64,000 nucleotides of DNA from Candidatus Hydrogenedentota bacterium. Its GTDB lineage: Bacteria > Hydrogenedentota > Hydrogenedentia > Hydrogenedentales > SLHB01. The number at the start of each line of letters is the position of its first letter. The first letter of the stretch is position 1. Where the stretch lies: positions 10,955 through 74,954 of the forward strand of contig BTVY01000036.1 of NCBI GenBank assembly GCA_045863335.1, in the 5' to 3' direction. The translations under genes and the position numbers were made by a program. The notes below the pieces were generated by a model. It was not told the DNA's origin. It ran no database searches and saw only the letters and a list, made by a program, of their open reading frames with translations. Below, in pieces: positions 1 to 64,000 of the stretch.

Positions 1-1
1 C

Positions 2-580
2 CGAAAGTCCATTAACGATGGCTGCGAGCTATTTTTTGGCGGCCCTTCCGAACTCGAACGCAAGGTCCTCAAGCGGGAAGACACCATCGACAAACTCCAG
101 CACGAGATCACCGCGTATCTCGTGGAGCTCTCGCGACAACAACTCCCCGAAAATGAAGCGGAACTCATCCCGGCCCTGCTCCACGCTGTAAACGATGCCG
201 AGCGAATCGGCGATCACTCCGAAGACTTGGTCGAACTAACGAAAGTCCGGAACGCCGGCCCTCATCCCATTTCCGACGCAGCGGTGATTGAAATCCGCAG
301 CCTCCTCGCAAAATTGAACGAACAGTTCGACCTGACGCTACAGGCCTTGACCGAAGGGAATAAGGGTCTCGTGAGCAAAGCGAAAATCATCGAATCGGAG
401 ATCACCGAAATGCTGCGGCTCGCGTCTGACGCCCACATGGCCCGGCTCGAGAATCACCAATGCCAAGTCATGTCCGGCATCATCTTCCTGGACTTCCTGT
501 CCAACCTCGAGCGCGTGGGCGACCATCTCCTGAACATCGTCAAGCGAGCGGACCGCGTCGTCGCGGTCACCGCCGCCTAA
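2..580 (+). CDS. Na/Pi cotransporter family protein, C-terminal PhoU-like domains (5'-partial)
   Basis: Frame is open from the window edge (RKSINDGCELF...EDTIDKLQHEITAYL). PhoU-type motifs DAERIGDH and NLERVGDHLLNI. Confidence 0.85.
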   Translation, partial: RKSINDGCELFFGGPSELERKVLKREDTIDKLQHEITAYLVELSRQQLPENEAELIPALLHAVNDAERIGDHSEDLVELTKVRNAGPHPISDAAVIEIRSLLAKLNEQFDLTLQALTEGNKGLVSKAKIIESEITEMLRLASDAHMARLENHQCQVMSGIIFLDFLSNLERVGDHLLNIVKRADRVVAVTAA

Positions 581-585
581 CCCGC

Positions 586-1764
586 CTACCGCAGGGCCGG
601 AACGCCCGGTACAGGCGTACCCGGGATCGCGGTGCGGTCCGTAATGGGGACAAGTGGGGGAGGCGTGAACGTCGATTCCACGTTTGGGTTCCCGAAGAGT
701 TCGTCATACCATTCCAGCCACCGTTCACCTTCCAGACCATCCGGCATGCCCGTGATCAACTCCAACGCGTCGATGGCCGGTTGCACGAAACCCGACCGTT
801 CCCGCACGAGACCGATCAAGAAGTGGACGGTCGATTCATCACCAACGAGGCCCAGGAATCGAACGACCTCGCGCCGTACGCGCCGGTCCGGTTCTCCATT
901 CACAGATGCCGCGGCTGTGAGCAGCCCGAGCGCTTCCGGGCCGCCAATGCGCGCAATCCCGTAGTATGCCGGGAGCCTCACGTTGGGGTCCGTGTGTTGG
1001 ACGAGCCGTGCCAGGGCATGGAGGGACCCCGGATCGTCAATTGATGCCAAGGCATTTGCCGCATAGGACGCTACAAGTGAGTCATCTCCTAAAGCCAGTT
1101 CGGTCAGGGATTCCAAGGATCGCCTGCTACCCAGACGCCCCAATCCGTAGGCCAAGGCAACGCGCTCGTCTCGCGTCCGATCTGGCAAATCCAACATGCG
1201 GAGCATCCCAGATTCCAGCACGGAGCGCAAACTGGGAAGCGCCGCATCCACCCCGGCGACCACCGCAGGCTCGCCCCAGGCCAACACGGCAACCACCGCT
1301 TCCGTCACCGCCTCGCTGTCCAGTCGCGGCAAGGTCTGCATTGCGCGCTCCCGAACCCCCTCGTTCGGGTCCGCCAGGCTGTATATGACAAATGGAACCA
1401 GTTCCGGCGCCGGCACACGCGATACCCCCTCCAACGCCCGAACCCGAGTCCCGGGATCGGCCGACAGCGCCATCGCCATCAGCGGGGTCTGCGCGCCTTC
1501 TCGCGAAGGGGAGAGCGGGGTCCAGAGCAAACGGTCGCGCCTTTCCGACACAACCGCTTCTTCACTCAATTGGCCTTCCCGGTCATCCTGCGCGGAATCG
1601 ACCACTTCTTGAGACTCATTCACAAGTGCTGCCACCTTACCGGGCGTGAGCGTGGCAGCCATCATGGCAGCAAGCAGGCTGCACTCGACGAACGTGCGGC
1701 TGATTCGGGTCGACTTAACCTTCTCATTTATCATAATTTGTCGAACTCCTGGCGCAATTCTCAC
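586..1764 (-). CDS. HEAT/PBS-lyase repeat protein, probably exported
   Basis: Repeated D..VR..A..L helical motifs (LADPNEGVRERAMQTL, HTDPNVRLPAYYGI) and an N-terminal hydrophobic signal-like segment. Start uncertain. Confidence 0.75.
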   Translation of the reverse strand: MRIAPGVRQIMINEKVKSTRISRTFVECSLLAAMMAATLTPGKVAALVNESQEVVDSAQDDREGQLSEEAVVSERRDRLLWTPLSPSREGAQTPLMAMALSADPGTRVRALEGVSRVPAPELVPFVIYSLADPNEGVRERAMQTLPRLDSEAVTEAVVAVLAWGEPAVVAGVDAALPSLRSVLESGMLRMLDLPDRTRDERVALAYGLGRLGSRRSLESLTELALGDDSLVASYAANALASIDDPGSLHALARLVQHTDPNVRLPAYYGIARIGGPEALGLLTAAASVNGEPDRRVRREVVRFLGLVGDESTVHFLIGLVRERSGFVQPAIDALELITGMPDGLEGERWLEWYDELFGNPNVESTFTPPPLVPITDRTAIPGTPVPGVPALR

Positions 1765-1834
1765 CCGATTGCCCCTTTTGGATCAAACTTTTCTTCAGCC
1801 TGGAATAAACCATATACAGTCAATGTTTGACAGG

Positions 1835-1958
1835 GTGTCTACAAAGGGGGATCCTTCCCCCAGGTTCCCCTGAGTGGACACAGTCAGAAATGGCTGGTTC
1901 CCACCATCGGCGAGTGCGTCAAGGCAGTTCCCCCGCTGCCCGCACTCGCCCCTTTTTT
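1835..1958 (+). ncRNA. Candidate small RNA with C-rich loops
   Basis: Intergenic hairpins 1835-1842/1874-1881, 1846-1861 and 1882-1895 (GAAA loop), four TTCCC motifs, and a terminal terminator. Confidence 0.4.
1909..1958 (+). terminator. Intrinsic terminator
   Basis: GGCGAGTGCG...CGCACTCGCC stem plus an inner GGCAG/CTGCC stem, followed by T6. Confidence 0.7.
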
Positions 1959-2043
1959 ATCACTTCGCTTAATATTCCCCGATGCGGGTTCTGGCCTCCA
2001 ATAATCACCTCAACCTATTCTACACCAATAAGTTATGACAGTA

Positions 2044-2072
2044 TTGACTTTCTAGTTTCAAATCCGTATACT
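2044..2072 (+). promoter_or_regulatory. Sigma70-type promoter
   Basis: TTGACT-N17-TATACT, near consensus. Confidence 0.75.
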
Positions 2073-2076
2073 AACG

Positions 2077-2255
2077 CGACGAGCGGCTGATGTCCGCTAC
2101 ACCGAACACGCCAATGATCGGGCACGATACCTCGCGCCACCGGAGCATGAAACTCTCGTCGAGTTGCCTGGAAACAGGACGGCACTACAGCCCCGGGTAA
2201 TGACCGGCGAACGAGTTGGAACAGCGTTAGGGCGTGCCCCTACTAGGAGAAAGTA
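2077..2255 (+). promoter_or_regulatory. Structured 5' leader (candidate cis-regulatory RNA)
   Basis: CGACGAG/CTCGTCG long-range pairing, several hairpins including CCTG-GAAA-CAGG, ending at an AGGAGA RBS. Confidence 0.4.
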
Positions 2256-3233
2256 ATGGCTCTACGATTGTCTGTGGCGCTTGATATGTTCACCGGTTCC
2301 CCGGATCGGTATTGTCCGGATGGGTACCGCGACCCGTTGCGTATCCAGGAACGCCTTTCGATCGCCTCTAAGATCAAAGGGATCAAAGCGGTCGAAGTCT
2401 CTCAGAGCGACATTTCCCAAGAGTTCCCCGTGAAGGAGTTGAAACGCCTTCTCAAAGAGTACTCTTTACAGTGCTCGGGGGTTTCCGCAAATTTGGCGCA
2501 GGATCGCCGTTATGCGCTTGGTGCCTTTGGCCATCAGCACCCCAAGACCCGCAACGCCGCCATCGACGAAGGCAGAAAAGCCGTCGATATCGCCCGCCAA
2601 GTCGGCGCCACCGAAATCACTTTAAAACTATTCAGCGACGGGTTTGACTACCCCTTCCACATCGACTATACGACCCACTGGAACACGCTGATTTCGTCCA
2701 TCAAGACCATCGCAAAGTATGCGTCACCAGATATCAACGTGGCCATCGCGTACAAATGCCGCGAACCGCGCAAGTTCCTCACCGTGGCAACCGTGGGCAA
2801 GGCCCTCTCCTTGTGCCAGGAAATCGCCATGAAAAACGTGGGGGTCGGGCTTAATTTCTCTCACGCCATGATGTCCGGCGAGAACCCGGCCGAATCGATT
2901 GCCTTCCTCACGCGGTCGAACAAGCTCTTCCAGGTGTACTTCAGCGACAACTACCGCTTGTGGGACGACATGATGCTCCCCGGCAGCGTGCACATGTGGG
3001 AGCTGATGGAAGCCCTGTTCTACCTCAAGACGAGCAAGTACAAAGGATTCTGCACCATCGACGTGATGCCCCAGCGGATCGATCCGGCGCAAGCCTGCCA
3101 GATTGCCATCGGCAACCTCTCGATCTTCTGGAAGAAACTGGATAAGCTGGATAACACGGAATTACGGAAGGCCCAGAAGACGTTAGATGCAGTGGAAAGT
3201 CAAAAGATTATTCGCCGCGTCATGCTTCAATAA
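2256..3233 (+). CDS. Xylose-isomerase-like TIM-barrel protein, catalytic/metal residues substituted
   Basis: Family scaffold motifs DGFDYPF, YKxxEPR, GENPAES and DNY..WDD. The expected Glu/Asp/His ligands are replaced. Confidence 0.85.
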   Translation: MALRLSVALDMFTGSPDRYCPDGYRDPLRIQERLSIASKIKGIKAVEVSQSDISQEFPVKELKRLLKEYSLQCSGVSANLAQDRRYALGAFGHQHPKTRNAAIDEGRKAVDIARQVGATEITLKLFSDGFDYPFHIDYTTHWNTLISSIKTIAKYASPDINVAIAYKCREPRKFLTVATVGKALSLCQEIAMKNVGVGLNFSHAMMSGENPAESIAFLTRSNKLFQVYFSDNYRLWDDMMLPGSVHMWELMEALFYLKTSKYKGFCTIDVMPQRIDPAQACQIAIGNLSIFWKKLDKLDNTELRKAQKTLDAVESQKIIRRVMLQ

Positions 3234-3327
3234 TGGGTCCATTGCGATCAAATACAATCGACGAACACAAGCCCGCACCGGGATCACCGACAGGTAATTC
3301 CGGTGCGTTTCTTTTTGGAGGACGCCC

Positions 3328-4983
3328 ATTCGCATCGTAGGAAATACGCACGGGCTCAAAGCGTCCGAGCATAAGCGCCTGCAAAAGCTCGCCAACCGAA
3401 GAATTCCGGCAGACCGTATCGTCAGCCCCGAATTTGCCCGCACCCTGACTGAACTCTCCCGCGAGATTCAGCGCCAAGTCGGCGTTCTTGTCGACCGGCG
3501 GGGACATATCAAGGTCGTCATGGTCGGCGACGCGCGGTCCGTGTTCATCCCCGATCTGAGCGCCTATCGCCGCGGCATGGACCGGTTGGCAGGATTGCGC
3601 CTCGTGCATACACACCTTCATGGGGAATCGCTCACCGACGACGACCTGACGGACCTGGCCCTCCTAAGGCTCGACATGGTCGCCGCCATCGAGGCTCTGG
3701 AGGACGGATTGCCCGGTGCCGTGCATGCCGGCCACCTGCTCCCCGCGAATGACGACGAGCTTCCTTGGTCGGTAGAATCGACCCCAAGCGTTCACGCGCT
3801 CTCCGACGACTTTCTCGAAACAATTGAGGCGCTCGAAGCAGAGTTTTCCCGGCTGCGTAAACCGCGTCGGGCGGGAGACACGCGGGACCGCGCCATCCTC
3901 GTACACGTGTCAACGTCGCCCCCCTCAGTTGCCGAAGATTCCATGGCCGAGTTACGCGAATTGGCGCGCAGTGCGGGAATTGACGTCGTACACGAAGCGA
4001 TTCAGCGCCGTCCCGTTGATCCCCGGTACGTCATAGGAAGAGGCCGCCTCCAGACGATCCTGATTAAGGCCATGCAGCTCGGCGCCGAAGTGTTGGTGTT
4101 CGATCAGAACCTGGCCCCCGCACAGGTGAACAGCCTCGCCGCCTTTACCGATCTTAAGATTCTGGACCGCACGCAGGTCATCCTCGACATCTTTGCGCAA
4201 CGCGCGGTCACCCGCGAAGGCAAGATCCAGGTGGAACTGGCCCAGCTCCGCTATCTGCTGCCGCGGCTTGGCGCCAAACAAACCGCAAGCGCGTTTTCAC
4301 GGCTTACCGGCGGCATCGGCGGCCGCGGCCCCGGCGAAACAAAGCTCGAGATCGATCGGCGCCGCGCCCAAGACCGGATCGCCTCCCTGGAACGCGAAAT
4401 CAAGAAACTGGGGGAGCGCCGTCGACTGCGCCGCTCCGCGCGGACGCAGAAATCCGTCCCCACGGTATCCATCGTGGGCTACACCAACGCGGGGAAGTCG
4501 ACGCTCCTCAACCATCTCACGAATAGCCAGGTCGTCGCGGAGAACGCACTCTTTGCAACCTTGAACCCGGTATCCCGGAGACTCCGCTTTCCCGAGGAAC
4601 GAGAAGTCATTATCACCGACACCGTCGGGTTCATCCGCCATCTCCCCGAAGAACTCATGGCGGCGTTCCGCACCACGCTTGAAGAACTCGACGACGCTGA
4701 TGTATTGGTTCACGTGCTCGACGCGTCCAGCCCCCACCTGGAAGACGAGAACCGCACCGTTGAAGCGATTCTGACCGAACTGGGCCTCGACCAGAAACCG
4801 CGAATCCTCGTGCTCAATAAGACCGACATGTGTGACGCGGAAGTCCTCGCGGGGCTATGCCACCAATTCGATGGCGTCCCCCTCTGCGCGCTGAACCGAT
4901 CCACGTTTGCGCCACTGATCGCGCGAATTGAAAAGCTGCTCTGGGCCGAGATCGCGCCGAGACTTACTGCTGTGGAATCCTAA
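3328..4983 (+). CDS. hflX: GTPase HflX (long N-terminal form), probable ATT start
   Basis: GYTNAGKST, DTVGFI, NKTD, GGIGGRGPGETKLE and ILDIFAQRA motifs. The N-terminal GNTHGLK..E..RL domain is in frame from ATT at 3328 after GGAGG, with an in-frame TAA at 3295. Confidence 0.95.
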   Translation: MRIVGNTHGLKASEHKRLQKLANRRIPADRIVSPEFARTLTELSREIQRQVGVLVDRRGHIKVVMVGDARSVFIPDLSAYRRGMDRLAGLRLVHTHLHGESLTDDDLTDLALLRLDMVAAIEALEDGLPGAVHAGHLLPANDDELPWSVESTPSVHALSDDFLETIEALEAEFSRLRKPRRAGDTRDRAILVHVSTSPPSVAEDSMAELRELARSAGIDVVHEAIQRRPVDPRYVIGRGRLQTILIKAMQLGAEVLVFDQNLAPAQVNSLAAFTDLKILDRTQVILDIFAQRAVTREGKIQVELAQLRYLLPRLGAKQTASAFSRLTGGIGGRGPGETKLEIDRRRAQDRIASLEREIKKLGERRRLRRSARTQKSVPTVSIVGYTNAGKSTLLNHLTNSQVVAENALFATLNPVSRRLRFPEEREVIITDTVGFIRHLPEELMAAFRTTLEELDDADVLVHVLDASSPHLEDENRTVEAILTELGLDQKPRILVLNKTDMCDAEVLAGLCHQFDGVPLCALNRSTFAPLIARIEKLLWAEIAPRLTAVES

Positions 4984-5063
4984 CCGCTGTTGGAGTACCA
5001 TCGTCACCGTGTTCCTAGCGTCAACCCGAAACCCCAAACATAGGACCAGAACCTAACCCCGCT

Positions 5064-6098
5064 ATGCGCCTATTCCTAGTCACCGAAATCGCTCTCGTCA
5101 TCATGTTTGCCGGCTTCGCCGCTCGGAGCCAAGAATCTGTGTCCGACCAGGCAAGGTCGCTACTCGAACAGGCCCATGCCGAACAGGCCGCCGCCATGGA
5201 CGCCGCGCGACAGGGCGATCAGGCAGCTTATCAACGACACTCCAACCAGGCCGACGACTTCATGGCGCAAGTGCGGAGCCTCTTCGAAAAGGCGCATATC
5301 GACGACTCGAGCAATCCGGACGATTTGGCAGTTTATGCCGGATATCGCAAGGAGTTGGGCGACTACGATCTTGCGGAACGGGCGCTTATCCGAGCGTTGA
5401 GCCTTTCGCCGGACCGCGCAGATCTGTGGTTTGCGCTGGGCGAACTTCAAGCGCTGCTCGGAACCGACGGGGAAGCCCGCGCGATCAAATCCCTTCGAAA
5501 AACAACCGCACTCGACCAAAACCCCGAATTAACCGCCAAAGCCCACGCAGCGCTCGGTGCCGTGTTTCTTCAACAGGGGCTCTTCGATTTCGCACGCACG
5601 GAACTCGAAGCCGCAGTCGATGCCGACTCCGGTCACGTTGGGGCTCGCATTGCGTTGGCCTCACTCGACGTGCGGGATGGGGCGATCGGAAAAGCATCGG
5701 AAAGCCTGGACGCCCTGGGGGAAATCGGGCCAGAGTATATGGCGCTCATGCAGCGTACCATCGAAAAAGCGCTGTTCGACTTCGGTGAGTCCAGACGTTG
5801 GATGGAAGATACTGCGGATAATCACCTCGCGTATGCCAAGCTGCTCGTCCGCGCCGGGCGTCCCGGGGATAGCCTCTTGCCTCTGGAGCGCGCCGCCGAA
5901 CTCGATCCGGATAACTACGTAACCTGGAACCTGCTGGGATCGATGTACCGTGGCTTCGACCGCATCGAGGACGCACGCAAAGCCTTTGCCCGGTCCCTGG
6001 AACTCAACCCGGACCAGCCACGGACACGCAGCGCGATGGAAGAGTTGGACGCGGCCGCGGCGCCTAAAGTGCCGCTTGCACCACTGGCTCCTCAATAG
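5064..6098 (+). CDS. Exported tetratricopeptide-repeat protein
   Basis: Signal peptide and TPR motifs (ALSLSPDRADLWFALG, AAELDPDNYVTWNLLG). Confidence 0.85.
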   Translation: MRLFLVTEIALVIMFAGFAARSQESVSDQARSLLEQAHAEQAAAMDAARQGDQAAYQRHSNQADDFMAQVRSLFEKAHIDDSSNPDDLAVYAGYRKELGDYDLAERALIRALSLSPDRADLWFALGELQALLGTDGEARAIKSLRKTTALDQNPELTAKAHAALGAVFLQQGLFDFARTELEAAVDADSGHVGARIALASLDVRDGAIGKASESLDALGEIGPEYMALMQRTIEKALFDFGESRRWMEDTADNHLAYAKLLVRAGRPGDSLLPLERAAELDPDNYVTWNLLGSMYRGFDRIEDARKAFARSLELNPDQPRTRSAMEELDAAAAPKVPLAPLAPQ

Positions 6099-6205
6099 CG
6101 GGTATTTTCTTACGGGGTGAATCAGTAGATATGGGGGAGATGCCGGCCGGTTTCAGCTATCTAACGCTTTTAATCCTAAGCGCTAAGGCGTACCCAAGAT
6201 TATAC

Positions 6206-6234
6206 TTGACTTAATGAATCCTTTTTGTAATAAT
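6206..6234 (+). promoter_or_regulatory. Possible sigma70 promoter
   Basis: TTGACT-N17-AATAAT in an AT-rich intergenic region. Confidence 0.45.
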
Positions 6235-6307
6235 TCCGTTCGATTCTGACCTTCGCAACATCGTTTATCTCCGCGCCTGATCGGCGCTTAGTGGAATTGC
6301 CCTGATA

Positions 6308-8125
6308 ATGCTCGACTTCGTCCAAAATACTTGGCAGGCTTGGTTTACTGTATTGACCTTGCTCGCGGTCCTTGCCGGACTTATTCGCAATCTTCCGCCC
6401 GACGCAGTCCTCCTTGGCGGTACGGTCCTGCTCACGTTGACCGGCATCATAACCCCAGTGCAGGCGTTTTCGGGATTCTCGAACGAGGGTATGCTGACGG
6501 TCGCCGCTTTGTTTGTGGTCGCCGCCGCACTGCGGGAGACGGGCGCACTAGACACGATTGGCGGACTCGTCCTCGGCCGAGCGCGAACCGAACGGGGTGT
6601 CCTGATCCGGCTCGCGGGCAGCGTGACCGGCATGTCAGCTTTCCTGAATAACACGCCCATCGTGGCCATGTTCATCCCGATCATCACCCGGTGGTGCGCC
6701 AAGAATGGCTTATCACCGTCGCGCCTGCTCATACCCCTTTCGTACCTGACGATACTGGGAGGCACCTGCACCCTCATCGGCACCAGCACCAACCTCGTGG
6801 TAAGTGGGTTGCTCCGGCGCGAAATGGACTTGGACCCGGGGCACAGCCCCAACCTGTCGCCCATCGGGCTCTTCGAGATGAGCTGGGTAGGCGTACCCTA
6901 CGCGATCATCGGCATTCTGTACCTATACTTCATTGGTTACCGCCTCATCCCCGACCGAAAAGACTTCATTGAGAAAATGGCGCAGACAGCACGCGAGTAT
7001 CTGGTGGACCTGCGCGTAGAGCCGGGCTGCTCACTGGTTGGCAAGACCGTCGAGGCAGCAGGACTTCGACGTCTGCGCGGACTCTTCCTCATCGAGATTC
7101 TTCGCAGCGAAGAGGTCATTTCGCCGGTCCGCCCGGACCGCACCCTCGCCGAAGGCGATGTTCTTACCTTTACGGGGGAAGTGAACACCATCATCGACCT
7201 CGAGCGCGTTCAAGGTCTCGTTCCCATTGCGGACGACGGGTATGAAGCGCATTCGCTGAAACAGCGTGGGCGAATGCTCAGCGAAGCGGTCGTGTCCGCC
7301 ACCTCGCCCGTTGTCGGCAAGACAATTCGCGATTCGGACTTTCGCGCGCGGTACAACGCTGCGGTCGTCGCCGTGCACCGCGGAGGGGAACGCCTCCACG
7401 GCAGAGTGGGGGATATCGTCCTCCGCGCCGGCGATACCTTGTTGCTGCAGACCGGACCGCACTTCCTCGGCGTACATCGCAACGATCCGGATTTCTACCT
7501 CGTCAGCGGCATCGAGGATTCCCGGCCCATTCGTCATGAAAAGGCGGGGCTTTCTATCGGCTTGTTGGCCGTTCTGATCGTGCTGATGGCCACGGGCTAT
7601 GTCAGCATCGTGGTCGCGGCATTCGTCATCGCGGGTCTCATGGTCGCCACGCGCTGCATTTCCATGGGAGACGCGCGGCAGAGCCTGGACTGGCAGACCC
7701 TGGTAACCATCGGCGCGTCGTTTGGACTGGGCGAAGCGCTCAGAACTTCGGGCGTTGTGACAGAAGTGGCCGGGTTTCTTGTTGGGAATTTCGGCGCATG
7801 GGGGCCTTACGCCCTGCTCGCAGCCATTTACCTGCTGACCAGCATTATCACGGAGGCTGTCACGAACAACGCCGCCGCCGTACTCATGTTTCCCTTCGCC
7901 GTGGCCATTGCAGAACAATACGGCGTGAATCCCAGGCCATTCGTCATGGCGGTCATGTTCGCGGCATCGGCGAGCTTCATGTCGCCCATCGGGTATCAAA
8001 CCAATCTCATGGTATACGGCCCCGGCGGTTACCGCTTCACGGACTTCCTCCGCGTAGGACTCCCCCTCGAACTCATTCTCTGGATCTCGGCAGTCATCTT
8101 GATTCCGATCATGTGGCCCTTCTAA
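6308..8125 (+). CDS. SLC13 family (sulfate/di-tricarboxylate) permease with TrkA-C domains
   Basis: SAFLNNTPIVA, GGTCTLIGTSTNL, TNNAAA and PIGYQTNLMVYGPGGY motifs; many TM helices. Confidence 0.92.
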   Translation: MLDFVQNTWQAWFTVLTLLAVLAGLIRNLPPDAVLLGGTVLLTLTGIITPVQAFSGFSNEGMLTVAALFVVAAALRETGALDTIGGLVLGRARTERGVLIRLAGSVTGMSAFLNNTPIVAMFIPIITRWCAKNGLSPSRLLIPLSYLTILGGTCTLIGTSTNLVVSGLLRREMDLDPGHSPNLSPIGLFEMSWVGVPYAIIGILYLYFIGYRLIPDRKDFIEKMAQTAREYLVDLRVEPGCSLVGKTVEAAGLRRLRGLFLIEILRSEEVISPVRPDRTLAEGDVLTFTGEVNTIIDLERVQGLVPIADDGYEAHSLKQRGRMLSEAVVSATSPVVGKTIRDSDFRARYNAAVVAVHRGGERLHGRVGDIVLRAGDTLLLQTGPHFLGVHRNDPDFYLVSGIEDSRPIRHEKAGLSIGLLAVLIVLMATGYVSIVVAAFVIAGLMVATRCISMGDARQSLDWQTLVTIGASFGLGEALRTSGVVTEVAGFLVGNFGAWGPYALLAAIYLLTSIITEAVTNNAAAVLMFPFAVAIAEQYGVNPRPFVMAVMFAASASFMSPIGYQTNLMVYGPGGYRFTDFLRVGLPLELILWISAVILIPIMWPF

Positions 8126-8173
8126 GCCGCGCGGCATTGGCACGGCGGTTCCTCGCTCGGCTCGGGCGTTCGG

Positions 8174-8851
8174 TTAACCGTCGATGTCCCCTTCGTCGCT
8201 CCAATTCTCAAAGTACTCGCGAAACGCGCGCTCGAAATCGTCCGCGACCGTGTCTAGCTCGGGCGCGTGTCCCAACAGTTTCCGCAAGGAAGTGACCGGT
8301 TTGTCGCGGATGCCGCATGGCACGATGTATCCGAAGTGGCTCATGTCGGGGTCCACGTTGAGCGCGACACCGTGGTACGTCACCCAGTCATGAATGCCGA
8401 CACCAATTGCGGCAATTTTCTCGCCTTCAACCCATACGCCCGTGAACCCGTCGACACGCTCTCCAGTCAGACCGTACTCGGCCAATTGACGGATTAGCAC
8501 CTGCTCGAGCGAGCGGAGGTACCAGCGAATCGACAGCTTCCACTCACGCAAGTTCAAAATGGGGTAGGCCACCAACTGTCCGGGACCATGATAGGTCACG
8601 TCACCGCCGCGGTCTGCCTTGTACACCGAAATTCCCCGAGCCGCCAGTACATCTTCGGCCAAGAGCAGGTTTTCCCGCTCAAAATTTCGGCCCAGGGTGA
8701 ATACTGGTTCGTGTTCCAGTACGAACAACGCGTTGTCCGCCTCACCTGCCTCGACCGCGACCCGGCGTTTGCGCTGCAAATCAAGTCCATGCGGATAGGG
8801 CGTGCAACCGGGCAAACGGATGGCTTCGATCACTCGATGTGGTTTACGCAT
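8174..8851 (-). CDS. lipB: Lipoyl(octanoyl) transferase
   Basis: LEHEPVFTLGR, DRGGDVTYHGPGQLVAYPI, KIAAIG and IVPCGI motifs. Confidence 0.96.
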   Translation of the reverse strand: MRKPHRVIEAIRLPGCTPYPHGLDLQRKRRVAVEAGEADNALFVLEHEPVFTLGRNFERENLLLAEDVLAARGISVYKADRGGDVTYHGPGQLVAYPILNLREWKLSIRWYLRSLEQVLIRQLAEYGLTGERVDGFTGVWVEGEKIAAIGVGIHDWVTYHGVALNVDPDMSHFGYIVPCGIRDKPVTSLRKLLGHAPELDTVADDFERAFREYFENWSDEGDIDG

Positions 8852-8873
8852 GGCGCAAAGTATAACAGAGCGG

Positions 8874-10316
8874 TCAGATCGAAGCCCGGGCGATTTGCGC
8901 AACCGCGGAATGCTCGGCGTGATTGCTGCAATGTTCCAGGACTTCTCGAGCGAAAGCCCGTGACCCATCGTCCGTGACGACAGACGCCAGTACGGTGAGC
9001 AAGGGGGTCACGCGCGTTTCGGGTAGCGAAAGAAGGACGTCTGCGCCGGGACTCTGCTTCAATGACAAACCCTGGCGATGGTCGGCCGCCGCCGCTTCGA
9101 GCGCAATGATTATTGCAGCCTCTATGTCGGTCGTGCCGGTTAAGAGGCTTCTCGCTTGATCGACGTCCCCATGAACGTGGGTTTGTGACGCAATAAAGTA
9201 CCGGGCGACACGCAAGGCGCTGCCCGCGTTCTCCACATCCTCCGAAAACGGGACCCCGTGGACGGCGCGGAGTCCACGCGTCGCCGCCGCAAAATGGAGA
9301 ATCGTCCGCGGCGCCTCCCGCATACGCACAAACGCAAGTTCGGCCTTCTTGGGTTCGAACTGGAGGAACGCCTCGTAGGTGCGCGCCAACACGGACGAAC
9401 TGCTGTCCGTACGGACCAGATCTATGTATAGATTCATGAGGTCCTCTCGGGGAGGCACTTCGCACAAGGCATAGGCCACCAAATTCCGGGACGCGGGGTC
9501 CCGAAACAGCAACTCCAATCGTGCGGCGCTCTCCGGTCCAGGAACACCGCCGAGCGACTTGATCAATGCGTACTTTCGCAACCCGCCATTGCGTTCGATC
9601 TCCCGCTCCAGCATCGGGACGGCGCTCGCACCGTGCAGGGCGATCATGCGGATCGCTTTCAGATACGCAAGGTCATTGGAGGATTGCTCCAGTAGTTCTT
9701 CAAGGAGCATCAAGCGGTCTTCCCCGCCGACCGTTCCCAACCGCGCACGTGCGACCTCCTGCTGCGCGATGGACGAAAGACCGTATACGTGGAATCCGTT
9801 GACATACCCCATGTCAACAGTTCGTTCGGGATCTCGGTGTACGAACCATCTTGGAGGTCGATGGTCAAGGTCCTGCCAGGTTATGCGCACCGCGGGCTGG
9901 CTCGCGCCGGCTTGGTTCGGTGGAACAAAGACAAACTGGCTATACGCGCGGCAGGCATACGGCTGCGACCTTCCACAATCGTCCCCGGCATTCACCCAGT
10001 CGTGCGCGAGCGTCACGCGAAAGCCAAACGAATCTCCACATTCCGTGGGCTCGGCCTCGCACTGAACCAGGCGCCACCGGTGATCCTCCAACGACTTCGC
10101 CAGGGGGTACACGGGCGACGATTCCAATACGGTAAAGGCAGCTGGGACTCCCGAGGTCGCGTCGAGCAGGCGCGCCGCCGGAACTGTCATCAAGAGGTAC
10201 CAACCGGCAATCAACGCTGCGCCAATCGTGGTCCGTAGCACGGGTTTTACCGGAAAGGGCCGGTTCAGCCGCTGAATCAGCCATTCATATACCCAGTCGA
10301 CAAAACAGACAAACAT
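8874..10316 (-). CDS. Hypothetical membrane-anchored protein with C-terminal HEAT-like helices
   Basis: One N-terminal TM; clearly paralogous to 11375-12307. Confidence 0.65.
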   Translation of the reverse strand: MFVCFVDWVYEWLIQRLNRPFPVKPVLRTTIGAALIAGWYLLMTVPAARLLDATSGVPAAFTVLESSPVYPLAKSLEDHRWRLVQCEAEPTECGDSFGFRVTLAHDWVNAGDDCGRSQPYACRAYSQFVFVPPNQAGASQPAVRITWQDLDHRPPRWFVHRDPERTVDMGYVNGFHVYGLSSIAQQEVARARLGTVGGEDRLMLLEELLEQSSNDLAYLKAIRMIALHGASAVPMLEREIERNGGLRKYALIKSLGGVPGPESAARLELLFRDPASRNLVAYALCEVPPREDLMNLYIDLVRTDSSSSVLARTYEAFLQFEPKKAELAFVRMREAPRTILHFAAATRGLRAVHGVPFSEDVENAGSALRVARYFIASQTHVHGDVDQARSLLTGTTDIEAAIIIALEAAAADHRQGLSLKQSPGADVLLSLPETRVTPLLTVLASVVTDDGSRAFAREVLEHCSNHAEHSAVAQIARASI

Positions 10317-10508
10317 ACTTCCCCCATTCCGGTTTGCGCCGGAACTCTCAGTGATTCGCCTGCGACTTCCTTCTGTCCTCTAGGACGTTTCCCGGAGGCA
10401 AAAAGTTATACCGATCAGAATTTTTTTCTTGTGATGAAGTTGGTTGACTCTCTGGGAAGCTAATGACGGCGAGGTCATGAAGCGATCAGTGATCCGGCAC
10501 GGTCGCCG

Positions 10509-11213
10509 TCACCAATCCGCGGAGTAGCCATAGTTGAAGAGCGAAGGGAACCGGAACCGCTCGGCCTGGACGAGTGCCCCAGATACGATATCGACGTATA
10601 CGGCAAAGGAGTCATCGCTCTCCACATCTTCGGGGCTGACCAGACACAATGCACATTGCTGCGATGGAACCGGACCGTGGAGAAGTTTGCCGACCCGGTC
10701 GGGTTGCACATAGGAAAAGTATGCGGCGGGCAAGAGGACACATAGCGGTGCACACGTCTCGAGGAGATTGTTGCCGGCCTTTTCCCGGCGGATGTGCTCC
10801 GATACGGCTGCGCAAACTGCTGGTGAATCTGCCCAGTCCTTGGGCAACGCTTCCGGCAGAATGGTCATGTCTTGAGGAAAAGCTCCGTAGCACGCGAACA
10901 CGTACTCTACTGCCGGCAGGGAAAGTTGTCTGGCAGCCGACTTCACCCATCCCTTAGGTTTTCCGTTCGCCACGCGCACGAGGTACACCTCGTTCGCCGC
11001 TTCTGAGTAGAAATCGAAGTGCCACGCGGCAGCCGTACCATCCATATTCACGTCGCGTTCACTGTCCATGACCGACGCGTACACGCAGCAGAGGACTGCT
11101 GACCGCGCGTGGGGCCAATTCTGAGGCGTCAATTGCTCCTCCGCCAATCGGTACGCCTCTCGTGCCGTCATCGACGAGCCGCCGCCACCCAGTAGTCCCT
11201 TGAGAAATCCCAT
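10509..11213 (-). CDS. Hypothetical protein
   Basis: ORF of about 234 aa with a typical MGFLKGLLGG N-terminus and an RBS-like AGG upstream. Confidence 0.6.
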   Translation of the reverse strand: MGFLKGLLGGGGSSMTAREAYRLAEEQLTPQNWPHARSAVLCCVYASVMDSERDVNMDGTAAAWHFDFYSEAANEVYLVRVANGKPKGWVKSAARQLSLPAVEYVFACYGAFPQDMTILPEALPKDWADSPAVCAAVSEHIRREKAGNNLLETCAPLCVLLPAAYFSYVQPDRVGKLLHGPVPSQQCALCLVSPEDVESDDSFAVYVDIVSGALVQAERFRFPSLFNYGYSADW

Positions 11214-11374
11214 CGCGCCTCGCTGGTTCAATCGGCTAATGCGATTGGTCTATGAAAGCGCCAGTGGCGGGCAATGTCAAACTTGGCCGAACATGGAGCT
11301 ATCCCGGCGTAGCCTGATCTTCGTGAGAAAACGCATGCGTGCGCGGCCCGCAGTTTGTAGACGCGGGCCGCGAG

Positions 11375-12307
11375 TTAGATGTGCGAATTCCATACGGCGG
11401 CGCGCATGCCTGATGAATAGATGGGTTCAAGGTCTGCGCGGTACGGACTCGTGCTGAGCGCCCGATATACGTGGTCTCGCGAGTCCGGGTCAGCGCACAG
11501 TTCGCGAATGAGGCCCGCGCTCTCCGGCCCGGGGATTCGCACGAGCAAGGAGATGATGCTGTAGCGGCTGCAATCGCAACTGCGCGCGATGGCCCGCCGC
11601 AACACCGGTACGGCTACCTGTTCGTGGCTCGCGATCAAGCGAAGAATCTTCAATCGACCGAACTCGCTCCCGCAACGCCCATGACGATCCTCGAGCAGGG
11701 CAAGCAAATCGGAACCCCCATCGGTTCCCAGGCGTTGGTGCGCGAGTTCGAGCTGCGGTACAGTCATCTTTCCGTACACGGCATAACCGTGCGAAGTCCC
11801 GAGATAGCGCGCCGTGCGACCTCCCTCTTCTGCGATCCATGATGGAGGTTCGTCTTTGACCCGGTTCCAACGTATGCGCACCCTGTCACGCGGGGCGCCG
11901 GACTCTTGAACGGGAGCGAGAAGCAACTCTTGGTACGTCTGCCGGTACTCTGGCCTGGCGAAGGAATCGTCCGGTGGACTGTCCAACCAGACATGCTGAA
12001 GCACTACCGTGTACCCTGAAATATCGCCGCACTGCGACGGGGTGTCGTCGCAATGAACGATTGTCCAGTGGTTATCCTCCAGGCGAGATGCCAACCCAAA
12101 TACGGGCGAGGTTTGCGCAACGCGAAAGCCCTCATCGCGCGATACGCGAATCGCGTGAGACGAGGATTCAGGCACGATGGTCAAGGCATACCAACCCGCG
12201 AGGATGAGAAGAAAGAGAGAGGCCTTAACCAGTTGCGCGGACGAAGGCAGTTGGAACTGCCAAGCGCCGAACCAACCACGAACGCGGTCGACGGCATCGA
12301 AAAACAT
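11375..12307 (-). CDS. Hypothetical membrane-anchored protein (paralog of 8874-10316)
   Basis: Shared blocks AGWY.L, SPV..LA..LED..W..V.C...P..CGD and VPGPESA/IPGPESA. Start uncertain. Confidence 0.65.
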   Translation of the reverse strand: MFFDAVDRVRGWFGAWQFQLPSSAQLVKASLFLLILAGWYALTIVPESSSHAIRVSRDEGFRVAQTSPVFGLASRLEDNHWTIVHCDDTPSQCGDISGYTVVLQHVWLDSPPDDSFARPEYRQTYQELLLAPVQESGAPRDRVRIRWNRVKDEPPSWIAEEGGRTARYLGTSHGYAVYGKMTVPQLELAHQRLGTDGGSDLLALLEDRHGRCGSEFGRLKILRLIASHEQVAVPVLRRAIARSCDCSRYSIISLLVRIPGPESAGLIRELCADPDSRDHVYRALSTSPYRADLEPIYSSGMRAAVWNSHI

Positions 12308-12436
12308 GGTACTACCCAAATACGTACTGCGAAACTCGCCAGTACTGCGGTTCCCCTCTGGTGGGTATCTGTATTCTACCGTAAGAGGCCGGACACTTAC
12401 AAATTTCACACAGAACACACACTGGGCTGATTTCCG

Positions 12437-12464
12437 TGTAACCCTTTCGACTTGCCGGCGTCTT
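12437..12464 (+). promoter_or_regulatory. Possible ECF-sigma autoregulatory promoter
   Basis: TGTAAC-N16-CGTC directly upstream of the ECF sigma gene. Confidence 0.4.
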
Positions 12465-12493
12465 ATGATGTAGTAGAAGGCCGGAGTGACGTG

Positions 12494-15145
12494 ATGTCAG
12501 ACGCTGAAGCCATACAAGCCGTACGGAATGGGGATAAGGACCGCTACGCGGAGCTGGTTCACCGCTACCAGCGCATGGTCTATGCCATTGCCTGGAGCCG
12601 TCTTGGCGACCGGGACCTCTGCGAGGATGCCGCCCAGGAGACCTTCGTCAAGGCGTACCACTACCTTATGGCCCTGCGGAACCCGGCGAAGTTCCCCGGC
12701 TGGCTGGCACGCATTGCCCAGAACGTGAGCACATCCATCCTGCGCCGCCGGAAGCGGGAGCTGGATAAGCGGGAACGCTGGCGCCTCGAACAACCGGAAA
12801 CCACTTCCGCGATAGATACGGCGGACGACGCGCCGATAACCGAAACGCTTCGTGAAACCCTGGCCGAACTCCCGGCCCAGCACCGCGAATGCCTCGCGCT
12901 CTACTACCTCGAAGGCAAGAGCGTCCGCGACGCCGCGGAACTGCTTTCCATCTCCGAATCCACCATGAAGACGCGCCTCCATCGCGCGCGCCAGGCACTG
13001 CGCGGCAGGTTGGAAGAAAAGCTGGAAGACTCTCTCGCCGCACTCGGACCGCGCAAAAACTTCTCCGCCGGGGTTATTGTTCTGTTGCCGTCGTCACCAT
13101 GGCTGGCGGGCGCGGGAGTGGGAGGGGCGTCCATTGGCTCGAAGCTGCTCACCGGACTCGCCCAGTTTGCATTACTCCCCATGGTCCTGTTCATGTCGCT
13201 GTTTAACGTGGCCTTTGCGGCCTTATTCTTCGGGTGGCTCGGCAAACTGGAATCGGCCAACCTCGCGCCCGGTCCGGGCCAACGCGCGCGCCAACAGGTG
13301 ATTCGCCGCTACGTCCTGCTCTTGGTAATCGCTGGCGCGATGGCAATAATCTTTTCGTTCTCGTTCGCCTTTCGCGGCAATCCGCTCATGGTCTTCCAGC
13401 TTCTGGTTCCCTTCTGCGCCTGGGGCACGTACCGGACGCTTCGCTTCCTGCGCGTCAACCGCACGCCCTTCGCCTACGGGCAATTGCTGGCGAATGCGAC
13501 GTTCACACTTACGTCCATCCTCATCGGCTTTCTGCACGCGCCCTTCTGGATCTTCTTCGTGGCCATGCTGCCGCTGAACGTCGTTCTCTACTACGCCAAC
13601 AAGAGCCGGCCCGCGCGGCATGATTACAACCTCTTCCTGCGCGCCGCGCAGGGCATGCTTGGCAAATCGGAAGCTCAGGGGGGAGGCATTCCCCGCGTGA
13701 CGGATAGGGAACTGCGCGCGTTCGCGCGGTTCCTGGGCAATCGGTTTCTTGTTTTGGACTACACCATCCGCGTCAAATCGCTTTGCCTGTATCTACCACC
13801 CGTGAAGCCCACGCTACGCCAATTCTTCGGCATCAATGAGTCGAACTCTACCGTACAACTCAGCCCCGACGGCGGGGCCGACGCCGAACTTGGAGCGCGC
13901 GACCGCAAGAATCTTGCAACCATGGTCGATTCGCCCCTCGGAGAGGTCGCTGAACTCGAAGCAACCGTCTCCGAAGCGATTTCAGAAGCGTTTCGGCTCT
14001 TCCTGGATGGGCAGACCGAGCAGGCGGAAGTCCTGCTTCAGCCGGAAAACGATACCGCGATCTTCCGGAAACCGGTCGGCGACAGCGCCGAGCACCGTGC
14101 GCGCGGAATTCTCGCCATCGTCGCTGCGGTTTTCCTGCTCGCGTTCAGCCTCGTTACCGCGTTCTGGAAATTGCCGCCGCCGATCCGCGTGACGGGAGAC
14201 GAAATCAACGAAGCCATGGTAGCTTGGAAAAACGACTACGACCTCCGCTGGGTAGCCTTTCACTCCGTTCTGAGCGCCGATGCGCCGCTTTCCCTTGACG
14301 CGCTTGCAGCACCCGCTCGGACGGCCTATCGGAATGCCGCCATCCAACTCCTGACGGAAGGCCGTGACGATGCGGACGGGCGCGCCACAAACGCGCTGTT
14401 CGGCGCGGAAGCGTTGTACAACATCATCCAAAGCAACTTGCTGTCCGATGCGGAACTCGCGTCACTGGGGATTGACAGCAAAACGGTCCGTCAAGCGCTG
14501 ACCGGAACGAATCAGGTTCGGCTCGATCATCTCTTTATTCTATGGAACGAAGCAGAGGGGGCCTACGTATATCCGGGGTCCGTCGTGACCATCGCGCGGC
14601 GTTTGGCCTGCCTGAAACACTTTGGCTGCCTCGATCTCGTCGACTCGGATCGTCTCGCGCATCAACTCGCCGATCGGCAGGTCACGCCCGCCTGGGAATC
14701 GCGCGATGAAAGTCTGGATTGGAAGCGCGCCCAAGGCCTTTTTATGTTCAAGTTCTGCGATCTCGAAGGCACCTACGGGACCCTCGCTGCCCTTGAAGAA
14801 CTCGACCGCCTCGACCTCATCGACCGCGAGGCCTGCGTGGAAGCCATCCTTCGCTTCCACAATGGCACCGGCCAATTCGGCTCCGGCCGGGAACGCGACC
14901 GCGCCAACATCCGAATCTATCCCAGCACCAAAGCCAACGCCCTCGACCGCATCCCTGACTTCACCCGCTGGAACCTCAAGCCCGAAATTATCGTCACCGA
15001 CCGCAACCAACCCATCGCCGACAACGTCTCCACCCCCGACGCTATCGTAACCTGGGCCTGCCAAAAACGCATCGAACTCGTCCGCGCCACCTACCAGTTG
15101 CCGGAACGCGACAACGATCTTCGCCAACTGAATCGTCGAGACTGA
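12494..15145 (+). CDS. ECF sigma factor with long multi-TM C-terminal extension
   Basis: Sigma2 (EDAAQETFVKAY, FPGWLARIA) and sigma4 (EGKSVRDAAELL...MKTRLHRAR), followed by several TM helices and a soluble domain. Confidence 0.9.
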   Translation: MSDAEAIQAVRNGDKDRYAELVHRYQRMVYAIAWSRLGDRDLCEDAAQETFVKAYHYLMALRNPAKFPGWLARIAQNVSTSILRRRKRELDKRERWRLEQPETTSAIDTADDAPITETLRETLAELPAQHRECLALYYLEGKSVRDAAELLSISESTMKTRLHRARQALRGRLEEKLEDSLAALGPRKNFSAGVIVLLPSSPWLAGAGVGGASIGSKLLTGLAQFALLPMVLFMSLFNVAFAALFFGWLGKLESANLAPGPGQRARQQVIRRYVLLLVIAGAMAIIFSFSFAFRGNPLMVFQLLVPFCAWGTYRTLRFLRVNRTPFAYGQLLANATFTLTSILIGFLHAPFWIFFVAMLPLNVVLYYANKSRPARHDYNLFLRAAQGMLGKSEAQGGGIPRVTDRELRAFARFLGNRFLVLDYTIRVKSLCLYLPPVKPTLRQFFGINESNSTVQLSPDGGADAELGARDRKNLATMVDSPLGEVAELEATVSEAISEAFRLFLDGQTEQAEVLLQPENDTAIFRKPVGDSAEHRARGILAIVAAVFLLAFSLVTAFWKLPPPIRVTGDEINEAMVAWKNDYDLRWVAFHSVLSADAPLSLDALAAPARTAYRNAAIQLLTEGRDDADGRATNALFGAEALYNIIQSNLLSDAELASLGIDSKTVRQALTGTNQVRLDHLFILWNEAEGAYVYPGSVVTIARRLACLKHFGCLDLVDSDRLAHQLADRQVTPAWESRDESLDWKRAQGLFMFKFCDLEGTYGTLAALEELDRLDLIDREACVEAILRFHNGTGQFGSGRERDRANIRIYPSTKANALDRIPDFTRWNLKPEIIVTDRNQPIADNVSTPDAIVTWACQKRIELVRATYQLPERDNDLRQLNRRD

Positions 15146-15308
15146 TTGTCGGATATCTTGCGGAATGTACCGCAAGTTGAACCCGTGGACTCTGGTGTCA
15201 GAATTCCATCACGGCGCCATCATTCTGATCGAAACCAAATCGCCGACATGTCGCACCGTCTCGGCCCCGGGCGGGCGAAGTTGCTGATCCACCTACTGAA
15301 TACGTCTC

Positions 15309-15406
15309 CGCCCCGGAGGGGCGAAAGACTGTAGCCCAACGTGGAGCGAAGCGGAACGTTGGGTTAACAAATCTTCCTTGTTCACCGAGCCCTTATAGGG
15401 CGGCAG
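15309..15406. repeat. REP-like palindromic element
   Basis: CGCCCCGGAGGGGCG, CCCAACGT...ACGTTGGG and GCCCTTATAGGGC hairpins between convergent genes. Confidence 0.5.
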
Positions 15407-15480
15407 AATTGTCGCTTCCGAAAGCGGCCAAGTCATCCGATCAACCCACGGTCCCCGAGGCTTCCGAGATTCAATTCCGG

Positions 15481-17610
15481 CTATTCCGCGAATAACGGGG
15501 GAAACACACGCGCGCGAATCTCAGGCTCCCTCAACAGCGCGGCCTGTAAAAAGGTGAAACTGTACACCAGGTGGCCTTCGTAGCCGCAGGTGTTGCCTTG
15601 CCAGTCCATGAACTCCGCGCCAAGAGGAAACTGGTCGATGACGCCGTTCTGAAAACCGCCGCCATTGGGAAACGCGCCTTCCACCTGGCGCTTGAGCATG
15701 GCATTGAGGATGCGGTCGGCCTTCTCGGTTTCGCCGGCCATGTTTAATGCGGTGATGAAGTAGTAGGTGTCGCTCACGCAACAGCCGCCGTTGAGATACT
15801 GCTGAAACGTATCGCTGCCGTCCTCCAGACCCGGCTGACCGTAGGATCGATCGCGTCCCGGCTTGGGCTGGGAGTAATCGCCCTTCCGTACGGGGACCAG
15901 TGTAAGCGGCGTCCCAATGGAAAAGTTGTTGAACCCGGCCTCTTCCATCTTTGCCCAGAGTTTGTTGAGCATGCTGCGGCCGTTCTCAGGCTCGACAAGT
16001 CCGTACAGGACCGCGATGCTCGTGTTCATCGGCGCGGCGAGATCGTGGAGTTCGCCATCCTCGCTCCGCCACCACGCCATCCACCCCGTCTGTGGATTGA
16101 ACAGTGCGGGCTGGTACGCGGCCTTCAGTTTGTCCGCAAGCGCGTTGTATCGCGTTGCCTGATCCCTGCGGCCCAGTTTCGTTTCCAGATCCGCGAGACC
16201 GCGCCACGCCCGGTAGATCAGCGCATTGCAGTACCCGTCCTTGTGCCCCGTGTTGATCGTGTCATAGGCCGACCCGCCGAGACGCCCCACCTGCGTCCCG
16301 TAATTGCCGGAGTACTTGGTCTCAACAAGCCCGTCGCCATCCACGTCCCGCTCGGCCAGATAGTCCGCGAGCCGCTCCAGCGTTTCGATCCGGCGCTCCA
16401 GCCATGCCCGATCGCCCGACGCCTCCACATAGCACCACGCGCCGATCAACGGACCCGCGTTCGCATCCGGCATTCCCGTCACGTCGCGCCACGACCGCAT
16501 CTCGCCCGACGGTTCGATCCCGTGGTCCAGCCACCAGTCGAGCGTGTTGCGAAGCTGGGGAGCCGCGTTGATCCCGTCAGCCAACTCCGGCGCGAGCAAC
16601 ACGTGGTCCGACATCATGTGCAACACGCAACTCACGGGATCGCTCACAACATTGTTTGCCAACAATCCCGGCGGCGAGTATTGCGGACGCTCCGCGCTGC
16701 CCCATTCGGCGCTCGGCTGCAGCATGTTCAACCACCCGCGCCGGATGGCCCGCCACAGTGCATCGTCGTGCAGCCCGGCAGGCATGGGCACCTGCGACGG
16801 CTCCAGCGCAAACACCACGCGATCCGCGTCGGCGACCGCCCATTCCAAGGTAAAATCGACCCGGTTGTCGCCTTCCCGCGTCCCCGTCAGACGCCCCGTC
16901 ACCGCGTCGCCCGGTTCCGCGCTCAGTCGCATCGCCCCCAAGTCCGGCGCATTGATCAACACCGGTAACCGCATCCCCGCGCCATCCATCCACTCTGACG
17001 GCAATACCGTCGTCGCCGTCGCTTTCGGATCAAAGGGGAAGGTCATCCGCGCCGCCGTGAGATTGGCGTTTTCCGGCTTAACCGAGTCGATGGCAAGATC
17101 AATGCGCGCCCCGGTATGCGAGATCGTCCATGCGACGGACGCGCCCTCCCCGAGATCAAATCGGTAGACATTCTCCGGTGCCTTGTGAGGCTCGACTTTC
17201 GTTGGGAATTCCGTTGCCGGCGACCACTCCCCGTCAATTCGCAGATCCAAGCGTACCGGCGCATACAAAAGATTCAACGAGTCCCGCGAACCGCCCTCCG
17301 TGTCCCAACTCAGGAAATCGATTTCGGCCTCGTCGTCCCACTCCATCCGCACCACCGGCTCACCGGACGAAACCGCAATTCCATCCAGCACCCCCGCAGA
17401 CAACACGGCCAACGCAAACGCAGTGATTCCGCTCAAGGTCAAAGCCCTCGTTGTAAATACGCCGTCAACGATGCCCGAAACAATACACCGCACGTCCCCC
17501 GACCACAACGGCGGCACCCTAAAGAGCCAGATGGATTCCCGCCTCCGCGGGAATGACGGAGGGAGGCGTCTACAAATCGGGAAAACCACGCACTGCACCC
17601 AAACCGTCAT
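15481..17610 (-). CDS. Exported (alpha/alpha)6 glycoside-hydrolase-like protein
   Basis: DVDGDGLVE, YDTI..GHKDGYCNALIYRAW..LA.LE and FNPQTG motifs typical of GH78/GH116/MGH1-like barrels. The true start is probably near 17490, as the ORF 5' end runs through a REP. Confidence 0.75.
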   Translation of the reverse strand: MTVWVQCVVFPICRRLPPSFPRRRESIWLFRVPPLWSGDVRCIVSGIVDGVFTTRALTLSGITAFALAVLSAGVLDGIAVSSGEPVVRMEWDDEAEIDFLSWDTEGGSRDSLNLLYAPVRLDLRIDGEWSPATEFPTKVEPHKAPENVYRFDLGEGASVAWTISHTGARIDLAIDSVKPENANLTAARMTFPFDPKATATTVLPSEWMDGAGMRLPVLINAPDLGAMRLSAEPGDAVTGRLTGTREGDNRVDFTLEWAVADADRVVFALEPSQVPMPAGLHDDALWRAIRRGWLNMLQPSAEWGSAERPQYSPPGLLANNVVSDPVSCVLHMMSDHVLLAPELADGINAAPQLRNTLDWWLDHGIEPSGEMRSWRDVTGMPDANAGPLIGAWCYVEASGDRAWLERRIETLERLADYLAERDVDGDGLVETKYSGNYGTQVGRLGGSAYDTINTGHKDGYCNALIYRAWRGLADLETKLGRRDQATRYNALADKLKAAYQPALFNPQTGWMAWWRSEDGELHDLAAPMNTSIAVLYGLVEPENGRSMLNKLWAKMEEAGFNNFSIGTPLTLVPVRKGDYSQPKPGRDRSYGQPGLEDGSDTFQQYLNGGCCVSDTYYFITALNMAGETEKADRILNAMLKRQVEGAFPNGGGFQNGVIDQFPLGAEFMDWQGNTCGYEGHLVYSFTFLQAALLREPEIRARVFPPLFAE

Positions 17611-17734
17611 CCTCTGTCAACCTCGCGAAAGCGGCGGGCAAGCGTGGACCCATCTCAATTCGTGCACATCCTTCATCGAGAATGACCGCGCTCCGAACCC
17701 AAACCGTCATCCCCGCGCAGGCGGGGACCCATCT
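17529..17734. repeat. Inverted pair of GTCATTCCCGCG.AGGCGGGAATCCA-type REPs (REPIN-like)
   Basis: 17529-17559 is an imperfect inverted repeat of 17704-17734; partial copies near 17597 and 54458-54544. Confidence 0.7.
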
Positions 17735-17849
17735 TCAGCGGATGCTGGATAACATAAGTGCGCGCAGAAAGCACCGCGTCGGTCATTCGCGAATGCGAAC
17801 AGACTCGTCCTCATTGATGCAGAACGCGACGGGCCCGGATTAGAACCGC

Positions 17850-18524
17850 CTACTCCACCATCCCGCGCAGCATCTGCACGGTCACATCTTCCAGGCTGGA
17901 GACGATGATGTCGGCCTGGGCGAGTTCTTCGCGGCTGAAACTGTTGGTGACGGCGAGGCATTTCATGCCGGCGGTCTTGGCGGACGCGACGCCGGTCACG
18001 GCGTCTTCGACGGCGACGCAGTGGGAGGGGGGAAGGTTAAGGGCGTCGGCGGCTTTGAGGTAGATCTCGGGATCGGGTTTCTTATGCGTGACCAAGTCGC
18101 CGTTGATGAAGGCGGCGAACCGGTCGAGGGGCGCATGGATGGTCTCGAGCGTGATTAGGGCTTTCTTCTCCGGCGTGGACGTGGCGATGGCGAGTTTCCA
18201 GGTGCCGTTCGTGTCGGCGACGGTTTTGATGAGTTCGATAGCGCCGGGGAGGGCCTTGCATTCGCCCGCTTCCAACAGGGCGACGAAATTGTTGTGCCGC
18301 AGTTCGACCGCTTCGTCCACGTCGCGCAACGTGATGCCCGCGTCTTCCGCAGGCCCGACGACGTAGCGCACCGCGCCCGTGCCGATGTAGGGACGAAAAT
18401 CCTCCGGCGTCAGTTCGACCCCGTAGAGGGTCTTGAACATGTCAATGCTCGCCCGCGCGATCAGCGCTTCCGTATCCGCGAGCACGCCATCCATATCAAA
18501 CACCAACCCAAACTGCTCACCCAT
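17850..18524 (-). CDS. HAD-superfamily phosphatase (beta-phosphoglucomutase-like)
   Basis: FDMDGVLADT, KPDPEIYL and VEDAVTGV motifs. Confidence 0.92.
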   Translation of the reverse strand: MGEQFGLVFDMDGVLADTEALIARASIDMFKTLYGVELTPEDFRPYIGTGAVRYVVGPAEDAGITLRDVDEAVELRHNNFVALLEAGECKALPGAIELIKTVADTNGTWKLAIATSTPEKKALITLETIHAPLDRFAAFINGDLVTHKKPDPEIYLKAADALNLPPSHCVAVEDAVTGVASAKTAGMKCLAVTNSFSREELAQADIIVSSLEDVTVQMLRGMVE

Positions 18525-18635
18525 ACCTGATTCCTTTATCCGTCGCGCCGCGTCAACGGCGTGGAACTCAACTGCACAACCTGGAAGAAACATCTCGATG
18601 GAACGACCTCGGTTCACTTCATAAGGCGGGGTCGT

Positions 18636-18789
18636 TAGGAGGGCGGGTTTTCCAACCCGCCGCGCCAATAACCATGGTTTGGTGCAAGAGTCTTTTCAAT
18701 GGAAACAAACTACCAAAACGCTCTGCAAATCTGTTTTGTTCTAATTACAAAAAAGGTTGGTATGGCGGGTTGGAAAACCCGCCCTCCTA
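18636..18789. repeat. Perfect 26-bp inverted repeat pair (REPIN-like)
   Basis: TAGGAGGGCGGGTTTTCCAACCCGCC at 18636-18661 and its reverse complement at 18764-18789. Confidence 0.8.
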
Positions 18790-18859
18790 TCAACCCCAAT
18801 TCCGAAGTCGACGCATACAAGGCGACGCCTCGCCTCTGACGAGCGAGGCGGGGTTTTCC

Positions 18860-18890
18860 AATCCGCAATCCGAAGTCCGCAATCCGCAAT
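18860..18890. repeat. AATCCG(C/A) heptamer tandem repeat
   Basis: About four copies, directly after the thrC stop. Confidence 0.7.
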
Positions 18891-19987
18891 CAAACCCCTG
18901 CGGGTTCGTTGATGCCCATCGCTTCCAACACCGCATCTTCCTTCGCCTCCACCGTCACCGGTTCCTCGGCGGATTTGATCGCGCTGTCCGGATCCTTCAA
19001 TCCATGTCCCGTGAGGATACACACGACCCGCAACTTATCGCCGTACTCCGGTTCGAAGTCGTCGAAGTATCCGTTCTCCGTGAGTTTGATCAGCCCCGCG
19101 ATGCTCGCCGCGCTCGCCGGTTCGCAGAAGATGCCTTCCGCCGCCGCGACCTTCTGGTACGCGACCCGGATCTCGTGGTCCGTCACCATGCCGATGACCC
19201 CGCCCGACTCGTCCCGCGCGGCTTCGGCCGTCTTCCAACTCGCGGGATTGCCGATTCGAATGGCCGTCGCGAAGGTCTGCGGCTTCTCCACCGGATGCCC
19301 CAGCACGATCGGCGCGGACCCGGCCGCCTGGAATCCGAGCATGCGCGGAAGGTTCCGCACCTTGCCGAGATCGCGGTATTCCTTGTAGCCTTTCCAATAG
19401 GCCGTGATGTTCCCCGCATTTCCGACGGGCAGCGCATGGAAATCCGGCGCCCAGCCTTCGAAATCGTCCACGATCTCAAAGGCGCCCGTCTTCTGGCCCT
19501 CGATGCGGTACGGGTTCACCGAGTTCACCAACTGAATCGGCTCTTTCTCGGTAATGCTCCGCACGAGGTTCAAGGCATCATCAAAATTCCCCTTGACCTG
19601 GATGACCTTCGCGCCGTGGATCATCGCCTGCGACAGTTTCCCCATGGCGATCTTGCCTTCAGGGATCAGCACCGCGCAGGTGATGTTGGCCCGCGCCGAG
19701 TACGCCGCCGCCGACGCCGACGTGTTGCCGGTGGACGCGCAGATGACTGCCTTGTACCCCTCTTCGACGGCCTTGGTGATGGCCATCGTCATCCCGCGAT
19801 CCTTGAAGGACCCCGTGGGATTCAAGCCTTCGTACTTGAGGTAGATGTCGAGCTTCGGATTGATCGCCTGGCTGAGGTTGTAGGCCCGCACCAGCGGCGT
19901 CGAACCCTCGTTCAACGAAATCACGCAGGTTTTGTCCGATACCGGCAAATAATCCCGATACCGCTCGATCAAAGGTTGCATCAGCAT
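18890..19987 (-). CDS. thrC: Threonine synthase
   Basis: [16 protein letters not shown] (PLP lysine), [18 protein letters not shown] and TGHGLKDP motifs. Confidence 0.96.
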
Positions 19988-20016
19988 GGTCGTGTCTCTT
20001 TCCGTTTGGGGCGGGG

Positions 20017-21297
20017 TTACTCGTCCAACACGCGCAAGAAATGGGTCGGCTCGTGGATAACGTCGAGGGCGTCGATCTCGGCGAGGGCGTCCCTCAACGC
20101 CGACTCGATGGTAGCGTAGGTCATGAGGACCACGTGCACCCGGTTCACCTCATGTTCTTCTTTCTGGATGCACGATGCAATACTCACCCCATGGTCGCCG
20201 AGGATGGTACACAGTCGCCCCAATACCCCCGGTCGGTCCAGCGTGGTCATGCGCAGGTAATACCGGCCCTGGATGCTGCCCACGCTCCGGATAGGCCGTT
20301 TCTGCTGATAATTGAAGGGGGGAGGCACCGGACCATTCCCGCGCCGGGCGATGTCGACGACATCCGCGACGACGGCACTGGCGGTGGGCATCCGGCCCGC
20401 GCCGCGTCCATAATAGAGCGTAGCGTCAGCTATATCTGACTTAACGTAAATTGCATTAAACTCGTTCCGCACCGATGCTAGCAAATGGTCGTCCGGCACC
20501 AAGGTCGGATGGACCCGCGCCTCGATCTCCCCGTTGCACTCCCGAATGACCGCCAAGAGCTTGATGAGGTACCCCATCTCGCGGGCATAAAGGACATCCG
20601 CGTACGTGACTTTCGTCACGCCTTCCGTATGGATGTCGTCCAGGCTGACCTCGGTCGCGTAACACAAGGAGGCCATAATCTGGCATTTGTGGGCCGTGTC
20701 GTGCCCTTCGATATCCAGGTCCGGCGGCGTTTCCGCGAAGCCCTGCTCCTGGGCCTGTTTCAAGGCTTCCTCGAACTCGAGCCCCTCGTAGGTCATCCGG
20801 CTGAGGATGTAGTTGCAGGTGCCGTTGAGGATGCCGTAGATGAACTCGACCCGGTTCGCGGAAAGCCCTTCGCGCAGGGCTTTGATGATAGGGATGCCGC
20901 CGGCGACGGCCGCCTCGTAGCGGAGTTCGACGTTGTTCTTCGCGGCCGCATCGCACAGCTCCGGCCCGTGGTACGCGAGCAGCATCTTGTTCGCGGTTAC
21001 CACGCTTTTCCCGGCGTTCAGCGCCGCAAGGATAAACTTCTTCGCGGGGTTCAACCCGCCAATCAACTCCACCACAACCTCGACCTTGGGGTCGTTAATG
21101 AGAGCCATGGCGTCATTGCTGATAGTGACGTCTTTCAGACCATATTCATCGAAGAGGGCCGTATTCAGATCCGCCACGTGGACCAGGGCGACTTCCGCCC
21201 CGGACGTGCGCGATATCACGTCATCATTGTTCAGCAGGGTGCGAATCACCCCACCCCCGACGGTGCCTGCCCCAATTACCCCAACTCCGATGGACAT
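20017..21297 (-). CDS. hom: Homoserine dehydrogenase with C-terminal ACT domain
   Basis: [35 protein letters not shown] and DRPGVL (ACT) motifs. Confidence 0.96.
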
Positions 21298-21390
21298 GTC
21301 CTTCCTTTCCCGCATGCAGCACAGGACCCATCAAACGTCCATGGGTCCTGCGCATAATCCCTGCCCCGCTAAAGGCTGGGCTTCTTTCGC

Positions 21391-21630
21391 CTAATCTTCA
21401 ATAACGCACAAGACGTCGCCGACGGAAACCTCATCTCCTTCGTGGACGTATTTCTCTTCCAGCTTCCCCGTTTTCGGGCAGGGGATGCTGAACGCCGCCT
21501 TGTCGGTGGTCAATTCGACGAGGTCTTCGCCCTCTTTGACCGTGTCTCCCTCTTCGTACAACCAATACGAAACCGTGGCCACGTCGGCCGCATCTTCGCC
21601 GAGGCTCGGCAACTTGACTTCGTGCGTCAT
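21391..21630 (-). CDS. Stand-alone lipoyl-domain protein
   Basis: VKLPSLGE, VELTTDKA (lipoyl lysine) and EGDEVSVG; 79 aa. Confidence 0.9.
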   Translation of the reverse strand: MTHEVKLPSLGEDAADVATVSYWLYEEGDTVKEGEDLVELTTDKAAFSIPCPKTGKLEEKYVHEGDEVSVGDVLCVIED

Positions 21631-21675
21631 GCAATCATTCTCCTTCAACTATGCAACATGCACACCCAGGGCGCC

Positions 21676-22557
21676 TTACACAGCGCGCACCCGATTCCGC
21701 GCAAACGTCGTCTTCATCAACTCTTCGGACCGGTACGAACTTCGGACAAACGGTCCAGCCACGGCAAAGGCGAAACCCATGTCGTAGGCCTGCTTCTCGT
21801 AAGCTGTAAACTGTTCCGGCGTCACGTATTCCAACACTTCCCGCTGCTTCGTGCTGGGCCGTAAATACTGCCCGATACATACCGCCTCACAGCCCGCGTT
21901 CAGCAAGTCGCGCAGGGTTTGCTCCACTTCGTCGGGCGTCTCCCCATGGCCTACCATGAGAGCCGATTTCACAATCGGGTCCCGCCGTTCCGCGACGTGG
22001 CGCAACACGCCGAGGGCCTCCTGGTACGTACAACGTTTCCCGCGGATCGTCGTGTATAACCGCTCCACCGTTTCGATGTTATGACCGAACACATCCGGCC
22101 GCGCGTCTAAGACGATATCGACGGCGTCGAAGTCTCCCATGAAGTCAGGGGTAAGCACTTCCACACTCGTCCGGGGACTCAAGCGCCGAACCGCACGAAT
22201 CGTCTCCGCGATGTGCCCCGCGCCGCCGTCGGGCAGGTCGTCGCGCGTAACCGAAGTGATGACAGCATGTTTCAGCTTCATCTTGGCAATGGCTTCCGCC
22301 ACGTGCTCCGGTTCCGAAGCGTCGACGCCTTCGGGTTTTCCGCCCGGCACGGAGCAAAATCGGCAACTCCGCGTGCACGTGTTCCCGAGGATCATGAGCG
22401 TGGCCGTGCGCTGTTGCCAGCACTCGGCCATGTTCGGGCACCGCGCGCTCTGGCAAACCGTATGCAGGTCCAGCCCTTCCACCAGTTCCTTGGTGAAGCT
22501 GAAATCCTGCCCCGAGGCCCAGGGCCGGCGGATCCATTCCGGGAATCGCTGCGTCAT
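21676..22557 (-). CDS. lipA: Lipoyl synthase
   Basis: CQSARCPNMAEC, CTRSCRFC, TSVTRDDL and VRSSY motifs. Confidence 0.97.
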   Translation of the reverse strand: MTQRFPEWIRRPWASGQDFSFTKELVEGLDLHTVCQSARCPNMAECWQQRTATLMILGNTCTRSCRFCSVPGGKPEGVDASEPEHVAEAIAKMKLKHAVITSVTRDDLPDGGAGHIAETIRAVRRLSPRTSVEVLTPDFMGDFDAVDIVLDARPDVFGHNIETVERLYTTIRGKRCTYQEALGVLRHVAERRDPIVKSALMVGHGETPDEVEQTLRDLLNAGCEAVCIGQYLRPSTKQREVLEYVTPEQFTAYEKQAYDMGFAFAVAGPFVRSSYRSEELMKTTFARNRVRAV

Positions 22558-22643
22558 TGGAATCAAAAACCTTCTTTGGCGTGTCGACAACGCGCACACC
22601 GTCCGGCTAGTATAGCATTTGGAGAGGGGCAATAGGAAGTATC

Positions 22644-23252
22644 TTGAGGAACCGGGCGTTTGGGTTAGCTCTGAGCGATTCTCCATGTAACGACACGGAA
22701 CTCGACACCTTAATGATTCCACCACAGCAACTTACATCGTTTAGATGCACGAGAAAGCCCCTTCACGATCATGTGATCCGAGTCGCTGATGCCAGAGACA
22801 CGGAAGAGATCAGTCACGTGCTTTGTGCCTGTTACGAAGGATTCATCGATAGCGACGGATTCGCAAAACACGTGGTAGAACGTCTGAAAAAGTCGCGCGG
22901 CTCCGCCGCATGCGTTCGTGATGAGATCGCGGAGGGCGGTGTGTTTGTCGCGGTAGTTGAGGTCCGGATAGCAGGCGTCGTATCAGTCCACGGCAACGAA
23001 ATCGCGCGGCTTTATGTTGCCCCCGAGCAGCAGAGGCGCGGGGTCGGGACGCTTCTGTTCAACTACGCCGAGACTCGCATCAGAGCGAATGGTTTTACCT
23101 ATCTCACCTTGGGCGCGGTTGGCCACTCGATGATTCCATTTTACGAGAAGTTGGGAATGCGTGTTGTGGGCGAAAAGAAGAATGTAAATGGCCCCTGCGC
23201 TGGGATTATGACGACAATCATGGCGAAGCAACTTACGGGGGATGAATGCTGA
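22644..23252 (+). CDS. GNAT family N-acetyltransferase
   Basis: LYVAPEQQRRGVGTLL and FYEKLG motifs. Start is probably nearer 22772. Confidence 0.85.
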   Translation: MRNRAFGLALSDSPCNDTELDTLMIPPQQLTSFRCTRKPLHDHVIRVADARDTEEISHVLCACYEGFIDSDGFAKHVVERLKKSRGSAACVRDEIAEGGVFVAVVEVRIAGVVSVHGNEIARLYVAPEQQRRGVGTLLFNYAETRIRANGFTYLTLGAVGHSMIPFYEKLGMRVVGEKKNVNGPCAGIMTTIMAKQLTGDEC

Positions 23253-24604
23253 TGAAACGCCTTACTTTGCCGTTCCTAATGATCGCGGTTGTTTTCGGCT
23301 CTGCAACCGGAGCTTTGGCGAACGCGCCGAATGCTGACGCCATTGAAGCCGTAAAATCCGGCCAGCGCGCGGACGCCAACGCCGCATGGTGGGGTTTCAA
23401 TTCGGAAGACGCGACGGACGCGCTGCAATCCGCCATCGATTCGGGCGCAAAGACGGTGACGGTGCCCTATATGGGCGCGCCGTGGATTGTTCGACCCATC
23501 AAGCTGCGCAGCAATCTGGAACTGATTCTTGAGCCTGGCGTGCTGGTGCTGGCGAAGGCCGGCGAGTTCAAAGGCAAAGGGGATTCCCTGTTTACCGCCG
23601 CGGACGCGACGGATATCACGATTCGCGGGTATGGCGCGGTGCTCCGCATGAGGAAGAGCGACTACCAGTCCGACGCCTACGAGAAGGCGGAATGGCGCAT
23701 GGGCTTCGCCTTCCGGGGCTGCAAACGGATCCTGGTCGAGGGCGTTCGCGTCGAAAGCAGTGGGGGAGACGGGTTTTACATCGGCGCCACGGGCGAAAAC
23801 CCCTGGTGCGAAGATGTCACGATCCGCGACTGCATCTGCGACGACCATCACCGCCAGGGCATCAGCGTAATCAGCGCGCAGAATCTACTGATTGAGAACT
23901 GCGTGTTGTCCGGCACGGAAGGCACTGCGCCGGAAGCCGGCATCGATCTCGAGCCCAACAACGAAAACGAGCGGTTGGTCAATTGCGTCATTCGTAACTG
24001 CGTCATCGAGAATAATGCCGGGAACGGCATCCTCCTTTACCTGCGCCCCTTGACCAGTGCCAGCGAACCGGTGTCCATCCGGTTTGAGGACTGTGTCGTG
24101 CGAATGGGCGAGCCCGGCGATGCCCTGGCCGACTTCACCAACGTCAACATGAAAGGCGGCGCGGGGATTCGCGTGTCGGCGCTACGCGACGATGGCCCCC
24201 AGGGAACCATCGATTTCGTGAATTGCACCGTCGAGAATGCCGCCGAAGAATGCGTGGCACTGTCCGAGAAGTCCGCAAAATCGGCCGTGGTCCGCTTCCA
24301 AGACTGCAACTTCGGCCCATCCTGGGTCGCCGCCAACCGTGGATACTGGAAGCCCCGCGTCCCTATATCCATCAGTGGACGCCGCCCTGACGTCGCGGCG
24401 GACCTGGGCGGGATCGAATTCGTCGGCTGCCATGTCTTCGACACGGTCCCGCGCCCCGTCATCGCCTATCTCCCCTCCGAGGGCGACGTGGCGCTGCGGG
24501 ACATCGGCGGGACCATCTTCGCCTACGGTTCGGCGAGCGCCCGAGCGGACCTCGGCGATTCGGCCGAGAATGTATCCTTGGAGGTGCTCGCAACAAAGGA
24601 GTAA
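23246..24604 (+). CDS. Exported right-handed parallel beta-helix (pectin-lyase-like) protein
   Basis: Signal peptide, DATDALQSAID, GGDGFYI, HRQGISV and GIDLEPN. Confidence 0.85.
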   Translation: MLMKRLTLPFLMIAVVFGSATGALANAPNADAIEAVKSGQRADANAAWWGFNSEDATDALQSAIDSGAKTVTVPYMGAPWIVRPIKLRSNLELILEPGVLVLAKAGEFKGKGDSLFTAADATDITIRGYGAVLRMRKSDYQSDAYEKAEWRMGFAFRGCKRILVEGVRVESSGGDGFYIGATGENPWCEDVTIRDCICDDHHRQGISVISAQNLLIENCVLSGTEGTAPEAGIDLEPNNENERLVNCVIRNCVIENNAGNGILLYLRPLTSASEPVSIRFEDCVVRMGEPGDALADFTNVNMKGGAGIRVSALRDDGPQGTIDFVNCTVENAAEECVALSEKSAKSAVVRFQDCNFGPSWVAANRGYWKPRVPISISGRRPDVAADLGGIEFVGCHVFDTVPRPVIAYLPSEGDVALRDIGGTIFAYGSASARADLGDSAENVSLEVLATKE

Positions 24605-24709
24605 GGCCCAGGGGATAGGGGGACTTGGGCGGGGACGCCCAAGCCACGGCTCAATGCCTCGCGTAACTGACCGACGAAGTCAGGCGGCAGAATGGGCCTA
24701 GATTAAAAG

Positions 24710-24817
24710 GTCCATGTCGTCCATACCGTCCATATCGTCCATATCGTCCATGCCCAGACCATTTCGCAGTTCCACCAACCTTTCCATTTCGGATTTCGGG
24801 CTTCGAATTTCGGATTT
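24710..24817. repeat. Short tandem repeats (9-mer GTCCATNNC x5; ATTTCGG heptamers)
   Basis: Read directly from the sequence. Confidence 0.7.
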
Positions 24818-24867
24818 GCCTTCTGTGTAGTACTGTGCGGCGTAGGAAGTTACACAACGCTAATCTC

Positions 24868-24896
24868 TTGACTTATCCCATGGCCTATGTTAGCTT
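24868..24896 (+). promoter_or_regulatory. Possible sigma70 promoter
   Basis: TTGACT-N17-TAGCTT. Confidence 0.45.
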
Positions 24897-24951
24897 TTGG
24901 TAACGGCCAAGGGAGTTGCGGACCAAGGGTCGTTCAGCTCGGAGGAGTCAG

Positions 24952-25887
24952 GTGCGGTTAGTCGAAGAACATCCCCTCCCACAATCGCCCAAGAAGGCGC
25001 CCGAAGTGTTGGTCGTCGGCGGCGGCAAAGGGGGAGTCGGTAAGACCTGTTTCTCGGTGAACATCGCCGTCGAGATCGCCCGGAAGGGCTGGCGCGTCGT
25101 GCTCGTAGACGCCGATCTCAGTTGCTCCAACGTAGAGACCGTCCTCGGAGTCGAGGTGGGCGCTAAGCTCGACGACTTCTTCTACCAGCGCGGCGGCAAG
25201 GACATCCGCGCCATCCTCACCGAAACGCAATACGAAAACCTTGCGCTCATCCCTGGCACCACGGGTCTCCTCGACGTTGCCAATCCCAAGTATCAGCAGA
25301 AGGTCGCCTTTATCCGGGAACTCGGGCAGCTCGACGCGGATATCATCATCGTCGACCTCGACGCGGGCGCCCATTTGAATACGCTGGACTTCTTCCTGAT
25401 GACCGACACCAACGGCGTCCTCGTCATCACACCGGAAAAGACGAGTATCGACAACGCGTTCAAGTTCCTCCGCGCGGCCCTGTTCCGGAAGATCGAGCGG
25501 TTTTATCAGAGCCCCGAAGTGGCGCTTCTGTTGAAACGAAACCAGACCTTGCGCGAATTCATTGACAGCGTGCGGTCTTCCGAGATTTTCGAGGAGAAAA
25601 CGCGAAAACGGGTCTGCGGGGAAATTGTATCCATCGCGCGGGCCATCAAACCGAAGATCGTCGTGAACCGCGCGCGCAACGCTTACGAAGCCCAGATCGC
25701 CGCGAACATCCTATCCAAGCTCGCCCGGCAGCAACTGATGGTCGAACCCGAGAATCTCGGGTTTCTGTACTTTGATAAATGCGTTCCGGAGGCGATAAAC
25801 TGCGGAACACCGTTCGTCGTGAGTCACCCCAGGCAAAAGGTAACGGCATGTGTGGCCGATATCGCCAATCGGCTGGGATACTTCTAG
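24952..25887 (+). CDS. MinD/ParA family ATPase (FleN/FlhG-like)
   Basis: GGKGGVGKT, VDADL and IVDLDAG motifs; GGAGG RBS before GTG at 24952. Confidence 0.9.
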   Translation: MRLVEEHPLPQSPKKAPEVLVVGGGKGGVGKTCFSVNIAVEIARKGWRVVLVDADLSCSNVETVLGVEVGAKLDDFFYQRGGKDIRAILTETQYENLALIPGTTGLLDVANPKYQQKVAFIRELGQLDADIIIVDLDAGAHLNTLDFFLMTDTNGVLVITPEKTSIDNAFKFLRAALFRKIERFYQSPEVALLLKRNQTLREFIDSVRSSEIFEEKTRKRVCGEIVSIARAIKPKIVVNRARNAYEAQIAANILSKLARQQLMVEPENLGFLYFDKCVPEAINCGTPFVVSHPRQKVTACVADIANRLGYF

Positions 25888-25979
25888 TAGTAATTCCCTC
25901 TCCAAATCTTCTACACGCGGCGCAGAACGGTGCTTGTGAGAAACAACGGCCAACCGGCCCGCACTGGAGCGAGTCAAGC

Positions 25980-27347
25980 TTACAGCCCCCAATAGTCGGT
26001 TTCGGGGCTGGCTACGCCAGAGGTCCAGCGGTTCCAGTCCTTAAGAATCCGCTTTACGAGGGGGCATCGTCGGGCGTCCACAATCTGGTCGGCCAGAGCC
26101 TCGGCTTTTGATCGCAGTTCTAGCGTGCGGGCGTTCTGCCGGCAAATGCGCGCTTCGATGAGTACGGCGCGCAGTTGACACTTGAGATTTCCGGTACGAA
26201 CACCGTATGCGGTGGCTTGTTCGAGATAATCTCGTGCAATCTCATAGTCGCCTTCGAGCTTCGCAAGACCCGTCAAGGTGAAATCGCCGAGATCCCCCCA
26301 GAGTCCTTCAGACTCCTGGCCCTGGCGAACTTGTCGCAGCGTTTCCCGCGCCCGTACGAACTCTCCCTGCACGCGGTCCACCTCGGCAAGTCCTACCAGA
26401 ATGAGGCCAGCCACGCGCAACTCTGCCATTCCGCCAATTTCCACTTCCAATGCGGTTTCGAGCAGGGAACGCGCGTCTGCGGACTGCCCCCTCGCCAACT
26501 TGGTCATACCGCCGTACAAGTAAATCAGCGCTTTTGCGCCGCTCCCGCCTGCGCCAGCCGAAAGCTCCACACCGCGACGGAACCACGGCTCCACCTCCGG
26601 TGAGGGAAAGAGGCCCGCGTACCGGTTGCAGCACAGGAAGTCGCTGCAGGTCATCTGTGTGACCCGCTCGTAGCGAATGAGCTCCTTGAGATGCTCCTGA
26701 CCGTATGCCCCGGCTACCAACTGACCGCATCGGACGCTGGTAAACGCGGAAAACCGCCGAAGATCGATCCTTGCGGATCGCTCGAGGTGCAAGAAGTTTT
26801 CATTTGCCATGTCCAGTACAGCCTTTGCATCGCCATATCGCGCACTCTTGTATAGTTGGTATCCATCCCACGCGATCGCTCGATTGGAAGGGCGCGGCGG
26901 CCCTTCGACCTGTTCTTGCATGCCGATCCAGTCCACGACGCGCCGAACGTGGGGACTTGCCGAATCTGGGCGGACGCCAGAGGCGACTGCGACCTCCAGG
27001 TTCCGCAAGCGCTCAGTGAAGTACTCCGCGGCCCGGTGCAGATCCCGGCCGGACCCGTAGATACCGATTTCGTCGTTTCCAACCACCCACCGGTTTGCGC
27101 CCTCGGAAAACTCCCAGACCTGGACGGCGAAGCGGCGCCAAGCGTTTCCGTATCGAATGTCCAGATGATGTATGGGGCGTAACGCGGCAGCGCACTTCGT
27201 TGCGAGATCTGGACATGACTTCTCCGCCACCTGGGGCGCTGCGGAGAGGGCCTCGGGAAAAAGGCCCAGGTTCGTGAAAAAATCAAAGTGCTCGTTCGTG
27301 CCGGTTGGTGGCATTGTTCGATTCAGTTGCCGTGAATGAGTGTCCAT
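25980..27347 (-). CDS. TPR-like protein with possible N-terminal HicB-like domain; third gene of the Pup-like operon
   Basis: TPR-like helices (LAEVDRVQGEFVRARETL, ARGQSADARSLLETAL). GGAGG precedes ATG at 27347, which overlaps the upstream gene's end. Confidence 0.7.
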   Translation of the reverse strand: MDTHSRQLNRTMPPTGTNEHFDFFTNLGLFPEALSAAPQVAEKSCPDLATKCAAALRPIHHLDIRYGNAWRRFAVQVWEFSEGANRWVVGNDEIGIYGSGRDLHRAAEYFTERLRNLEVAVASGVRPDSASPHVRRVVDWIGMQEQVEGPPRPSNRAIAWDGYQLYKSARYGDAKAVLDMANENFLHLERSARIDLRRFSAFTSVRCGQLVAGAYGQEHLKELIRYERVTQMTCSDFLCCNRYAGLFPSPEVEPWFRRGVELSAGAGGSGAKALIYLYGGMTKLARGQSADARSLLETALEVEIGGMAELRVAGLILVGLAEVDRVQGEFVRARETLRQVRQGQESEGLWGDLGDFTLTGLAKLEGDYEIARDYLEQATAYGVRTGNLKCQLRAVLIEARICRQNARTLELRSKAEALADQIVDARRCPLVKRILKDWNRWTSGVASPETDYWGL

Positions 27348-30037
27348 TGTCTCACTGACTCCTCCAATTCGGGGATATAGCCCGCCCGACACGGATTGGA
27401 ATGGGTAGCATTCGAATCAATCTCTTGCGACTCATGGGGCACCTCATCATCCTGACAAGAGTCCGGCAAACGGCCGAAGGCTCTGGGGTAGGTTCTGCCA
27501 CCACCGAGCTCAAAGGGAAAGGTAGTTGGTGCGTCATCCGATCGCGCGTGTTCGGCCCGCCTGCGCAACCAGTCCAGGGCCATGTTTACGCTCTCATTCT
27601 GGAGGGCATAGTTTGCCGTTCGGTCGGTCGCCTCCAAATCGCGATTGATTCGGGCCAAGGCCCGTTCGCACCGTCCTCGCTGTTCTCCGTCAAACGTGGA
27701 ATCTTCCAACGCGATACGCAGTTCGAGCAATGCCGTCCGTAGCCGGTTGCTGCGCTCGCGGAAGCTATTGCTTGACTGAGCGTAGAGATGCATGGCCTCG
27801 CCGCGATAGTGCCGAATACGCGGACTTCCGCAGAGCAGCGGACGATCTTCGGCCCATTGTGAAACTGCCAGGCACCGCTGAAAATCACCTGCTTCCGCGG
27901 AGAACTGGATGGCGAAAGCTACCCCCATTTCCTCCCTGTCGCGCCAGCCGCTTTCGTCGAAAACCTCGCCCGCGACTTCGGCTAGACAAGCAATGAGGCG
28001 CGACGTGCGGGAAGGTCCGATGATCTGTTGCACTGGACGCAGGCAGAAGCCGAAAGGACCAAATACCCCGTAGTTCCGGGCGAATAGCCGGAACGCGGTT
28101 TTCACGAGCGGTCTCGCGAAAGCGAAGCGCACATGCTCGTGGTCGAACCGGCGATGGTTTACCTGAATCAGACGTGCCACCGATCGCGCGCTCTCCTCCG
28201 CCACATCCGCGAAGGATCGAACCGAGATCTGTTGATCGATAAACGCCTGATCCCGCAAGAGACGAATTAGGCCCCTCTCGCGACCCTGGTCCACGTGCCA
28301 AATACCAAAGCATGGCTCCAGAATCTCGCGGCTTAGAAGCGGAGAAAGAGGATCCTGTTGATTGGACGGGACGGGCTCGCGAGAACCACCACGCATCAGC
28401 CCACCGACCGGTTGCGTCCGCCCCATGGACTCGCGTGGAGCCCTGTTTTGGCGGTCGGAAACCGTCGGATTGGGAGTGCGTTCGCCCAAGTACACATCGA
28501 TGGAGGGGAGAAGTCGCCGCAACCCGCTCGTTTCAGATCGTGCTCTCGAAACGGTACGCAGTTCCATCCATGTGGACTCGGGCTTGTCGGGATCAGTCAA
28601 CGCCAGGGTCAGGCCATTCTTTTTGTCAACCAGACTGTCCCACGTGCACGAGTATAGGCCGGGGTCTGCTGCATGCTCGGCAACGAATTGACCGCGAATA
28701 CGTGCCCGCGGCGAGGCGAGTTCAGAGACGCCGGCAGCGCGATCGGGCAGCGCGACACCAAATTGCGCGTACTCCAGCGCGCCTGCCGCATCGAGCTTGT
28801 CAAAAAGACCATCACCAAGTAATGGCCACCGGGTGTACAACTCCTCCGCCTCCGCTTTGAGCACCGAGTATTTCGCTAGCGTGTCCTCGTCCATCGCGTG
28901 ACGGAGGGACACGCGGCTAGCCATTGCGGGGTCGTATTCTTCGCGATCGTCATCTTCAGGAAAGTAAGGTGTATCCGTTGCCGCTTCAGAATCTGGCTCC
29001 CGATGCGAATCGAGCTTTCCGAAGGCGGCATTGGCGTGTCGCAATCGTTCGGCGTCGAACTGGTACCGCGCCGCCAGCCGGTGGAGGTAGGCACGAAGTA
29101 TCACAGGATCGTGGGATGTGGCCAGGGCGGCCGGTCCGGTTCTCATGCAGTCGATAGCACGGCCGAGCAAGTTACCGATATCGGCAAGGTCATCGGAGTC
29201 GGCGTATTGTTGCAGGATTGGAAGTACCTGCTCTATACACTCGAACAACGAAAGTGCACCTTTCGTGGTAGAAGCCGTGCAGGTGCCGTCAAAATCACGA
29301 TTGAACGCCAGCGCGGCAGCGTGAATATCTTCAAAATGGGGGATTTCTTCCCATTGAAGTCCTGCTTCAATGGCGGCCACCATGAGCGTAAGCCAGCCGA
29401 AACCGAGCGACACGCTCAGGGGCGATCGACTGCACCCGGCACTGGTCGCGATTTGAAGACGGCACCGTCCGGAACTTTGTACATTCTTATAGGAAAACAG
29501 GCTTTGAAGGGTTCGGCATTCGACGTGGGCTGACCAGCACGGCTCCAGCGAACCGAAACGAAGTGCGCCGGCGCCGTGGAAGGGCAATCCGATTACATAC
29601 AGGGTCCGGAGGTTTTCCGAAATCATGGGCAGGTGTGGCGAGCGAAGGTCGATATTGAAATGCGTGCCGAACGTTTTTCCGGTTGCGTAGCAGGCGCCCC
29701 CGCACGACATCTCGAGAGTCAAGCGCGGGTCGCTTGTACGTAGCATTCCATCGACTGTCTCGTAGACCCACTGCCTCAATCGGAGATGCTCCGTAACCGC
29801 ACCGCGGTTGGAGTGGGTCTCGGCGGTCCGAAGTTCGATCTTCTCACAGTCCCAGCCAACCGAAGCGCCGGACGGAAGGAAGCAGCCGTTGCCTCGCAGG
29901 GCCGGCAGGTTCGGCGTGCTGTCCATCAATCGCCCCACCAGCTCTTGCACGCACAAGGATGGAACCAGGCGGTGACCCTGGCTATGCACGGTCACCACCT
30001 GTTCCTGCTCTGTACCGCGGTACCGCAATTGCGACAC
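27323..30037 (-). CDS. PafA/Dop (Pup ligase) fold protein with about 400-aa C-terminal extension
   Basis: Collinear matches to PafA motifs: GTEQE (GIETE), FLPSGASVGWD..KIELRTAET (FLRNGARLYLD..HPEYATAEC), TFGTHFN (SYGCHEN), GAG, RLQI (RLHV), GLFDKL (GIFDLL), PRARIRGQFV (TRARLRGEFI), W...DP. Confidence 0.8.
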   Translation of the reverse strand: MSQLRYRGTEQEQVVTVHSQGHRLVPSLCVQELVGRLMDSTPNLPALRGNGCFLPSGASVGWDCEKIELRTAETHSNRGAVTEHLRLRQWVYETVDGMLRTSDPRLTLEMSCGGACYATGKTFGTHFNIDLRSPHLPMISENLRTLYVIGLPFHGAGALRFGSLEPCWSAHVECRTLQSLFSYKNVQSSGRCRLQIATSAGCSRSPLSVSLGFGWLTLMVAAIEAGLQWEEIPHFEDIHAAALAFNRDFDGTCTASTTKGALSLFECIEQVLPILQQYADSDDLADIGNLLGRAIDCMRTGPAALATSHDPVILRAYLHRLAARYQFDAERLRHANAAFGKLDSHREPDSEAATDTPYFPEDDDREEYDPAMASRVSLRHAMDEDTLAKYSVLKAEAEELYTRWPLLGDGLFDKLDAAGALEYAQFGVALPDRAAGVSELASPRARIRGQFVAEHAADPGLYSCTWDSLVDKKNGLTLALTDPDKPESTWMELRTVSRARSETSGLRRLLPSIDVYLGERTPNPTVSDRQNRAPRESMGRTQPVGGLMRGGSREPVPSNQQDPLSPLLSREILEPCFGIWHVDQGRERGLIRLLRDQAFIDQQISVRSFADVAEESARSVARLIQVNHRRFDHEHVRFAFARPLVKTAFRLFARNYGVFGPFGFCLRPVQQIIGPSRTSRLIACLAEVAGEVFDESGWRDREEMGVAFAIQFSAEAGDFQRCLAVSQWAEDRPLLCGSPRIRHYRGEAMHLYAQSSNSFRERSNRLRTALLELRIALEDSTFDGEQRGRCERALARINRDLEATDRTANYALQNESVNMALDWLRRRAEHARSDDAPTTFPFELGGGRTYPRAFGRLPDSCQDDEVPHESQEIDSNATHSNPCRAGYIPELEESVRQWTLIHGN

Positions 30038-30049
30038 GTCGGTTCCCTC

Positions 30050-30250
30050 TTACTCGCCGCCGGAGTAACGACGGCTCTGAACGAATTCCCTGCTCTTGCC
30101 CGACATCGATTCGTCGACGACATCCATGCCCTTTTTCAGCAGATCTTCCGTTCGCGCATTGTTTGGATTGATCTCGGCGCCGAGGTCCACCGATTCCGTA
30201 CCTCCTGTCGACTGTTGCATGCAGTTTGGTTCCATCAGGGTTTTGCTCAT
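30050..30250 (-). CDS. Pup-like (prokaryotic ubiquitin-like) protein, 66 aa
   Basis: AAGGAG RBS; polar N-terminus; TEDLL..GMDVVDE...REFVQSRRYSGGE resembles Pup TDDLLDEIDDVLEE..EDFVRAYVQKGG[QE]; 12 nt upstream of the PafA-like gene. Confidence 0.8.
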   Translation of the reverse strand: MSKTLMEPNCMQQSTGGTESVDLGAEINPNNARTEDLLKKGMDVVDESMSGKSREFVQSRRYSGGE

Positions 30251-30337
30251 AGATAACTCCTTTTCCTTTGGATCGGCCGGCGCGCGTCCGTTGGTCCGCC
30301 ACAACCGGTAGCGGCGGCTACGCCCGGCGAAGAAATG

Positions 30338-30354
30338 AGCAATCGCTGTGCCAG
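30338..30354 (-). promoter_or_regulatory. Sigma54 (-24/-12) promoter of the Pup-like operon
   Basis: Minus strand reads CTGGCAC-AGCGA-TTGCT, a perfect match to TGGCAC-N5-TTGCW. Confidence 0.85.
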
Positions 30355-30521
30355 CATGGCATCGGGCTGAAGTTGTTGGAAATACTCCCGAGCGGGCTGC
30401 AGGCGGGACGGCGGATGGTTGAGTTTTGCTCGGTGAGTTACTGGCATGCAGCCTGCCATTCCGTTGATTTAATTGGGATCTGCCGCTAGTATTGGGAAAC
30501 TCAACTGGCTGCGGGGGCAGT

Positions 30522-32195
30522 ATGGAATACGCCGTTCTGGAATGCCGGCAAGAAGGACGAGAGCGCGTCTACCGTGCGACGCACGTAGATGCCGCCCACG
30601 TCTTGCAGTGCGCGCGTGAGGGCCGCTTGAGCCTTTTTTACATCAGTGAGTCTCACGCTTCCGATCTTCAGAATACGGTACCGAAAATCCGGGACATGGG
30701 CCGGAAACTTGCCGGAAAAGAATTGTCGCGGTATCTGGCCAAACTTGCGGAAAACGAAGTCGGAATTCTGAAAGGCGCGTACGACAGCACGCGGCAACTG
30801 AAGCGGAGCGTGAGTGACGCGGTCAGGAAGTGCCACGAGCAACAACACGCGATCGTAGCCTTCATCACGCTGAAGCCGGCGCTGTTCGCTCAGGCGTGGA
30901 AAAAGGAAACCGCCAACGCCTCTCGCGACGACCGCATCGAAGCACGGGACTTGGAGTCTCCGGTTGAACGGACACTGCGCACCTTGGGCGAGATGGACGT
31001 TCCGGAGAGTCTTGTCAAAGCGTATATTGGCAATTCGCCGTCAATCCGGCTGGTCCGCCAACTCATTCTCCGCGCAAGCGAACATGCCTACCCGGTGCTG
31101 ATCCAGGGTGAATCGGGAACCGGCAAAGAGATAATCGCGCGCAGCATTCATGACTTGAGCCGTGACCACGGCCGCGGCCCGGAATTCCGGCCCATCAATT
31201 GCAGCGCCATTTCCCCGTTCCTGTTGGAGTCAGAGTTGTTCGGGCATCTCAAAGACTCCTCGGATCGCGCGACCAAAGACCGCGACGGGCTATGGAAATC
31301 CGCCAATAATGGCACGATCTTTCTCGATGAAATCGGGGACCTCAACCTGGACCAACAAGCAAAGATACTGCGGGTTCTAGACACGAACGCGGTGAAGCCG
31401 GTCGGCTCTGACGAGGAAGTTCCGGTGCGCGCCCGCGTGATCAGCGCGACCAATCGTGACCTCTATAGCATGATCCGCGACGGCCGTTTCCGGGAAGACC
31501 TGTTCTTCCGTCTGAGCGTAATCCCCATTCAAACCCCGCCGTTGCGGGAACATCCCGAAGATATCCCGGTCATTGCACGTTGGCTGTGGACGGACATCGC
31601 CGGGAAATCGGCGCCTTCGCTTTCGGGTGACATTCTGGCCTGCCTCAGCGAATACACGTGGCCAGGAAACGTGCGAGAACTAAAATCCATTCTGTCTTCG
31701 CTACGCGGATATTTCGGCGTCCGCGCCCGGACCCGGGATCAGTTTGAGACGGTCATGTTTCTCAAAGGGAAGCCTGCAGCCATTGCGACTCCCCCCACCG
31801 CGCGACAATCGGCAACCCGCTCACGGGCCGAATCGTTCCAACATCTCCAACGGGTCGACGGCGTGCTGCGGGGCATCGAAGTCTTTCTGAAAGCGTTAAA
31901 CGGCCGCCGCGCGATTCGGGATACGATGGACGCGCAAACCGCGCTCGGCGAGCGGCACCGCGAGCTGGCACATCTGTGTCAGAAACCTTTGCTGTTCGTG
32001 TCGCCCAAGACGTTTGACGCGGTTTACGGCGCCTGCGGGAAGATCGCGTATCTTTTGGATTCCCTGCAGACCGATTCTACGTCGTCGCCGCGACTTGCAA
32101 CGCGGCAACTGGCCAAGGAAGTTCAAACTACGCGCGCCAAGGTGCAAAAACAGATTGACGGGCTCATGCCGAAACCGCGAAACCAGCGGAGCTAG
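30522..32195 (+). CDS. Sigma54-activator-family AAA+ protein lacking GAFTGA
   Basis: GESGTGKE, INCSA, ESELFGH, FLDEIGDL, FREDLFFRL and WPGNVREL. The GAFTGA position reads DSSDRA, and no Fis-type HTH is evident. Confidence 0.9.
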   Translation: MEYAVLECRQEGRERVYRATHVDAAHVLQCAREGRLSLFYISESHASDLQNTVPKIRDMGRKLAGKELSRYLAKLAENEVGILKGAYDSTRQLKRSVSDAVRKCHEQQHAIVAFITLKPALFAQAWKKETANASRDDRIEARDLESPVERTLRTLGEMDVPESLVKAYIGNSPSIRLVRQLILRASEHAYPVLIQGESGTGKEIIARSIHDLSRDHGRGPEFRPINCSAISPFLLESELFGHLKDSSDRATKDRDGLWKSANNGTIFLDEIGDLNLDQQAKILRVLDTNAVKPVGSDEEVPVRARVISATNRDLYSMIRDGRFREDLFFRLSVIPIQTPPLREHPEDIPVIARWLWTDIAGKSAPSLSGDILACLSEYTWPGNVRELKSILSSLRGYFGVRARTRDQFETVMFLKGKPAAIATPPTARQSATRSRAESFQHLQRVDGVLRGIEVFLKALNGRRAIRDTMDAQTALGERHRELAHLCQKPLLFVSPKTFDAVYGACGKIAYLLDSLQTDSTSSPRLATRQLAKEVQTTRAKVQKQIDGLMPKPRNQRS

Positions 32196-32223
32196 GAACT
32201 GAGGGGATAGCTGGGGTCGGCGT

Positions 32224-32299
32224 TTGGAGTTCCGGCTTCAGCCGGTTTGTATTCCCGAGCTTCACGCGCGCACGGGACCGCGTGAACGCGGAACTCCGA
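32224..32299. repeat. REP doublet upstream of RAYT
   Basis: TTGGAGTTCCGGCTTCAGCCGG and the inverted CCGCGTGAACGCGGAACTCCGA. Confidence 0.75.
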
Positions 32300-32322
32300 A
32301 CGCGGTCCGGGTAGTTTGACCC

Positions 32323-32944
32323 ATGTCACAGCCGGAATACTGTTGGCGTCGGCTCACGACCAAACAGCGCGAGGAGCTGCTGGCCTGGCGCAAGGAACGC
32401 GGGCATCCGTGGCACTCGCCGCCGCATCGTCCGAATTCCGGCCATGATCGCTTCCACGTCACCGCCGCGTGCTATGAGCATCGGGCTTTCATCGGCCACA
32501 GCCCAGAGCGCATGGACACGTTTTCACGCAATTTGCTGGCCGTGTTCGCGTCGCACGCCAGCCAGACGTTCGCATGGTGTGTGCCTGCCAAATCATTATC
32601 ACGCGCTGGTCGAAGCGGCGGACGTACTCAGTCTGTTGCGTGCGTTGGGAAAACTGCACGGGCGCACGTCGTATACCTGGAACGGCGAAGAGAATTCGCG
32701 GGGGCGCAAAGTCTTCTTCCGCGCTGCCGAGCGCGCGATGCGTTCGGATCGGCACTATTGGGCCACGCTGAATTACGTTCATCACAACCCGGTACATCAC
32801 CACTACGTTGAGCGCTGGACAGACTGGCCGTGGAGTAGCGCGCGGGAGTATCTCGCGCAGACCGATCCTGAAGAAGCTAAGCGAACCTGGCGCGAATACC
32901 CGCTCGGCGATTACGGCAAGGGATGGGATGACGCGGAGATGTAG
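32323..32944 (+). pseudogene. REP-associated tyrosine transposase (RAYT/Y1 family), frameshifted
   Basis: HSPPH, FHVTAAC, AWCV|LPNHYHAL (HUH motif), NYVHHNPV and DWPWSS. An extra C near 32584 splits it over two frames. Confidence 0.85.
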
Positions 32945-32968
32945 TGTGGAGCATTCGTGCGACCCGAG

Positions 32969-32990
32969 CCGCCTAAAGGCGGAACTCCAA
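32969..32990. repeat. REP downstream of RAYT
   Basis: CCGCCTAAAGGCGGAACTCCAA, same family as 32224-32299. Confidence 0.75.
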
Positions 32991-33087
32991 GCAATTCTTA
33001 TTTGCACTACTTGACCCGCAGTCCATACCATTGCCTCGACGTGGGGTGGGTGTCGCGACTGCGGCTCGACAAGTGTGAGGGATCGAG

Positions 33088-34965
33088 ATGGCTGTGGAAT
33101 CCGGGGACAGCAAGGCGACTGATTTATCCTCTTTCGCGCTTTTACCCAACGCAATTCCATATGAACTTCGCATCGGTGTAACCGGCCACCGGAAGCTTGC
33201 GGACCTAGATGCAGTGCGCCGGGCGGTGGATAGGTCGTTGGACCACATCCAACACGTCCTGGAGTCTGCGGCGGCGCAGCCCCACGGGGCGGAAGCGGGC
33301 GGACAGACGTGGAGCAAATGGTTTGACCAGGCTTTGCTGGCGGCGTTGCGGATGGTGTGGCGAGAGGTTCCGCCTTCGCCGGCAGTCGTGGATCCCTCCA
33401 TGCGGACGCCGTTGCGGTGGTGCGCGGTGTCGGCGCTGGCGCAGGGGGCGGATGCCATCGTGGCGGAGGCGGTGCTGGCGCGGGCGGAATCGCGGTTGCG
33501 GGCGATCCTTCCGTTTGACGCCGACGAATACGGCACGGATTTCACGAGCCCGGAACATCTCGATACCTTTCATCGTTTGCTCGCGCGCGATCCCGGTGCG
33601 CGTGTGGTCGGTACGGTTGATGGTACGAAAGCGACCCGCAACCGCCTGTACCGCGAAGCGGGGGAGGCGGTGATTCACGGGTGCGACATCCTGATTGCGA
33701 TCTGGGACGGCGAACCGGCGAAGGGCGAAGGCGGCACTGGGGACATCGTCCAGCATGCCTTGGAACATGGCCGGTTGACACTCTGGGTTAATGCGAAGAA
33801 CCCAGACTCGCCGGTTAAACGGCTCGTGCCGCGCAGCGAGATCGAACGCGAGTCGGCAAAACCGATCCCGTGGACGACCGCCGAAGTCCCCGCGACAGCC
33901 AAAGCGTTGAGCCTTGGGTTCCACCAGATCTCCGCGTACAACCGGGACCTGGCGGTCGGCACGGACGCAGTCGCGGAGACGTTTGCGAAAAAACGCACTA
34001 CGATGCTGGAGGCGGCCCGGAAAAGCAACCTGCCCGAAACGGCGCTCGGGGAAGGGACCTGGACCGCGCTGGCCCAGTATTGTCGTGCCGATCAACTCGC
34101 CCTGCGCTACCAATCGCTTCACCTCCGTAGTGCGAAGGGGCTGTACCAACTCGCCGCGTTCGGCGTCACCGTCTCCGTAATTCAAGTCCTGTTCTTTCCC
34201 GCCTGGTACGGACTCGTCGCGCTGGAAGTCGCCGCCATGCTGGCCGTACTCATCATCCTGCGCATCTCGCGAAAGGAAAACTGGCACGAGAAGTGGCTGC
34301 ACGACCGCCACTTTGCCGAGCGCTTGCGCGGCCGGATGTATCTCGACCTGCTTGGCGAAGACTCCGCGCCAGGCGACGCGCGGGCGGCTGCATCGCTGGC
34401 ATTCTATAGCCGGCCCGCGGACTGGGTGACGCTGGCTTTTGCGAATCTGGAACCGCCGTCGACTCGGCCCGCTCAGAGCGGTGCGGAATGGATCGCACTC
34501 CGCGATTTCATTTACGCAAACTGGGTCAACGCCCAGGCGAAGTACCACATCGACAATGCGGAACGGAAGGTGGGGCCGCCAAAACGCACCCACTGGATCG
34601 GGGCGGGGTTATTCACCGCGACGCTGTTGGCAGCGCTGTTGCACGCCATCGGCGTGGGTCACGGCTCCCACGGAGACCACCACGGCATCTCCACCGTCAC
34701 GGCGCTCCTATTTGCGACGACCGTGCTGCTTCCCCTCTGGGGCGCAACCTTGCACGCCATCGACACCCTGCACGATTGGCACCGCATCGCCAGCCGTTCC
34801 GAACGCATGGGCCGCCAGCTCCAGAACGTCGCTGAGGGTCTCAAGAATGCCGCGACTCCAGAAGAAATTCGGCGCCAGGTCCGCACGGCCTACGAGATCA
34901 TGGCCACCGAAAACCAGGAATGGGCCGCGTCGCTGGCCTTCCGTGGACCGACTTTGCCTGCGTAG
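33088..34965 (+). CDS. SLOG domain fused to two SLATT-like 2TM effector modules
   Basis: IGVTGHR, SALAQGAD, CDILIAIWDG...GGTGDIV (SLOG); TM pairs followed by W..DRHFAERLR, and WVNAQAKYH...ENQEW (SLATT-like). Confidence 0.8.
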   Translation: MAVESGDSKATDLSSFALLPNAIPYELRIGVTGHRKLADLDAVRRAVDRSLDHIQHVLESAAAQPHGAEAGGQTWSKWFDQALLAALRMVWREVPPSPAVVDPSMRTPLRWCAVSALAQGADAIVAEAVLARAESRLRAILPFDADEYGTDFTSPEHLDTFHRLLARDPGARVVGTVDGTKATRNRLYREAGEAVIHGCDILIAIWDGEPAKGEGGTGDIVQHALEHGRLTLWVNAKNPDSPVKRLVPRSEIERESAKPIPWTTAEVPATAKALSLGFHQISAYNRDLAVGTDAVAETFAKKRTTMLEAARKSNLPETALGEGTWTALAQYCRADQLALRYQSLHLRSAKGLYQLAAFGVTVSVIQVLFFPAWYGLVALEVAAMLAVLIILRISRKENWHEKWLHDRHFAERLRGRMYLDLLGEDSAPGDARAAASLAFYSRPADWVTLAFANLEPPSTRPAQSGAEWIALRDFIYANWVNAQAKYHIDNAERKVGPPKRTHWIGAGLFTATLLAALLHAIGVGHGSHGDHHGISTVTALLFATTVLLPLWGATLHAIDTLHDWHRIASRSERMGRQLQNVAEGLKNAATPEEIRRQVRTAYEIMATENQEWAASLAFRGPTLPA

Positions 34966-35039
34966 CCCGCGTATTCTGGGCGACTATCGCGCCGCAGCGA
35001 AGCGTCGAGCGGAATGCCCGGCGAAATTCGATTTCGAGA

Positions 35040-35048
35040 TGCTATAAT
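35040..35048 (+). promoter_or_regulatory. Extended -10 element
   Basis: TGCTATAAT about 50 nt upstream of ATG 35096. Confidence 0.55.
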
Positions 35049-35095
35049 GGCCGACCGGGGTCACGAACAGCGTTTTGGGACGGTGGGGATTCATC

Positions 35096-37618
35096 ATGGG
35101 CGTGAAGAAGATCGCAGTGCTTGGTGATGTCTGCGCGGACGTTCTGGAGGTATCAACGCCCTCCCGCAAACGGACGCTGAGCGAAACGGTATCGAACTGG
35201 CGTCTCTATCCGGAAACATACCTCCACATGCTCCCCGGTGGCGCGTTGTTGCTGGCGGAGTTCATTCAAGCAGCGTGTGACGGTGAGGTTGTCGGCTTGG
35301 ACGGTGTCGACCTCGACAAGCCTCAGCACGACCGTATCCTCCAATCCCACCTGAAACTCGGCACCTTCCCAAAGACTCTCGGCAGCAAAGAAACCACGTT
35401 GCGGCTTCGACGGTACGCGGGATTCTCCGGCTCCGAAAATGCGCCACTGCTACCGTGTATCGCAAGCGCTAAGGACGTCTCGCTCCTCGTGCTGGACGAT
35501 CCGGGCAATGGATTCCGGTACGAGCCGTCTGCATGGCAAGCTGCCTTACGCACTTTGCCGAAAAGATCCCCGATTATCCTCAACATGTGCCGTCCACTCA
35601 TGAAGGGGCAATTGTGGGACTACCTTGCCAAGTCGTACCGCGACAATCTGCTGCTCGTCTTGAGCGCGGACGATCTACGGACGGTAGGCGTGCAGATCAG
35701 CAAGCGCCTATCCTGGGAGCGTACGTCGAAAGATCTCGTTTGGCAGCTGGAGAACAACGTATTGCTTCGTCCGCTTCGTCGATGCGGTCATGTGATTGTG
35801 CGATTTGGCATTGACGCCGCCATATACACGCGAAACACAGGAAAGACGTCGCTGTCCCAACTGTGTTTTGATCCGTCCTCCGTGGAAGACGGCTTTGCGG
35901 AAACAATGCCCGGCACCATGCCGGGATTGACCTATGCCTTGGTCGCATCGCTCGCCGCTGCGATAGACCGGACCGGCAATTTCGAGGAACTGACAAGCGG
36001 AATTCACGCCGGAATTCGTAGTGCGCGCGCTTTGCTCCGTACCGGATTCAAAGTCGAGAACGCGGCCCCCCGTTATCCCATTCCGGAGATCTTTTCACCA
36101 ACCGACTCGGACAAAACCCGTCTCGGTTGTGTCGAAATCAGTCTTACCAAGTCCGGAAAGGATGCCGATCCGGGGTTCTGGCGGATACTGGACCAACTCA
36201 GCGAAAAACGATTGGAGGAAATGGCCTTCCGAATCGTTCGCCAAGGCGTGGAGAGGTCGCTCGGCGAGGTACCGTCCGGCCGGTTCCGCCATCTTCATAC
36301 GGTCGACCGGGCCGAGATTGAGCACTTTCGCGCGATTCAGAATCTGATGCGGGAGTATGTAAGCCGCGAAAAAACCAAGCGCCCTCTTTGCATTGCGGTA
36401 TTTGGGCCTCCCGGTGCTGGGAAGTCTTTTGGGGTCGCGGAAGTCGCAGAAACGGTGGCACCGGGCAAGGTCCGAATGATCGAGTTCAATGTCTCTCAAT
36501 TCGATTCCCCGGACGATCTCATCGACGCGCTGCACAAAGTCCGAGATTCCGTTCTCGAAGGGCAAATTCCGTTAGTGTTCTTCGACGAGTTCGATTCCGG
36601 CTACGGCGGAAAACTGGGGTGGCTGAAGTACTTCCTCGCGCCCATGCAAGACGGTAAGTTCAGGGACGGCGAATCGATTCACCCCATTGGCAAATCCATC
36701 TTCGTGTTCGCCGGAGGCACTCGCGACTCGTTCGAGGCATTCTCCGCGGATGGGGTCCCAGGAACGGCCGAAAGTGCGGGGTGGTTCCGCGATGCTAAAG
36801 GTACCGACTTCGTGAGCCGCCTGCGCGGTTTCGTGGACGTGCTCGGCCCAAATCCGCGCGACGAGAAGGATAAGGTGTTTATCGTTCGACGCGCCATGTT
36901 GCTTCGATCCCTCTTGGAACGCCTCACACCCCAGTTGGTCGACGACGAAGATTATGCGCGTGTTGATCCGGGCGTGCTGCGCGCACTCATCCACGTGCCA
37001 GATTACCGCCACGGCATACGCTCCATGGAAGCGATACTGGATATGAGTTCCTTGTCGAACGCCCTGTCCTTCGAGCAGGCGGCGCTTCCTCCAGCAAACC
37101 AACTACGACTCCATGTGGACCCGGAGATCTTCGAACGATTGGTACTTCAGGACGCTTCGTTTGGCGCCGTCCGGGAGCAGCTCGCACAGGCAATTCATGA
37201 ACGCTTTGTCCGAGATCAGGCCGGAAACCGGCCACAGAGTGACGAGGCCATGCAACCGTGGGATGAATTGCTGGAGACCTACAAGGAAGCCAACCGGCGC
37301 CAAGCGGACCACATCCCGGAGAAGCTGAAAGCCATTTCCTGCAGTTTCACTCCTTTCACTCAACAACCAGTTTCCCCCATTAACTTCTCGAAAAAAGAGA
37401 TCGAGATAATGGCGCGAATGGAACACGACCGGTGGGTACGAGAACGCCTGGAGGAAGGGTATACCCCAGGTCCCAGAAATCCGATCAAGAAAACCAGTCC
37501 ATATTTGGGATCGTGGGAGACACTGGACGACAAGGTGAAGGAATTTGATCGCAATACAGTTCGGGCCATTCCGGATCTGATGACCAGCGTAGGTTTCCGG
37601 ATCTATCGGTTGAGCTGA
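35096..37618 (+). CDS. PfkB-like N-terminal region + AAA ATPase + C-terminal RyR domain protein
   Basis: IAVLGDVCAD/PGGA; GPPGAGKS; VFFDEFD; RyR motifs LAQAIHERF, NRRQADHI, ARMEHDRW..ERLEEGY, PYLGSWETL. Confidence 0.85.
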   Translation: MGVKKIAVLGDVCADVLEVSTPSRKRTLSETVSNWRLYPETYLHMLPGGALLLAEFIQAACDGEVVGLDGVDLDKPQHDRILQSHLKLGTFPKTLGSKETTLRLRRYAGFSGSENAPLLPCIASAKDVSLLVLDDPGNGFRYEPSAWQAALRTLPKRSPIILNMCRPLMKGQLWDYLAKSYRDNLLLVLSADDLRTVGVQISKRLSWERTSKDLVWQLENNVLLRPLRRCGHVIVRFGIDAAIYTRNTGKTSLSQLCFDPSSVEDGFAETMPGTMPGLTYALVASLAAAIDRTGNFEELTSGIHAGIRSARALLRTGFKVENAAPRYPIPEIFSPTDSDKTRLGCVEISLTKSGKDADPGFWRILDQLSEKRLEEMAFRIVRQGVERSLGEVPSGRFRHLHTVDRAEIEHFRAIQNLMREYVSREKTKRPLCIAVFGPPGAGKSFGVAEVAETVAPGKVRMIEFNVSQFDSPDDLIDALHKVRDSVLEGQIPLVFFDEFDSGYGGKLGWLKYFLAPMQDGKFRDGESIHPIGKSIFVFAGGTRDSFEAFSADGVPGTAESAGWFRDAKGTDFVSRLRGFVDVLGPNPRDEKDKVFIVRRAMLLRSLLERLTPQLVDDEDYARVDPGVLRALIHVPDYRHGIRSMEAILDMSSLSNALSFEQAALPPANQLRLHVDPEIFERLVLQDASFGAVREQLAQAIHERFVRDQAGNRPQSDEAMQPWDELLETYKEANRRQADHIPEKLKAISCSFTPFTQQPVSPINFSKKEIEIMARMEHDRWVRERLEEGYTPGPRNPIKKTSPYLGSWETLDDKVKEFDRNTVRAIPDLMTSVGFRIYRLS

Positions 37619-37625
37619 TCTGCAA

Positions 37626-39347
37626 TCAGGATTGCTGCATTCCCGCCACTACCAACCGCGGTATGTTACGGACCGCGCTCCGATCGTACTCCTTGATGGC
37701 GTCCGGCAGTTCGTCATAGGGAACGAGATACGGTGTTTGCCGCCGGCCCACGTCTTTTTCTCCCAACGTCCAACCCGCCAGAAACCGCTCCGCGTTCCAG
37801 CGTGCGTGCTCCATACGCGCAAGTGTTTCCACCCGATCCTCGGGAATCTCCGGCGTCTCCTCCAGTTCCGCGATTGTTCGCACGCGGTACCCCAATGCGC
37901 GAAGCTTCACGGGGATGTGGTCGGCCTGTTGCCGATTGGAGTCCTTGAATTCCGGCGACAACCGATCCCAATCTTCTGTTGATGGACTCTTCTGGCCGCC
38001 GCGCTCCCGCTGTTTGGCCACGTAGTCCTCGTGGATCAGGCGGGCCAGCTTGTCCAGCCCGTCACCCTCCACCATTTCCCAAGAACACGACGAACGCATC
38101 GATCCGAAGCAGTACATGTTCTGCCCATTCGTGGACGGGGAGAACAAAGCCGCGAGCCCGGAATCCTGGTTTATCCGCACGAACACCGGTACGCTGTCTC
38201 GTTCGACATGACGGCGCACGCTCAGTGCGTACTGCGCGTTTCGCGAATCGTTGTCAAAGCAGATGGCAACACTGCAGATTTCGGCGGGGTCCTGCGCGAT
38301 CTCGGCGATACGGCGAAGCGTAAGTGAATCGTCGCATTCGGCGTGGACAAACTCGATATCGCAGACATTGTCCAGCTGGGGGTACCTGACATATAGCCCC
38401 CGCCTTCTCGCCTCCGCCGAATGGTCGACAACCGTGACAGCCAGCCGTTTCCCGTTGGCAACGTGGCCGATCTTTGCTGCTTGAATGAGTAGACTCTCAC
38501 CCATCTGCCCCAAACCAAATAAAACCAATCGGATTCGCCGGGGGTCATCCGGGCCAATGTATTCGCGATCCAGGGGATGATCGCGCAATAGAAGGCGTGA
38601 AGCGTTTTCGTAGGAGTTGAAGACCGACACGTTGAACTTCTGTCCGGTCTCGCGGAGCATCGGGTGATCTTTGAACAAAGCCGCAAACGTGAAGTCCATC
38701 ACCTGGACTAGACAACAAAGACGGTGACGGTTGGCGTGCGTTTGGCTCTCATCGAGTATTTCCTTCGTGCGAAGCGCGATCTCGATATTGACCCCGTCGT
38801 TTCCGCAAACCGCTATGGCCGTGCGCGCCCGTTCCACATGCGCCCGGCGAAGGATCGCCTGATGCGTTGCGTCTCCCGTCACCAAGAGAATCCCGGAGTC
38901 CCGCGCGACCGTAAGGCCATCGGCATGAGGATTGGATTCGATGATCGCCACTTTGTGCCCCCGGCTTCTGCATTCCTCCGCCAACTGCAAGCCCCTGCGC
39001 CCGAGTCCGCAGATCACCACATGATTCCGGGCGAGCGCGAGTTGAAGTCCACGCCAGCGATTCCGGATGAATTCAACGAAGATCCGCAGAACCGCCGACG
39101 CCGCAGTCAACGGCGCAAGAATCCGCGCCACTTCCAGTTGCCACGGAACCGGACCTTCCACGCCTCCGGATTCCATGGTAAAGAGCTGCCAGTCCAGGTA
39201 AACGACATCAAGCACGGTGAGGTTGTATCCCTTCAATTCACCGTGCCGGACAAATCCAACATATCCGAGTACCAACGAGGCTGCTGCAGCGACCGCGATC
39301 ACAATCCATCCACGGCTGACCCTCCACAGGCTTCGAAGTAGATTCAT
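37626..39347 (-). CDS. Membrane protein with TrkA-N/RCK-like domains and C-terminal RyR domain
   Basis: TM-loop-TM N-terminus; HVVICGLGRRG, VTGDAT and LFGLGQMG; RyR motifs LARLIHEDY, NRQQADHI, ARMEHARW..ERFLAGW, PYLVPYDEL. Start uncertain. Confidence 0.85.
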   Translation of the reverse strand: MNLLRSLWRVSRGWIVIAVAAAASLVLGYVGFVRHGELKGYNLTVLDVVYLDWQLFTMESGGVEGPVPWQLEVARILAPLTAASAVLRIFVEFIRNRWRGLQLALARNHVVICGLGRRGLQLAEECRSRGHKVAIIESNPHADGLTVARDSGILLVTGDATHQAILRRAHVERARTAIAVCGNDGVNIEIALRTKEILDESQTHANRHRLCCLVQVMDFTFAALFKDHPMLRETGQKFNVSVFNSYENASRLLLRDHPLDREYIGPDDPRRIRLVLFGLGQMGESLLIQAAKIGHVANGKRLAVTVVDHSAEARRRGLYVRYPQLDNVCDIEFVHAECDDSLTLRRIAEIAQDPAEICSVAICFDNDSRNAQYALSVRRHVERDSVPVFVRINQDSGLAALFSPSTNGQNMYCFGSMRSSCSWEMVEGDGLDKLARLIHEDYVAKQRERGGQKSPSTEDWDRLSPEFKDSNRQQADHIPVKLRALGYRVRTIAELEETPEIPEDRVETLARMEHARWNAERFLAGWTLGEKDVGRRQTPYLVPYDELPDAIKEYDRSAVRNIPRLVVAGMQQS

Positions 39348-39652
39348 GACACAACTCCACCGTGATGCCCTGAGCATCATTTCCCCGATTTCCCCTGATG
39401 CGCCAATCTCGCGTGTGGCCACGGGACTATACCATAGACCAGCATTCGCTACAGTCCCGTCTCTTCGACGGTTCCTGGCCCGGCCAATTCCAAACTTTCG
39501 ACGATTCGGCAGCGAATCAGATGCCGTATTGATTCTGCTGCGTCTTTGCCGTACCTCGCGTATAATGCCTCTGGGCACGAACGAAGCTGGGGCTAGGGCC
39601 GCTCCCCGTACCGGGGTGCGCGGGTCAGACGTCAATGCTTGGGGGATCCGTC

Positions 39653-40657
39653 ATGCGGAAACTCTCGGAATACGTACTTGGCAGGGAACTACAGTTCGGT
39701 ACCGTTTCATCCAGGACACGGCTGCAGCGCTTTCGATCTGTTGCCGGCCGATTCTTGCTCGCTCTCGCAGCCACGAGCATACTGAGTTGCGCACCTGCCA
39801 GCGATGGTTACTCGGTGAGTCAACTCCAAACCAGCGCCGGAACCGAATACCGCATGGAGTGGACGGAAGACGGCGAAACGCGCCACTTCATGACCCTGAT
39901 CGAATCCGGTGGCGCCTTGGCGCTACGCCCCCACCCCGGGGTCGACCCGAATGGCTGGGGATCGAGTTGGTACCCGCAGCCCTTCCTGGCGGGGGCGGTG
40001 CTCAGTCACAGTGGCGTGGACTCGGCCATCGCAACAGCGGACGGAATTGAAGTTGCTCTATCCGGAGACGTATCAAGCGACGCCAACGGCACCTACGGCG
40101 CATGGTCGCTCGACATGGTCTTTACCTACGACGCGGTCGCAAAGAAGGTAGCAGGGGACGGCGTACTTTCCATCGCGCTGGATGGACCGATCGGTGCCGG
40201 TACCGGCGATTTGAATCTTTACAGAATCGCGTCGAACTACCTGGACGACGTCCCCTTGCTCAGCGGCGGCATGGGCGATACCGGGGATATGGACTACGCG
40301 GCGGTCGTCGCCAACGGCTTCAACTTCGACTGGTACCCGCCAATCCAACCGGCCCACTTCCCCTCGGACATGACCGACACCCTTTCCATTGACGTCAAAG
40401 GCCAATACAACGAGGTCGATTCCGCCACGCAGGGCCACGCGCCAATTGCTGCCGCCTATAAGCCCTCATTGAAAGTCGTGCTGAGCACGGACCAGTCGAT
40501 CCTCACCTTCGGCGGGTTCTACGACACAAGCGTCGCACAAGACTTCTGGGAAGACAACGTCGGCATCACACCGCTCCTGCGCGTCGGCACAGGTGGAACC
40601 AATTTCGATTTCGACGTGGACTTCGAATCGATCGCCCTGGCAGGCGACGGGGCGTGA
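39653..40657 (+). CDS. Hypothetical exported protein/lipoprotein, acidic and beta-rich
   Basis: LLALAATSILSC lipobox-like segment; good coding pattern; family not recognised. Confidence 0.65.
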   Translation: MRKLSEYVLGRELQFGTVSSRTRLQRFRSVAGRFLLALAATSILSCAPASDGYSVSQLQTSAGTEYRMEWTEDGETRHFMTLIESGGALALRPHPGVDPNGWGSSWYPQPFLAGAVLSHSGVDSAIATADGIEVALSGDVSSDANGTYGAWSLDMVFTYDAVAKKVAGDGVLSIALDGPIGAGTGDLNLYRIASNYLDDVPLLSGGMGDTGDMDYAAVVANGFNFDWYPPIQPAHFPSDMTDTLSIDVKGQYNEVDSATQGHAPIAAAYKPSLKVVLSTDQSILTFGGFYDTSVAQDFWEDNVGITPLLRVGTGGTNFDFDVDFESIALAGDGA

Positions 40658-40795
40658 TTAGCTATGATCGAAATACAGGCTGCAGACGAGTGGGTCTTGG
40701 CCTTCGAGGGATCTGTTGCTGTGCTCAATCGAGCGATTCGGTGGGGATGACGTGATCGACCAGCTTACTTGCCCGCAAGTGGACTCCAGGAAAGG

Positions 40796-43700
40796 ATGAC
40801 CGAGGTGAAACCCCGCGTTGCCATGATCAGCAGTACGATGCTTGACCTCCCAAATCATCGCAAGAAAGTTAAGGACGCATGCCTAAGTCGCAATATACTT
40901 CCTATGATGATGGAGAACCTTCCGTCCAGTGATGTCGAAGCGGTTCAGGTGTCTCAAGAGATGGTTGAGCAAGCCAACGTATACATCGGTGTATTCGCGC
41001 ACCGTTACGGTCACGTCCCAGATGGATACGACGTTTCAATTACCGAGTTGGAGTTTGATCGCGCACTCGAGCGGAAGATTCCTATCCTGGTTTTTATTAT
41101 GCACGAGAAATACCGGATCCTCCCCGGTACGGTTGAATCGGGTGCAAAGTCCAAACTCGATTCACTGAAGAAACGCGCCTGTGATGGCCGAGTCTGCAGA
41201 ACATTCAAGTCGCCCGAGAGCCTAAAAGCAGAGGTCATCAACGCTCTCGCGGACTTGGAACGGAGGGAGACGACGGCAGGACTGCCAATAGCATCCGAGT
41301 GTTATCCCTTCGAGTTGCTATCGCCCGATTGCCGACTGGTACGAGCGCCTGACTCATCGCCAGACAATCCTTTTCCTTCTTGGCAAGAGTACGTCGAGCA
41401 AAAGGTCCCCAAACTGAAAGCAGATGAAATCATACAGGAGCGTCTGAGGTTGCACGGTTGGGCGTCTGTCCTGGATGCCGCCTCTGTTGGAAAGACTACG
41501 TTGTCGCTTCGGTTAGCGAGCGCTCCCGAGCGGCGGGATAACCCATCCTACTATTTCGACCTTGCCTCCATCGCGGCAATGGACGAGGGCTCTTATCCGT
41601 TGGCTGCATTACGACGGCTTGCCCAACCGGGAACATTCCTAATTCTTGACAATATCCATCATCAGCCAGAACTTGCGCGCGAGCTCTGGACCCTATGGCG
41701 TGCACTAGCTAAGGGAAGCCAATTGCTATTGTTGGCTACGGACATTTTTCGTCCGGTTTTGACCGCGCCCGTCCAGGACCTTGCTTTCTTCAAGAGTCAT
41801 TCGGAAAACCCGTCCATAGCACTCCGTCCAGAACCTGAAGACCTATGGCACATTGTCCAGTATCTGCACGAACGGTTGGCCGGAAAAAGTCATGGCGCAT
41901 TGCCCAATCCACCCGCGCATGTTCTTACTCGATGGCATCGCGACTTCAGGTGTGCTCTCGGCGCTTTTTGCATCTGGGCCATTGCCGGAATGAGCGAATT
42001 CAGGCAAGGGTGCTGGAACGTGTCTTTGGAAGCTACCGCTGAATGGGTGCGGAGAAAGTGGCTCAGTGGACTACCCAAATTAGAACGGGAGAACCTCGAA
42101 TGCCTCGCGGTATTCGGCGCACAGGAATTTGAGATACAGGTGCCAAGTAACGCGCTGCCTCATCCCCGCAAGTTGGAAAAGCTATTCGCGCGCGATTTGG
42201 TATCGCGCACCCAACGGGGCGGACTCAACCCGTACAACAGCTACGCCCTGCGTGAACCAAGCTGGGGCCAATTGATTATTGCCGCACTCGACGCGCCGCC
42301 TGATGAAGAAGCTGTAATCTTTGACGCGGCGTTACGCGACCCGATCACTGCGTCGATTTTAACTTCGCGGTTGCGGAGCTTGGGCCGTATAGAGTACACA
42401 GCGCGTTTGTGGGAACATTTAGCAAAGCAGCCAATTCTCTTCGCGACTCGGGCGACAAAGGTCAAGCTCGAACTCTGGATCCACTTGCTTCGTGCGGCAA
42501 GGGATCAGGATAAAGCGGAACTTGCCGAGCGGCTATGGAACGCATGGGAATCCGAGCCAGAAGCGCTGCTTAAACGAGCTTGGGAGGCGCAACTACATTC
42601 CTTAGCAGCCTTCGTCGATTCGGCGGAGAAACACGGGCGCGAAACACTCGCCACATTGCTATGGGAGAAGCTGGAGGAGCGTCGTGACGAGTTGTGTGAA
42701 CGAGCCATGGAAACCTCACTTGAACAATCAGCGATCTTCCTGGCGATGGCCCGGAAACACGGACACGCAACACTCGCCGTGGCGTTGTGGGACGCGGTGG
42801 AGAAACAGCCCAACGAACTGGCGAAACGAGCCGTGGAAACCTCCCTTGCGTCTACGGCTCGCTTCCTGGCGACGGCCATGGCGCATGAGCGCTTCACACT
42901 GGTCGCAACATTGTGGGACAAGCTGGAGGAGTTGGAGAAGGACGACGATGAATTGTCCAAACGAGTCATGGAATCCCCCCTCGACGCTACGGCTCGCTTC
43001 CTGGCGACGGCCATGGCGCATGAGCGCTTCACACTGGTCGCAACATTGTGGGACAAGCTGGAGGAGTTGGAGAAGGACGACGATGAATTGTCCAAACGAG
43101 TCATGGAATCCCCCCTCGACGCTGCGGCTCACTTCCTGGCGATGGTCGCGAAAGGACGCGCAACACTGGCTACAACGTTGTGGGACAAGTTGGAGAAACA
43201 GCCCGACGCGTTGGCGCAAAGAGCCTTGGAAACTTCGCTGGAAAAGTTGGCTGGTTTCCTGGCGACGGCCAAAGATCAAGAACGCGCAACCTTGGTCGCA
43301 ACGTTGTGGAACAAACTGGAGAAACATGCCGATGCGTTGGCTGATCGAGCTTTGGAAATTTCTCTCGAACATCTGGCCTATTTCCTGGCGACGGCTAGGA
43401 ACCACGAGCGCGCAACACTGGTCGAAACGTTGTGGGACAAGCTGGAGAAACAGCCCGACGCGTTGGCGCAAAGAGCCTTGGAAACTTCGCTGGAAAAGTT
43501 GGCTGGTTTCCTGGCGACGGCCAAAGATCAAGAACGCGCAACCTTGGTCGAAACGTTGTGCCGGAGTCTGGAGGAGCAACCAGCAAAACTTGCAAGCAGA
43601 GCAAGAGAAATGAATACCGCCAGTCTCGCGGGATTCCTTATCAATGCGCCGGAGACTCTTGCAAAGTGCGCTATCACAGGATTCACACAAGCCGATTGGC

Positions 43701-44518
43701 AGATTCACGTTGATAGCGGTCGCCCGCTTGTCGGCGCCGCGGCCTTGGCGCAACGTTTTGGCGAGTTAGGTCGCGCTGATCTCCAGGATACAATCGCGGA
43801 GAGCCTTCTGCGGCGCGCCAACTGGCGCGACTTTGGGTGGGTCGATGCGGGGATACCGAGGGTGGCATGGTTACTGGCTAACATTCCGAGCACAGCGACT
43901 GAAGCTGTACCCCATTTCATCGACGCCATCTGCACAAGGAATTGGTTGAGACGTCAATACAAATATGGAGCGACTGGGCCGATTGCTGGCGGCCTCAGGG
44001 AACTGGCGATGCATCAGCCGCCTGAGATTTGTCAGAGGTTTCATGATTGGAGTTTGGGCCTTCGTTTGAAGCAGGAACTCGAAGAGTTTGCCAATACCAC
44101 TCCGGAGAAGCGGCACCTTACCGTGCAACTTCTGGGTTCCAGCCAACTCGCCGGCTTCCGAATACCACGGGAGTGGCTGCACGGTTTACCCATGGACACT
44201 ATGGGGCAGCTACCGCTCGCTGCTCTGCCGCATCGTCCCGACGCAATGAAAGTCGAAGACTGGCAATTCAATCTCTGGCTCGGGTTGCGTGTCGTTGCGT
44301 CTTTTGGTTACGCATCCCTTCTAGTCTCCCCTGACGTCGTCGCTGAAACGCTCCGGCTTTGGCAGCTGAATTTGGCAGAGACTTCCGCCACACCGACGGC
44401 AACTGCCAATAGGGTGAACGCGAGCATGGTTGCGTGGCTCGAAGAATGCGTTGCAACAAGAGATGGAGAACTTGCTCCAAACCAACAGCGGCTGTGGGAG
44501 CTATCAGGCTTCCCGTAG
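40796..44518 (+). CDS. DUF4062 + P-loop NTPase + helical repeat array (NLR/STAND-like architecture)
   Basis: ISSTMLDL..HR, VYIGVFAHRYG and SITELEF (DUF4062); DAASVGKTT and FLILDNIH (NTPase); about nine 41-45-aa repeats. Confidence 0.8.
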   Translation: MTEVKPRVAMISSTMLDLPNHRKKVKDACLSRNILPMMMENLPSSDVEAVQVSQEMVEQANVYIGVFAHRYGHVPDGYDVSITELEFDRALERKIPILVFIMHEKYRILPGTVESGAKSKLDSLKKRACDGRVCRTFKSPESLKAEVINALADLERRETTAGLPIASECYPFELLSPDCRLVRAPDSSPDNPFPSWQEYVEQKVPKLKADEIIQERLRLHGWASVLDAASVGKTTLSLRLASAPERRDNPSYYFDLASIAAMDEGSYPLAALRRLAQPGTFLILDNIHHQPELARELWTLWRALAKGSQLLLLATDIFRPVLTAPVQDLAFFKSHSENPSIALRPEPEDLWHIVQYLHERLAGKSHGALPNPPAHVLTRWHRDFRCALGAFCIWAIAGMSEFRQGCWNVSLEATAEWVRRKWLSGLPKLERENLECLAVFGAQEFEIQVPSNALPHPRKLEKLFARDLVSRTQRGGLNPYNSYALREPSWGQLIIAALDAPPDEEAVIFDAALRDPITASILTSRLRSLGRIEYTARLWEHLAKQPILFATRATKVKLELWIHLLRAARDQDKAELAERLWNAWESEPEALLKRAWEAQLHSLAAFVDSAEKHGRETLATLLWEKLEERRDELCERAMETSLEQSAIFLAMARKHGHATLAVALWDAVEKQPNELAKRAVETSLASTARFLATAMAHERFTLVATLWDKLEELEKDDDELSKRVMESPLDATARFLATAMAHERFTLVATLWDKLEELEKDDDELSKRVMESPLDAAAHFLAMVAKGRATLATTLWDKLEKQPDALAQRALETSLEKLAGFLATAKDQERATLVATLWNKLEKHADALADRALEISLEHLAYFLATARNHERATLVETLWDKLEKQPDALAQRALETSLEKLAGFLATAKDQERATLVETLCRSLEEQPAKLASRAREMNTASLAGFLINAPETLAKCAITGFTQADWQIHVDSGRPLVGAAALAQRFGELGRADLQDTIAESLLRRANWRDFGWVDAGIPRVAWLLANIPSTATEAVPHFIDAICTRNWLRRQYKYGATGPIAGGLRELAMHQPPEICQRFHDWSLGLRLKQELEEFANTTPEKRHLTVQLLGSSQLAGFRIPREWLHGLPMDTMGQLPLAALPHRPDAMKVEDWQFNLWLGLRVVASFGYASLLVSPDVVAETLRLWQLNLAETSATPTATANRVNASMVAWLEECVATRDGELAPNQQRLWELSGFP
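42852..43560 (+). repeat. Intragenic tandem duplications (135-bp exact tandem; near-identical ~126-bp units 252 bp apart)
   Basis: 42852-42986 is repeated at 42987-43121; the block at 43174 recurs at 43426. Confidence 0.9.
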
Positions 44519-44599
44519 CGCCAAGATCCGCCGTTTATCGCTTCACTTCATTTGGCGAAAGTATGCAATCCGGAGGATTGACAGGATCGAGAGGGAACC

Positions 44600-45316
44600 A
44601 TGGCCCGTAGTTCCACGAGACATACGATTCTGCCTATGCTCTCACATCGGTTCGTGCTGCGGAGGCATACGGAGTATGTCCTGAGTCTGGCGATGTCGGG
44701 GGATGGGCGGCGTTTGGTGAGCGGGGCGATGGACGAGACGGTGCGAGTTTGGGACGCCGGCACCGGCCGGAAGGTGGTGGTGCTTCGTAGTCAGTTGGTG
44801 TTATGCGTTGCGATTTCGCCGGATGGGCGGCGCATCTTCATCGGCAGTAAGGCGGGAACGATCCGCGTGCGGGACGCGGAAACGGGCGAACGGCTCGCGA
44901 CGATGCGGGGGCATCGCACTGGTATCTACAACATGTTCTTCCAGAACGGAGACCGGGAGCTGGTGACGTGGGACGTAAATGACGAATCGCGGGTTTGGGA
45001 TGCCGCGACCGGCGAATGCCTGGCGTCGGGGCAGCTTCCCGGCACGATGTGGGTCGGCCCGAATGTGCCAGAGGATTGCCCCTATCAATTTACCGATCGC
45101 GGACAACCCACTGTCATTAGTGACGCCGCCACGGGCGAACCCATAGCCGTGGTCGACCAATCCTTCTCGAGTATTGCCGCCTCGAATACCGGCCGCTGGG
45201 CGGGATCGAACGGTTCGGAGATCTACGTCTTCGACATGGCTGACATCGGCGCGTGCGGCGAGGCTGCGCCGCGAACGTCTGTTCTCCGAGTTCGGCATTG
45301 GTTACCGAGGCGATGA
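44600..45316 (+). CDS. WD40-repeat protein (short, possibly a remnant)
   Basis: HTEYVLSLAMSGDGRRLVSGAMDETVRVWD and two further WD repeats. Confidence 0.8.
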   Translation: MARSSTRHTILPMLSHRFVLRRHTEYVLSLAMSGDGRRLVSGAMDETVRVWDAGTGRKVVVLRSQLVLCVAISPDGRRIFIGSKAGTIRVRDAETGERLATMRGHRTGIYNMFFQNGDRELVTWDVNDESRVWDAATGECLASGQLPGTMWVGPNVPEDCPYQFTDRGQPTVISDAATGEPIAVVDQSFSSIAASNTGRWAGSNGSEIYVFDMADIGACGEAAPRTSVLRVRHWLPRR

Positions 45317-45830
45317 CGACAGCGTTGGCCAATTTCTTCGGCCAGTTCGCGCGTTGTCGCGTGCAGCCGGGGATTCGTGGGGCGTCGCACAACTGCCTTC
45401 TGGACTTTCCTGCGGGAGGACAAATACGTATACTGTTTGAGCCAGGGACGCGTAAGCGCCGATGCGGTGCGCGCCAGGGTGGCGCTTGGCTCTGATTCGG
45501 GAACACGGACGGCGGAGTTGGACAAACTGGCTGTGGATTCAGTCTGGATTTGCGTACATGCTGGGCCGGGTGTTGCCCATGCCCGTCGGCCCTGATTTGT
45601 TGTGGTCGCGTCCAGCGTCTGCCCTTGCCTGTGCGTTGGGACAACAGAACGTCCTCATGCTATACTCGGTTTACCGGAAGTTAGTCACGCGGGAGGAGAG
45701 CAGGGAGTACCCTGCAAATCCCCCCGGGCGCGTCGAAAGCAACGTGTAAGTCTGCGTGAGTCCTTTACTTGTGGCGCGAATCGCCGGCGTGTGCAGCCGA
45801 TTTCGCTAACCGACTTGGATACTTTTAAAC

Positions 45831-46577
45831 GTGCTAGACCGGTCCAAACCCAATCGCAATCCCAATCCCTCGACCCCGCAACCGAAGCCTGCTCCGCCGC
45901 CGCAACAGATCCCAGACACCTATGAGGCCTTGGAAGAGGCCGGCAAGAGCGGGGGCCTATTCGGCCGCATGAATCAGGCATTCCAGGAGGCGCTGCACAC
46001 CAGTCGCGGTCCTGGGCGCACGCGCGACGCGGTGGAAGAAGCGGGGGACAGCCCCTCGATAACGGCCGACGACCTGGCCATTCGTCGCGCGCGCAATGTG
46101 AAACTCCAGCGCATGGTCGTGCCGGAAGGCGTGATCATTGAAGGCAATATGACCAGCGGTTCCGAGACGGAAATCGCGGGGAAGATCGAAGGCAACGTCA
46201 CCGTCGAGGGGCGGCTCTACCTGGCGCCCAGCGCACTGGTGTCCGGGAACGTCCGAGCCACGTCATGTCGCGTGGACGGGTTGGTCGAAGGACGTGTCGA
46301 GTGCACTCAGGAACTCGAGTTGGGGAAGACCGGCCGTCTGAGCGCGGACGCCTTGGGCGGCAAGGAAGTGATCATTGGGGGTCAGATATTCGGAGATGTG
46401 TCCACGGGAGGGGTCGCGCGGCTCCTCGCCACGGCAAAGGTGAACGGCAATATTCGCACGCGGCGCGTTGTTATTGAGGAAGGCGCGTTGTTCAACGGGT
46501 CCTGCACCATGCGGACCCCGGCGCAGCGTAGCGAGAAACAACCGGAAAAGCCGCAGCATGATAGCGCGGGAAGTTGA
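45831..46577 (+). CDS. Bactofilin (polymer-forming cytoskeletal protein)
   Basis: IEGNMT...GKIEGNV...VIEEGALFNGSC beta-helix repeats. Confidence 0.9.
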   Translation: MLDRSKPNRNPNPSTPQPKPAPPPQQIPDTYEALEEAGKSGGLFGRMNQAFQEALHTSRGPGRTRDAVEEAGDSPSITADDLAIRRARNVKLQRMVVPEGVIIEGNMTSGSETEIAGKIEGNVTVEGRLYLAPSALVSGNVRATSCRVDGLVEGRVECTQELELGKTGRLSADALGGKEVIIGGQIFGDVSTGGVARLLATAKVNGNIRTRRVVIEEGALFNGSCTMRTPAQRSEKQPEKPQHDSAGS

Positions 46578-46590
46578 GGAGTAACAAGCC

Positions 46591-47322
46591 GTGCCTGTCC
46601 CGATGTATTTCGATTGGACCCTGATTCTGCTTATCCCCGGCGTCATCCTGTCGCTCTGGGCCCAGTTCAAAGTGAAGTCTACGTACGAGAAGTATTCGCA
46701 GGTCGCCACGCGTTCCGGACTGACCGGCGCGCAGGTGGCGCAGTTGGTCATGGAAAACGCCGAGGTGAAAACCTCCGGCGGCACCCTTCAGCCGGCCTAC
46801 GCGACCGGTATTTCGTGCCCGATTAATATGGTCCCCGGACAATTGACGGACCACTACGATCCGCGCAACCGGACCTTGAACCTGTCCGAGGGCGTGTACC
46901 ACGGGCGCAGTGTCGCGGCCCTGGGCGTAGCGGCCCACGAAGTGGGCCATGCGATCCAGCATGCCAACGCGTATTCCGCGCTCATGTGGCGCAACGCCAT
47001 TTATCCCATGACCAGCATCAGTTCAACGCTGTCGTGGCCTTTGCTGATCGGCGGACTGTTTTTCGGCATTTCGCCGCTGCTCCACATCGGCATCGCGCTC
47101 TTTTCCGTGGCAGTGTTGTTCACCGTGATCACCTTGCCGGTCGAGTTCGACGCGAGCAAACGGGCCATTCGGGCCCTCGCCCATGGCGGGTATCTGACGG
47201 ACGATGAAATCGTCGGCGCGCGGAGGGTGTTGAACGCAGCCGCATGGACCTACGTCGCTGCCGCGGCCATGGCCGTGTTGCAGTTGCTTCGTCTCATTCT
47301 GATTGCGCGGGGCCGCGATTAG
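46591..47322 (+). CDS. Membrane zinc metallopeptidase (YugP-like)
   Basis: LTDHYDP, AAHEVGHAIQH, TLPVEFDAS and AAAWTYV motifs. Confidence 0.93.
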   Translation: MPVPMYFDWTLILLIPGVILSLWAQFKVKSTYEKYSQVATRSGLTGAQVAQLVMENAEVKTSGGTLQPAYATGISCPINMVPGQLTDHYDPRNRTLNLSEGVYHGRSVAALGVAAHEVGHAIQHANAYSALMWRNAIYPMTSISSTLSWPLLIGGLFFGISPLLHIGIALFSVAVLFTVITLPVEFDASKRAIRALAHGGYLTDDEIVGARRVLNAAAWTYVAAAAMAVLQLLRLILIARGRD

Positions 47323-47397
47323 TTCCTTCGTGCGAATCGTACCGAAGCGGGTACATTGATACAGCTTAGTTGGGTTTTCCGGAGGCAGTGAGCAGTC

Positions 47398-48507
47398 ATG
47401 TCCGGCATCGGCGCCGCAATAGCAATCGCGCTGATTTCGTTGGCGCCGGATACCGCGCTTCGCGAAATGCGCGGCGAAGGACACGCCGCCGGGTTGGGCC
47501 CGGCTGCCCGCGCGGAAGCCATTCGCAACGCCCAGACCGCGATCGTCATCCAACGCCTGGAAGCGCTGGCGCCCACGCGCGACTTCACCGTATTCGCTCC
47601 CGTGATCGAGGGTTCTGAGCGATTCGTTCCGAGCTATCGCGTCCTGAGCGAGGAAGCAACGGATGCCACAACCCACGTCGAGATCGCCGGCGAGTTGCTT
47701 GACGCGCAACTGAAGCATGACGCCGCGAGACTGATTCTCGACAGCCACGTGGACAAGCCAAGAGTCATACTCCTTATCAGCGAGCGTATCTCGCCTGGCA
47801 CGCCCCGCTCGTTCCGAGAGGAAGGCGTTGCGGAAGCGGCCCTTGCGGAGAAGCTTTCGGAAGCGAAGTTTGACGTGATCGATTCACGTGACCTCATTGC
47901 CGTCCAAACGGAGGACGAGTTACAGCAGTTCGTCGGCGGTAGCCCAAACCTGGCGAGCCAACTCGCGCGACGGGAACTTGCCGATGTGGCCATACTCGGT
48001 TCGGCCGTCTCCTTCATGGAGGCCAGCGATTCGCGCGACGCGGGCCTGCACCGGCACCGCGCGGAACTGGACCTTCGCGTCATTCGCGCCGCAGACGGCA
48101 TCGTACTGGAAGAGTCTAAAGCCGAAGCGGAATTGATCAGCGTCGACCCGCAACAAGGCGGCGAGCTGTCGGTCCGGGACGCATGCGACAAGGCTGTGAA
48201 CGCCATCATCGATGCGGCCGCCCTCGGACTTCTGGGTGGCGCTCCCCGCGGTCAGATCTACCTCACGATCGAGGGCCTGTCCGGCAACACGCAACTCGAC
48301 CAAATCCTCGAACACATCAAGGGCGTGCCCGGGGTGGAATCGGTGGAGGAAATGTACACGTCAGCGGAAATGGCGCGCATGGCGATCGCCTATTCCGGTC
48401 CCATGGGACCCTTCGTAGACGCGCTTTCCGCCGACCGTTACGATGGCTACACGTTGCACACCGAAAGCGTCGTCAACCGCGACATGACGGTTAGCGTTCG
48501 TCAGTAA
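47398..48507 (+). CDS. Hypothetical exported protein
   Basis: Signal-like N-terminus, 369-aa ORF; KPRVILLISE segment loosely resembles FlgT/CsgG-like proteins. Confidence 0.6.
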   Translation: MSGIGAAIAIALISLAPDTALREMRGEGHAAGLGPAARAEAIRNAQTAIVIQRLEALAPTRDFTVFAPVIEGSERFVPSYRVLSEEATDATTHVEIAGELLDAQLKHDAARLILDSHVDKPRVILLISERISPGTPRSFREEGVAEAALAEKLSEAKFDVIDSRDLIAVQTEDELQQFVGGSPNLASQLARRELADVAILGSAVSFMEASDSRDAGLHRHRAELDLRVIRAADGIVLEESKAEAELISVDPQQGGELSVRDACDKAVNAIIDAAALGLLGGAPRGQIYLTIEGLSGNTQLDQILEHIKGVPGVESVEEMYTSAEMARMAIAYSGPMGPFVDALSADRYDGYTLHTESVVNRDMTVSVRQ

Positions 48508-48556
48508 TCCTCCACCCCAAGAGCGGGATTTCCCCGGCGACCTCTAATGCGTTGCG

Positions 48557-48973
48557 TCAATCTCCCGTTACCGTGACTACGACTCGACGGTTGCGCGGTT
48601 TCACGTCGCATTCCAGATGGAAGATCTGTTGCCATGTCCCCAATACCATCTGCCCATTGCGAATTGGAATCGTGACCGACGGCCCTGCCAGACTCGACTG
48701 GAGATGGCTGTGGCCGTTGCCGTCGTGCCACGCGTGTTCGTGACCGTAATCGCGGCTTGGTGGTATCAGGCGATCTAACATCTCCGGGTAGTCGCCTTGA
48801 AGGCCCGGCTCAAATTCGATGGTGCCGATGGTCGCCGTGCTTCCGATATTGAATACATGCACAAACCCGGTCTGAACGTGAGAGCGGGACACGATGTTCT
48901 CCACTTGCGCCGTGATGTCGTGCATCACGCCGTGTCCGCTTGTACGGATTGACAGGTCGTCCTGAAAGGTCAA
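48557..48973 (-). CDS. yjbQ: YjbQ/UPF0047 family protein
   Basis: DITAQV, DGNGHSHL and LGTWQQI motifs; GGAGG before TTG at 48973. Confidence 0.9.
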   Translation of the reverse strand: MTFQDDLSIRTSGHGVMHDITAQVENIVSRSHVQTGFVHVFNIGSTATIGTIEFEPGLQGDYPEMLDRLIPPSRDYGHEHAWHDGNGHSHLQSSLAGPSVTIPIRNGQMVLGTWQQIFHLECDVKPRNRRVVVTVTGD

Positions 48974-49280
48974 TGTGACACCTCCTGCGTATGACGCAAT
49001 GCGCCACCCGCTTCGGAAACGGCACCGCGCCCGCACCGAGCGCCGCCGGCATCTATCCAGCATAGAAAGCAGTCGCGGCTGGTTCAACAGAAAACAATGC
49101 GGAGCAGAAGTCCAAACGCAGCTATCGTAGCGTCCTGCCTTCCTTGGCGGGCGAAAAGACCCGTCGAGAATCCATGGATTCGGGTCTCGCCCGGCGTGGA
49201 AGCCGGGCGCTACACGACTTGTGCACGAAGCCGAGCCTTCAACTTGGGATACGCTTCGTGGGTCGCTATACTCCCACGCC

Positions 49281-50063
49281 ATGACCGAGAATGGACCGAA
49301 ACCTTCGTCCCCGCCCGCGATCGCGGTGGTTTTTCTGCATGCGGCGTGCAACATGACCTGCACGTTTTGCGGCACGGAAAACAGCGTCGACGGCCTGACG
49401 CCCGATCAGGCGCGCGACACGCTGCGCGTGATTCTGCAGCGCGGCTTTTCCAATGTCGTGCTCGGCGGTGGCGAACCCTTCGTGTGGAAGCACGATGTAG
49501 TGGCATTGGCACGCGAAGCGAAGGGGATGGGGCTGTTCGTGCAAATCGGCACCAACGGAATCGATCTGCCCCACGGGTTTGAGGCGTTGGCGTGTGTCGA
49601 TCGCTTCGTCCTTCCACTCGACGGGTACGATGCCGAATCGCACAACGCGGTGCGCATCGCGCGCGACGGCCATTTCCAACTAATCTTGAACCGGTTGGAG
49701 GCCCTGCGCTCGGCCGGGAAATCCGTCACGGTCTCCACGGTAGTTACATCGCGAAACATCGGCGCACTCAATCGAATAGCCCGACAACTCGCGGAGTATG
49801 CCGAACGCGGTGGCCAGCTCCACGCCTGGCACCTCTACAAGTTCCTGCCCATCGGCCGCGGCGGCCGCGAGTACGCCGACGAACTTGCGATCTCCGACGC
49901 GGAGTTTATCGACGCATGTACTTCCGTCAAAGCCGCGCATCCGGCGCTGACCATCTACCGCCGCAACGACATGCGCTTCTCCAGGCACGTAGACTTCTTC
50001 TGGTACGAAGGCGGCAAACCTCAAATCGGCAGCGAAGTCTGGGGACAGGGGACGGTCCTGTAA
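49281..50063 (+). CDS. Radical SAM protein
   Basis: CNMTCTFC, GGGEPF, TNG and LDG motifs. Confidence 0.9.
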   Translation: MTENGPKPSSPPAIAVVFLHAACNMTCTFCGTENSVDGLTPDQARDTLRVILQRGFSNVVLGGGEPFVWKHDVVALAREAKGMGLFVQIGTNGIDLPHGFEALACVDRFVLPLDGYDAESHNAVRIARDGHFQLILNRLEALRSAGKSVTVSTVVTSRNIGALNRIARQLAEYAERGGQLHAWHLYKFLPIGRGGREYADELAISDAEFIDACTSVKAAHPALTIYRRNDMRFSRHVDFFWYEGGKPQIGSEVWGQGTVL

Positions 50064-50162
50064 CGCCGCTTCCGGACTGCACCCTTCGGCTCAAACCTAA
50101 ACCTGAGTTCCTAGGTCTCAATTCACAATTCATAATTCATAATCCGTCCTCCCTCTTGCAAT

Positions 50163-50183
50163 CTGTATCAAAGTATGATACAG
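50163..50183. promoter_or_regulatory. Palindromic GntR/YtrA-type operator
   Basis: CTGTATCA-AAGTA-TGATACAG immediately upstream of the GntR gene. Confidence 0.75.
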
Positions 50184-50191
50184 TGACCTTG

Positions 50192-50590
50192 ATGATCACC
50201 ATCGACCTCGAAAGTCCCGTTCCCCTGGAGGAACAGCTTACCCAGGAAATCCGCCGGGCTTTGGCCCGTGGCGAGATTGTGCCGGGGGACAACATGCCCT
50301 CCGTTCGGCAGTTGGCCGGTGACCTCGGTATCCACTGGAACACCGTCGCCCGCGCGTACCGGCGGCTCCGCGACGAGGGACTCCTCGTGGTCGGGCGCGG
50401 CCGCGGCGTGTACGTGCGCGAATCGAACCGCCGGCCAGGCAAACCGGCCCCGGAACTTCGGGAGAAGGTCCGGTCTATTCTGCGCGACGCCGTAACCGAG
50501 GCGCGGTTGTCGGGACTCGAATTGGATGCATTCAAAGATCTCGTTTCCCGTGAACTTGAATTCTGGGAAGAAGGGAGGAGTGGCTCATGA
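50192..50590 (+). CDS. GntR family regulator (YtrA subfamily)
   Basis: PLEEQL, PSVRQLAGDLGIHWNTVARAY and GRGVYV motifs; short C-terminus. Confidence 0.92.
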   Translation: MITIDLESPVPLEEQLTQEIRRALARGEIVPGDNMPSVRQLAGDLGIHWNTVARAYRRLRDEGLLVVGRGRGVYVRESNRRPGKPAPELREKVRSILRDAVTEARLSGLELDAFKDLVSRELEFWEEGRSGS

Positions 50591-51474
50591 CGTCCTTTAT
50601 CACGTTGACTTTTCTTGTCGTGATGCTCGGAATTCACGTGCCCGCCGCGTGGTGGTGGCAACGGCGAATGCTTGGCGGCGTGGATGCGGCCACCCGTGAT
50701 GCGGTCCAGCACGACCTGCGGGGTTACTGGGTCCGCCTCATCCTCGCGCAGGCCGTTGTGATTCTCGGGATTGGCGTATGGATCGCGCTGCACCCGGAAA
50801 TAATCTGGAACTTCCAGATTCAGGCATCGAGCGGACGTATCGGATTCTACGCGTTTCATGGACTGTGGTGGCCCTTTGTCTTTCCGTTGATCCTGCGTCT
50901 CGACAAGTCGCTTCGGGCCCACGGCGTGCTTACAGGCCCCACGCAGCCAGGTCCGGTGCGCACGGCAAGCCTGAGAGCGCGGAAGGTCAGCGAGTATCTG
51001 CCCAGTTGGAGCACGCCGCTGGAAGTCGCGATCGTCATTATCGGGATGACCGTCGTGGCCGCTCGTGCAATCACAGCGCCGGATCCGAATCCCGCCTTGC
51101 TTTGGAGCGCGGGGATGTTCGCATTCTGGGCCGTCGTATTTGTCGTCGGGTACGCGTTCTGGATTCGCACGGAGGTTCAACAGTCCTACTCCTGGCTTGC
51201 AGAGACCGCGACGGAGGAGGAAATTGAGGCGCACCGCAGGTTTCGAGTGCGCGGCATCTTTGCTATGCAGATTGCGGGTGCTGCCACGTTCTTCGCCGCG
51301 TCCGCCATGGTGATTGAAGTCGCCCGGGGGACGATTTCCGGCTCGACCGTCGGACTGATCGGTGGCATCGGAGGCGCTGTGCTCGGAATTGGCGGCGGCG
51401 TTCTTGGGACTCTCGCCAGCCTTCGCGCCGCCAAGTTGCAGCGCGCGCAGCAGTACCGGGAGCAGGGGCACTGA
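50587..51474 (+). CDS. Hypothetical multi-pass membrane protein
   Basis: About 7 hydrophobic segments; ATGA overlap with the GntR gene. Confidence 0.75.
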   Translation: MTSFITLTFLVVMLGIHVPAAWWWQRRMLGGVDAATRDAVQHDLRGYWVRLILAQAVVILGIGVWIALHPEIIWNFQIQASSGRIGFYAFHGLWWPFVFPLILRLDKSLRAHGVLTGPTQPGPVRTASLRARKVSEYLPSWSTPLEVAIVIIGMTVVAARAITAPDPNPALLWSAGMFAFWAVVFVVGYAFWIRTEVQQSYSWLAETATEEEIEAHRRFRVRGIFAMQIAGAATFFAASAMVIEVARGTISGSTVGLIGGIGGAVLGIGGGVLGTLASLRAAKLQRAQQYREQGH

Positions 51475-52029
51475 GGCTGGAGACCGGAGGCGGGAGGCTG
51501 GAGGGAATTCCGGCGGCGCATTGCGCCTTCGTTACAGATTCGGAAGCAATACGGCTTTTTGGCGGTGGTTCGACTTGTGTCGAACTTGGTGATGAGGTGC
51601 ACCCCCCTTTCGATTTTCTCGTGACGATTCAAGGGGGTGATCCCTGGGTGGCATGTCTTGTTCGTCATTGGCTGCGTTTCCCTTACTGGTATGGACGGCA
51701 AGGACTTGTCTGCGTCTGGCCCTGAATCGGCAGAGCGACGAGATCCGGGTGCACCCCCCCGTGAAATTTGACGAAACAAGGGAGGTGGGGGTGCACGAGA
51801 AATCGGGATTACGTTCAATGTGTTTTTCCATCGGGAGAGTTCTCCTTATTGGTATAGGGCGTGGCGTTGCAGTTTGGAAATTATGAATTACGAATTAAGA
51901 ATTAAGAATTGGGGGGCGCGGCCGGGACATGAGCAACGCTTTTCCGGTTTAACTCTCCTCCAGTGGCGTGGAAAGTTCCAGGTTCTGCGAGTTGGCTCTT
52001 CTAAACTATGGCGCGTGCGCGGAAGGATC

Positions 52030-52286
52030 AATCCGCAATCCGAAATCCGCAATCCGAAATCCGCAATCCGCAATCCGAAATCCGCAATCCGCAATCCGAA
52101 ATCCGCAATCCGAAATCCGCAATCTTCTTCCTCCAATCTTCTTCCTCCAATCTTCTTCCTCCAATCTTCTTCCTCCAATCTTCTTCCTCCAGCCTTCTTC
52201 CTCCAGCCTTCTTCCTCCAGCCTTCTTCCTCCAGTCTCCAGCCTCCAGTCTCCAGCCTCCAGTCTCCAGCCTCCAGTCTCCAGCCT
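52030..52286. repeat. Composite 7-nt-phase tandem repeat array
   Basis: 13x AATCCG(C/A), 5x AATCTTCTTCCTCC, 3x AGCCTTCTTCCTCC, about 7x AG(T/C)CTCC. Confidence 0.95.
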
Positions 52287-52350
52287 GCTTTTGCTCTCCG
52301 CGCGAAAACCTGCGAAAATAGGGGGCGAAGGTACAGCATCGGAAATCATC

Positions 52351-53331
52351 ATGCGTATTGGTCCCATTGAACTGAACAGACCCCTCGCGCTCGCGCCCAT
52401 GGAGGACGTGACGGACATCCCGTTCCGGCTCGTCTGCAAGGAGCTGGGCGCGGACCTCTTGTATACGGAGTTCGCGAGCAGCGAAGGCCTGATCCGCGAC
52501 GCGCGCCGGTCGTTGCAGAAGATCCGCGTCGTGGAAGAAGAGCGGCCCGTCGCCGTGCAGATTTTCGGTGGCCTGGAGACCTCGATGGAATCCGCGGCGG
52601 CCGTGGCGGAGCAGGCCAGGCCCGACTTCATCGACATCAATTGCGGCTGCTGGGTAAAGAAGGTCGCGTTGCGCGAGGCGGGCGCTGGTCTGCTGAAAGA
52701 CATCCCCAAGTTCAAGGCGATTGTGGAATCGGTAATTCGCGGCACCTCGCTCCCGGTCACCGTGAAGACGCGGCTCGGCTGGGACGCGAAGAGCATCGTG
52801 ATCGTCGATGTGGCGCGGATGCTGGAAGACATCGGCGTGAAGGCCCTGGCGTTGCACTGCCGCACACGGGATCAGGGTCACCGCGGCGACGCGGACTGGT
52901 CGTGGCTGGAGAAGCTGAAAGGCGCCGTCTCGATTCCCATCATCGGCAACGGCGACCTCGCCACGCCGGAGGACGTGAAGCGCATGTTCGAAACCGGGTG
53001 CGACGGCGTCATGATTGGACGCGGCGCAATCCAGAACCCGTGGATCTTTAATCAGTCCAAACATTACCTCGCCACGGGCGAGCATCTACCACCGCCGACC
53101 CTCGCCGAGCGCGTGGCGACCTGCGTGAAGCACCTGCGCCACAGCGTGGAGTACAAGGGCGAACGGAAGGGCGTCATCGAGTTCCGGAAGTATTACTCTG
53201 GGTATCTGAAGGGACAGCCGGGCGTATCGAAGTTACGGCAGGAACTGATGACATTTCACGAAATGGACCCCGCCATCGCGCGGCTGCAACGGTACGTGGA
53301 TGAAGTGGGGGAGCGCATCTGTGTCGCGTGA
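52351..53331 (+). CDS. dusB: tRNA-dihydrouridine synthase
   Basis: LAPMEDVTD, IDINCGC, VTVKTRLGW, IIGNGD and VMIGRGA motifs. Confidence 0.93.
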   Translation: MRIGPIELNRPLALAPMEDVTDIPFRLVCKELGADLLYTEFASSEGLIRDARRSLQKIRVVEEERPVAVQIFGGLETSMESAAAVAEQARPDFIDINCGCWVKKVALREAGAGLLKDIPKFKAIVESVIRGTSLPVTVKTRLGWDAKSIVIVDVARMLEDIGVKALALHCRTRDQGHRGDADWSWLEKLKGAVSIPIIGNGDLATPEDVKRMFETGCDGVMIGRGAIQNPWIFNQSKHYLATGEHLPPPTLAERVATCVKHLRHSVEYKGERKGVIEFRKYYSGYLKGQPGVSKLRQELMTFHEMDPAIARLQRYVDEVGERICVA

Positions 53332-53470
53332 AGGGGGCAAGGAAGGACCTAAGAAACGAAAAGGACCTACGAAGCGGCGCGCGGTGACGCAGAAGATCGA
53401 GTGGATCGGGATTCTTCGCGATTCGGGTTTCCGGAGTTCCTCCATGTTAAGCCGGGTGCCGGTACTCATC

Positions 53471-53640
53471 CGGAAGAACATCCCCCTTGATCCCCCTTCA
53501 AAGGGGGAAATGGTCCCGACTGTTGAAGGAGAACGCATCGTCTCACGCGCCAAGTGCGGCCTTCGGTTTGCCTGCTGCACAACACAACGTGTTGTGCGGA
53601 ATTCCCCCTTTGAAGGGGGATCAAGGGGGATGTTCTTCCG
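53471..53640. mobile_element. MITE/REPIN-like element with perfect 39-bp terminal inverted repeats
   Basis: 53471-53509 is the exact reverse complement of 53602-53640, with a 92-bp core. Confidence 0.65.
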
Positions 53641-53684
53641 GCCATTCTCCAACGCGTCGATATTCCTGAGCGAGATGGATGCCC

Positions 53685-54380
53685 ATGCTTGATCGACTGA
53701 AGGCCGATGTCCTCAAGGCCAACCTGGCGCTGGTGCGGCAGGGGTTGGTTCTCATGACCTGGGGCAACGCGAGCGGCATCGACCGGGACTCGGGGCACGT
53801 CGTGATAAAACCCAGCGGCGTGGCTTACGAGGTCATGACGCCCGAGGACATGGCGGTGGTCGATCTCGATGGCAAGGCCGTCGAGGGGAAACTGAAGCCG
53901 TCCGTCGACACGCCGACGCATCTCGCGTTGTATCGCGCCTTCCCCGAGATCGGCGGCGTGGTGCATACGCACTCGCATTACGCCACCTGCTGGGCCCAGG
54001 CTTGCCGGCCCATCCCGTGTTTCGGAACGACCCACGCCGATCATTTTCACGGCGAGGTCCCGGTCACCGATGCGATGACCGCGGACGAGGTGGGGGAAGA
54101 TTACGAAGCGCACATCGGCGACGTGATCGTCCGGGCCTTTCGGGATCGCGATCCCATGCGCTGTCCCGGAGTGCTCGTCGCGAACCATGCGCCGTTTGTG
54201 TGGGGAAAAGACGTCGCGACCGCGGCAGAGTCCGCATTCGTCCTCGAAGAAGTCGCCCGAATGGCCCTGCACACTCTGGCGCTGTCACCCGGGCAACGGC
54301 CGATTGCGGCCCACCTCCTCGACAAACATTTCATGCGCAAACATGGTGCGGGCGCGTATTACGGGCAGGGAAGCGAATAG
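53685..54380 (+). CDS. araD: L-ribulose-5-phosphate 4-epimerase (class II aldolase fold)
   Basis: TWGNAS, IKPSGV, PSVDTPTH, VHTHS, GTTHAD and KHF.RKHG..AYYGQ motifs. Confidence 0.93.
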   Translation: MLDRLKADVLKANLALVRQGLVLMTWGNASGIDRDSGHVVIKPSGVAYEVMTPEDMAVVDLDGKAVEGKLKPSVDTPTHLALYRAFPEIGGVVHTHSHYATCWAQACRPIPCFGTTHADHFHGEVPVTDAMTADEVGEDYEAHIGDVIVRAFRDRDPMRCPGVLVANHAPFVWGKDVATAAESAFVLEEVARMALHTLALSPGQRPIAAHLLDKHFMRKHGAGAYYGQGSE

Positions 54381-54609
54381 CGCGTACTCTTCAAAGGGGA
54401 CTACGCTTCGAATGCAGTCTGCGTCGTGACTCAAGCGAAGGTCCCGCTACGCCCACACCGTCATTCTCGCGAAAGGGGAAGATGGAATTGGTGCCTTGGC
54501 GCGCCATAGCAGAGAATTCTCATCGCTTCGTAAGCGGGAATCCATCTTCGTCTATCGCCCACCACTCTGCAATTGTACAGAACGGCCCAGTCCGTGCAAG
54601 AATCACCCC

Positions 54610-55347
54610 ATGGCCATCAATTACGACACCCTCGCCAGCACTTACGACAAACACCGGCGCGGCGGCGGCCCCTACATCAACCGCCTGCTTGAGCTGGCCA
54701 TCGAATCCAACGCACAGCGCATCCTCGAACTCGGCGCTGGCACCGGCAATAATACGGAAGCCTTCCTCCAACGGCACTCCTGGCCCCGTTTTTTCGCGCT
54801 CGAACGTTCCCTTCGCATGCTCGAGAAGGGTAGGGGAAAACCCCTACCCGCTCACTGGCTCCAAGGCGACGCGGAACATCTCCCTTTCGCGAGCGCCTCG
54901 CAGGATTTCATTTTCTCCGTCTACATGCTCCACCACATCCGGCGCCTCGATGGACTGATGACCGAGTGCCATAGAGTCCTGCATTCTGGATGTGCCGCTT
55001 TCGTCACGACCACCCACGACTTCATCCGCCAACACCCCATGAACGCCTATTTCCCCAGTTTCTCGCATGTCGATACGAGCCGCTTTCAAAACCTTCCGGA
55101 AGTCGAGGCATCCATGCGCGCCGCTGGATTCCAATACGTCCAGACTGCGATCTGCCGCGCCGCACCTGCGCCCATCGACGCACAGTATGTGGAGAAGGTC
55201 GCAGGACAGTTCATCAGCACTTATGCACTCATTCCCAAGGGCGAATTCGCGTCAGGCCTTGCCCGTCTTCAAGCCGATGTCGCGGAACGCGGTAAATTGC
55301 CCACGCCGATTGTCTGGGAATCTGCTATCATATGGGGAAGGAAGTGA
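54610..55347 (+). CDS. Class I SAM-dependent methyltransferase
   Basis: ILELGAGTG and GDAEHLPF motifs. Confidence 0.9.
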   Translation: MAINYDTLASTYDKHRRGGGPYINRLLELAIESNAQRILELGAGTGNNTEAFLQRHSWPRFFALERSLRMLEKGRGKPLPAHWLQGDAEHLPFASASQDFIFSVYMLHHIRRLDGLMTECHRVLHSGCAAFVTTTHDFIRQHPMNAYFPSFSHVDTSRFQNLPEVEASMRAAGFQYVQTAICRAAPAPIDAQYVEKVAGQFISTYALIPKGEFASGLARLQADVAERGKLPTPIVWESAIIWGRK

Positions 55348-55502
55348 GTTTCCGGGTGTACGGATTGGGAATCACCGCAGAACGGGTTTTGGATACGGGA
55401 ATCAAAGATACTCCAACGAGTACTTGTCCCTGCTGTTCCTGAAGTCTCTGATGTCCCTCGCCCACAGTCGGTGTCTGGAAGGTCAGCAAAAAAGTTACCA
55501 CC

Positions 55503-56561
55503 ATGTCCAAGAAGATTATCAAGAAGAGCAAACCCGTGCGGCGTCGTCAGTGGGACCCCGCTGACGCCGATACCCTAGCCCGCGAGTCGCGCGCCCGCCG
55601 CGAGGATCGCGGAGCCGTTCGCGTAACTCCGATGGAAGATCGCGAGTACTTCACGGACTGTACGCCGAACGCGCTCGTGATTACTCCCTACGGCGCATTG
55701 GCGTTTGTCCTGCGCATCGACACCGAATACCTTTGCCGGGTGGACGACGCGTTAATGGATGGCAAGACCTCCGTTCTCGCCCCCGGCGATGAAGTGTACG
55801 TCGAAGAAGACGGCGAAGACCTCGTAATCCGCGCGGTGCGCCCCAGGCGCAGCAAATTGAGCCGTCCCGCCGTTGGTCGCAACGGCGAGCAGGTGATCGC
55901 TGCAAATATCGATTGCGTCGTTGTTGTGGCATCCGTGGCCAAGCCCGCGTTCAATCCCGGGCTCATCGATCGCTACCTCGTCGCTGCGCAGGCCGGTGGC
56001 GCCAGGCCCCTTCTCGTAATCAACAAGATGGATCTCGGCGACCGCGAACCCGAAGGCGTTCAGCCCTATCGCGATCTTGGCCTCGACGTATTCAATACGA
56101 GCTGCGCGTTTCACATGGGCATGGACCGACTAAGCGCGGCATTGGCGGGACACGTCAGCGTACTGACTGGACACAGCGGCGTCGGCAAGTCGTCGTTGAT
56201 CAACGCCCTCGAACCGGCCATTCGCATCGACACCCAAGAGATCAGCGAGAGCACCCAGAAAGGCCGCCACACGACTACGTATTCCAAACTCTACACGCTC
56301 GATAACGGCGCGACCATCATCGACACGCCGGGCATCAAGCAACTCGGCCTCTGGGGCGTGTCCCCCGAAGAACTTGATTACTACTTCCACGAAATCGCCG
56401 AGTGCGCCGGCGATTGCCGCTTCCGCAACTGCACCCACATCCACGAACCCCACTGTGCCGTCAAGTCCGCCGTCGAATCCGGCGCTATCTCAAAAGCCCG
56501 CTACAACTCTTACGCCCGTGTCCGCCAAACCCTCGTCGAAGAAACCGCGCCGGAGTATTGA
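55503..56561 (+). CDS. rsgA: Ribosome small subunit-dependent GTPase A
   Basis: NKMD, GHSGVGKSS, GRHTT, DTPG and the CRFRNCTH..EPHC zinc finger. Confidence 0.96.
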   Translation: MSKKIIKKSKPVRRRQWDPADADTLARESRARREDRGAVRVTPMEDREYFTDCTPNALVITPYGALAFVLRIDTEYLCRVDDALMDGKTSVLAPGDEVYVEEDGEDLVIRAVRPRRSKLSRPAVGRNGEQVIAANIDCVVVVASVAKPAFNPGLIDRYLVAAQAGGARPLLVINKMDLGDREPEGVQPYRDLGLDVFNTSCAFHMGMDRLSAALAGHVSVLTGHSGVGKSSLINALEPAIRIDTQEISESTQKGRHTTTYSKLYTLDNGATIIDTPGIKQLGLWGVSPEELDYYFHEIAECAGDCRFRNCTHIHEPHCAVKSAVESGAISKARYNSYARVRQTLVEETAPEY

Positions 56562-56618
56562 CACAGACGAATGGAATGTTAACCAGCCTTGGCGGGTTGT
56601 TTCATCCATTCCGCTCGT

Positions 56619-57578
56619 CTATTCGGCGTACAGTCCTCGCCAGAGCGTTCCGACCTTGAAGGTGCGGTGGCTCTCTCTTGAGTACCCCTCGACCCAGCCT
56701 TTCGGGAAAAAGCCTTCCTTGCGCACGAGATAGAAATAGAACCGGCCATCGTTCATGTAAACTGGCGCCCACGCCGGGTTTTCCACCGATCCGAAAAGGG
56801 CGAGGTGCGCCGGGTCATTCCGAACGCGTCCATACCTGCCAACGGGGGTATACCTCCCATGAGTGAATGTCGGTGTCTTTAGGTCGGTCCAGGTAATCGT
56901 ACCGGTCGCCGGATTGAACGCGCCGATATCCCGATCGTAATTCTTTCGCGGCGGGCCGTTCGCACAAATATGGAGCAATTCTCCGCGCTGGTCCCAGCGC
57001 ATGAATTCCTCCCGGTGTCCCTGGTAGAGGTTCGGCCTCTTCCCGAGTTGCACTTCGGGCAATGGCGTAGAGGAGATTGGGTCGCCATCGCGATCGATAA
57101 AGACGAGATCCTCGCCCAGAAAGAGTGAGATGAACTCGCCGGTCGGGTGCCACGTCGGCATATGGATCGGCCGGTCCGTACCGCTGGTGAGAATCACTGT
57201 GTCTTCCCAACTATCCAAATCGATCCGATGCAGACTGTAGCTCTCGTCAGACTCTGCGATGTCTTGCGTTCGCGGGTTATATCCATGGACCGCGGGGAGG
57301 ACTAGGGTCGTCGAGTCTGGAGATACGGTTGGCTCGTAGTACCTGAACGCGTACAGCCAAGGTTGTTCAACGCTGCGCTTTGAGCGGTCGAAGACCCGAA
57401 GGAGTCTACCGGTTCCGCTGAATACGAACACTTCCGACGGGCTACACGCCGCGACCCGGATCTTGCTTCGTTCGCTCCATTCACGGCCGCACCCGGCTGC
57501 GAGCAAGACGAAAACTACCAAGCGCGCGGCAGTTCCCCCTCCCCCGCGAAGAGACATTGCATTCGGTCGCACCATCAT
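56619..57578 (-). CDS. Lipoprotein with TolB-like beta-propeller segments
   Basis: LAAGC lipobox; PTVSPD and PTWHPTG motifs. Confidence 0.65.
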   Translation of the reverse strand: MMVRPNAMSLRGGGGTAARLVVFVLLAAGCGREWSERSKIRVAACSPSEVFVFSGTGRLLRVFDRSKRSVEQPWLYAFRYYEPTVSPDSTTLVLPAVHGYNPRTQDIAESDESYSLHRIDLDSWEDTVILTSGTDRPIHMPTWHPTGEFISLFLGEDLVFIDRDGDPISSTPLPEVQLGKRPNLYQGHREEFMRWDQRGELLHICANGPPRKNYDRDIGAFNPATGTITWTDLKTPTFTHGRYTPVGRYGRVRNDPAHLALFGSVENPAWAPVYMNDGRFYFYLVRKEGFFPKGWVEGYSRESHRTFKVGTLWRGLYAE

Positions 57579-57737
57579 TGATTCCCCTTACCTAGGGTAG
57601 CAGGTTTCGTGCAAAAATGCGATGCCCTTCAGTGCTGAAGTAACGGAGAGAGGTCCTCCGCGTGTTGACAGCGTCCGGCCGCGTGCTCTGTAATACAGGG
57701 AACGCGGCCGCGCGAAGTAAAAGTGGAGATTCAGTTT

Positions 57738-59192
57738 ATGCCTGTTTCACGACGCTCGTTCTTGCAGTCCAGCGCGTGTGCCCTGGGCGCCGTGCTTGGG
57801 CAGAAGGTCTTCGGCGCCTCGTTGGAACCGAAGGCGCGTCCCAACATCGTATACATCATCGCGGACGACATGGGGTGGACCGGGCCCGCCTGCTATGGGA
57901 GCGATCTCCATGAGACTCCTAACATTGACCGCCTCGCGGCGGAAGGGGTCCGCTTCGATCAGGCCTACGCGGCAAGCCCCGTGTGTACGCCGACCCGCGC
58001 CTCGCTCATGACCGGCAAGCATCCCGCGCGCCTGAATATGACCATTTGGCATGAGGCCGCGGTGGAACGCCTTCACAGCAAAGGCGAAAAGCCTCTCGCG
58101 CCGCCCATCACGGAACCGTCGCTCGCGCTCGAATACGTCACCATCGCCGAAGTTCTCCGCGATGCGGGGTACCAGACCGCCCACGTCGGCAAGTGGCACT
58201 TGGGCGACGCCGAGCACTATCCCGAAACGCAAGGTTTCGACGCCAACATCGGCGCCACGCTCTGGGGCGCGCCCTTCACGTATTGGTATCCCTACCACGG
58301 GGAACGCGTCACCGGCAATGGGAAGCGCGAGCATCGTTACGTGCCGGGCCTTCCCTTTGGCAAGGAAGGCGAATACCTCACCGACCGGTTGACGGACGAG
58401 GCCATCGCATTGCTGGACCGCATGCACGGCCAGCCCTTTTTTCTGCACATGTCCTACCACAGTCCCCACACGCCCATCGAAGGCAAGCCGGAGTTGGTCG
58501 CGTACTACGAGAAGAAGATCAGGGAAGGCATGGACCACACGAACGCCCGCTACGCGGCCATGGTCCACTCCCTGGACCAGAACATCGGCCGTCTACTCGC
58601 GAAGCTGGACGAACTCGGTGTCGCCGACAACACTTTGGTCCTCTTCTTCTCCGACAACGGCGGATTCGACCAGGTCCGCGACGAGGAGCAGGTCACCAGC
58701 AACGAACCGTTGCGATCCGGCAAGGGTTCACTCTACGAAGGCGGAATTCGCGTTCCCGCCATCATCCGATGGCCGGGGGTGTCTCAGGCGGGCGCCGTAT
58801 GCGAAGAACCAATTATTTCGACGGACTTCTATCCGACGGTGCTCGACGCTCTTGGATTGGATGCGGACGACGCCGGTTGCGGTGAATTGGACGGGGTCAG
58901 CTTGCGCCCAATCCTGCAAGATCCGGCAGCATCGCTCGACCGCGAATCGTTGTGCTTTCACTACCCCCATTATTACTTCACGACCACCCCCGCCACCGCA
59001 ATTCGCCACGGCGATTGGAAGCTCATTGAGTACTACGAAGACGGCCGTCTTGAACTCTATAATTTGCGCGACGACCGGTCCGAGGGGAAGGATATGGCAA
59101 CCGACAGACCGGAAATCGTCAAGGACCTGCACGAACGGCTAAGCCGATGGCGCAAACAAGTCAATGCGCAACTCCCTGAGGCCAACGCTTAG
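57738..59192 (+). CDS. Tat-exported arylsulfatase-family sulfatase
   Basis: SRRSFL Tat motif, PNIVYIIADD, CTPTR (formylglycine site), GKWHLG and SDNG. Confidence 0.95.
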   Translation: MPVSRRSFLQSSACALGAVLGQKVFGASLEPKARPNIVYIIADDMGWTGPACYGSDLHETPNIDRLAAEGVRFDQAYAASPVCTPTRASLMTGKHPARLNMTIWHEAAVERLHSKGEKPLAPPITEPSLALEYVTIAEVLRDAGYQTAHVGKWHLGDAEHYPETQGFDANIGATLWGAPFTYWYPYHGERVTGNGKREHRYVPGLPFGKEGEYLTDRLTDEAIALLDRMHGQPFFLHMSYHSPHTPIEGKPELVAYYEKKIREGMDHTNARYAAMVHSLDQNIGRLLAKLDELGVADNTLVLFFSDNGGFDQVRDEEQVTSNEPLRSGKGSLYEGGIRVPAIIRWPGVSQAGAVCEEPIISTDFYPTVLDALGLDADDAGCGELDGVSLRPILQDPAASLDRESLCFHYPHYYFTTTPATAIRHGDWKLIEYYEDGRLELYNLRDDRSEGKDMATDRPEIVKDLHERLSRWRKQVNAQLPEANA

Positions 59193-59232
59193 GCGGGCTG
59201 GGATGCGCATCACAGAGAGAACGAGACATCAA

Positions 59233-60378
59233 TCAGTCAGGGTTTGCAATCACGGGTTGCGCCGTCCCGCCGCTCCAGGCTTCGTGAATCGCATTGAATT
59301 CCTTTTCGATACTCGATAGCACTTCGATCAGTTGCGGGTCGAAATGCGTGCCGGCGTCGTTGACCATGATCCCCATGCTCTTCTCGTGGGAAAACCCTTC
59401 CTTGTAGCACCGCTTGGACCGCAATGCGTCGTACACATCCGCAATCGCCATGATACGTCCCGGCAGCGGAATGGCCTCGGCCTTCAATCCCAACGGATAC
59501 CCCATGCCATTCCACTTCTCGTGGTGCGAAGACGCTATAGCGATTCCCATGGCGAGGAACGCGTTGTCCGGATACTGCGCGCTGACACGCCGGAGTGTTT
59601 CAGCGCCAAATTCCGCGTGCCGCTTCATCGTCTCGAACTCTTCATCCGTGAGTTTGCCCGGCTTCCGCAGTATGGCGTCGGAAATCGCGACTTTGCCGAT
59701 ATCGTGCAACGGCGCCGCCTGGTAGATCGTCTCGACGTAGCTTGCATCGACTTCCCCAGGATACAACTTTCGCTTCAGCAAATGGGAGGCGAGGATCTTG
59801 CAGTACTCACGCGTTCGTTCGATGTGTTGCCCCGTGTCGTCGTCCCGTGCCTCCGCCAGCTTCGACATGGCCACGATGGTTGCCAGTTGGGCCCGGGACA
59901 CGCGCTCCTTCTCCCGCAGCACTTCCCGCATCTTCTCCTCAATCAGCGTGTACAGTTGCTGGTTGTGCAATTGCAGCTGCAATTGAAGAGCCCGCAACTG
60001 CAAATGAGTCCGCACCCGCGCCTGAACTTCCGCGAATTGAAACGGCTTTGTCACATAGTCGACGCCACCGAGTTCGAATCCCTTCACGATGTCCTGCACG
60101 TCGCTCATTCCGCTGATGAAGATTATCGGAATTTCGGCCAACTGGGAATCGTGCTTCAGCCGTTCGCATACCTCGTATCCGGACATGCCCGGCATGTTGA
60201 TATCCAGAAGGATCAACTGCGGAGGTTCCTCCCGAACCGCCGCCAATGCCAGTTTCGGATCCGTGTATGCGCGCACGTGGTGGCCGTTTCGCGTCAGAAA
60301 CGTGCTTAGCAGACGGAGGTTCTCCGGCACGTCGTCGATTATCACGATCTCGGTGGCCGAATCATCGATGGGCTCCAC
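59233..60378 (-). CDS. Response regulator with HD-GYP phosphodiesterase domain
   Basis: REC (IDD, LLDINMP, KPF) plus LHDIGK, HHEKWNGMGYP and ADVYDAL. Confidence 0.95.
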   Translation of the reverse strand: MEPIDDSATEIVIIDDVPENLRLLSTFLTRNGHHVRAYTDPKLALAAVREEPPQLILLDINMPGMSGYEVCERLKHDSQLAEIPIIFISGMSDVQDIVKGFELGGVDYVTKPFQFAEVQARVRTHLQLRALQLQLQLHNQQLYTLIEEKMREVLREKERVSRAQLATIVAMSKLAEARDDDTGQHIERTREYCKILASHLLKRKLYPGEVDASYVETIYQAAPLHDIGKVAISDAILRKPGKLTDEEFETMKRHAEFGAETLRRVSAQYPDNAFLAMGIAIASSHHEKWNGMGYPLGLKAEAIPLPGRIMAIADVYDALRSKRCYKEGFSHEKSMGIMVNDAGTHFDPQLIEVLSSIEKEFNAIHEAWSGGTAQPVIANPD

Positions 60379-61210
60379 GAGTGTTCCCGCCTTTCCAGTT
60401 GGTCCAGCATGTACCGGTAATCGAACCTGTCAGCCCGGGTCCGTACCGTGAGCTAAAACGCCGCGGCGACTTTCAGGACTTCAACCATCTGTAGGAAGAA
60501 ACCGTCCCTCGAGGCAATACGAAGGTTTCCAAAAGGGACCGAAGGAGAGATGAGATACGGGGTTGGTGGCGATTCGGGCTGGGAATGAAACACTCCCCAA
60601 GCCGCCAAACCATATCGTGACGAGGAATCCACATCTCGTCAATCACACCTCCGGGTGCCGTCCCAATCCCGGAAAAATCGGTACTCCGCATTACTAACCA
60701 GGATAACGCGCGCCTCCTTGAGGACGAGGTTCCAACGTCGATCGATCCGTCGTACCCCACATGACGCGCAACCACGTATCAATACTACTAGTGATGAATC
60801 GCGAATGCAATGGTTGCGCGCTGCGTGTGCATCGACTCTCATTGTTTTAACGCGCAATAAGAATTGACGTTGTTTGCCGCCGACGTCCGACCTGCCGGTT
60901 CGAGGAATCGCAGTGCTGATGCTACCGATGGCCGCTTGTGGAGTGATAGTGCTTTGGCATACGCGGGACCAGCCGGTCTCCTAATCGACCAAAGAAAGCG
61001 ACCCGTCTCCGAGACGTACGGACTCCGGACGCGTCACCATTGCTGTGCGTGCGGATATCGGCTCTGTTGCAGCATCAATGAGGAAAGGAATTGCGATACG
61101 CCTGAAACGCGCTGATGAGCGCTTCCACCCGCTCCGGCGAGACCACATCACGAACTGCGACACCATCACGGTTAGGTGTGCTGAGTCTAAATCAACTTTG
61201 GAGTGCGCCA

Positions 61211-61257
61211 CAAAAAGCGCGAGCGGCGGGACCCCTCTCGGGATCCCGCCACTCGCG
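61211..61257 (-). terminator. Intrinsic terminator downstream of pilin
   Basis: Long GC stem CGCGAGTGGCGGGA...TCCCGCCGCTCGCG followed by a T-run on the minus strand. Confidence 0.8.
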
Positions 61258-61287
61258 TACTACTCGCGCTGGGGATTCTACAATCTC

Positions 61288-61782
61288 TTAGTTCAACGGA
61301 GCCGAGGTGGCGCCGACCGCGGTACCGTCTGCGGTGAAGCGAATCACGCCGGACTCGTCAACGAAGTACTGGCGGTAGCCCGTGCGGCCCGCGGCAGCCG
61401 GGGTCGCCGTGCAGGTGTAGGCCGGCAACGTGGCGGCCGTACCGTTGGTCACCGCAACCGTGAACACATAGCCGTGCTTCTGGCCGTTGCCAAGGACCTG
61501 GTCGATGAACGGGGGCGTCGCGCCGCCGCCATCAGGGTCGGCCAACTGGGCCAGCGTGCCATAGTCGCCCACCCCATCCGTGTCGGTGTCGACGAAGGCC
61601 GCCGTCTGGAACGCCACTTCACCCGTGGAGATGGTGCGCATGGCGCCCGCCGCGCCCGCTTCGTTCGCGCTCATCCGCGAGCGGAGCAGGTTCGGAATGG
61701 CGATAGCCGCGATGATCGCGATAATGGCGACCACGATCATCAACTCGATCAGCGTGAAACCGGATTTCTTCGATGCTTTCAT
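61288..61782 (-). CDS. Type IV pilin-like protein (N-terminal methylation motif)
   Basis: G|FTLIELMIVVAIIAIIAAIAIP prepilin motif. Confidence 0.93.
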   Translation of the reverse strand: MKASKKSGFTLIELMIVVAIIAIIAAIAIPNLLRSRMSANEAGAAGAMRTISTGEVAFQTAAFVDTDTDGVGDYGTLAQLADPDGGGATPPFIDQVLGNGQKHGYVFTVAVTNGTAATLPAYTCTATPAAAGRTGYRQYFVDESGVIRFTADGTAVGATSAPLN

Positions 61783-61879
61783 TTCAATACCCTCCAGAGT
61801 TCCTAACCCGTCGTAAGGATTTTCCCAGATCGGCCCCCCATAGGACCGACTCATTCCTTCAACTGACGGCCTCTCCAGA

Positions 61880-61896
61880 GGCAACCATCGTGCCAA
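61880..61896 (-). promoter_or_regulatory. Sigma54 promoter of pilin gene
   Basis: Minus strand reads TTGGCAC-GATGG-TTGC. Confidence 0.8.
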
Positions 61897-62112
61897 GAGT
61901 GGCGGGTTGATCGTAAGGTGTTTTGCAATAAGTGGTTGTGCTGAGATCTTAGCGTCGTGTCATTGGGGTTGGCCCCACAATTCGAGACCAGAGAGGGACT
62001 TGGGTGACATTTATTGTCACTGCAAGCGGAAGAGGAGGCGAGATGATGAAGGTAGGGATACGTCAGCGCAGACCAGAGGGGGGGCAACGCAGTCCGTAAA
62101 GGTCCGTGTTCT

Positions 62113-62589
62113 TTACTTCTCCACGGTCAGGAGGATCGCCAATCGTCCCCCGTCCATGGGCAATCCCCCCAGCAACAGATGCTTCCCCGGCACAATGGCC
62201 GTGGTCGTATCGAGGGCCTTTTGCGTAACCGTCTTGCCGTCTTTCTCGACCTTCTCCGTGATCCAGACCTTCACCCGAACCCGGCCTTCCGAATCGCCGG
62301 ACAAAGGGGTCACCGAGAGAGAATAGCGGTCGTTGACTACGAACTTGGCTTCCTCCTTTGCCGATGCCTTCTGACGATCGGACTTCACCTTGCGAAAGGA
62401 GTCAAAGGGGAGGTTATCCAGCGCGGACCGGATCGATTCCAAGCCGGGCTCGAAATACTTCTCGTTCTCCGGACGGTTCTCGTCTGTAGCGTGCACGGCA
62501 ACCATGGAAATGGTTACCGGATGTTCCAATGCCTGGTCCGCGTTTCCCACCAGCGCGACCAGGATGATCGTCAACCCCGCAAGATTCAC
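62113..62589 (-). CDS. Hypothetical exported protein in ECF operon
   Basis: Signal-like N-terminus; GTGA overlap with the upstream gene. Confidence 0.65.
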   Translation of the reverse strand: MNLAGLTIILVALVGNADQALEHPVTISMVAVHATDENRPENEKYFEPGLESIRSALDNLPFDSFRKVKSDRQKASAKEEAKFVVNDRYSLSVTPLSGDSEGRVRVKVWITEKVEKDGKTVTQKALDTTTAIVPGKHLLLGGLPMDGGRLAILLTVEK

Positions 62590-63035
62590 AGCAAATCCCG
62601 TTTCCCCGTACTCACCCACAGCACGGTCGTGCCTTCCCCATCGGTATACGAATCCACCGTGGCGCCGTTAATCTCCGTCGACACGGTTTCCACTTCATTC
62701 GTGACCGCTTCCACCACCGGCGGCGTCGCCTGATCCCCAGTAGTAAACAGCAGGAACGCAGAAAACGCAACCAGCAAGGCCGCCGTGCTCAGCGAGACTA
62801 TCGCCCAAAACCCGCGATACCCACGCGTCGGCCGCTCCACTTCCTGCCGGATGCCGTCCATAAACGCCGGAAACTGGGCGTCCGCGATTTCCGCGCGCTG
62901 ACTTGCCTGCCGCGCGCCCTCGCGCAACAACCGCAGTCCCGCCTCGTAGGCTTTGCCTTGAGCATCCAGCGACGCCGCATTGCCCTCGGCCTCGCCGTCA
63001 AACCGGCGCGCAATATCTCGTTCCCACTTATTCAT
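62586..63035 (-). CDS. Probable anti-sigma factor (single TM)
   Basis: Overlaps the ECF sigma stop; one TM helix. Confidence 0.65.
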   Translation of the reverse strand: MNKWERDIARRFDGEAEGNAASLDAQGKAYEAGLRLLREGARQASQRAEIADAQFPAFMDGIRQEVERPTRGYRGFWAIVSLSTAALLVAFSAFLLFTTGDQATPPVVEAVTNEVETVSTEINGATVDSYTDGEGTTVLWVSTGKRDLL

Positions 63036-63678
63036 TACCGTTTCCTCCGGCAAACCCCATGCGCTGGAGACTGGTTTGCAGTTTCTTCCGGGCATGATGC
63101 AAACGGCTCATCACCGTTCCGATGTTGCAGCCCATCACCTGGGCCATATCCTCGTACGACAACCCGTCAAACTCCCGCAGCACGAACGCGGTCCGATGCT
63201 TGAATGACAATCCGTCCAAAGCCTTCATGATCGCCTCGCCCAATTCCTGGGCTTCCACCGTGTGGCCGGGACCCAATATCGGACTCGTAGCGTTCTCCGC
63301 CTCCAACGCGTCATTATAGGAGACCGTCGAGAGCCGCCGCTTCTTCAAATAATCCTTGCACTGGTTCGCGGTAATCCGCATGAGCCACGTCTTGAAACTC
63401 GCGTCACCACGGAAGCGACGCAACGACCGGTGCGCCTTGATGAACACCTCCTGCGAGGTGTCCCACGCTTCCTCCCGGTTGCGCAGGAAGTGGTACGCCA
63501 GCGCGAACACATCATTCCGGTACCGCCGCACCAACTCCTCGAAGGCCTGAAAGTCGCCCGTCTGCGCACGGCTGACGAGTGCGCCGTCATCGCTGCTCGC
63601 AACCACGGCGGACTTTCCGGACTCCAGCGCGTCCTCTGTATTCTCGTAGCGTAACGAGAAATCCAATGCAACACTCAT
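63028..63678 (-). CDS. ECF RNA polymerase sigma factor (RpoE/SigW-like)
   Basis: AFEELVRRY, FRGDASFKTWL, GLSYEDMA and GTVMSRLHHAR motifs. Confidence 0.95.
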   Translation of the reverse strand: MSVALDFSLRYENTEDALESGKSAVVASSDDGALVSRAQTGDFQAFEELVRRYRNDVFALAYHFLRNREEAWDTSQEVFIKAHRSLRRFRGDASFKTWLMRITANQCKDYLKKRRLSTVSYNDALEAENATSPILGPGHTVEAQELGEAIMKALDGLSFKHRTAFVLREFDGLSYEDMAQVMGCNIGTVMSRLHHARKKLQTSLQRMGFAGGNGNE

Positions 63679-64000
63679 AGGGCCGCTCTCCTCGTATCCC
63701 CAGCACAGGCTTCCAAGCGCTACCGGTTCTCACCGCTTGGTCACCCGCGACGTTGCCGTGTAACACGGCCGGCGTCTGTGAGTTCGGCAAATTAGACGAT
63801 ATCGGCGGTTTCATATTCATTACCGGCTCATCGGTGGCAGCGCCCTGCTCATCAAGGCATTCGCTCGGGATTCGAGCACGCACTAGCCGAATGCTCCTTG
63901 AGAAAAACGTTTGCAGCAGTACAGTTCACCTTGGCTCACATTTAAGGCTCCTCACAAGAATCTGTGCAGAAGACAAGTTGAGGAGCATGTGCTAACGCGT

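What the first reader, a model, noticed from the sequence alone, without database searches (positions are those of the whole stretch)
25980..30354. Orphan, sigma54-driven pupylation-like operon (Pup-like tag, PafA-fold protein, TPR protein) without proteasome genes
Seen: a perfect sigma54 promoter, then a 66-aa ORF with a strong RBS ending FVQSRRYSGGE, then 12 nt later a 904-aa ORF whose first ~490 aa are collinear with PafA/Dop motifs, then an overlapping TPR gene. No prcA/prcB, arc/mpa or second ligase/deamidase is present in 64 kb. Known: Pup ending in GGE is ligated to lysines by PafA without needing Dop, and canonical loci cluster with the proteasome; non-actinobacterial Pup/PafA loci have been noted by comparative genomics but are poorly characterised. 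Inference: an inducible, non-degradative protein-tagging system, possibly anti-phage given the island context, with the helical/TPR parts selecting targets. This is the best candidate for a new system here.
Basis: partly seen in the sequence, partly recalled or inferred. Interest (0 to 1): 0.9.

Follow-up and report, generated by a model that had tools for sequence, protein, structure and literature searches.

The report
Proteasome-free Pup-like tagging operon
A rare three-gene operon in a sludge bacterium pairs a small Pup-like tag with a very divergent PafA/Dop-type enzyme and two TPR-like modules, in a genome with no proteasome, so it probably tags proteins for some purpose other than degradation.

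Summary
On the minus strand lie an exact sigma-54 -24/-12 element (30339-30353), a 66-aa ORF ending GGE (30050-30250), a 904-aa ORF 12 nt later (27323-30037) and an overlapping TPR gene (25980-27347).

The first ~495 residues of the 904-aa protein fold as PafA/Dop: VIA Z 36-39.5, against 20.7 for the next family. Alone they pass Pfam Pup_ligase (28 bits, cut-off 25). A complex model puts the tag's C-terminal half in the groove and its last residues at the active site (0.87; controls 0.00). A like complex is solved, so this pass may come from memory.

The own genome (99.4% complete) has no 20S proteasome, no Mpa/ARC and no second Pup_ligase.

The operon sits in a ~20 kb variable island that a sister genome lacks. 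The island also holds RyR, DUF4062 and WD40 genes. The enzyme's C-terminal helical module recurs in a TIR-STAND protein. The TPR partner appears to share contigs with distant enzyme homologs (3 of 5).

Caveats: one catalytic motif is incomplete ([QH]x4D lacks the Asp). The adjacent AAA+ regulator lacks GAFTGA. No Pup or UBact HMM matches the tag. Tag conservation could only be seen beside close relatives. Ligation, targets and any defence role are untested.

Verdict: a new variant of a known kind.

The parts
30339..30353 (-). sigma-54 type -24/-12 promoter element (TGGCAC-N5-TTGC), about 90 nt upstream of the tag's ATG
   Evidence: Exact match. Invariant in L009 and L010. rpoN is present in the genome.
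30050..30250 (-). 66-aa Pup-like tag gene ending GGE (coordinates include the stop), with a strong RBS
   Evidence: Window versus L010: codons 27-66 show 6 synonymous and 1 conservative change; codons 1-26 show 4 synonymous and 4 non-synonymous. Residues 31-66 dock on the enzyme in the model. No Pup or UBact HMM match.
28553..30037 (-). PafA/Dop-like (Pup_ligase family) catalytic region of the 904-aa protein, residues 1 to about 495
   Evidence: AF2 model pLDDT 86.4, pTM 0.87. Foldseek 4bjr_B E 1.5e-18. VIA Z 39.5-36.5 to Dop and PafA against 20.7 to YbdK-like GCS2. PF03136 28 bits, cut-off 25. Motifs.
27326..28360 (-). C-terminal all-alpha, TPR-like module of the 904-aa protein (residues about 560-904), with a conserved end motif (..PELEE..R.WT..)
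   Evidence: Model pLDDT 74.4, with residues about 20-270 of the fragment above 80. The best structural matches are TPR domains at Z 8-11, below the bar for helical repeats. Homologous to the C-terminus of the TIR-STAND protein P0089.
25980..27347 (-). TPR partner gene (455 aa from ATG 27347; the longest ORF reaches GTG 27392); overlaps the enzyme gene by 25 nt
   Evidence: TPR_MalT and TPR_12 matches, below their cut-offs. 5 homologs at 46-91% identity; 3 of them share source and longest-contig length with enzyme homologs. Alignment A5. Atlas structural neighbours are TPR sensor regions.
30492..32195 (+). divergently transcribed AAA+ protein with a sigma-54-interaction domain but no GAFTGA loop and no recognised HTH; possibly the regulator or another component
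   Evidence: PF00158 183 bits. DSSDRA stands where FleQ has GAFTGA. The same loop is present in G105. Conserved beside the operon in L010, G105 and G107. No family found for either end.
25900..45830 (.). about 20 kb variable island that holds the operon and conflict-type genes
   Evidence: In G106:C14 the MinD-like gene (window ..25887) is followed directly by the homolog of window ~45850. The right flank 30400-37700 has no real match in G103, G104 or G106.

Best explanation
This is a proteasome-independent, Pup-type conjugation module.

Proposed mechanism. The 66-aa protein is an intrinsically flexible tag. Its C-terminal half forms helices that lie in a groove of the PafA/Dop-like domain, and its terminal Glu reaches the active site. 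As in PafA, the enzyme would use ATP to activate the side-chain carboxylate of that Glu and pass it to an amine, most likely a lysine of a protein. The enzyme's own TPR-like C-terminal module and the co-conserved TPR partner would choose or present the target, or switch the enzyme on. Because the tag already ends in Glu, no deamidase is needed. Because the genome has no 20S proteasome or Mpa/ARC, the tag cannot be a proteasome degron. The operon is read from a sigma-54 promoter and belongs to a ~20 kb variable island of conflict-type genes, so a role in stress or invader response is the likeliest setting.

Shown: gene order, the fold, family homology, selection on the tag, absence of proteasome genes, and the island.

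Modelled: tag docking.

Inferred: ATP-dependent ligation, lysine targets, the target-selecting role of the TPR parts, induction, and the biological role.
For: Fold: Z 39.5 (9cku_G, rmsd 2.5, 356 aligned), 38.6 (5lrt, 2.8, 410) and 36.5 (4bjr_B PafA-Pup, 3.1, 411), against 20.7 for the next family. Foldseek E 1.5e-18.

Family: the N-terminal 520 aa score 28 bits on PF03136 (cut-off 25). 39 of the 45 aligned relatives match PF03136.

Motifs kept (motif definitions from PMC2588565, passages read): GhExE as GTEQE, the catalytic-loop Asp (D63, invariant in 45 sequences), E68, E73, and [HQ]x[NH] as HFN. There is no Dop-loop-sized insert.

Tag: 66 aa, ends GGE, and lies directly upstream of the enzyme gene. 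Its C-terminal half is under purifying selection.

Complex: ipSAE 0.80, 0.87 and 0.88; best of 3 controls 0.00. The mark was reached by 58 of 80 solved complexes and 2 of 110 mismatched pairs. Runs agree in at least 49% of contacts. Partner pLDDT is at least 48. Tag residues 56-66 touch enzyme residues 10, 12, 14, 16, 63-66, 116-126 and 197.

No 20S proteasome, Mpa or second Pup_ligase in a 99.39% complete genome.

The TPR partner has the same source and longest-contig length as enzyme homologs for 3 of its 5 homologs.

A different small-ORF-plus-Pup_ligase cluster without 20S exists in the same order (G016).

Island.
Against: - The full-length protein gave no Pfam or NCBIfam hit at E<=1.
- PDB sequence and profile searches gave nothing relevant.
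- The [QH]x4D motif has Q195, but Ala stands where the Asp should be.
- Relative to the Pup_ligase consensus, SPR is CWS, and the alpha-loop region that separates PafA from Dop is shortened. Catalysis could therefore be altered or lost.
- The tag matches no Pup or UBact model.
- The tag's only sequence relatives are 86-95% identical. Its presence beside the 37-59% identical enzyme homologs could not be checked.
- PafA-Pup and Dop-Pup complexes are solved, so the complex score may reflect likeness.
- G107, one of the three genomes with the operon, also carries a canonical Pup_ligase plus 20S-beta contig.
- The neighbouring AAA+ protein lacks GAFTGA.
Confidence: 0.55

Rival explanations
1. The system is an immune (anti-phage or anti-mobile-element) system. 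The TPR-like module and the TPR partner sense an invader protein and unleash tagging of invader or host proteins. This is a special case of the best explanation with a defined role.
For: The operon lies in a ~20 kb variable island absent from G106. The island also holds AAA+RyR, TrkA_N+RyR, a 1249-aa DUF4062 protein, a WD40 protein and a weak SLATT_3 hit. The sister genome G105 carries a TIR-domain gene right after the regulator gene. The enzyme's C-terminal module is homologous to the C-terminal, sensor-position region of the TIR-NACHT/STAND protein P0089 (profile E 9e-14; domains; pairwise E 3e-6 over residues 38-365). Distribution is patchy: 4 of 135 genomes of the phylum including the own genome, and 2 of 5 others in the genus.
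Against: PADLOC gives no hit for tag, enzyme or TPR partner. No relative was found in viral contigs, phage records or plasmids. No known defence system was identified in the island by name. Island residence is only guilt by association.
Confidence: 0.25
2. The PafA-like domain is catalytically altered or dead. It binds the tag as a regulatory or scaffolding partner, or performs a different chemistry, for example through the cysteines that line the site. It does not ligate the tag to lysines.
For: The Asp of [QH]x4D is lost (A200), SPR is replaced by CWS, and the alpha-loop is shortened. Five cysteines are invariant in all 8 sequences of alignment A1 at or near active-site strands: C64, C112, C116, C167 and C202. 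Residues 63-66 and 116-119, which include C64 and C116, touch the tag's C-terminus in the model.
Against: GhExE, the catalytic-loop Asp, E68, E73, H126 and N128 are retained and invariant in all 8 A1 sequences. A few clearly Pup_ligase-positive relatives also vary at the residue after the His. Strong conservation of the site argues for activity of some kind.
Confidence: 0.15
3. The small ORF is a precursor peptide. The enzyme joins a small amine to its C-terminal Glu, or otherwise matures it, as a peptide natural-product pathway rather than a protein tag.
For: Enzymes of this superfamily join glutamate carboxylates to small amines (GCS, GS; PMC2588565, passages read). The tag's N-terminal half is variable and its C-terminal half is constrained.
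Against: The fold is specifically PafA/Dop, including the small C-terminal domain (Z 36-39 against 21). The docking uses a long bihelical interface like that of Pup. I saw no transporter, peptidase or other tailoring gene within the three-gene operon. Two TPR protein-binding modules fit protein targets better.
Confidence: 0.07
4. The tag simply serves a canonical Pup-proteasome system encoded elsewhere.
For: G107, one of three genomes with the operon, has a 2.8 kb contig with a canonical Pup_ligase (324.8 bits) next to a 20S beta subunit (299.2 bits).
Against: The own genome, 99.39% complete with 0.94% contamination, has only HslV, no Mpa/ARC above cut-off and no other Pup_ligase. G105 shows none either, but it is only 72% complete. 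The public record of G107 is labelled Nitrospiraceae while GTDB places it in this genus, so that short contig may be foreign.
Confidence: 0.03

Closest known systems
Actinobacterial pupylation: Pup with the ligase PafA and the deamidase/depupylase Dop (Pup-proteasome system)
   Same: Same two-domain enzyme fold. Pfam family match. GhExE, the catalytic-loop Asp and HxN are kept. A small tag of 50-90 aa ending G[EQ] is encoded directly beside the enzyme (criteria from PMC2588565). The tag docks in the groove with its C-terminus at the active site in the model.
   Different: About 15-18% identity to the solved enzymes. The Asp of [QH]x4D is missing and the alpha-loop is shortened. There is one enzyme only. 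The genome has no Dop, Mpa/ARC or 20S proteasome. A ~400-aa TPR-like extension is present, plus a dedicated TPR partner and a sigma-54 promoter. The tag matches no Pup HMM.
Proteasome-unlinked Pup/Pup-ligase pairs of Plesiocystis and Rhodopirellula (Iyer, Burroughs and Aravind 2008, PMC2588565, passages read)
   Same: Non-actinobacterial. The Pup-like gene is adjacent to a Pup-ligase homolog, with no linkage to proteasome genes. A regulatory rather than degradative role was proposed.
   Different: Those ligases carry a 4-TM insertion after core strand 4 and are linked to a membrane-protein gene. The model of this enzyme shows a single soluble helix there (residues 136-149). This one has a C-terminal TPR-like module and a TPR partner instead.
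Uncharacterised ~820-845-aa Pup_ligase + TPR fusion proteins from metagenomes (for example P0013, P0043, P0091)
   Same: A Pup_ligase domain followed by C-terminal TPR repeats. 7 of the 45 aligned relatives carry TPR_12.
   Different: They score 217-287 bits on PF03136, against 28 here. They keep the RLH / GE[SD] type motifs. Their gene neighbourhoods could not be seen. I found no paper on them.
G016 cluster in the same order: Pup_ligase paralog, then a 70-aa ORF ending SGQ, then a second Pup_ligase paralog
   Same: A small G[EQ]-ending ORF abuts a Pup_ligase homolog, and no 20S subunit was found in that 88% complete genome.
   Different: It has two canonical-scoring enzymes (about 192 bits each) and a Gln-ending tag, the layout expected of Dop-Pup-PafA. 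The tags show no detectable similarity.
UBact, the Pup-like tag of some Gram-negative phyla (recalled; only listed, not read)
   Same: A small, Pup-like C-terminal tag outside Actinobacteria.
   Different: NCBIfam and Pfam scans of this tag returned no family at all. As I recall, UBact loci include proteasome genes, and this genome has none.
Ubiquitin-like conjugation modules in bacterial immunity (Bil, CBASS Cap2; recalled). Kaur et al. 2020, PMC7159879, in one passage read, mention a Ubl system coupled to a Pup-conjugation system in Thermofonsia and Planctomycetes.
   Same: This is a 'works like' comparison only: a small protein conjugated to targets by an enzyme encoded in a conflict island.
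   Different: The chemistry and folds are unrelated (E1/E2 and beta-grasp, against a GS-fold ligase and a disordered tag). No immune function has been shown here.

Membership tests
Pup_ligase family (PF03136; PafA/Dop) | Profile HMM match above the curated cut-off | tested here: met
   The N-terminal 520 aa alone score 28 bits, E 1.5e-6, against a cut-off of 25. The full-length 904 aa gave no hit at E<=1. 3 of 8 close family members hit when scanned whole.
Pup_ligase family (PF03136; PafA/Dop) | Two-domain PafA/Dop fold: a GS-like beta-sheet cradle plus a small C-terminal domain | tested here: met
   Z 39.5-36.0 to Dop and PafA chains over 356-412 residues at rmsd 2.5-3.2. The next family scores 20.7. 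Foldseek E 1.5e-18.
Pup_ligase family (PF03136; PafA/Dop) | GhExE on core strand 1 (PMC2588565) | tested here: met
   GTEQE, with Thr at the 'h' place. E10 and E12 align with the consensus GxETE.
Pup_ligase family (PF03136; PafA/Dop) | Conserved catalytic Asp in the loop between strands, and acidic residues on strands 2 and 3 | tested here: met
   D63 and E68 are invariant and E73 is at least 90% conserved in the 45-sequence alignment. Role taken from PMC3511204 (passages read).
Pup_ligase family (PF03136; PafA/Dop) | [HQ]x[NH] on core strand 4 | tested here: met
   H126-F-N128.
Pup_ligase family (PF03136; PafA/Dop) | [QH]x4D on core strand 6 | tested here: not met
   Q195 is present, but the fifth residue after it is Ala (A200, invariant in all 8 sequences of A1), where relatives have D or E. 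I therefore call the protein a divergent homolog of the family, not a PafA ortholog.
PafA as opposed to Dop | No Dop-loop, and a PafA-type alpha-loop (PMC7947786, passages read) | tested here: inconclusive
   The catalytic Asp is at position 63, which leaves no room for a ~37-aa Dop-loop before it. The alpha-loop region is shortened by a gap of at least 7 columns and resembles neither enzyme. Dop and PafA chains are close in Z.
Pup (PF05639 / TIGR03687) | Profile HMM match | tested here: not met
   No family for the tag at E<=1 or E<=10. The own-genome search with PF05639 did not pick up this ORF.
Pup (PF05639 / TIGR03687) | 50-90 residues with a C-terminal G[EQ], encoded next to a PafA homolog (PMC2588565) | tested here: met
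   66 aa, ends GGE, stop codon 12 nt before the enzyme's start.
Pup (PF05639 / TIGR03687) | Bihelical core plus an extended C-terminal tail that enters the ligase active site | tested here: inconclusive
   Model only: score 0.87 against 0.00 for the best control. The mark was reached by 58 of 80 solved complexes and 2 of 110 mismatched pairs. Contact agreement at least 49%, partner pLDDT at least 48. Tag residues 31-66 form the interface. Like complexes are solved.
Canonical Pup-proteasome system | 20S alpha/beta subunits, the Mpa/ARC ATPase and Dop in the genome | tested here: not met
   Own genome: only HslV; TIGR03689 best 138.8 bits against a cut-off of 504.75; no other PF03136 match.
UBact | Match to a UBact model in NCBIfam (I recall that one exists) | tested here: inconclusive
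   The NCBIfam scan returned 0 families for the tag. I did not confirm that a UBact model is in that release.
sigma-54 promoter with a cognate bacterial enhancer-binding protein | -24 GG / -12 GC consensus, and rpoN present | tested here: met
   Exact TGGCAC-N5-TTGC, conserved in relatives. Sigma54_DBD 214.6 bits in the genome.
sigma-54 promoter with a cognate bacterial enhancer-binding protein | GAFTGA loop in the adjacent activator (requirement recalled) | tested here: not met
   DSSDRA aligns with the GAFTGA of FleQ, also in G105. No HTH_8 was found. 26 other Sigma54_activat proteins in the genome could serve the promoter.
Known anti-phage defence systems (PADLOC 2.0) | Model match for the operon proteins | tested here: not met
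   0 families for tag, enzyme and TPR partner. Only the AAA+ protein matches RtcR/PspF-type models.

The most novel reading that the evidence does not exclude
This would be a pupylation-type immune or stress effector. A sensor-coupled PafA-like ligase is held in check by its own TPR-like module and a TPR partner. The same C-terminal module serves as the sensor end of a TIR-STAND protein. On sensing an invader or damage signal, the ligase would tag invader or host proteins with a Pup-like peptide. It would do so in a cell with no proteasome, and possibly with an active site re-tooled around five invariant cysteines. That would be the first Pup-type conjugation used in conflict, and a third, independent 'ubiquitin-like' logic in bacterial immunity.
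Probability: 0.2. Interest if true: 0.85.

Novelty: new variant of a known kind. Interest (0 to 1): 0.62.

Why it matters
Pupylation is understood almost only as the degradation signal of Actinobacteria. This clade is very rare. Only 7 cluster representatives out of 1.84 billion score E<=1e-30, and only 4 of 135 genomes of its phylum carry it.

It shows the Pup/PafA pair rebuilt in several ways:
- a single enzyme and a ready-to-ligate GGE tag;
- two TPR-type modules;
- no proteasome;
- a sigma-54 promoter;
- residence in a variable island, next to domains typical of conflict systems.

If it ligates, it gives a compact two- or three-gene protein-tagging system with built-in target selection. 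That would be useful for asking what pupylation does when it cannot mean degradation, and as a possible tool. If its module exchange with a TIR-STAND protein reflects shared sensing, it links Pup-type tagging to bacterial immunity.

Tried and rejected
- Pfam and NCBIfam on the full-length enzyme: nothing at E<=1. Only the N-terminal part alone passed.
- PDB sequence search with the protein and with profile A1: nothing relevant.
- PDB sequence search with the tag: only chance-level rows.
- Two metagenome-contig scans (A1, P0005): no confirmed locus.
- Viral contigs, plasmids and phage records: no relative. P0043 against plasmids found only two actinobacterial records, with matches of 29-36% identity and no annotated feature under them.
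- Word-index search with the tag: only itself and one 86% relative.
- ESM Atlas for the tag: unnamed clusters at chance-level scores.
- hhalign of this tag against the G016 tag: no similarity.
- BLASTP of the enzyme's C-terminal module against the TPR partner: no similarity.
- Foldseek on the C-terminal module: no hit at E<=0.001. VIA gave TPR domains at Z 8-11 only, under the bar for helical repeats.
- PADLOC: nothing for the three operon proteins.
- Pfam on the two ends of the AAA+ protein and on the N-terminal 280 aa of the TPR partner: nothing.
- tRNA genes in the window: none. Repeats within each island edge region: none. No integration signature was found, and no repeat shared between the two edges was sought.
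- Sigma-70 promoter and terminator scan: at shuffle level.
- RNA evidence: a run on record as RNA holds 0.83 of the sampled words. Its contigs cover 25929-27259, 27345-28876 and 29118-30519. These are contigs, and one runs through the promoter into the divergent gene. This does not show transcription.
- Literature searches for PafA or pupylation with anti-phage, defence, TPR or sigma-54 terms: no description of such a system. Supplementary files of PMC2588565 and PMC7947786 (alignments, residue lists) could not be seen and may bear on the motif comparison.

Full report
**1. What is there**

All features lie on the minus strand.
- An exact TGGCAC-N5-TTGC element sits at 30339-30353.
- About 90 nt downstream, behind AAAGGAAAAGGAG, a 66-aa ORF starts at ATG 30250. 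It ends ...EFVQSRRYSGGE, with its stop codon at 30050-30052.
- Twelve nucleotides later, behind GAGGGA, a GTG at 30037 opens a 904-aa ORF that ends at 27323.
- A TPR gene overlaps its end. Its homologs are 447-456 aa long, and a GGAGGAG lies upstream of ATG 27347. The likely product is therefore 455 aa (25980-27347), which overlaps the enzyme gene by 25 nt.

The promoter pattern is not enriched in the window when one mismatch is allowed: 5 matches found against 4.94 expected. Only two matches are exact. The second (61881-61895, -) precedes a pilin-like ORF, a classic sigma-54 target as I recall. The element is invariant in two related loci while neighbouring bases vary. The genome has rpoN and 27 Sigma54_activat proteins.

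**2. The enzyme**

The full-length protein has no Pfam, NCBIfam or PADLOC match and no PDB sequence match, even as a profile. Its relatives tell more.
- A word-index search found 7 homologs.
- An exhaustive profile search of 1.84 billion representatives found 502 proteins at E<=1e-3, but only 7 at E<=1e-30.
- 39 of 45 aligned relatives match Pup_ligase PF03136.
- The window's own N-terminal 520 aa, scanned alone, score 28 bits (cut-off 25).

An AlphaFold2 model of residues 1-520 is confident (pLDDT 86.4, pTM 0.87). Its best matches are the PafA-Pup complex and Dop:
- Foldseek E 1.5e-18.
- VIA Z 39.5 to 9cku_G (rmsd 2.5, 356 aligned), 38.6 to 5lrt (2.8, 410) and 36.5 to 4bjr_B (3.1, 411).
- Z 20.7 for YbdK-type GCS2, and about 13-18 for GCL and GS.

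The match runs to about residue 491, so it includes the small C-terminal domain peculiar to PafA/Dop.

I compared the motifs with those defined by Iyer et al. 2008 (PMC2588565, passages read).
- GhExE is present as GTEQE.
- The catalytic-loop Asp (D63) and E68 are invariant across 45 sequences, and E73 nearly so.
- [HQ]x[NH] is present as HFN.
- [QH]x4D is incomplete: Q195 is there, but Ala replaces the Asp.
- The consensus SPR is CWS.
- The alpha-loop region that separates PafA from Dop (PMC7947786, passages read) is shortened.
- The catalytic Asp is at position 63, so there is no room for a Dop-loop.
- Five cysteines at or near active-site strands (C64, C112, C116, C167, C202) are invariant in all 8 sequences of alignment A1. 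I cannot explain them.

I therefore call the protein a divergent homolog of the Pup_ligase family, not a PafA ortholog.

**3. The tag**

No Pup or UBact model matches the tag. It does meet the descriptive criteria of Iyer et al.: 50-90 aa, a C-terminal G[EQ], and a gene adjacent to a PafA homolog.

Its only sequence relatives are 86-95% identical. Even so, the pattern of change speaks for a translated gene with a constrained C-terminal half. Between the window and L010, codons 27-66 carry 6 synonymous and 1 conservative change. Codons 1-26 carry 4 synonymous and 4 non-synonymous changes.

A complex model (enzyme 1-520, ATP, 2 Mg, tag) scored 0.80, 0.87 and 0.88, against 0.00 for the best of three controls.
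- The mark was reached by 58 of 80 solved complexes and 2 of 110 mismatched pairs.
- Runs agree in at least 49% of contacts, and partner pLDDT is at least 48.
- Tag residues 31-66 form the interface.
- Residues 56-66 touch enzyme residues 10, 12, 14, 16, 63-66, 116-126 and 197.
- The tag helices lie on enzyme residues 303-321 and 392-422.

PafA-Pup and Dop-Pup complexes are solved, so this pass shows likeness and may come from memory.

**4. The other modules**

Residues ~560-830 of the enzyme form an all-alpha repeat (pLDDT 74.4 overall, above 80 in the core).
- Foldseek finds nothing at E<=0.001.
- VIA's best rows are TPR domains at Z 8-11, below the bar for helical repeats.
- The whole module, including the conserved end motif, is homologous to the C-terminal region of P0089 (profile E 9e-14; pairwise E 3e-6 over residues 38-365). 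P0089 is a 1037-aa TIR + NACHT/STAND protein, and in such proteins that position is the sensor end.
- Many distant relatives of ~820-845 aa are Pup_ligase + TPR fusions.

The separate TPR protein has 5 homologs (46-91% identity). Three of them share source and longest-contig length with enzyme homologs: 9621/ENA with P0007, 196321/JGI with P0008, and 30939/Logan with P0006. This indicates a conserved gene pair down to 37-44% enzyme identity. The inference is indirect, because the contigs themselves could not be read.

**5. Genome context**

The own genome (99.39% complete, 0.94% contamination) lacks the canonical partners.
- Its only Proteasome-family match over the cut-off is HslV.
- Nothing reaches the Mpa/ARC cut-off.
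- It has no other Pup_ligase.

The operon is patchy. It occurs in 4 of 135 genomes of the phylum including the own one, and in 2 of 5 others in the genus.

In the sister genome G106, the MinD-like gene that ends at window 25887 is followed at once by the homolog of window ~45850. The stretch 30400-37700 has no real match in G103, G104 or G106. So window ~25.9-45.8 kb is a ~20 kb variable island. Besides the operon it holds:
- the AAA+ gene;
- a 625-aa protein with a weak SLATT_3 hit;
- AAA+RyR and TrkA_N+RyR proteins;
- a 1249-aa DUF4062 protein;
- a WD40 protein.

G105 carries a TIR-domain gene right after the AAA+ gene. No tRNA gene was found in the window, and no repeat within either edge region. 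The locus recurs in sludge and bioreactor metagenomes: 20 rows from 14 studies, one of which may be the source.

**6. Caveats that cut against a tidy story**

(a) The divergent AAA+ protein has a strong sigma-54-interaction domain (183 bits). Where FleQ has GAFTGA it has DSSDRA, also in G105. It shows no HTH. It may not be the activator of this promoter, or it may have another role.

(b) G107, one of the three genomes that hold the operon, has a 2.8 kb contig with a canonical Pup_ligase and a 20S beta subunit. Its public record is labelled Nitrospiraceae, so the contig may be foreign. I cannot exclude a proteasome in that lineage.

(c) Catalysis is inferred, not shown.

**7. Comparison and novelty**

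Pup/Pup-ligase pairs unlinked to proteasome genes were described in Plesiocystis and Rhodopirellula in 2008, with a 4-TM insertion in the ligase (PMC2588565). Kaur et al. 2020 mention in one passage a Pup-conjugation system coupled to a Ubl system (PMC7159879). In the same order as this organism, G016 has a cluster of Pup_ligase, a 70-aa ORF ending SGQ, and a second Pup_ligase, with no 20S subunit detected. The absence of a proteasome is therefore not new.

What is new is this combination:
- an extremely divergent single enzyme with a cysteine-lined site;
- a GGE tag;
- a TPR-like module exchanged with a TIR-STAND protein;
- a dedicated TPR partner;
- a sigma-54 promoter;
- residence in a variable island.

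My searches found no paper describing it.

**8. Verdict**

This is a real and rare system, best read as a proteasome-independent Pup-type tagging module (confidence 0.55). A conflict or stress role is plausible but untested (about 0.2-0.25). It is a new variant of a known kind.

Noticed in passing
window 61881-61895 (-) and ORF 61288-61896 (-): The only other exact TGGCAC-N5-TTGC match in the window lies just upstream of an ORF with a prepilin-type N-terminus (..GFTLIELM..). It is probably a sigma-54-driven pilin gene.
   Followed up: partly
window 30492-32195 (+): This AAA+ protein has a strong Sigma54_activat domain. It has DSSDRA in place of the GAFTGA loop, no recognisable HTH, and an N-terminal 175 aa of no known family. 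It ranks 24th of the genome's 27 such proteins by score.
   Followed up: partly
window 32323-32944 (+): Two overlapping ORFs in different frames (162 and 166 aa) together look to me like a frame-shifted IS200/RayT-type tyrosine transposase. That reading rests on a recalled motif. Pfam gave no hit for either ORF.
   Followed up: no
window about 24620-24820 (intergenic, between the beta-helix and MinD-like genes): Three short segments of ~30-40 nt recur at dozens of places in the three genus genomes that show them (G105, G106, G107) at 85-100% identity. They are REP-like dispersed repeats.
   Followed up: no
window 33088-45316: The island cargo comprises a 625-aa protein with a weak SLATT_3 hit (E 0.0058, below cut-off), an 847-aa AAA+RyR protein, a 669-aa TrkA_N+RyR protein, a 340-aa protein of no family, a 1249-aa DUF4062 protein and a 238-aa WD40 protein. 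None matches PADLOC convincingly.
   Followed up: partly
L038:1681-2874 (G105:C406): In the sister genome a 397-aa TIR-domain protein (TIR_2, 65.4 bits) is encoded right after the AAA+ gene. The window has the broken transposase-like ORFs at that place.
   Followed up: partly
L024:28-1716, L014:218-430 and L014:430-1845 (G016:C333): A second kind of proteasome-less cluster occurs in the same order: a Pup_ligase paralog (562 aa), a 70-aa ORF ending TSGQ whose stop overlaps the next start, then a Pup_ligase paralog (471 aa). No 20S subunit was found in that 88% complete genome.
   Followed up: partly
L019 (G107:C504:1-2803): A 2.8 kb contig carries a canonical Pup_ligase (324.8 bits) directly followed by a 20S beta subunit (299.2 bits). 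The MAG's public record is labelled Nitrospiraceae. This may be a binning artefact or a real second system.
   Followed up: partly
P0089 (metagenomic protein, 1037 aa): A TIR + NACHT/STAND protein whose residues 557-889 are homologous to the enzyme's whole C-terminal module, including the ..EE.VR.W.. end motif. This points to module exchange between a Pup-ligase homolog and an NLR-like protein.
   Followed up: partly
window 27323-30037 (-) and 25980-27347 (-): Both proteins carry unusually many invariant cysteines. The enzyme has C64, C112, C116, C167 and C202 at or near active-site strands. The TPR partner has C52, C207, C234, C239, C240 and C428. A metal site, redox control or thioester chemistry are all open.
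   Followed up: no
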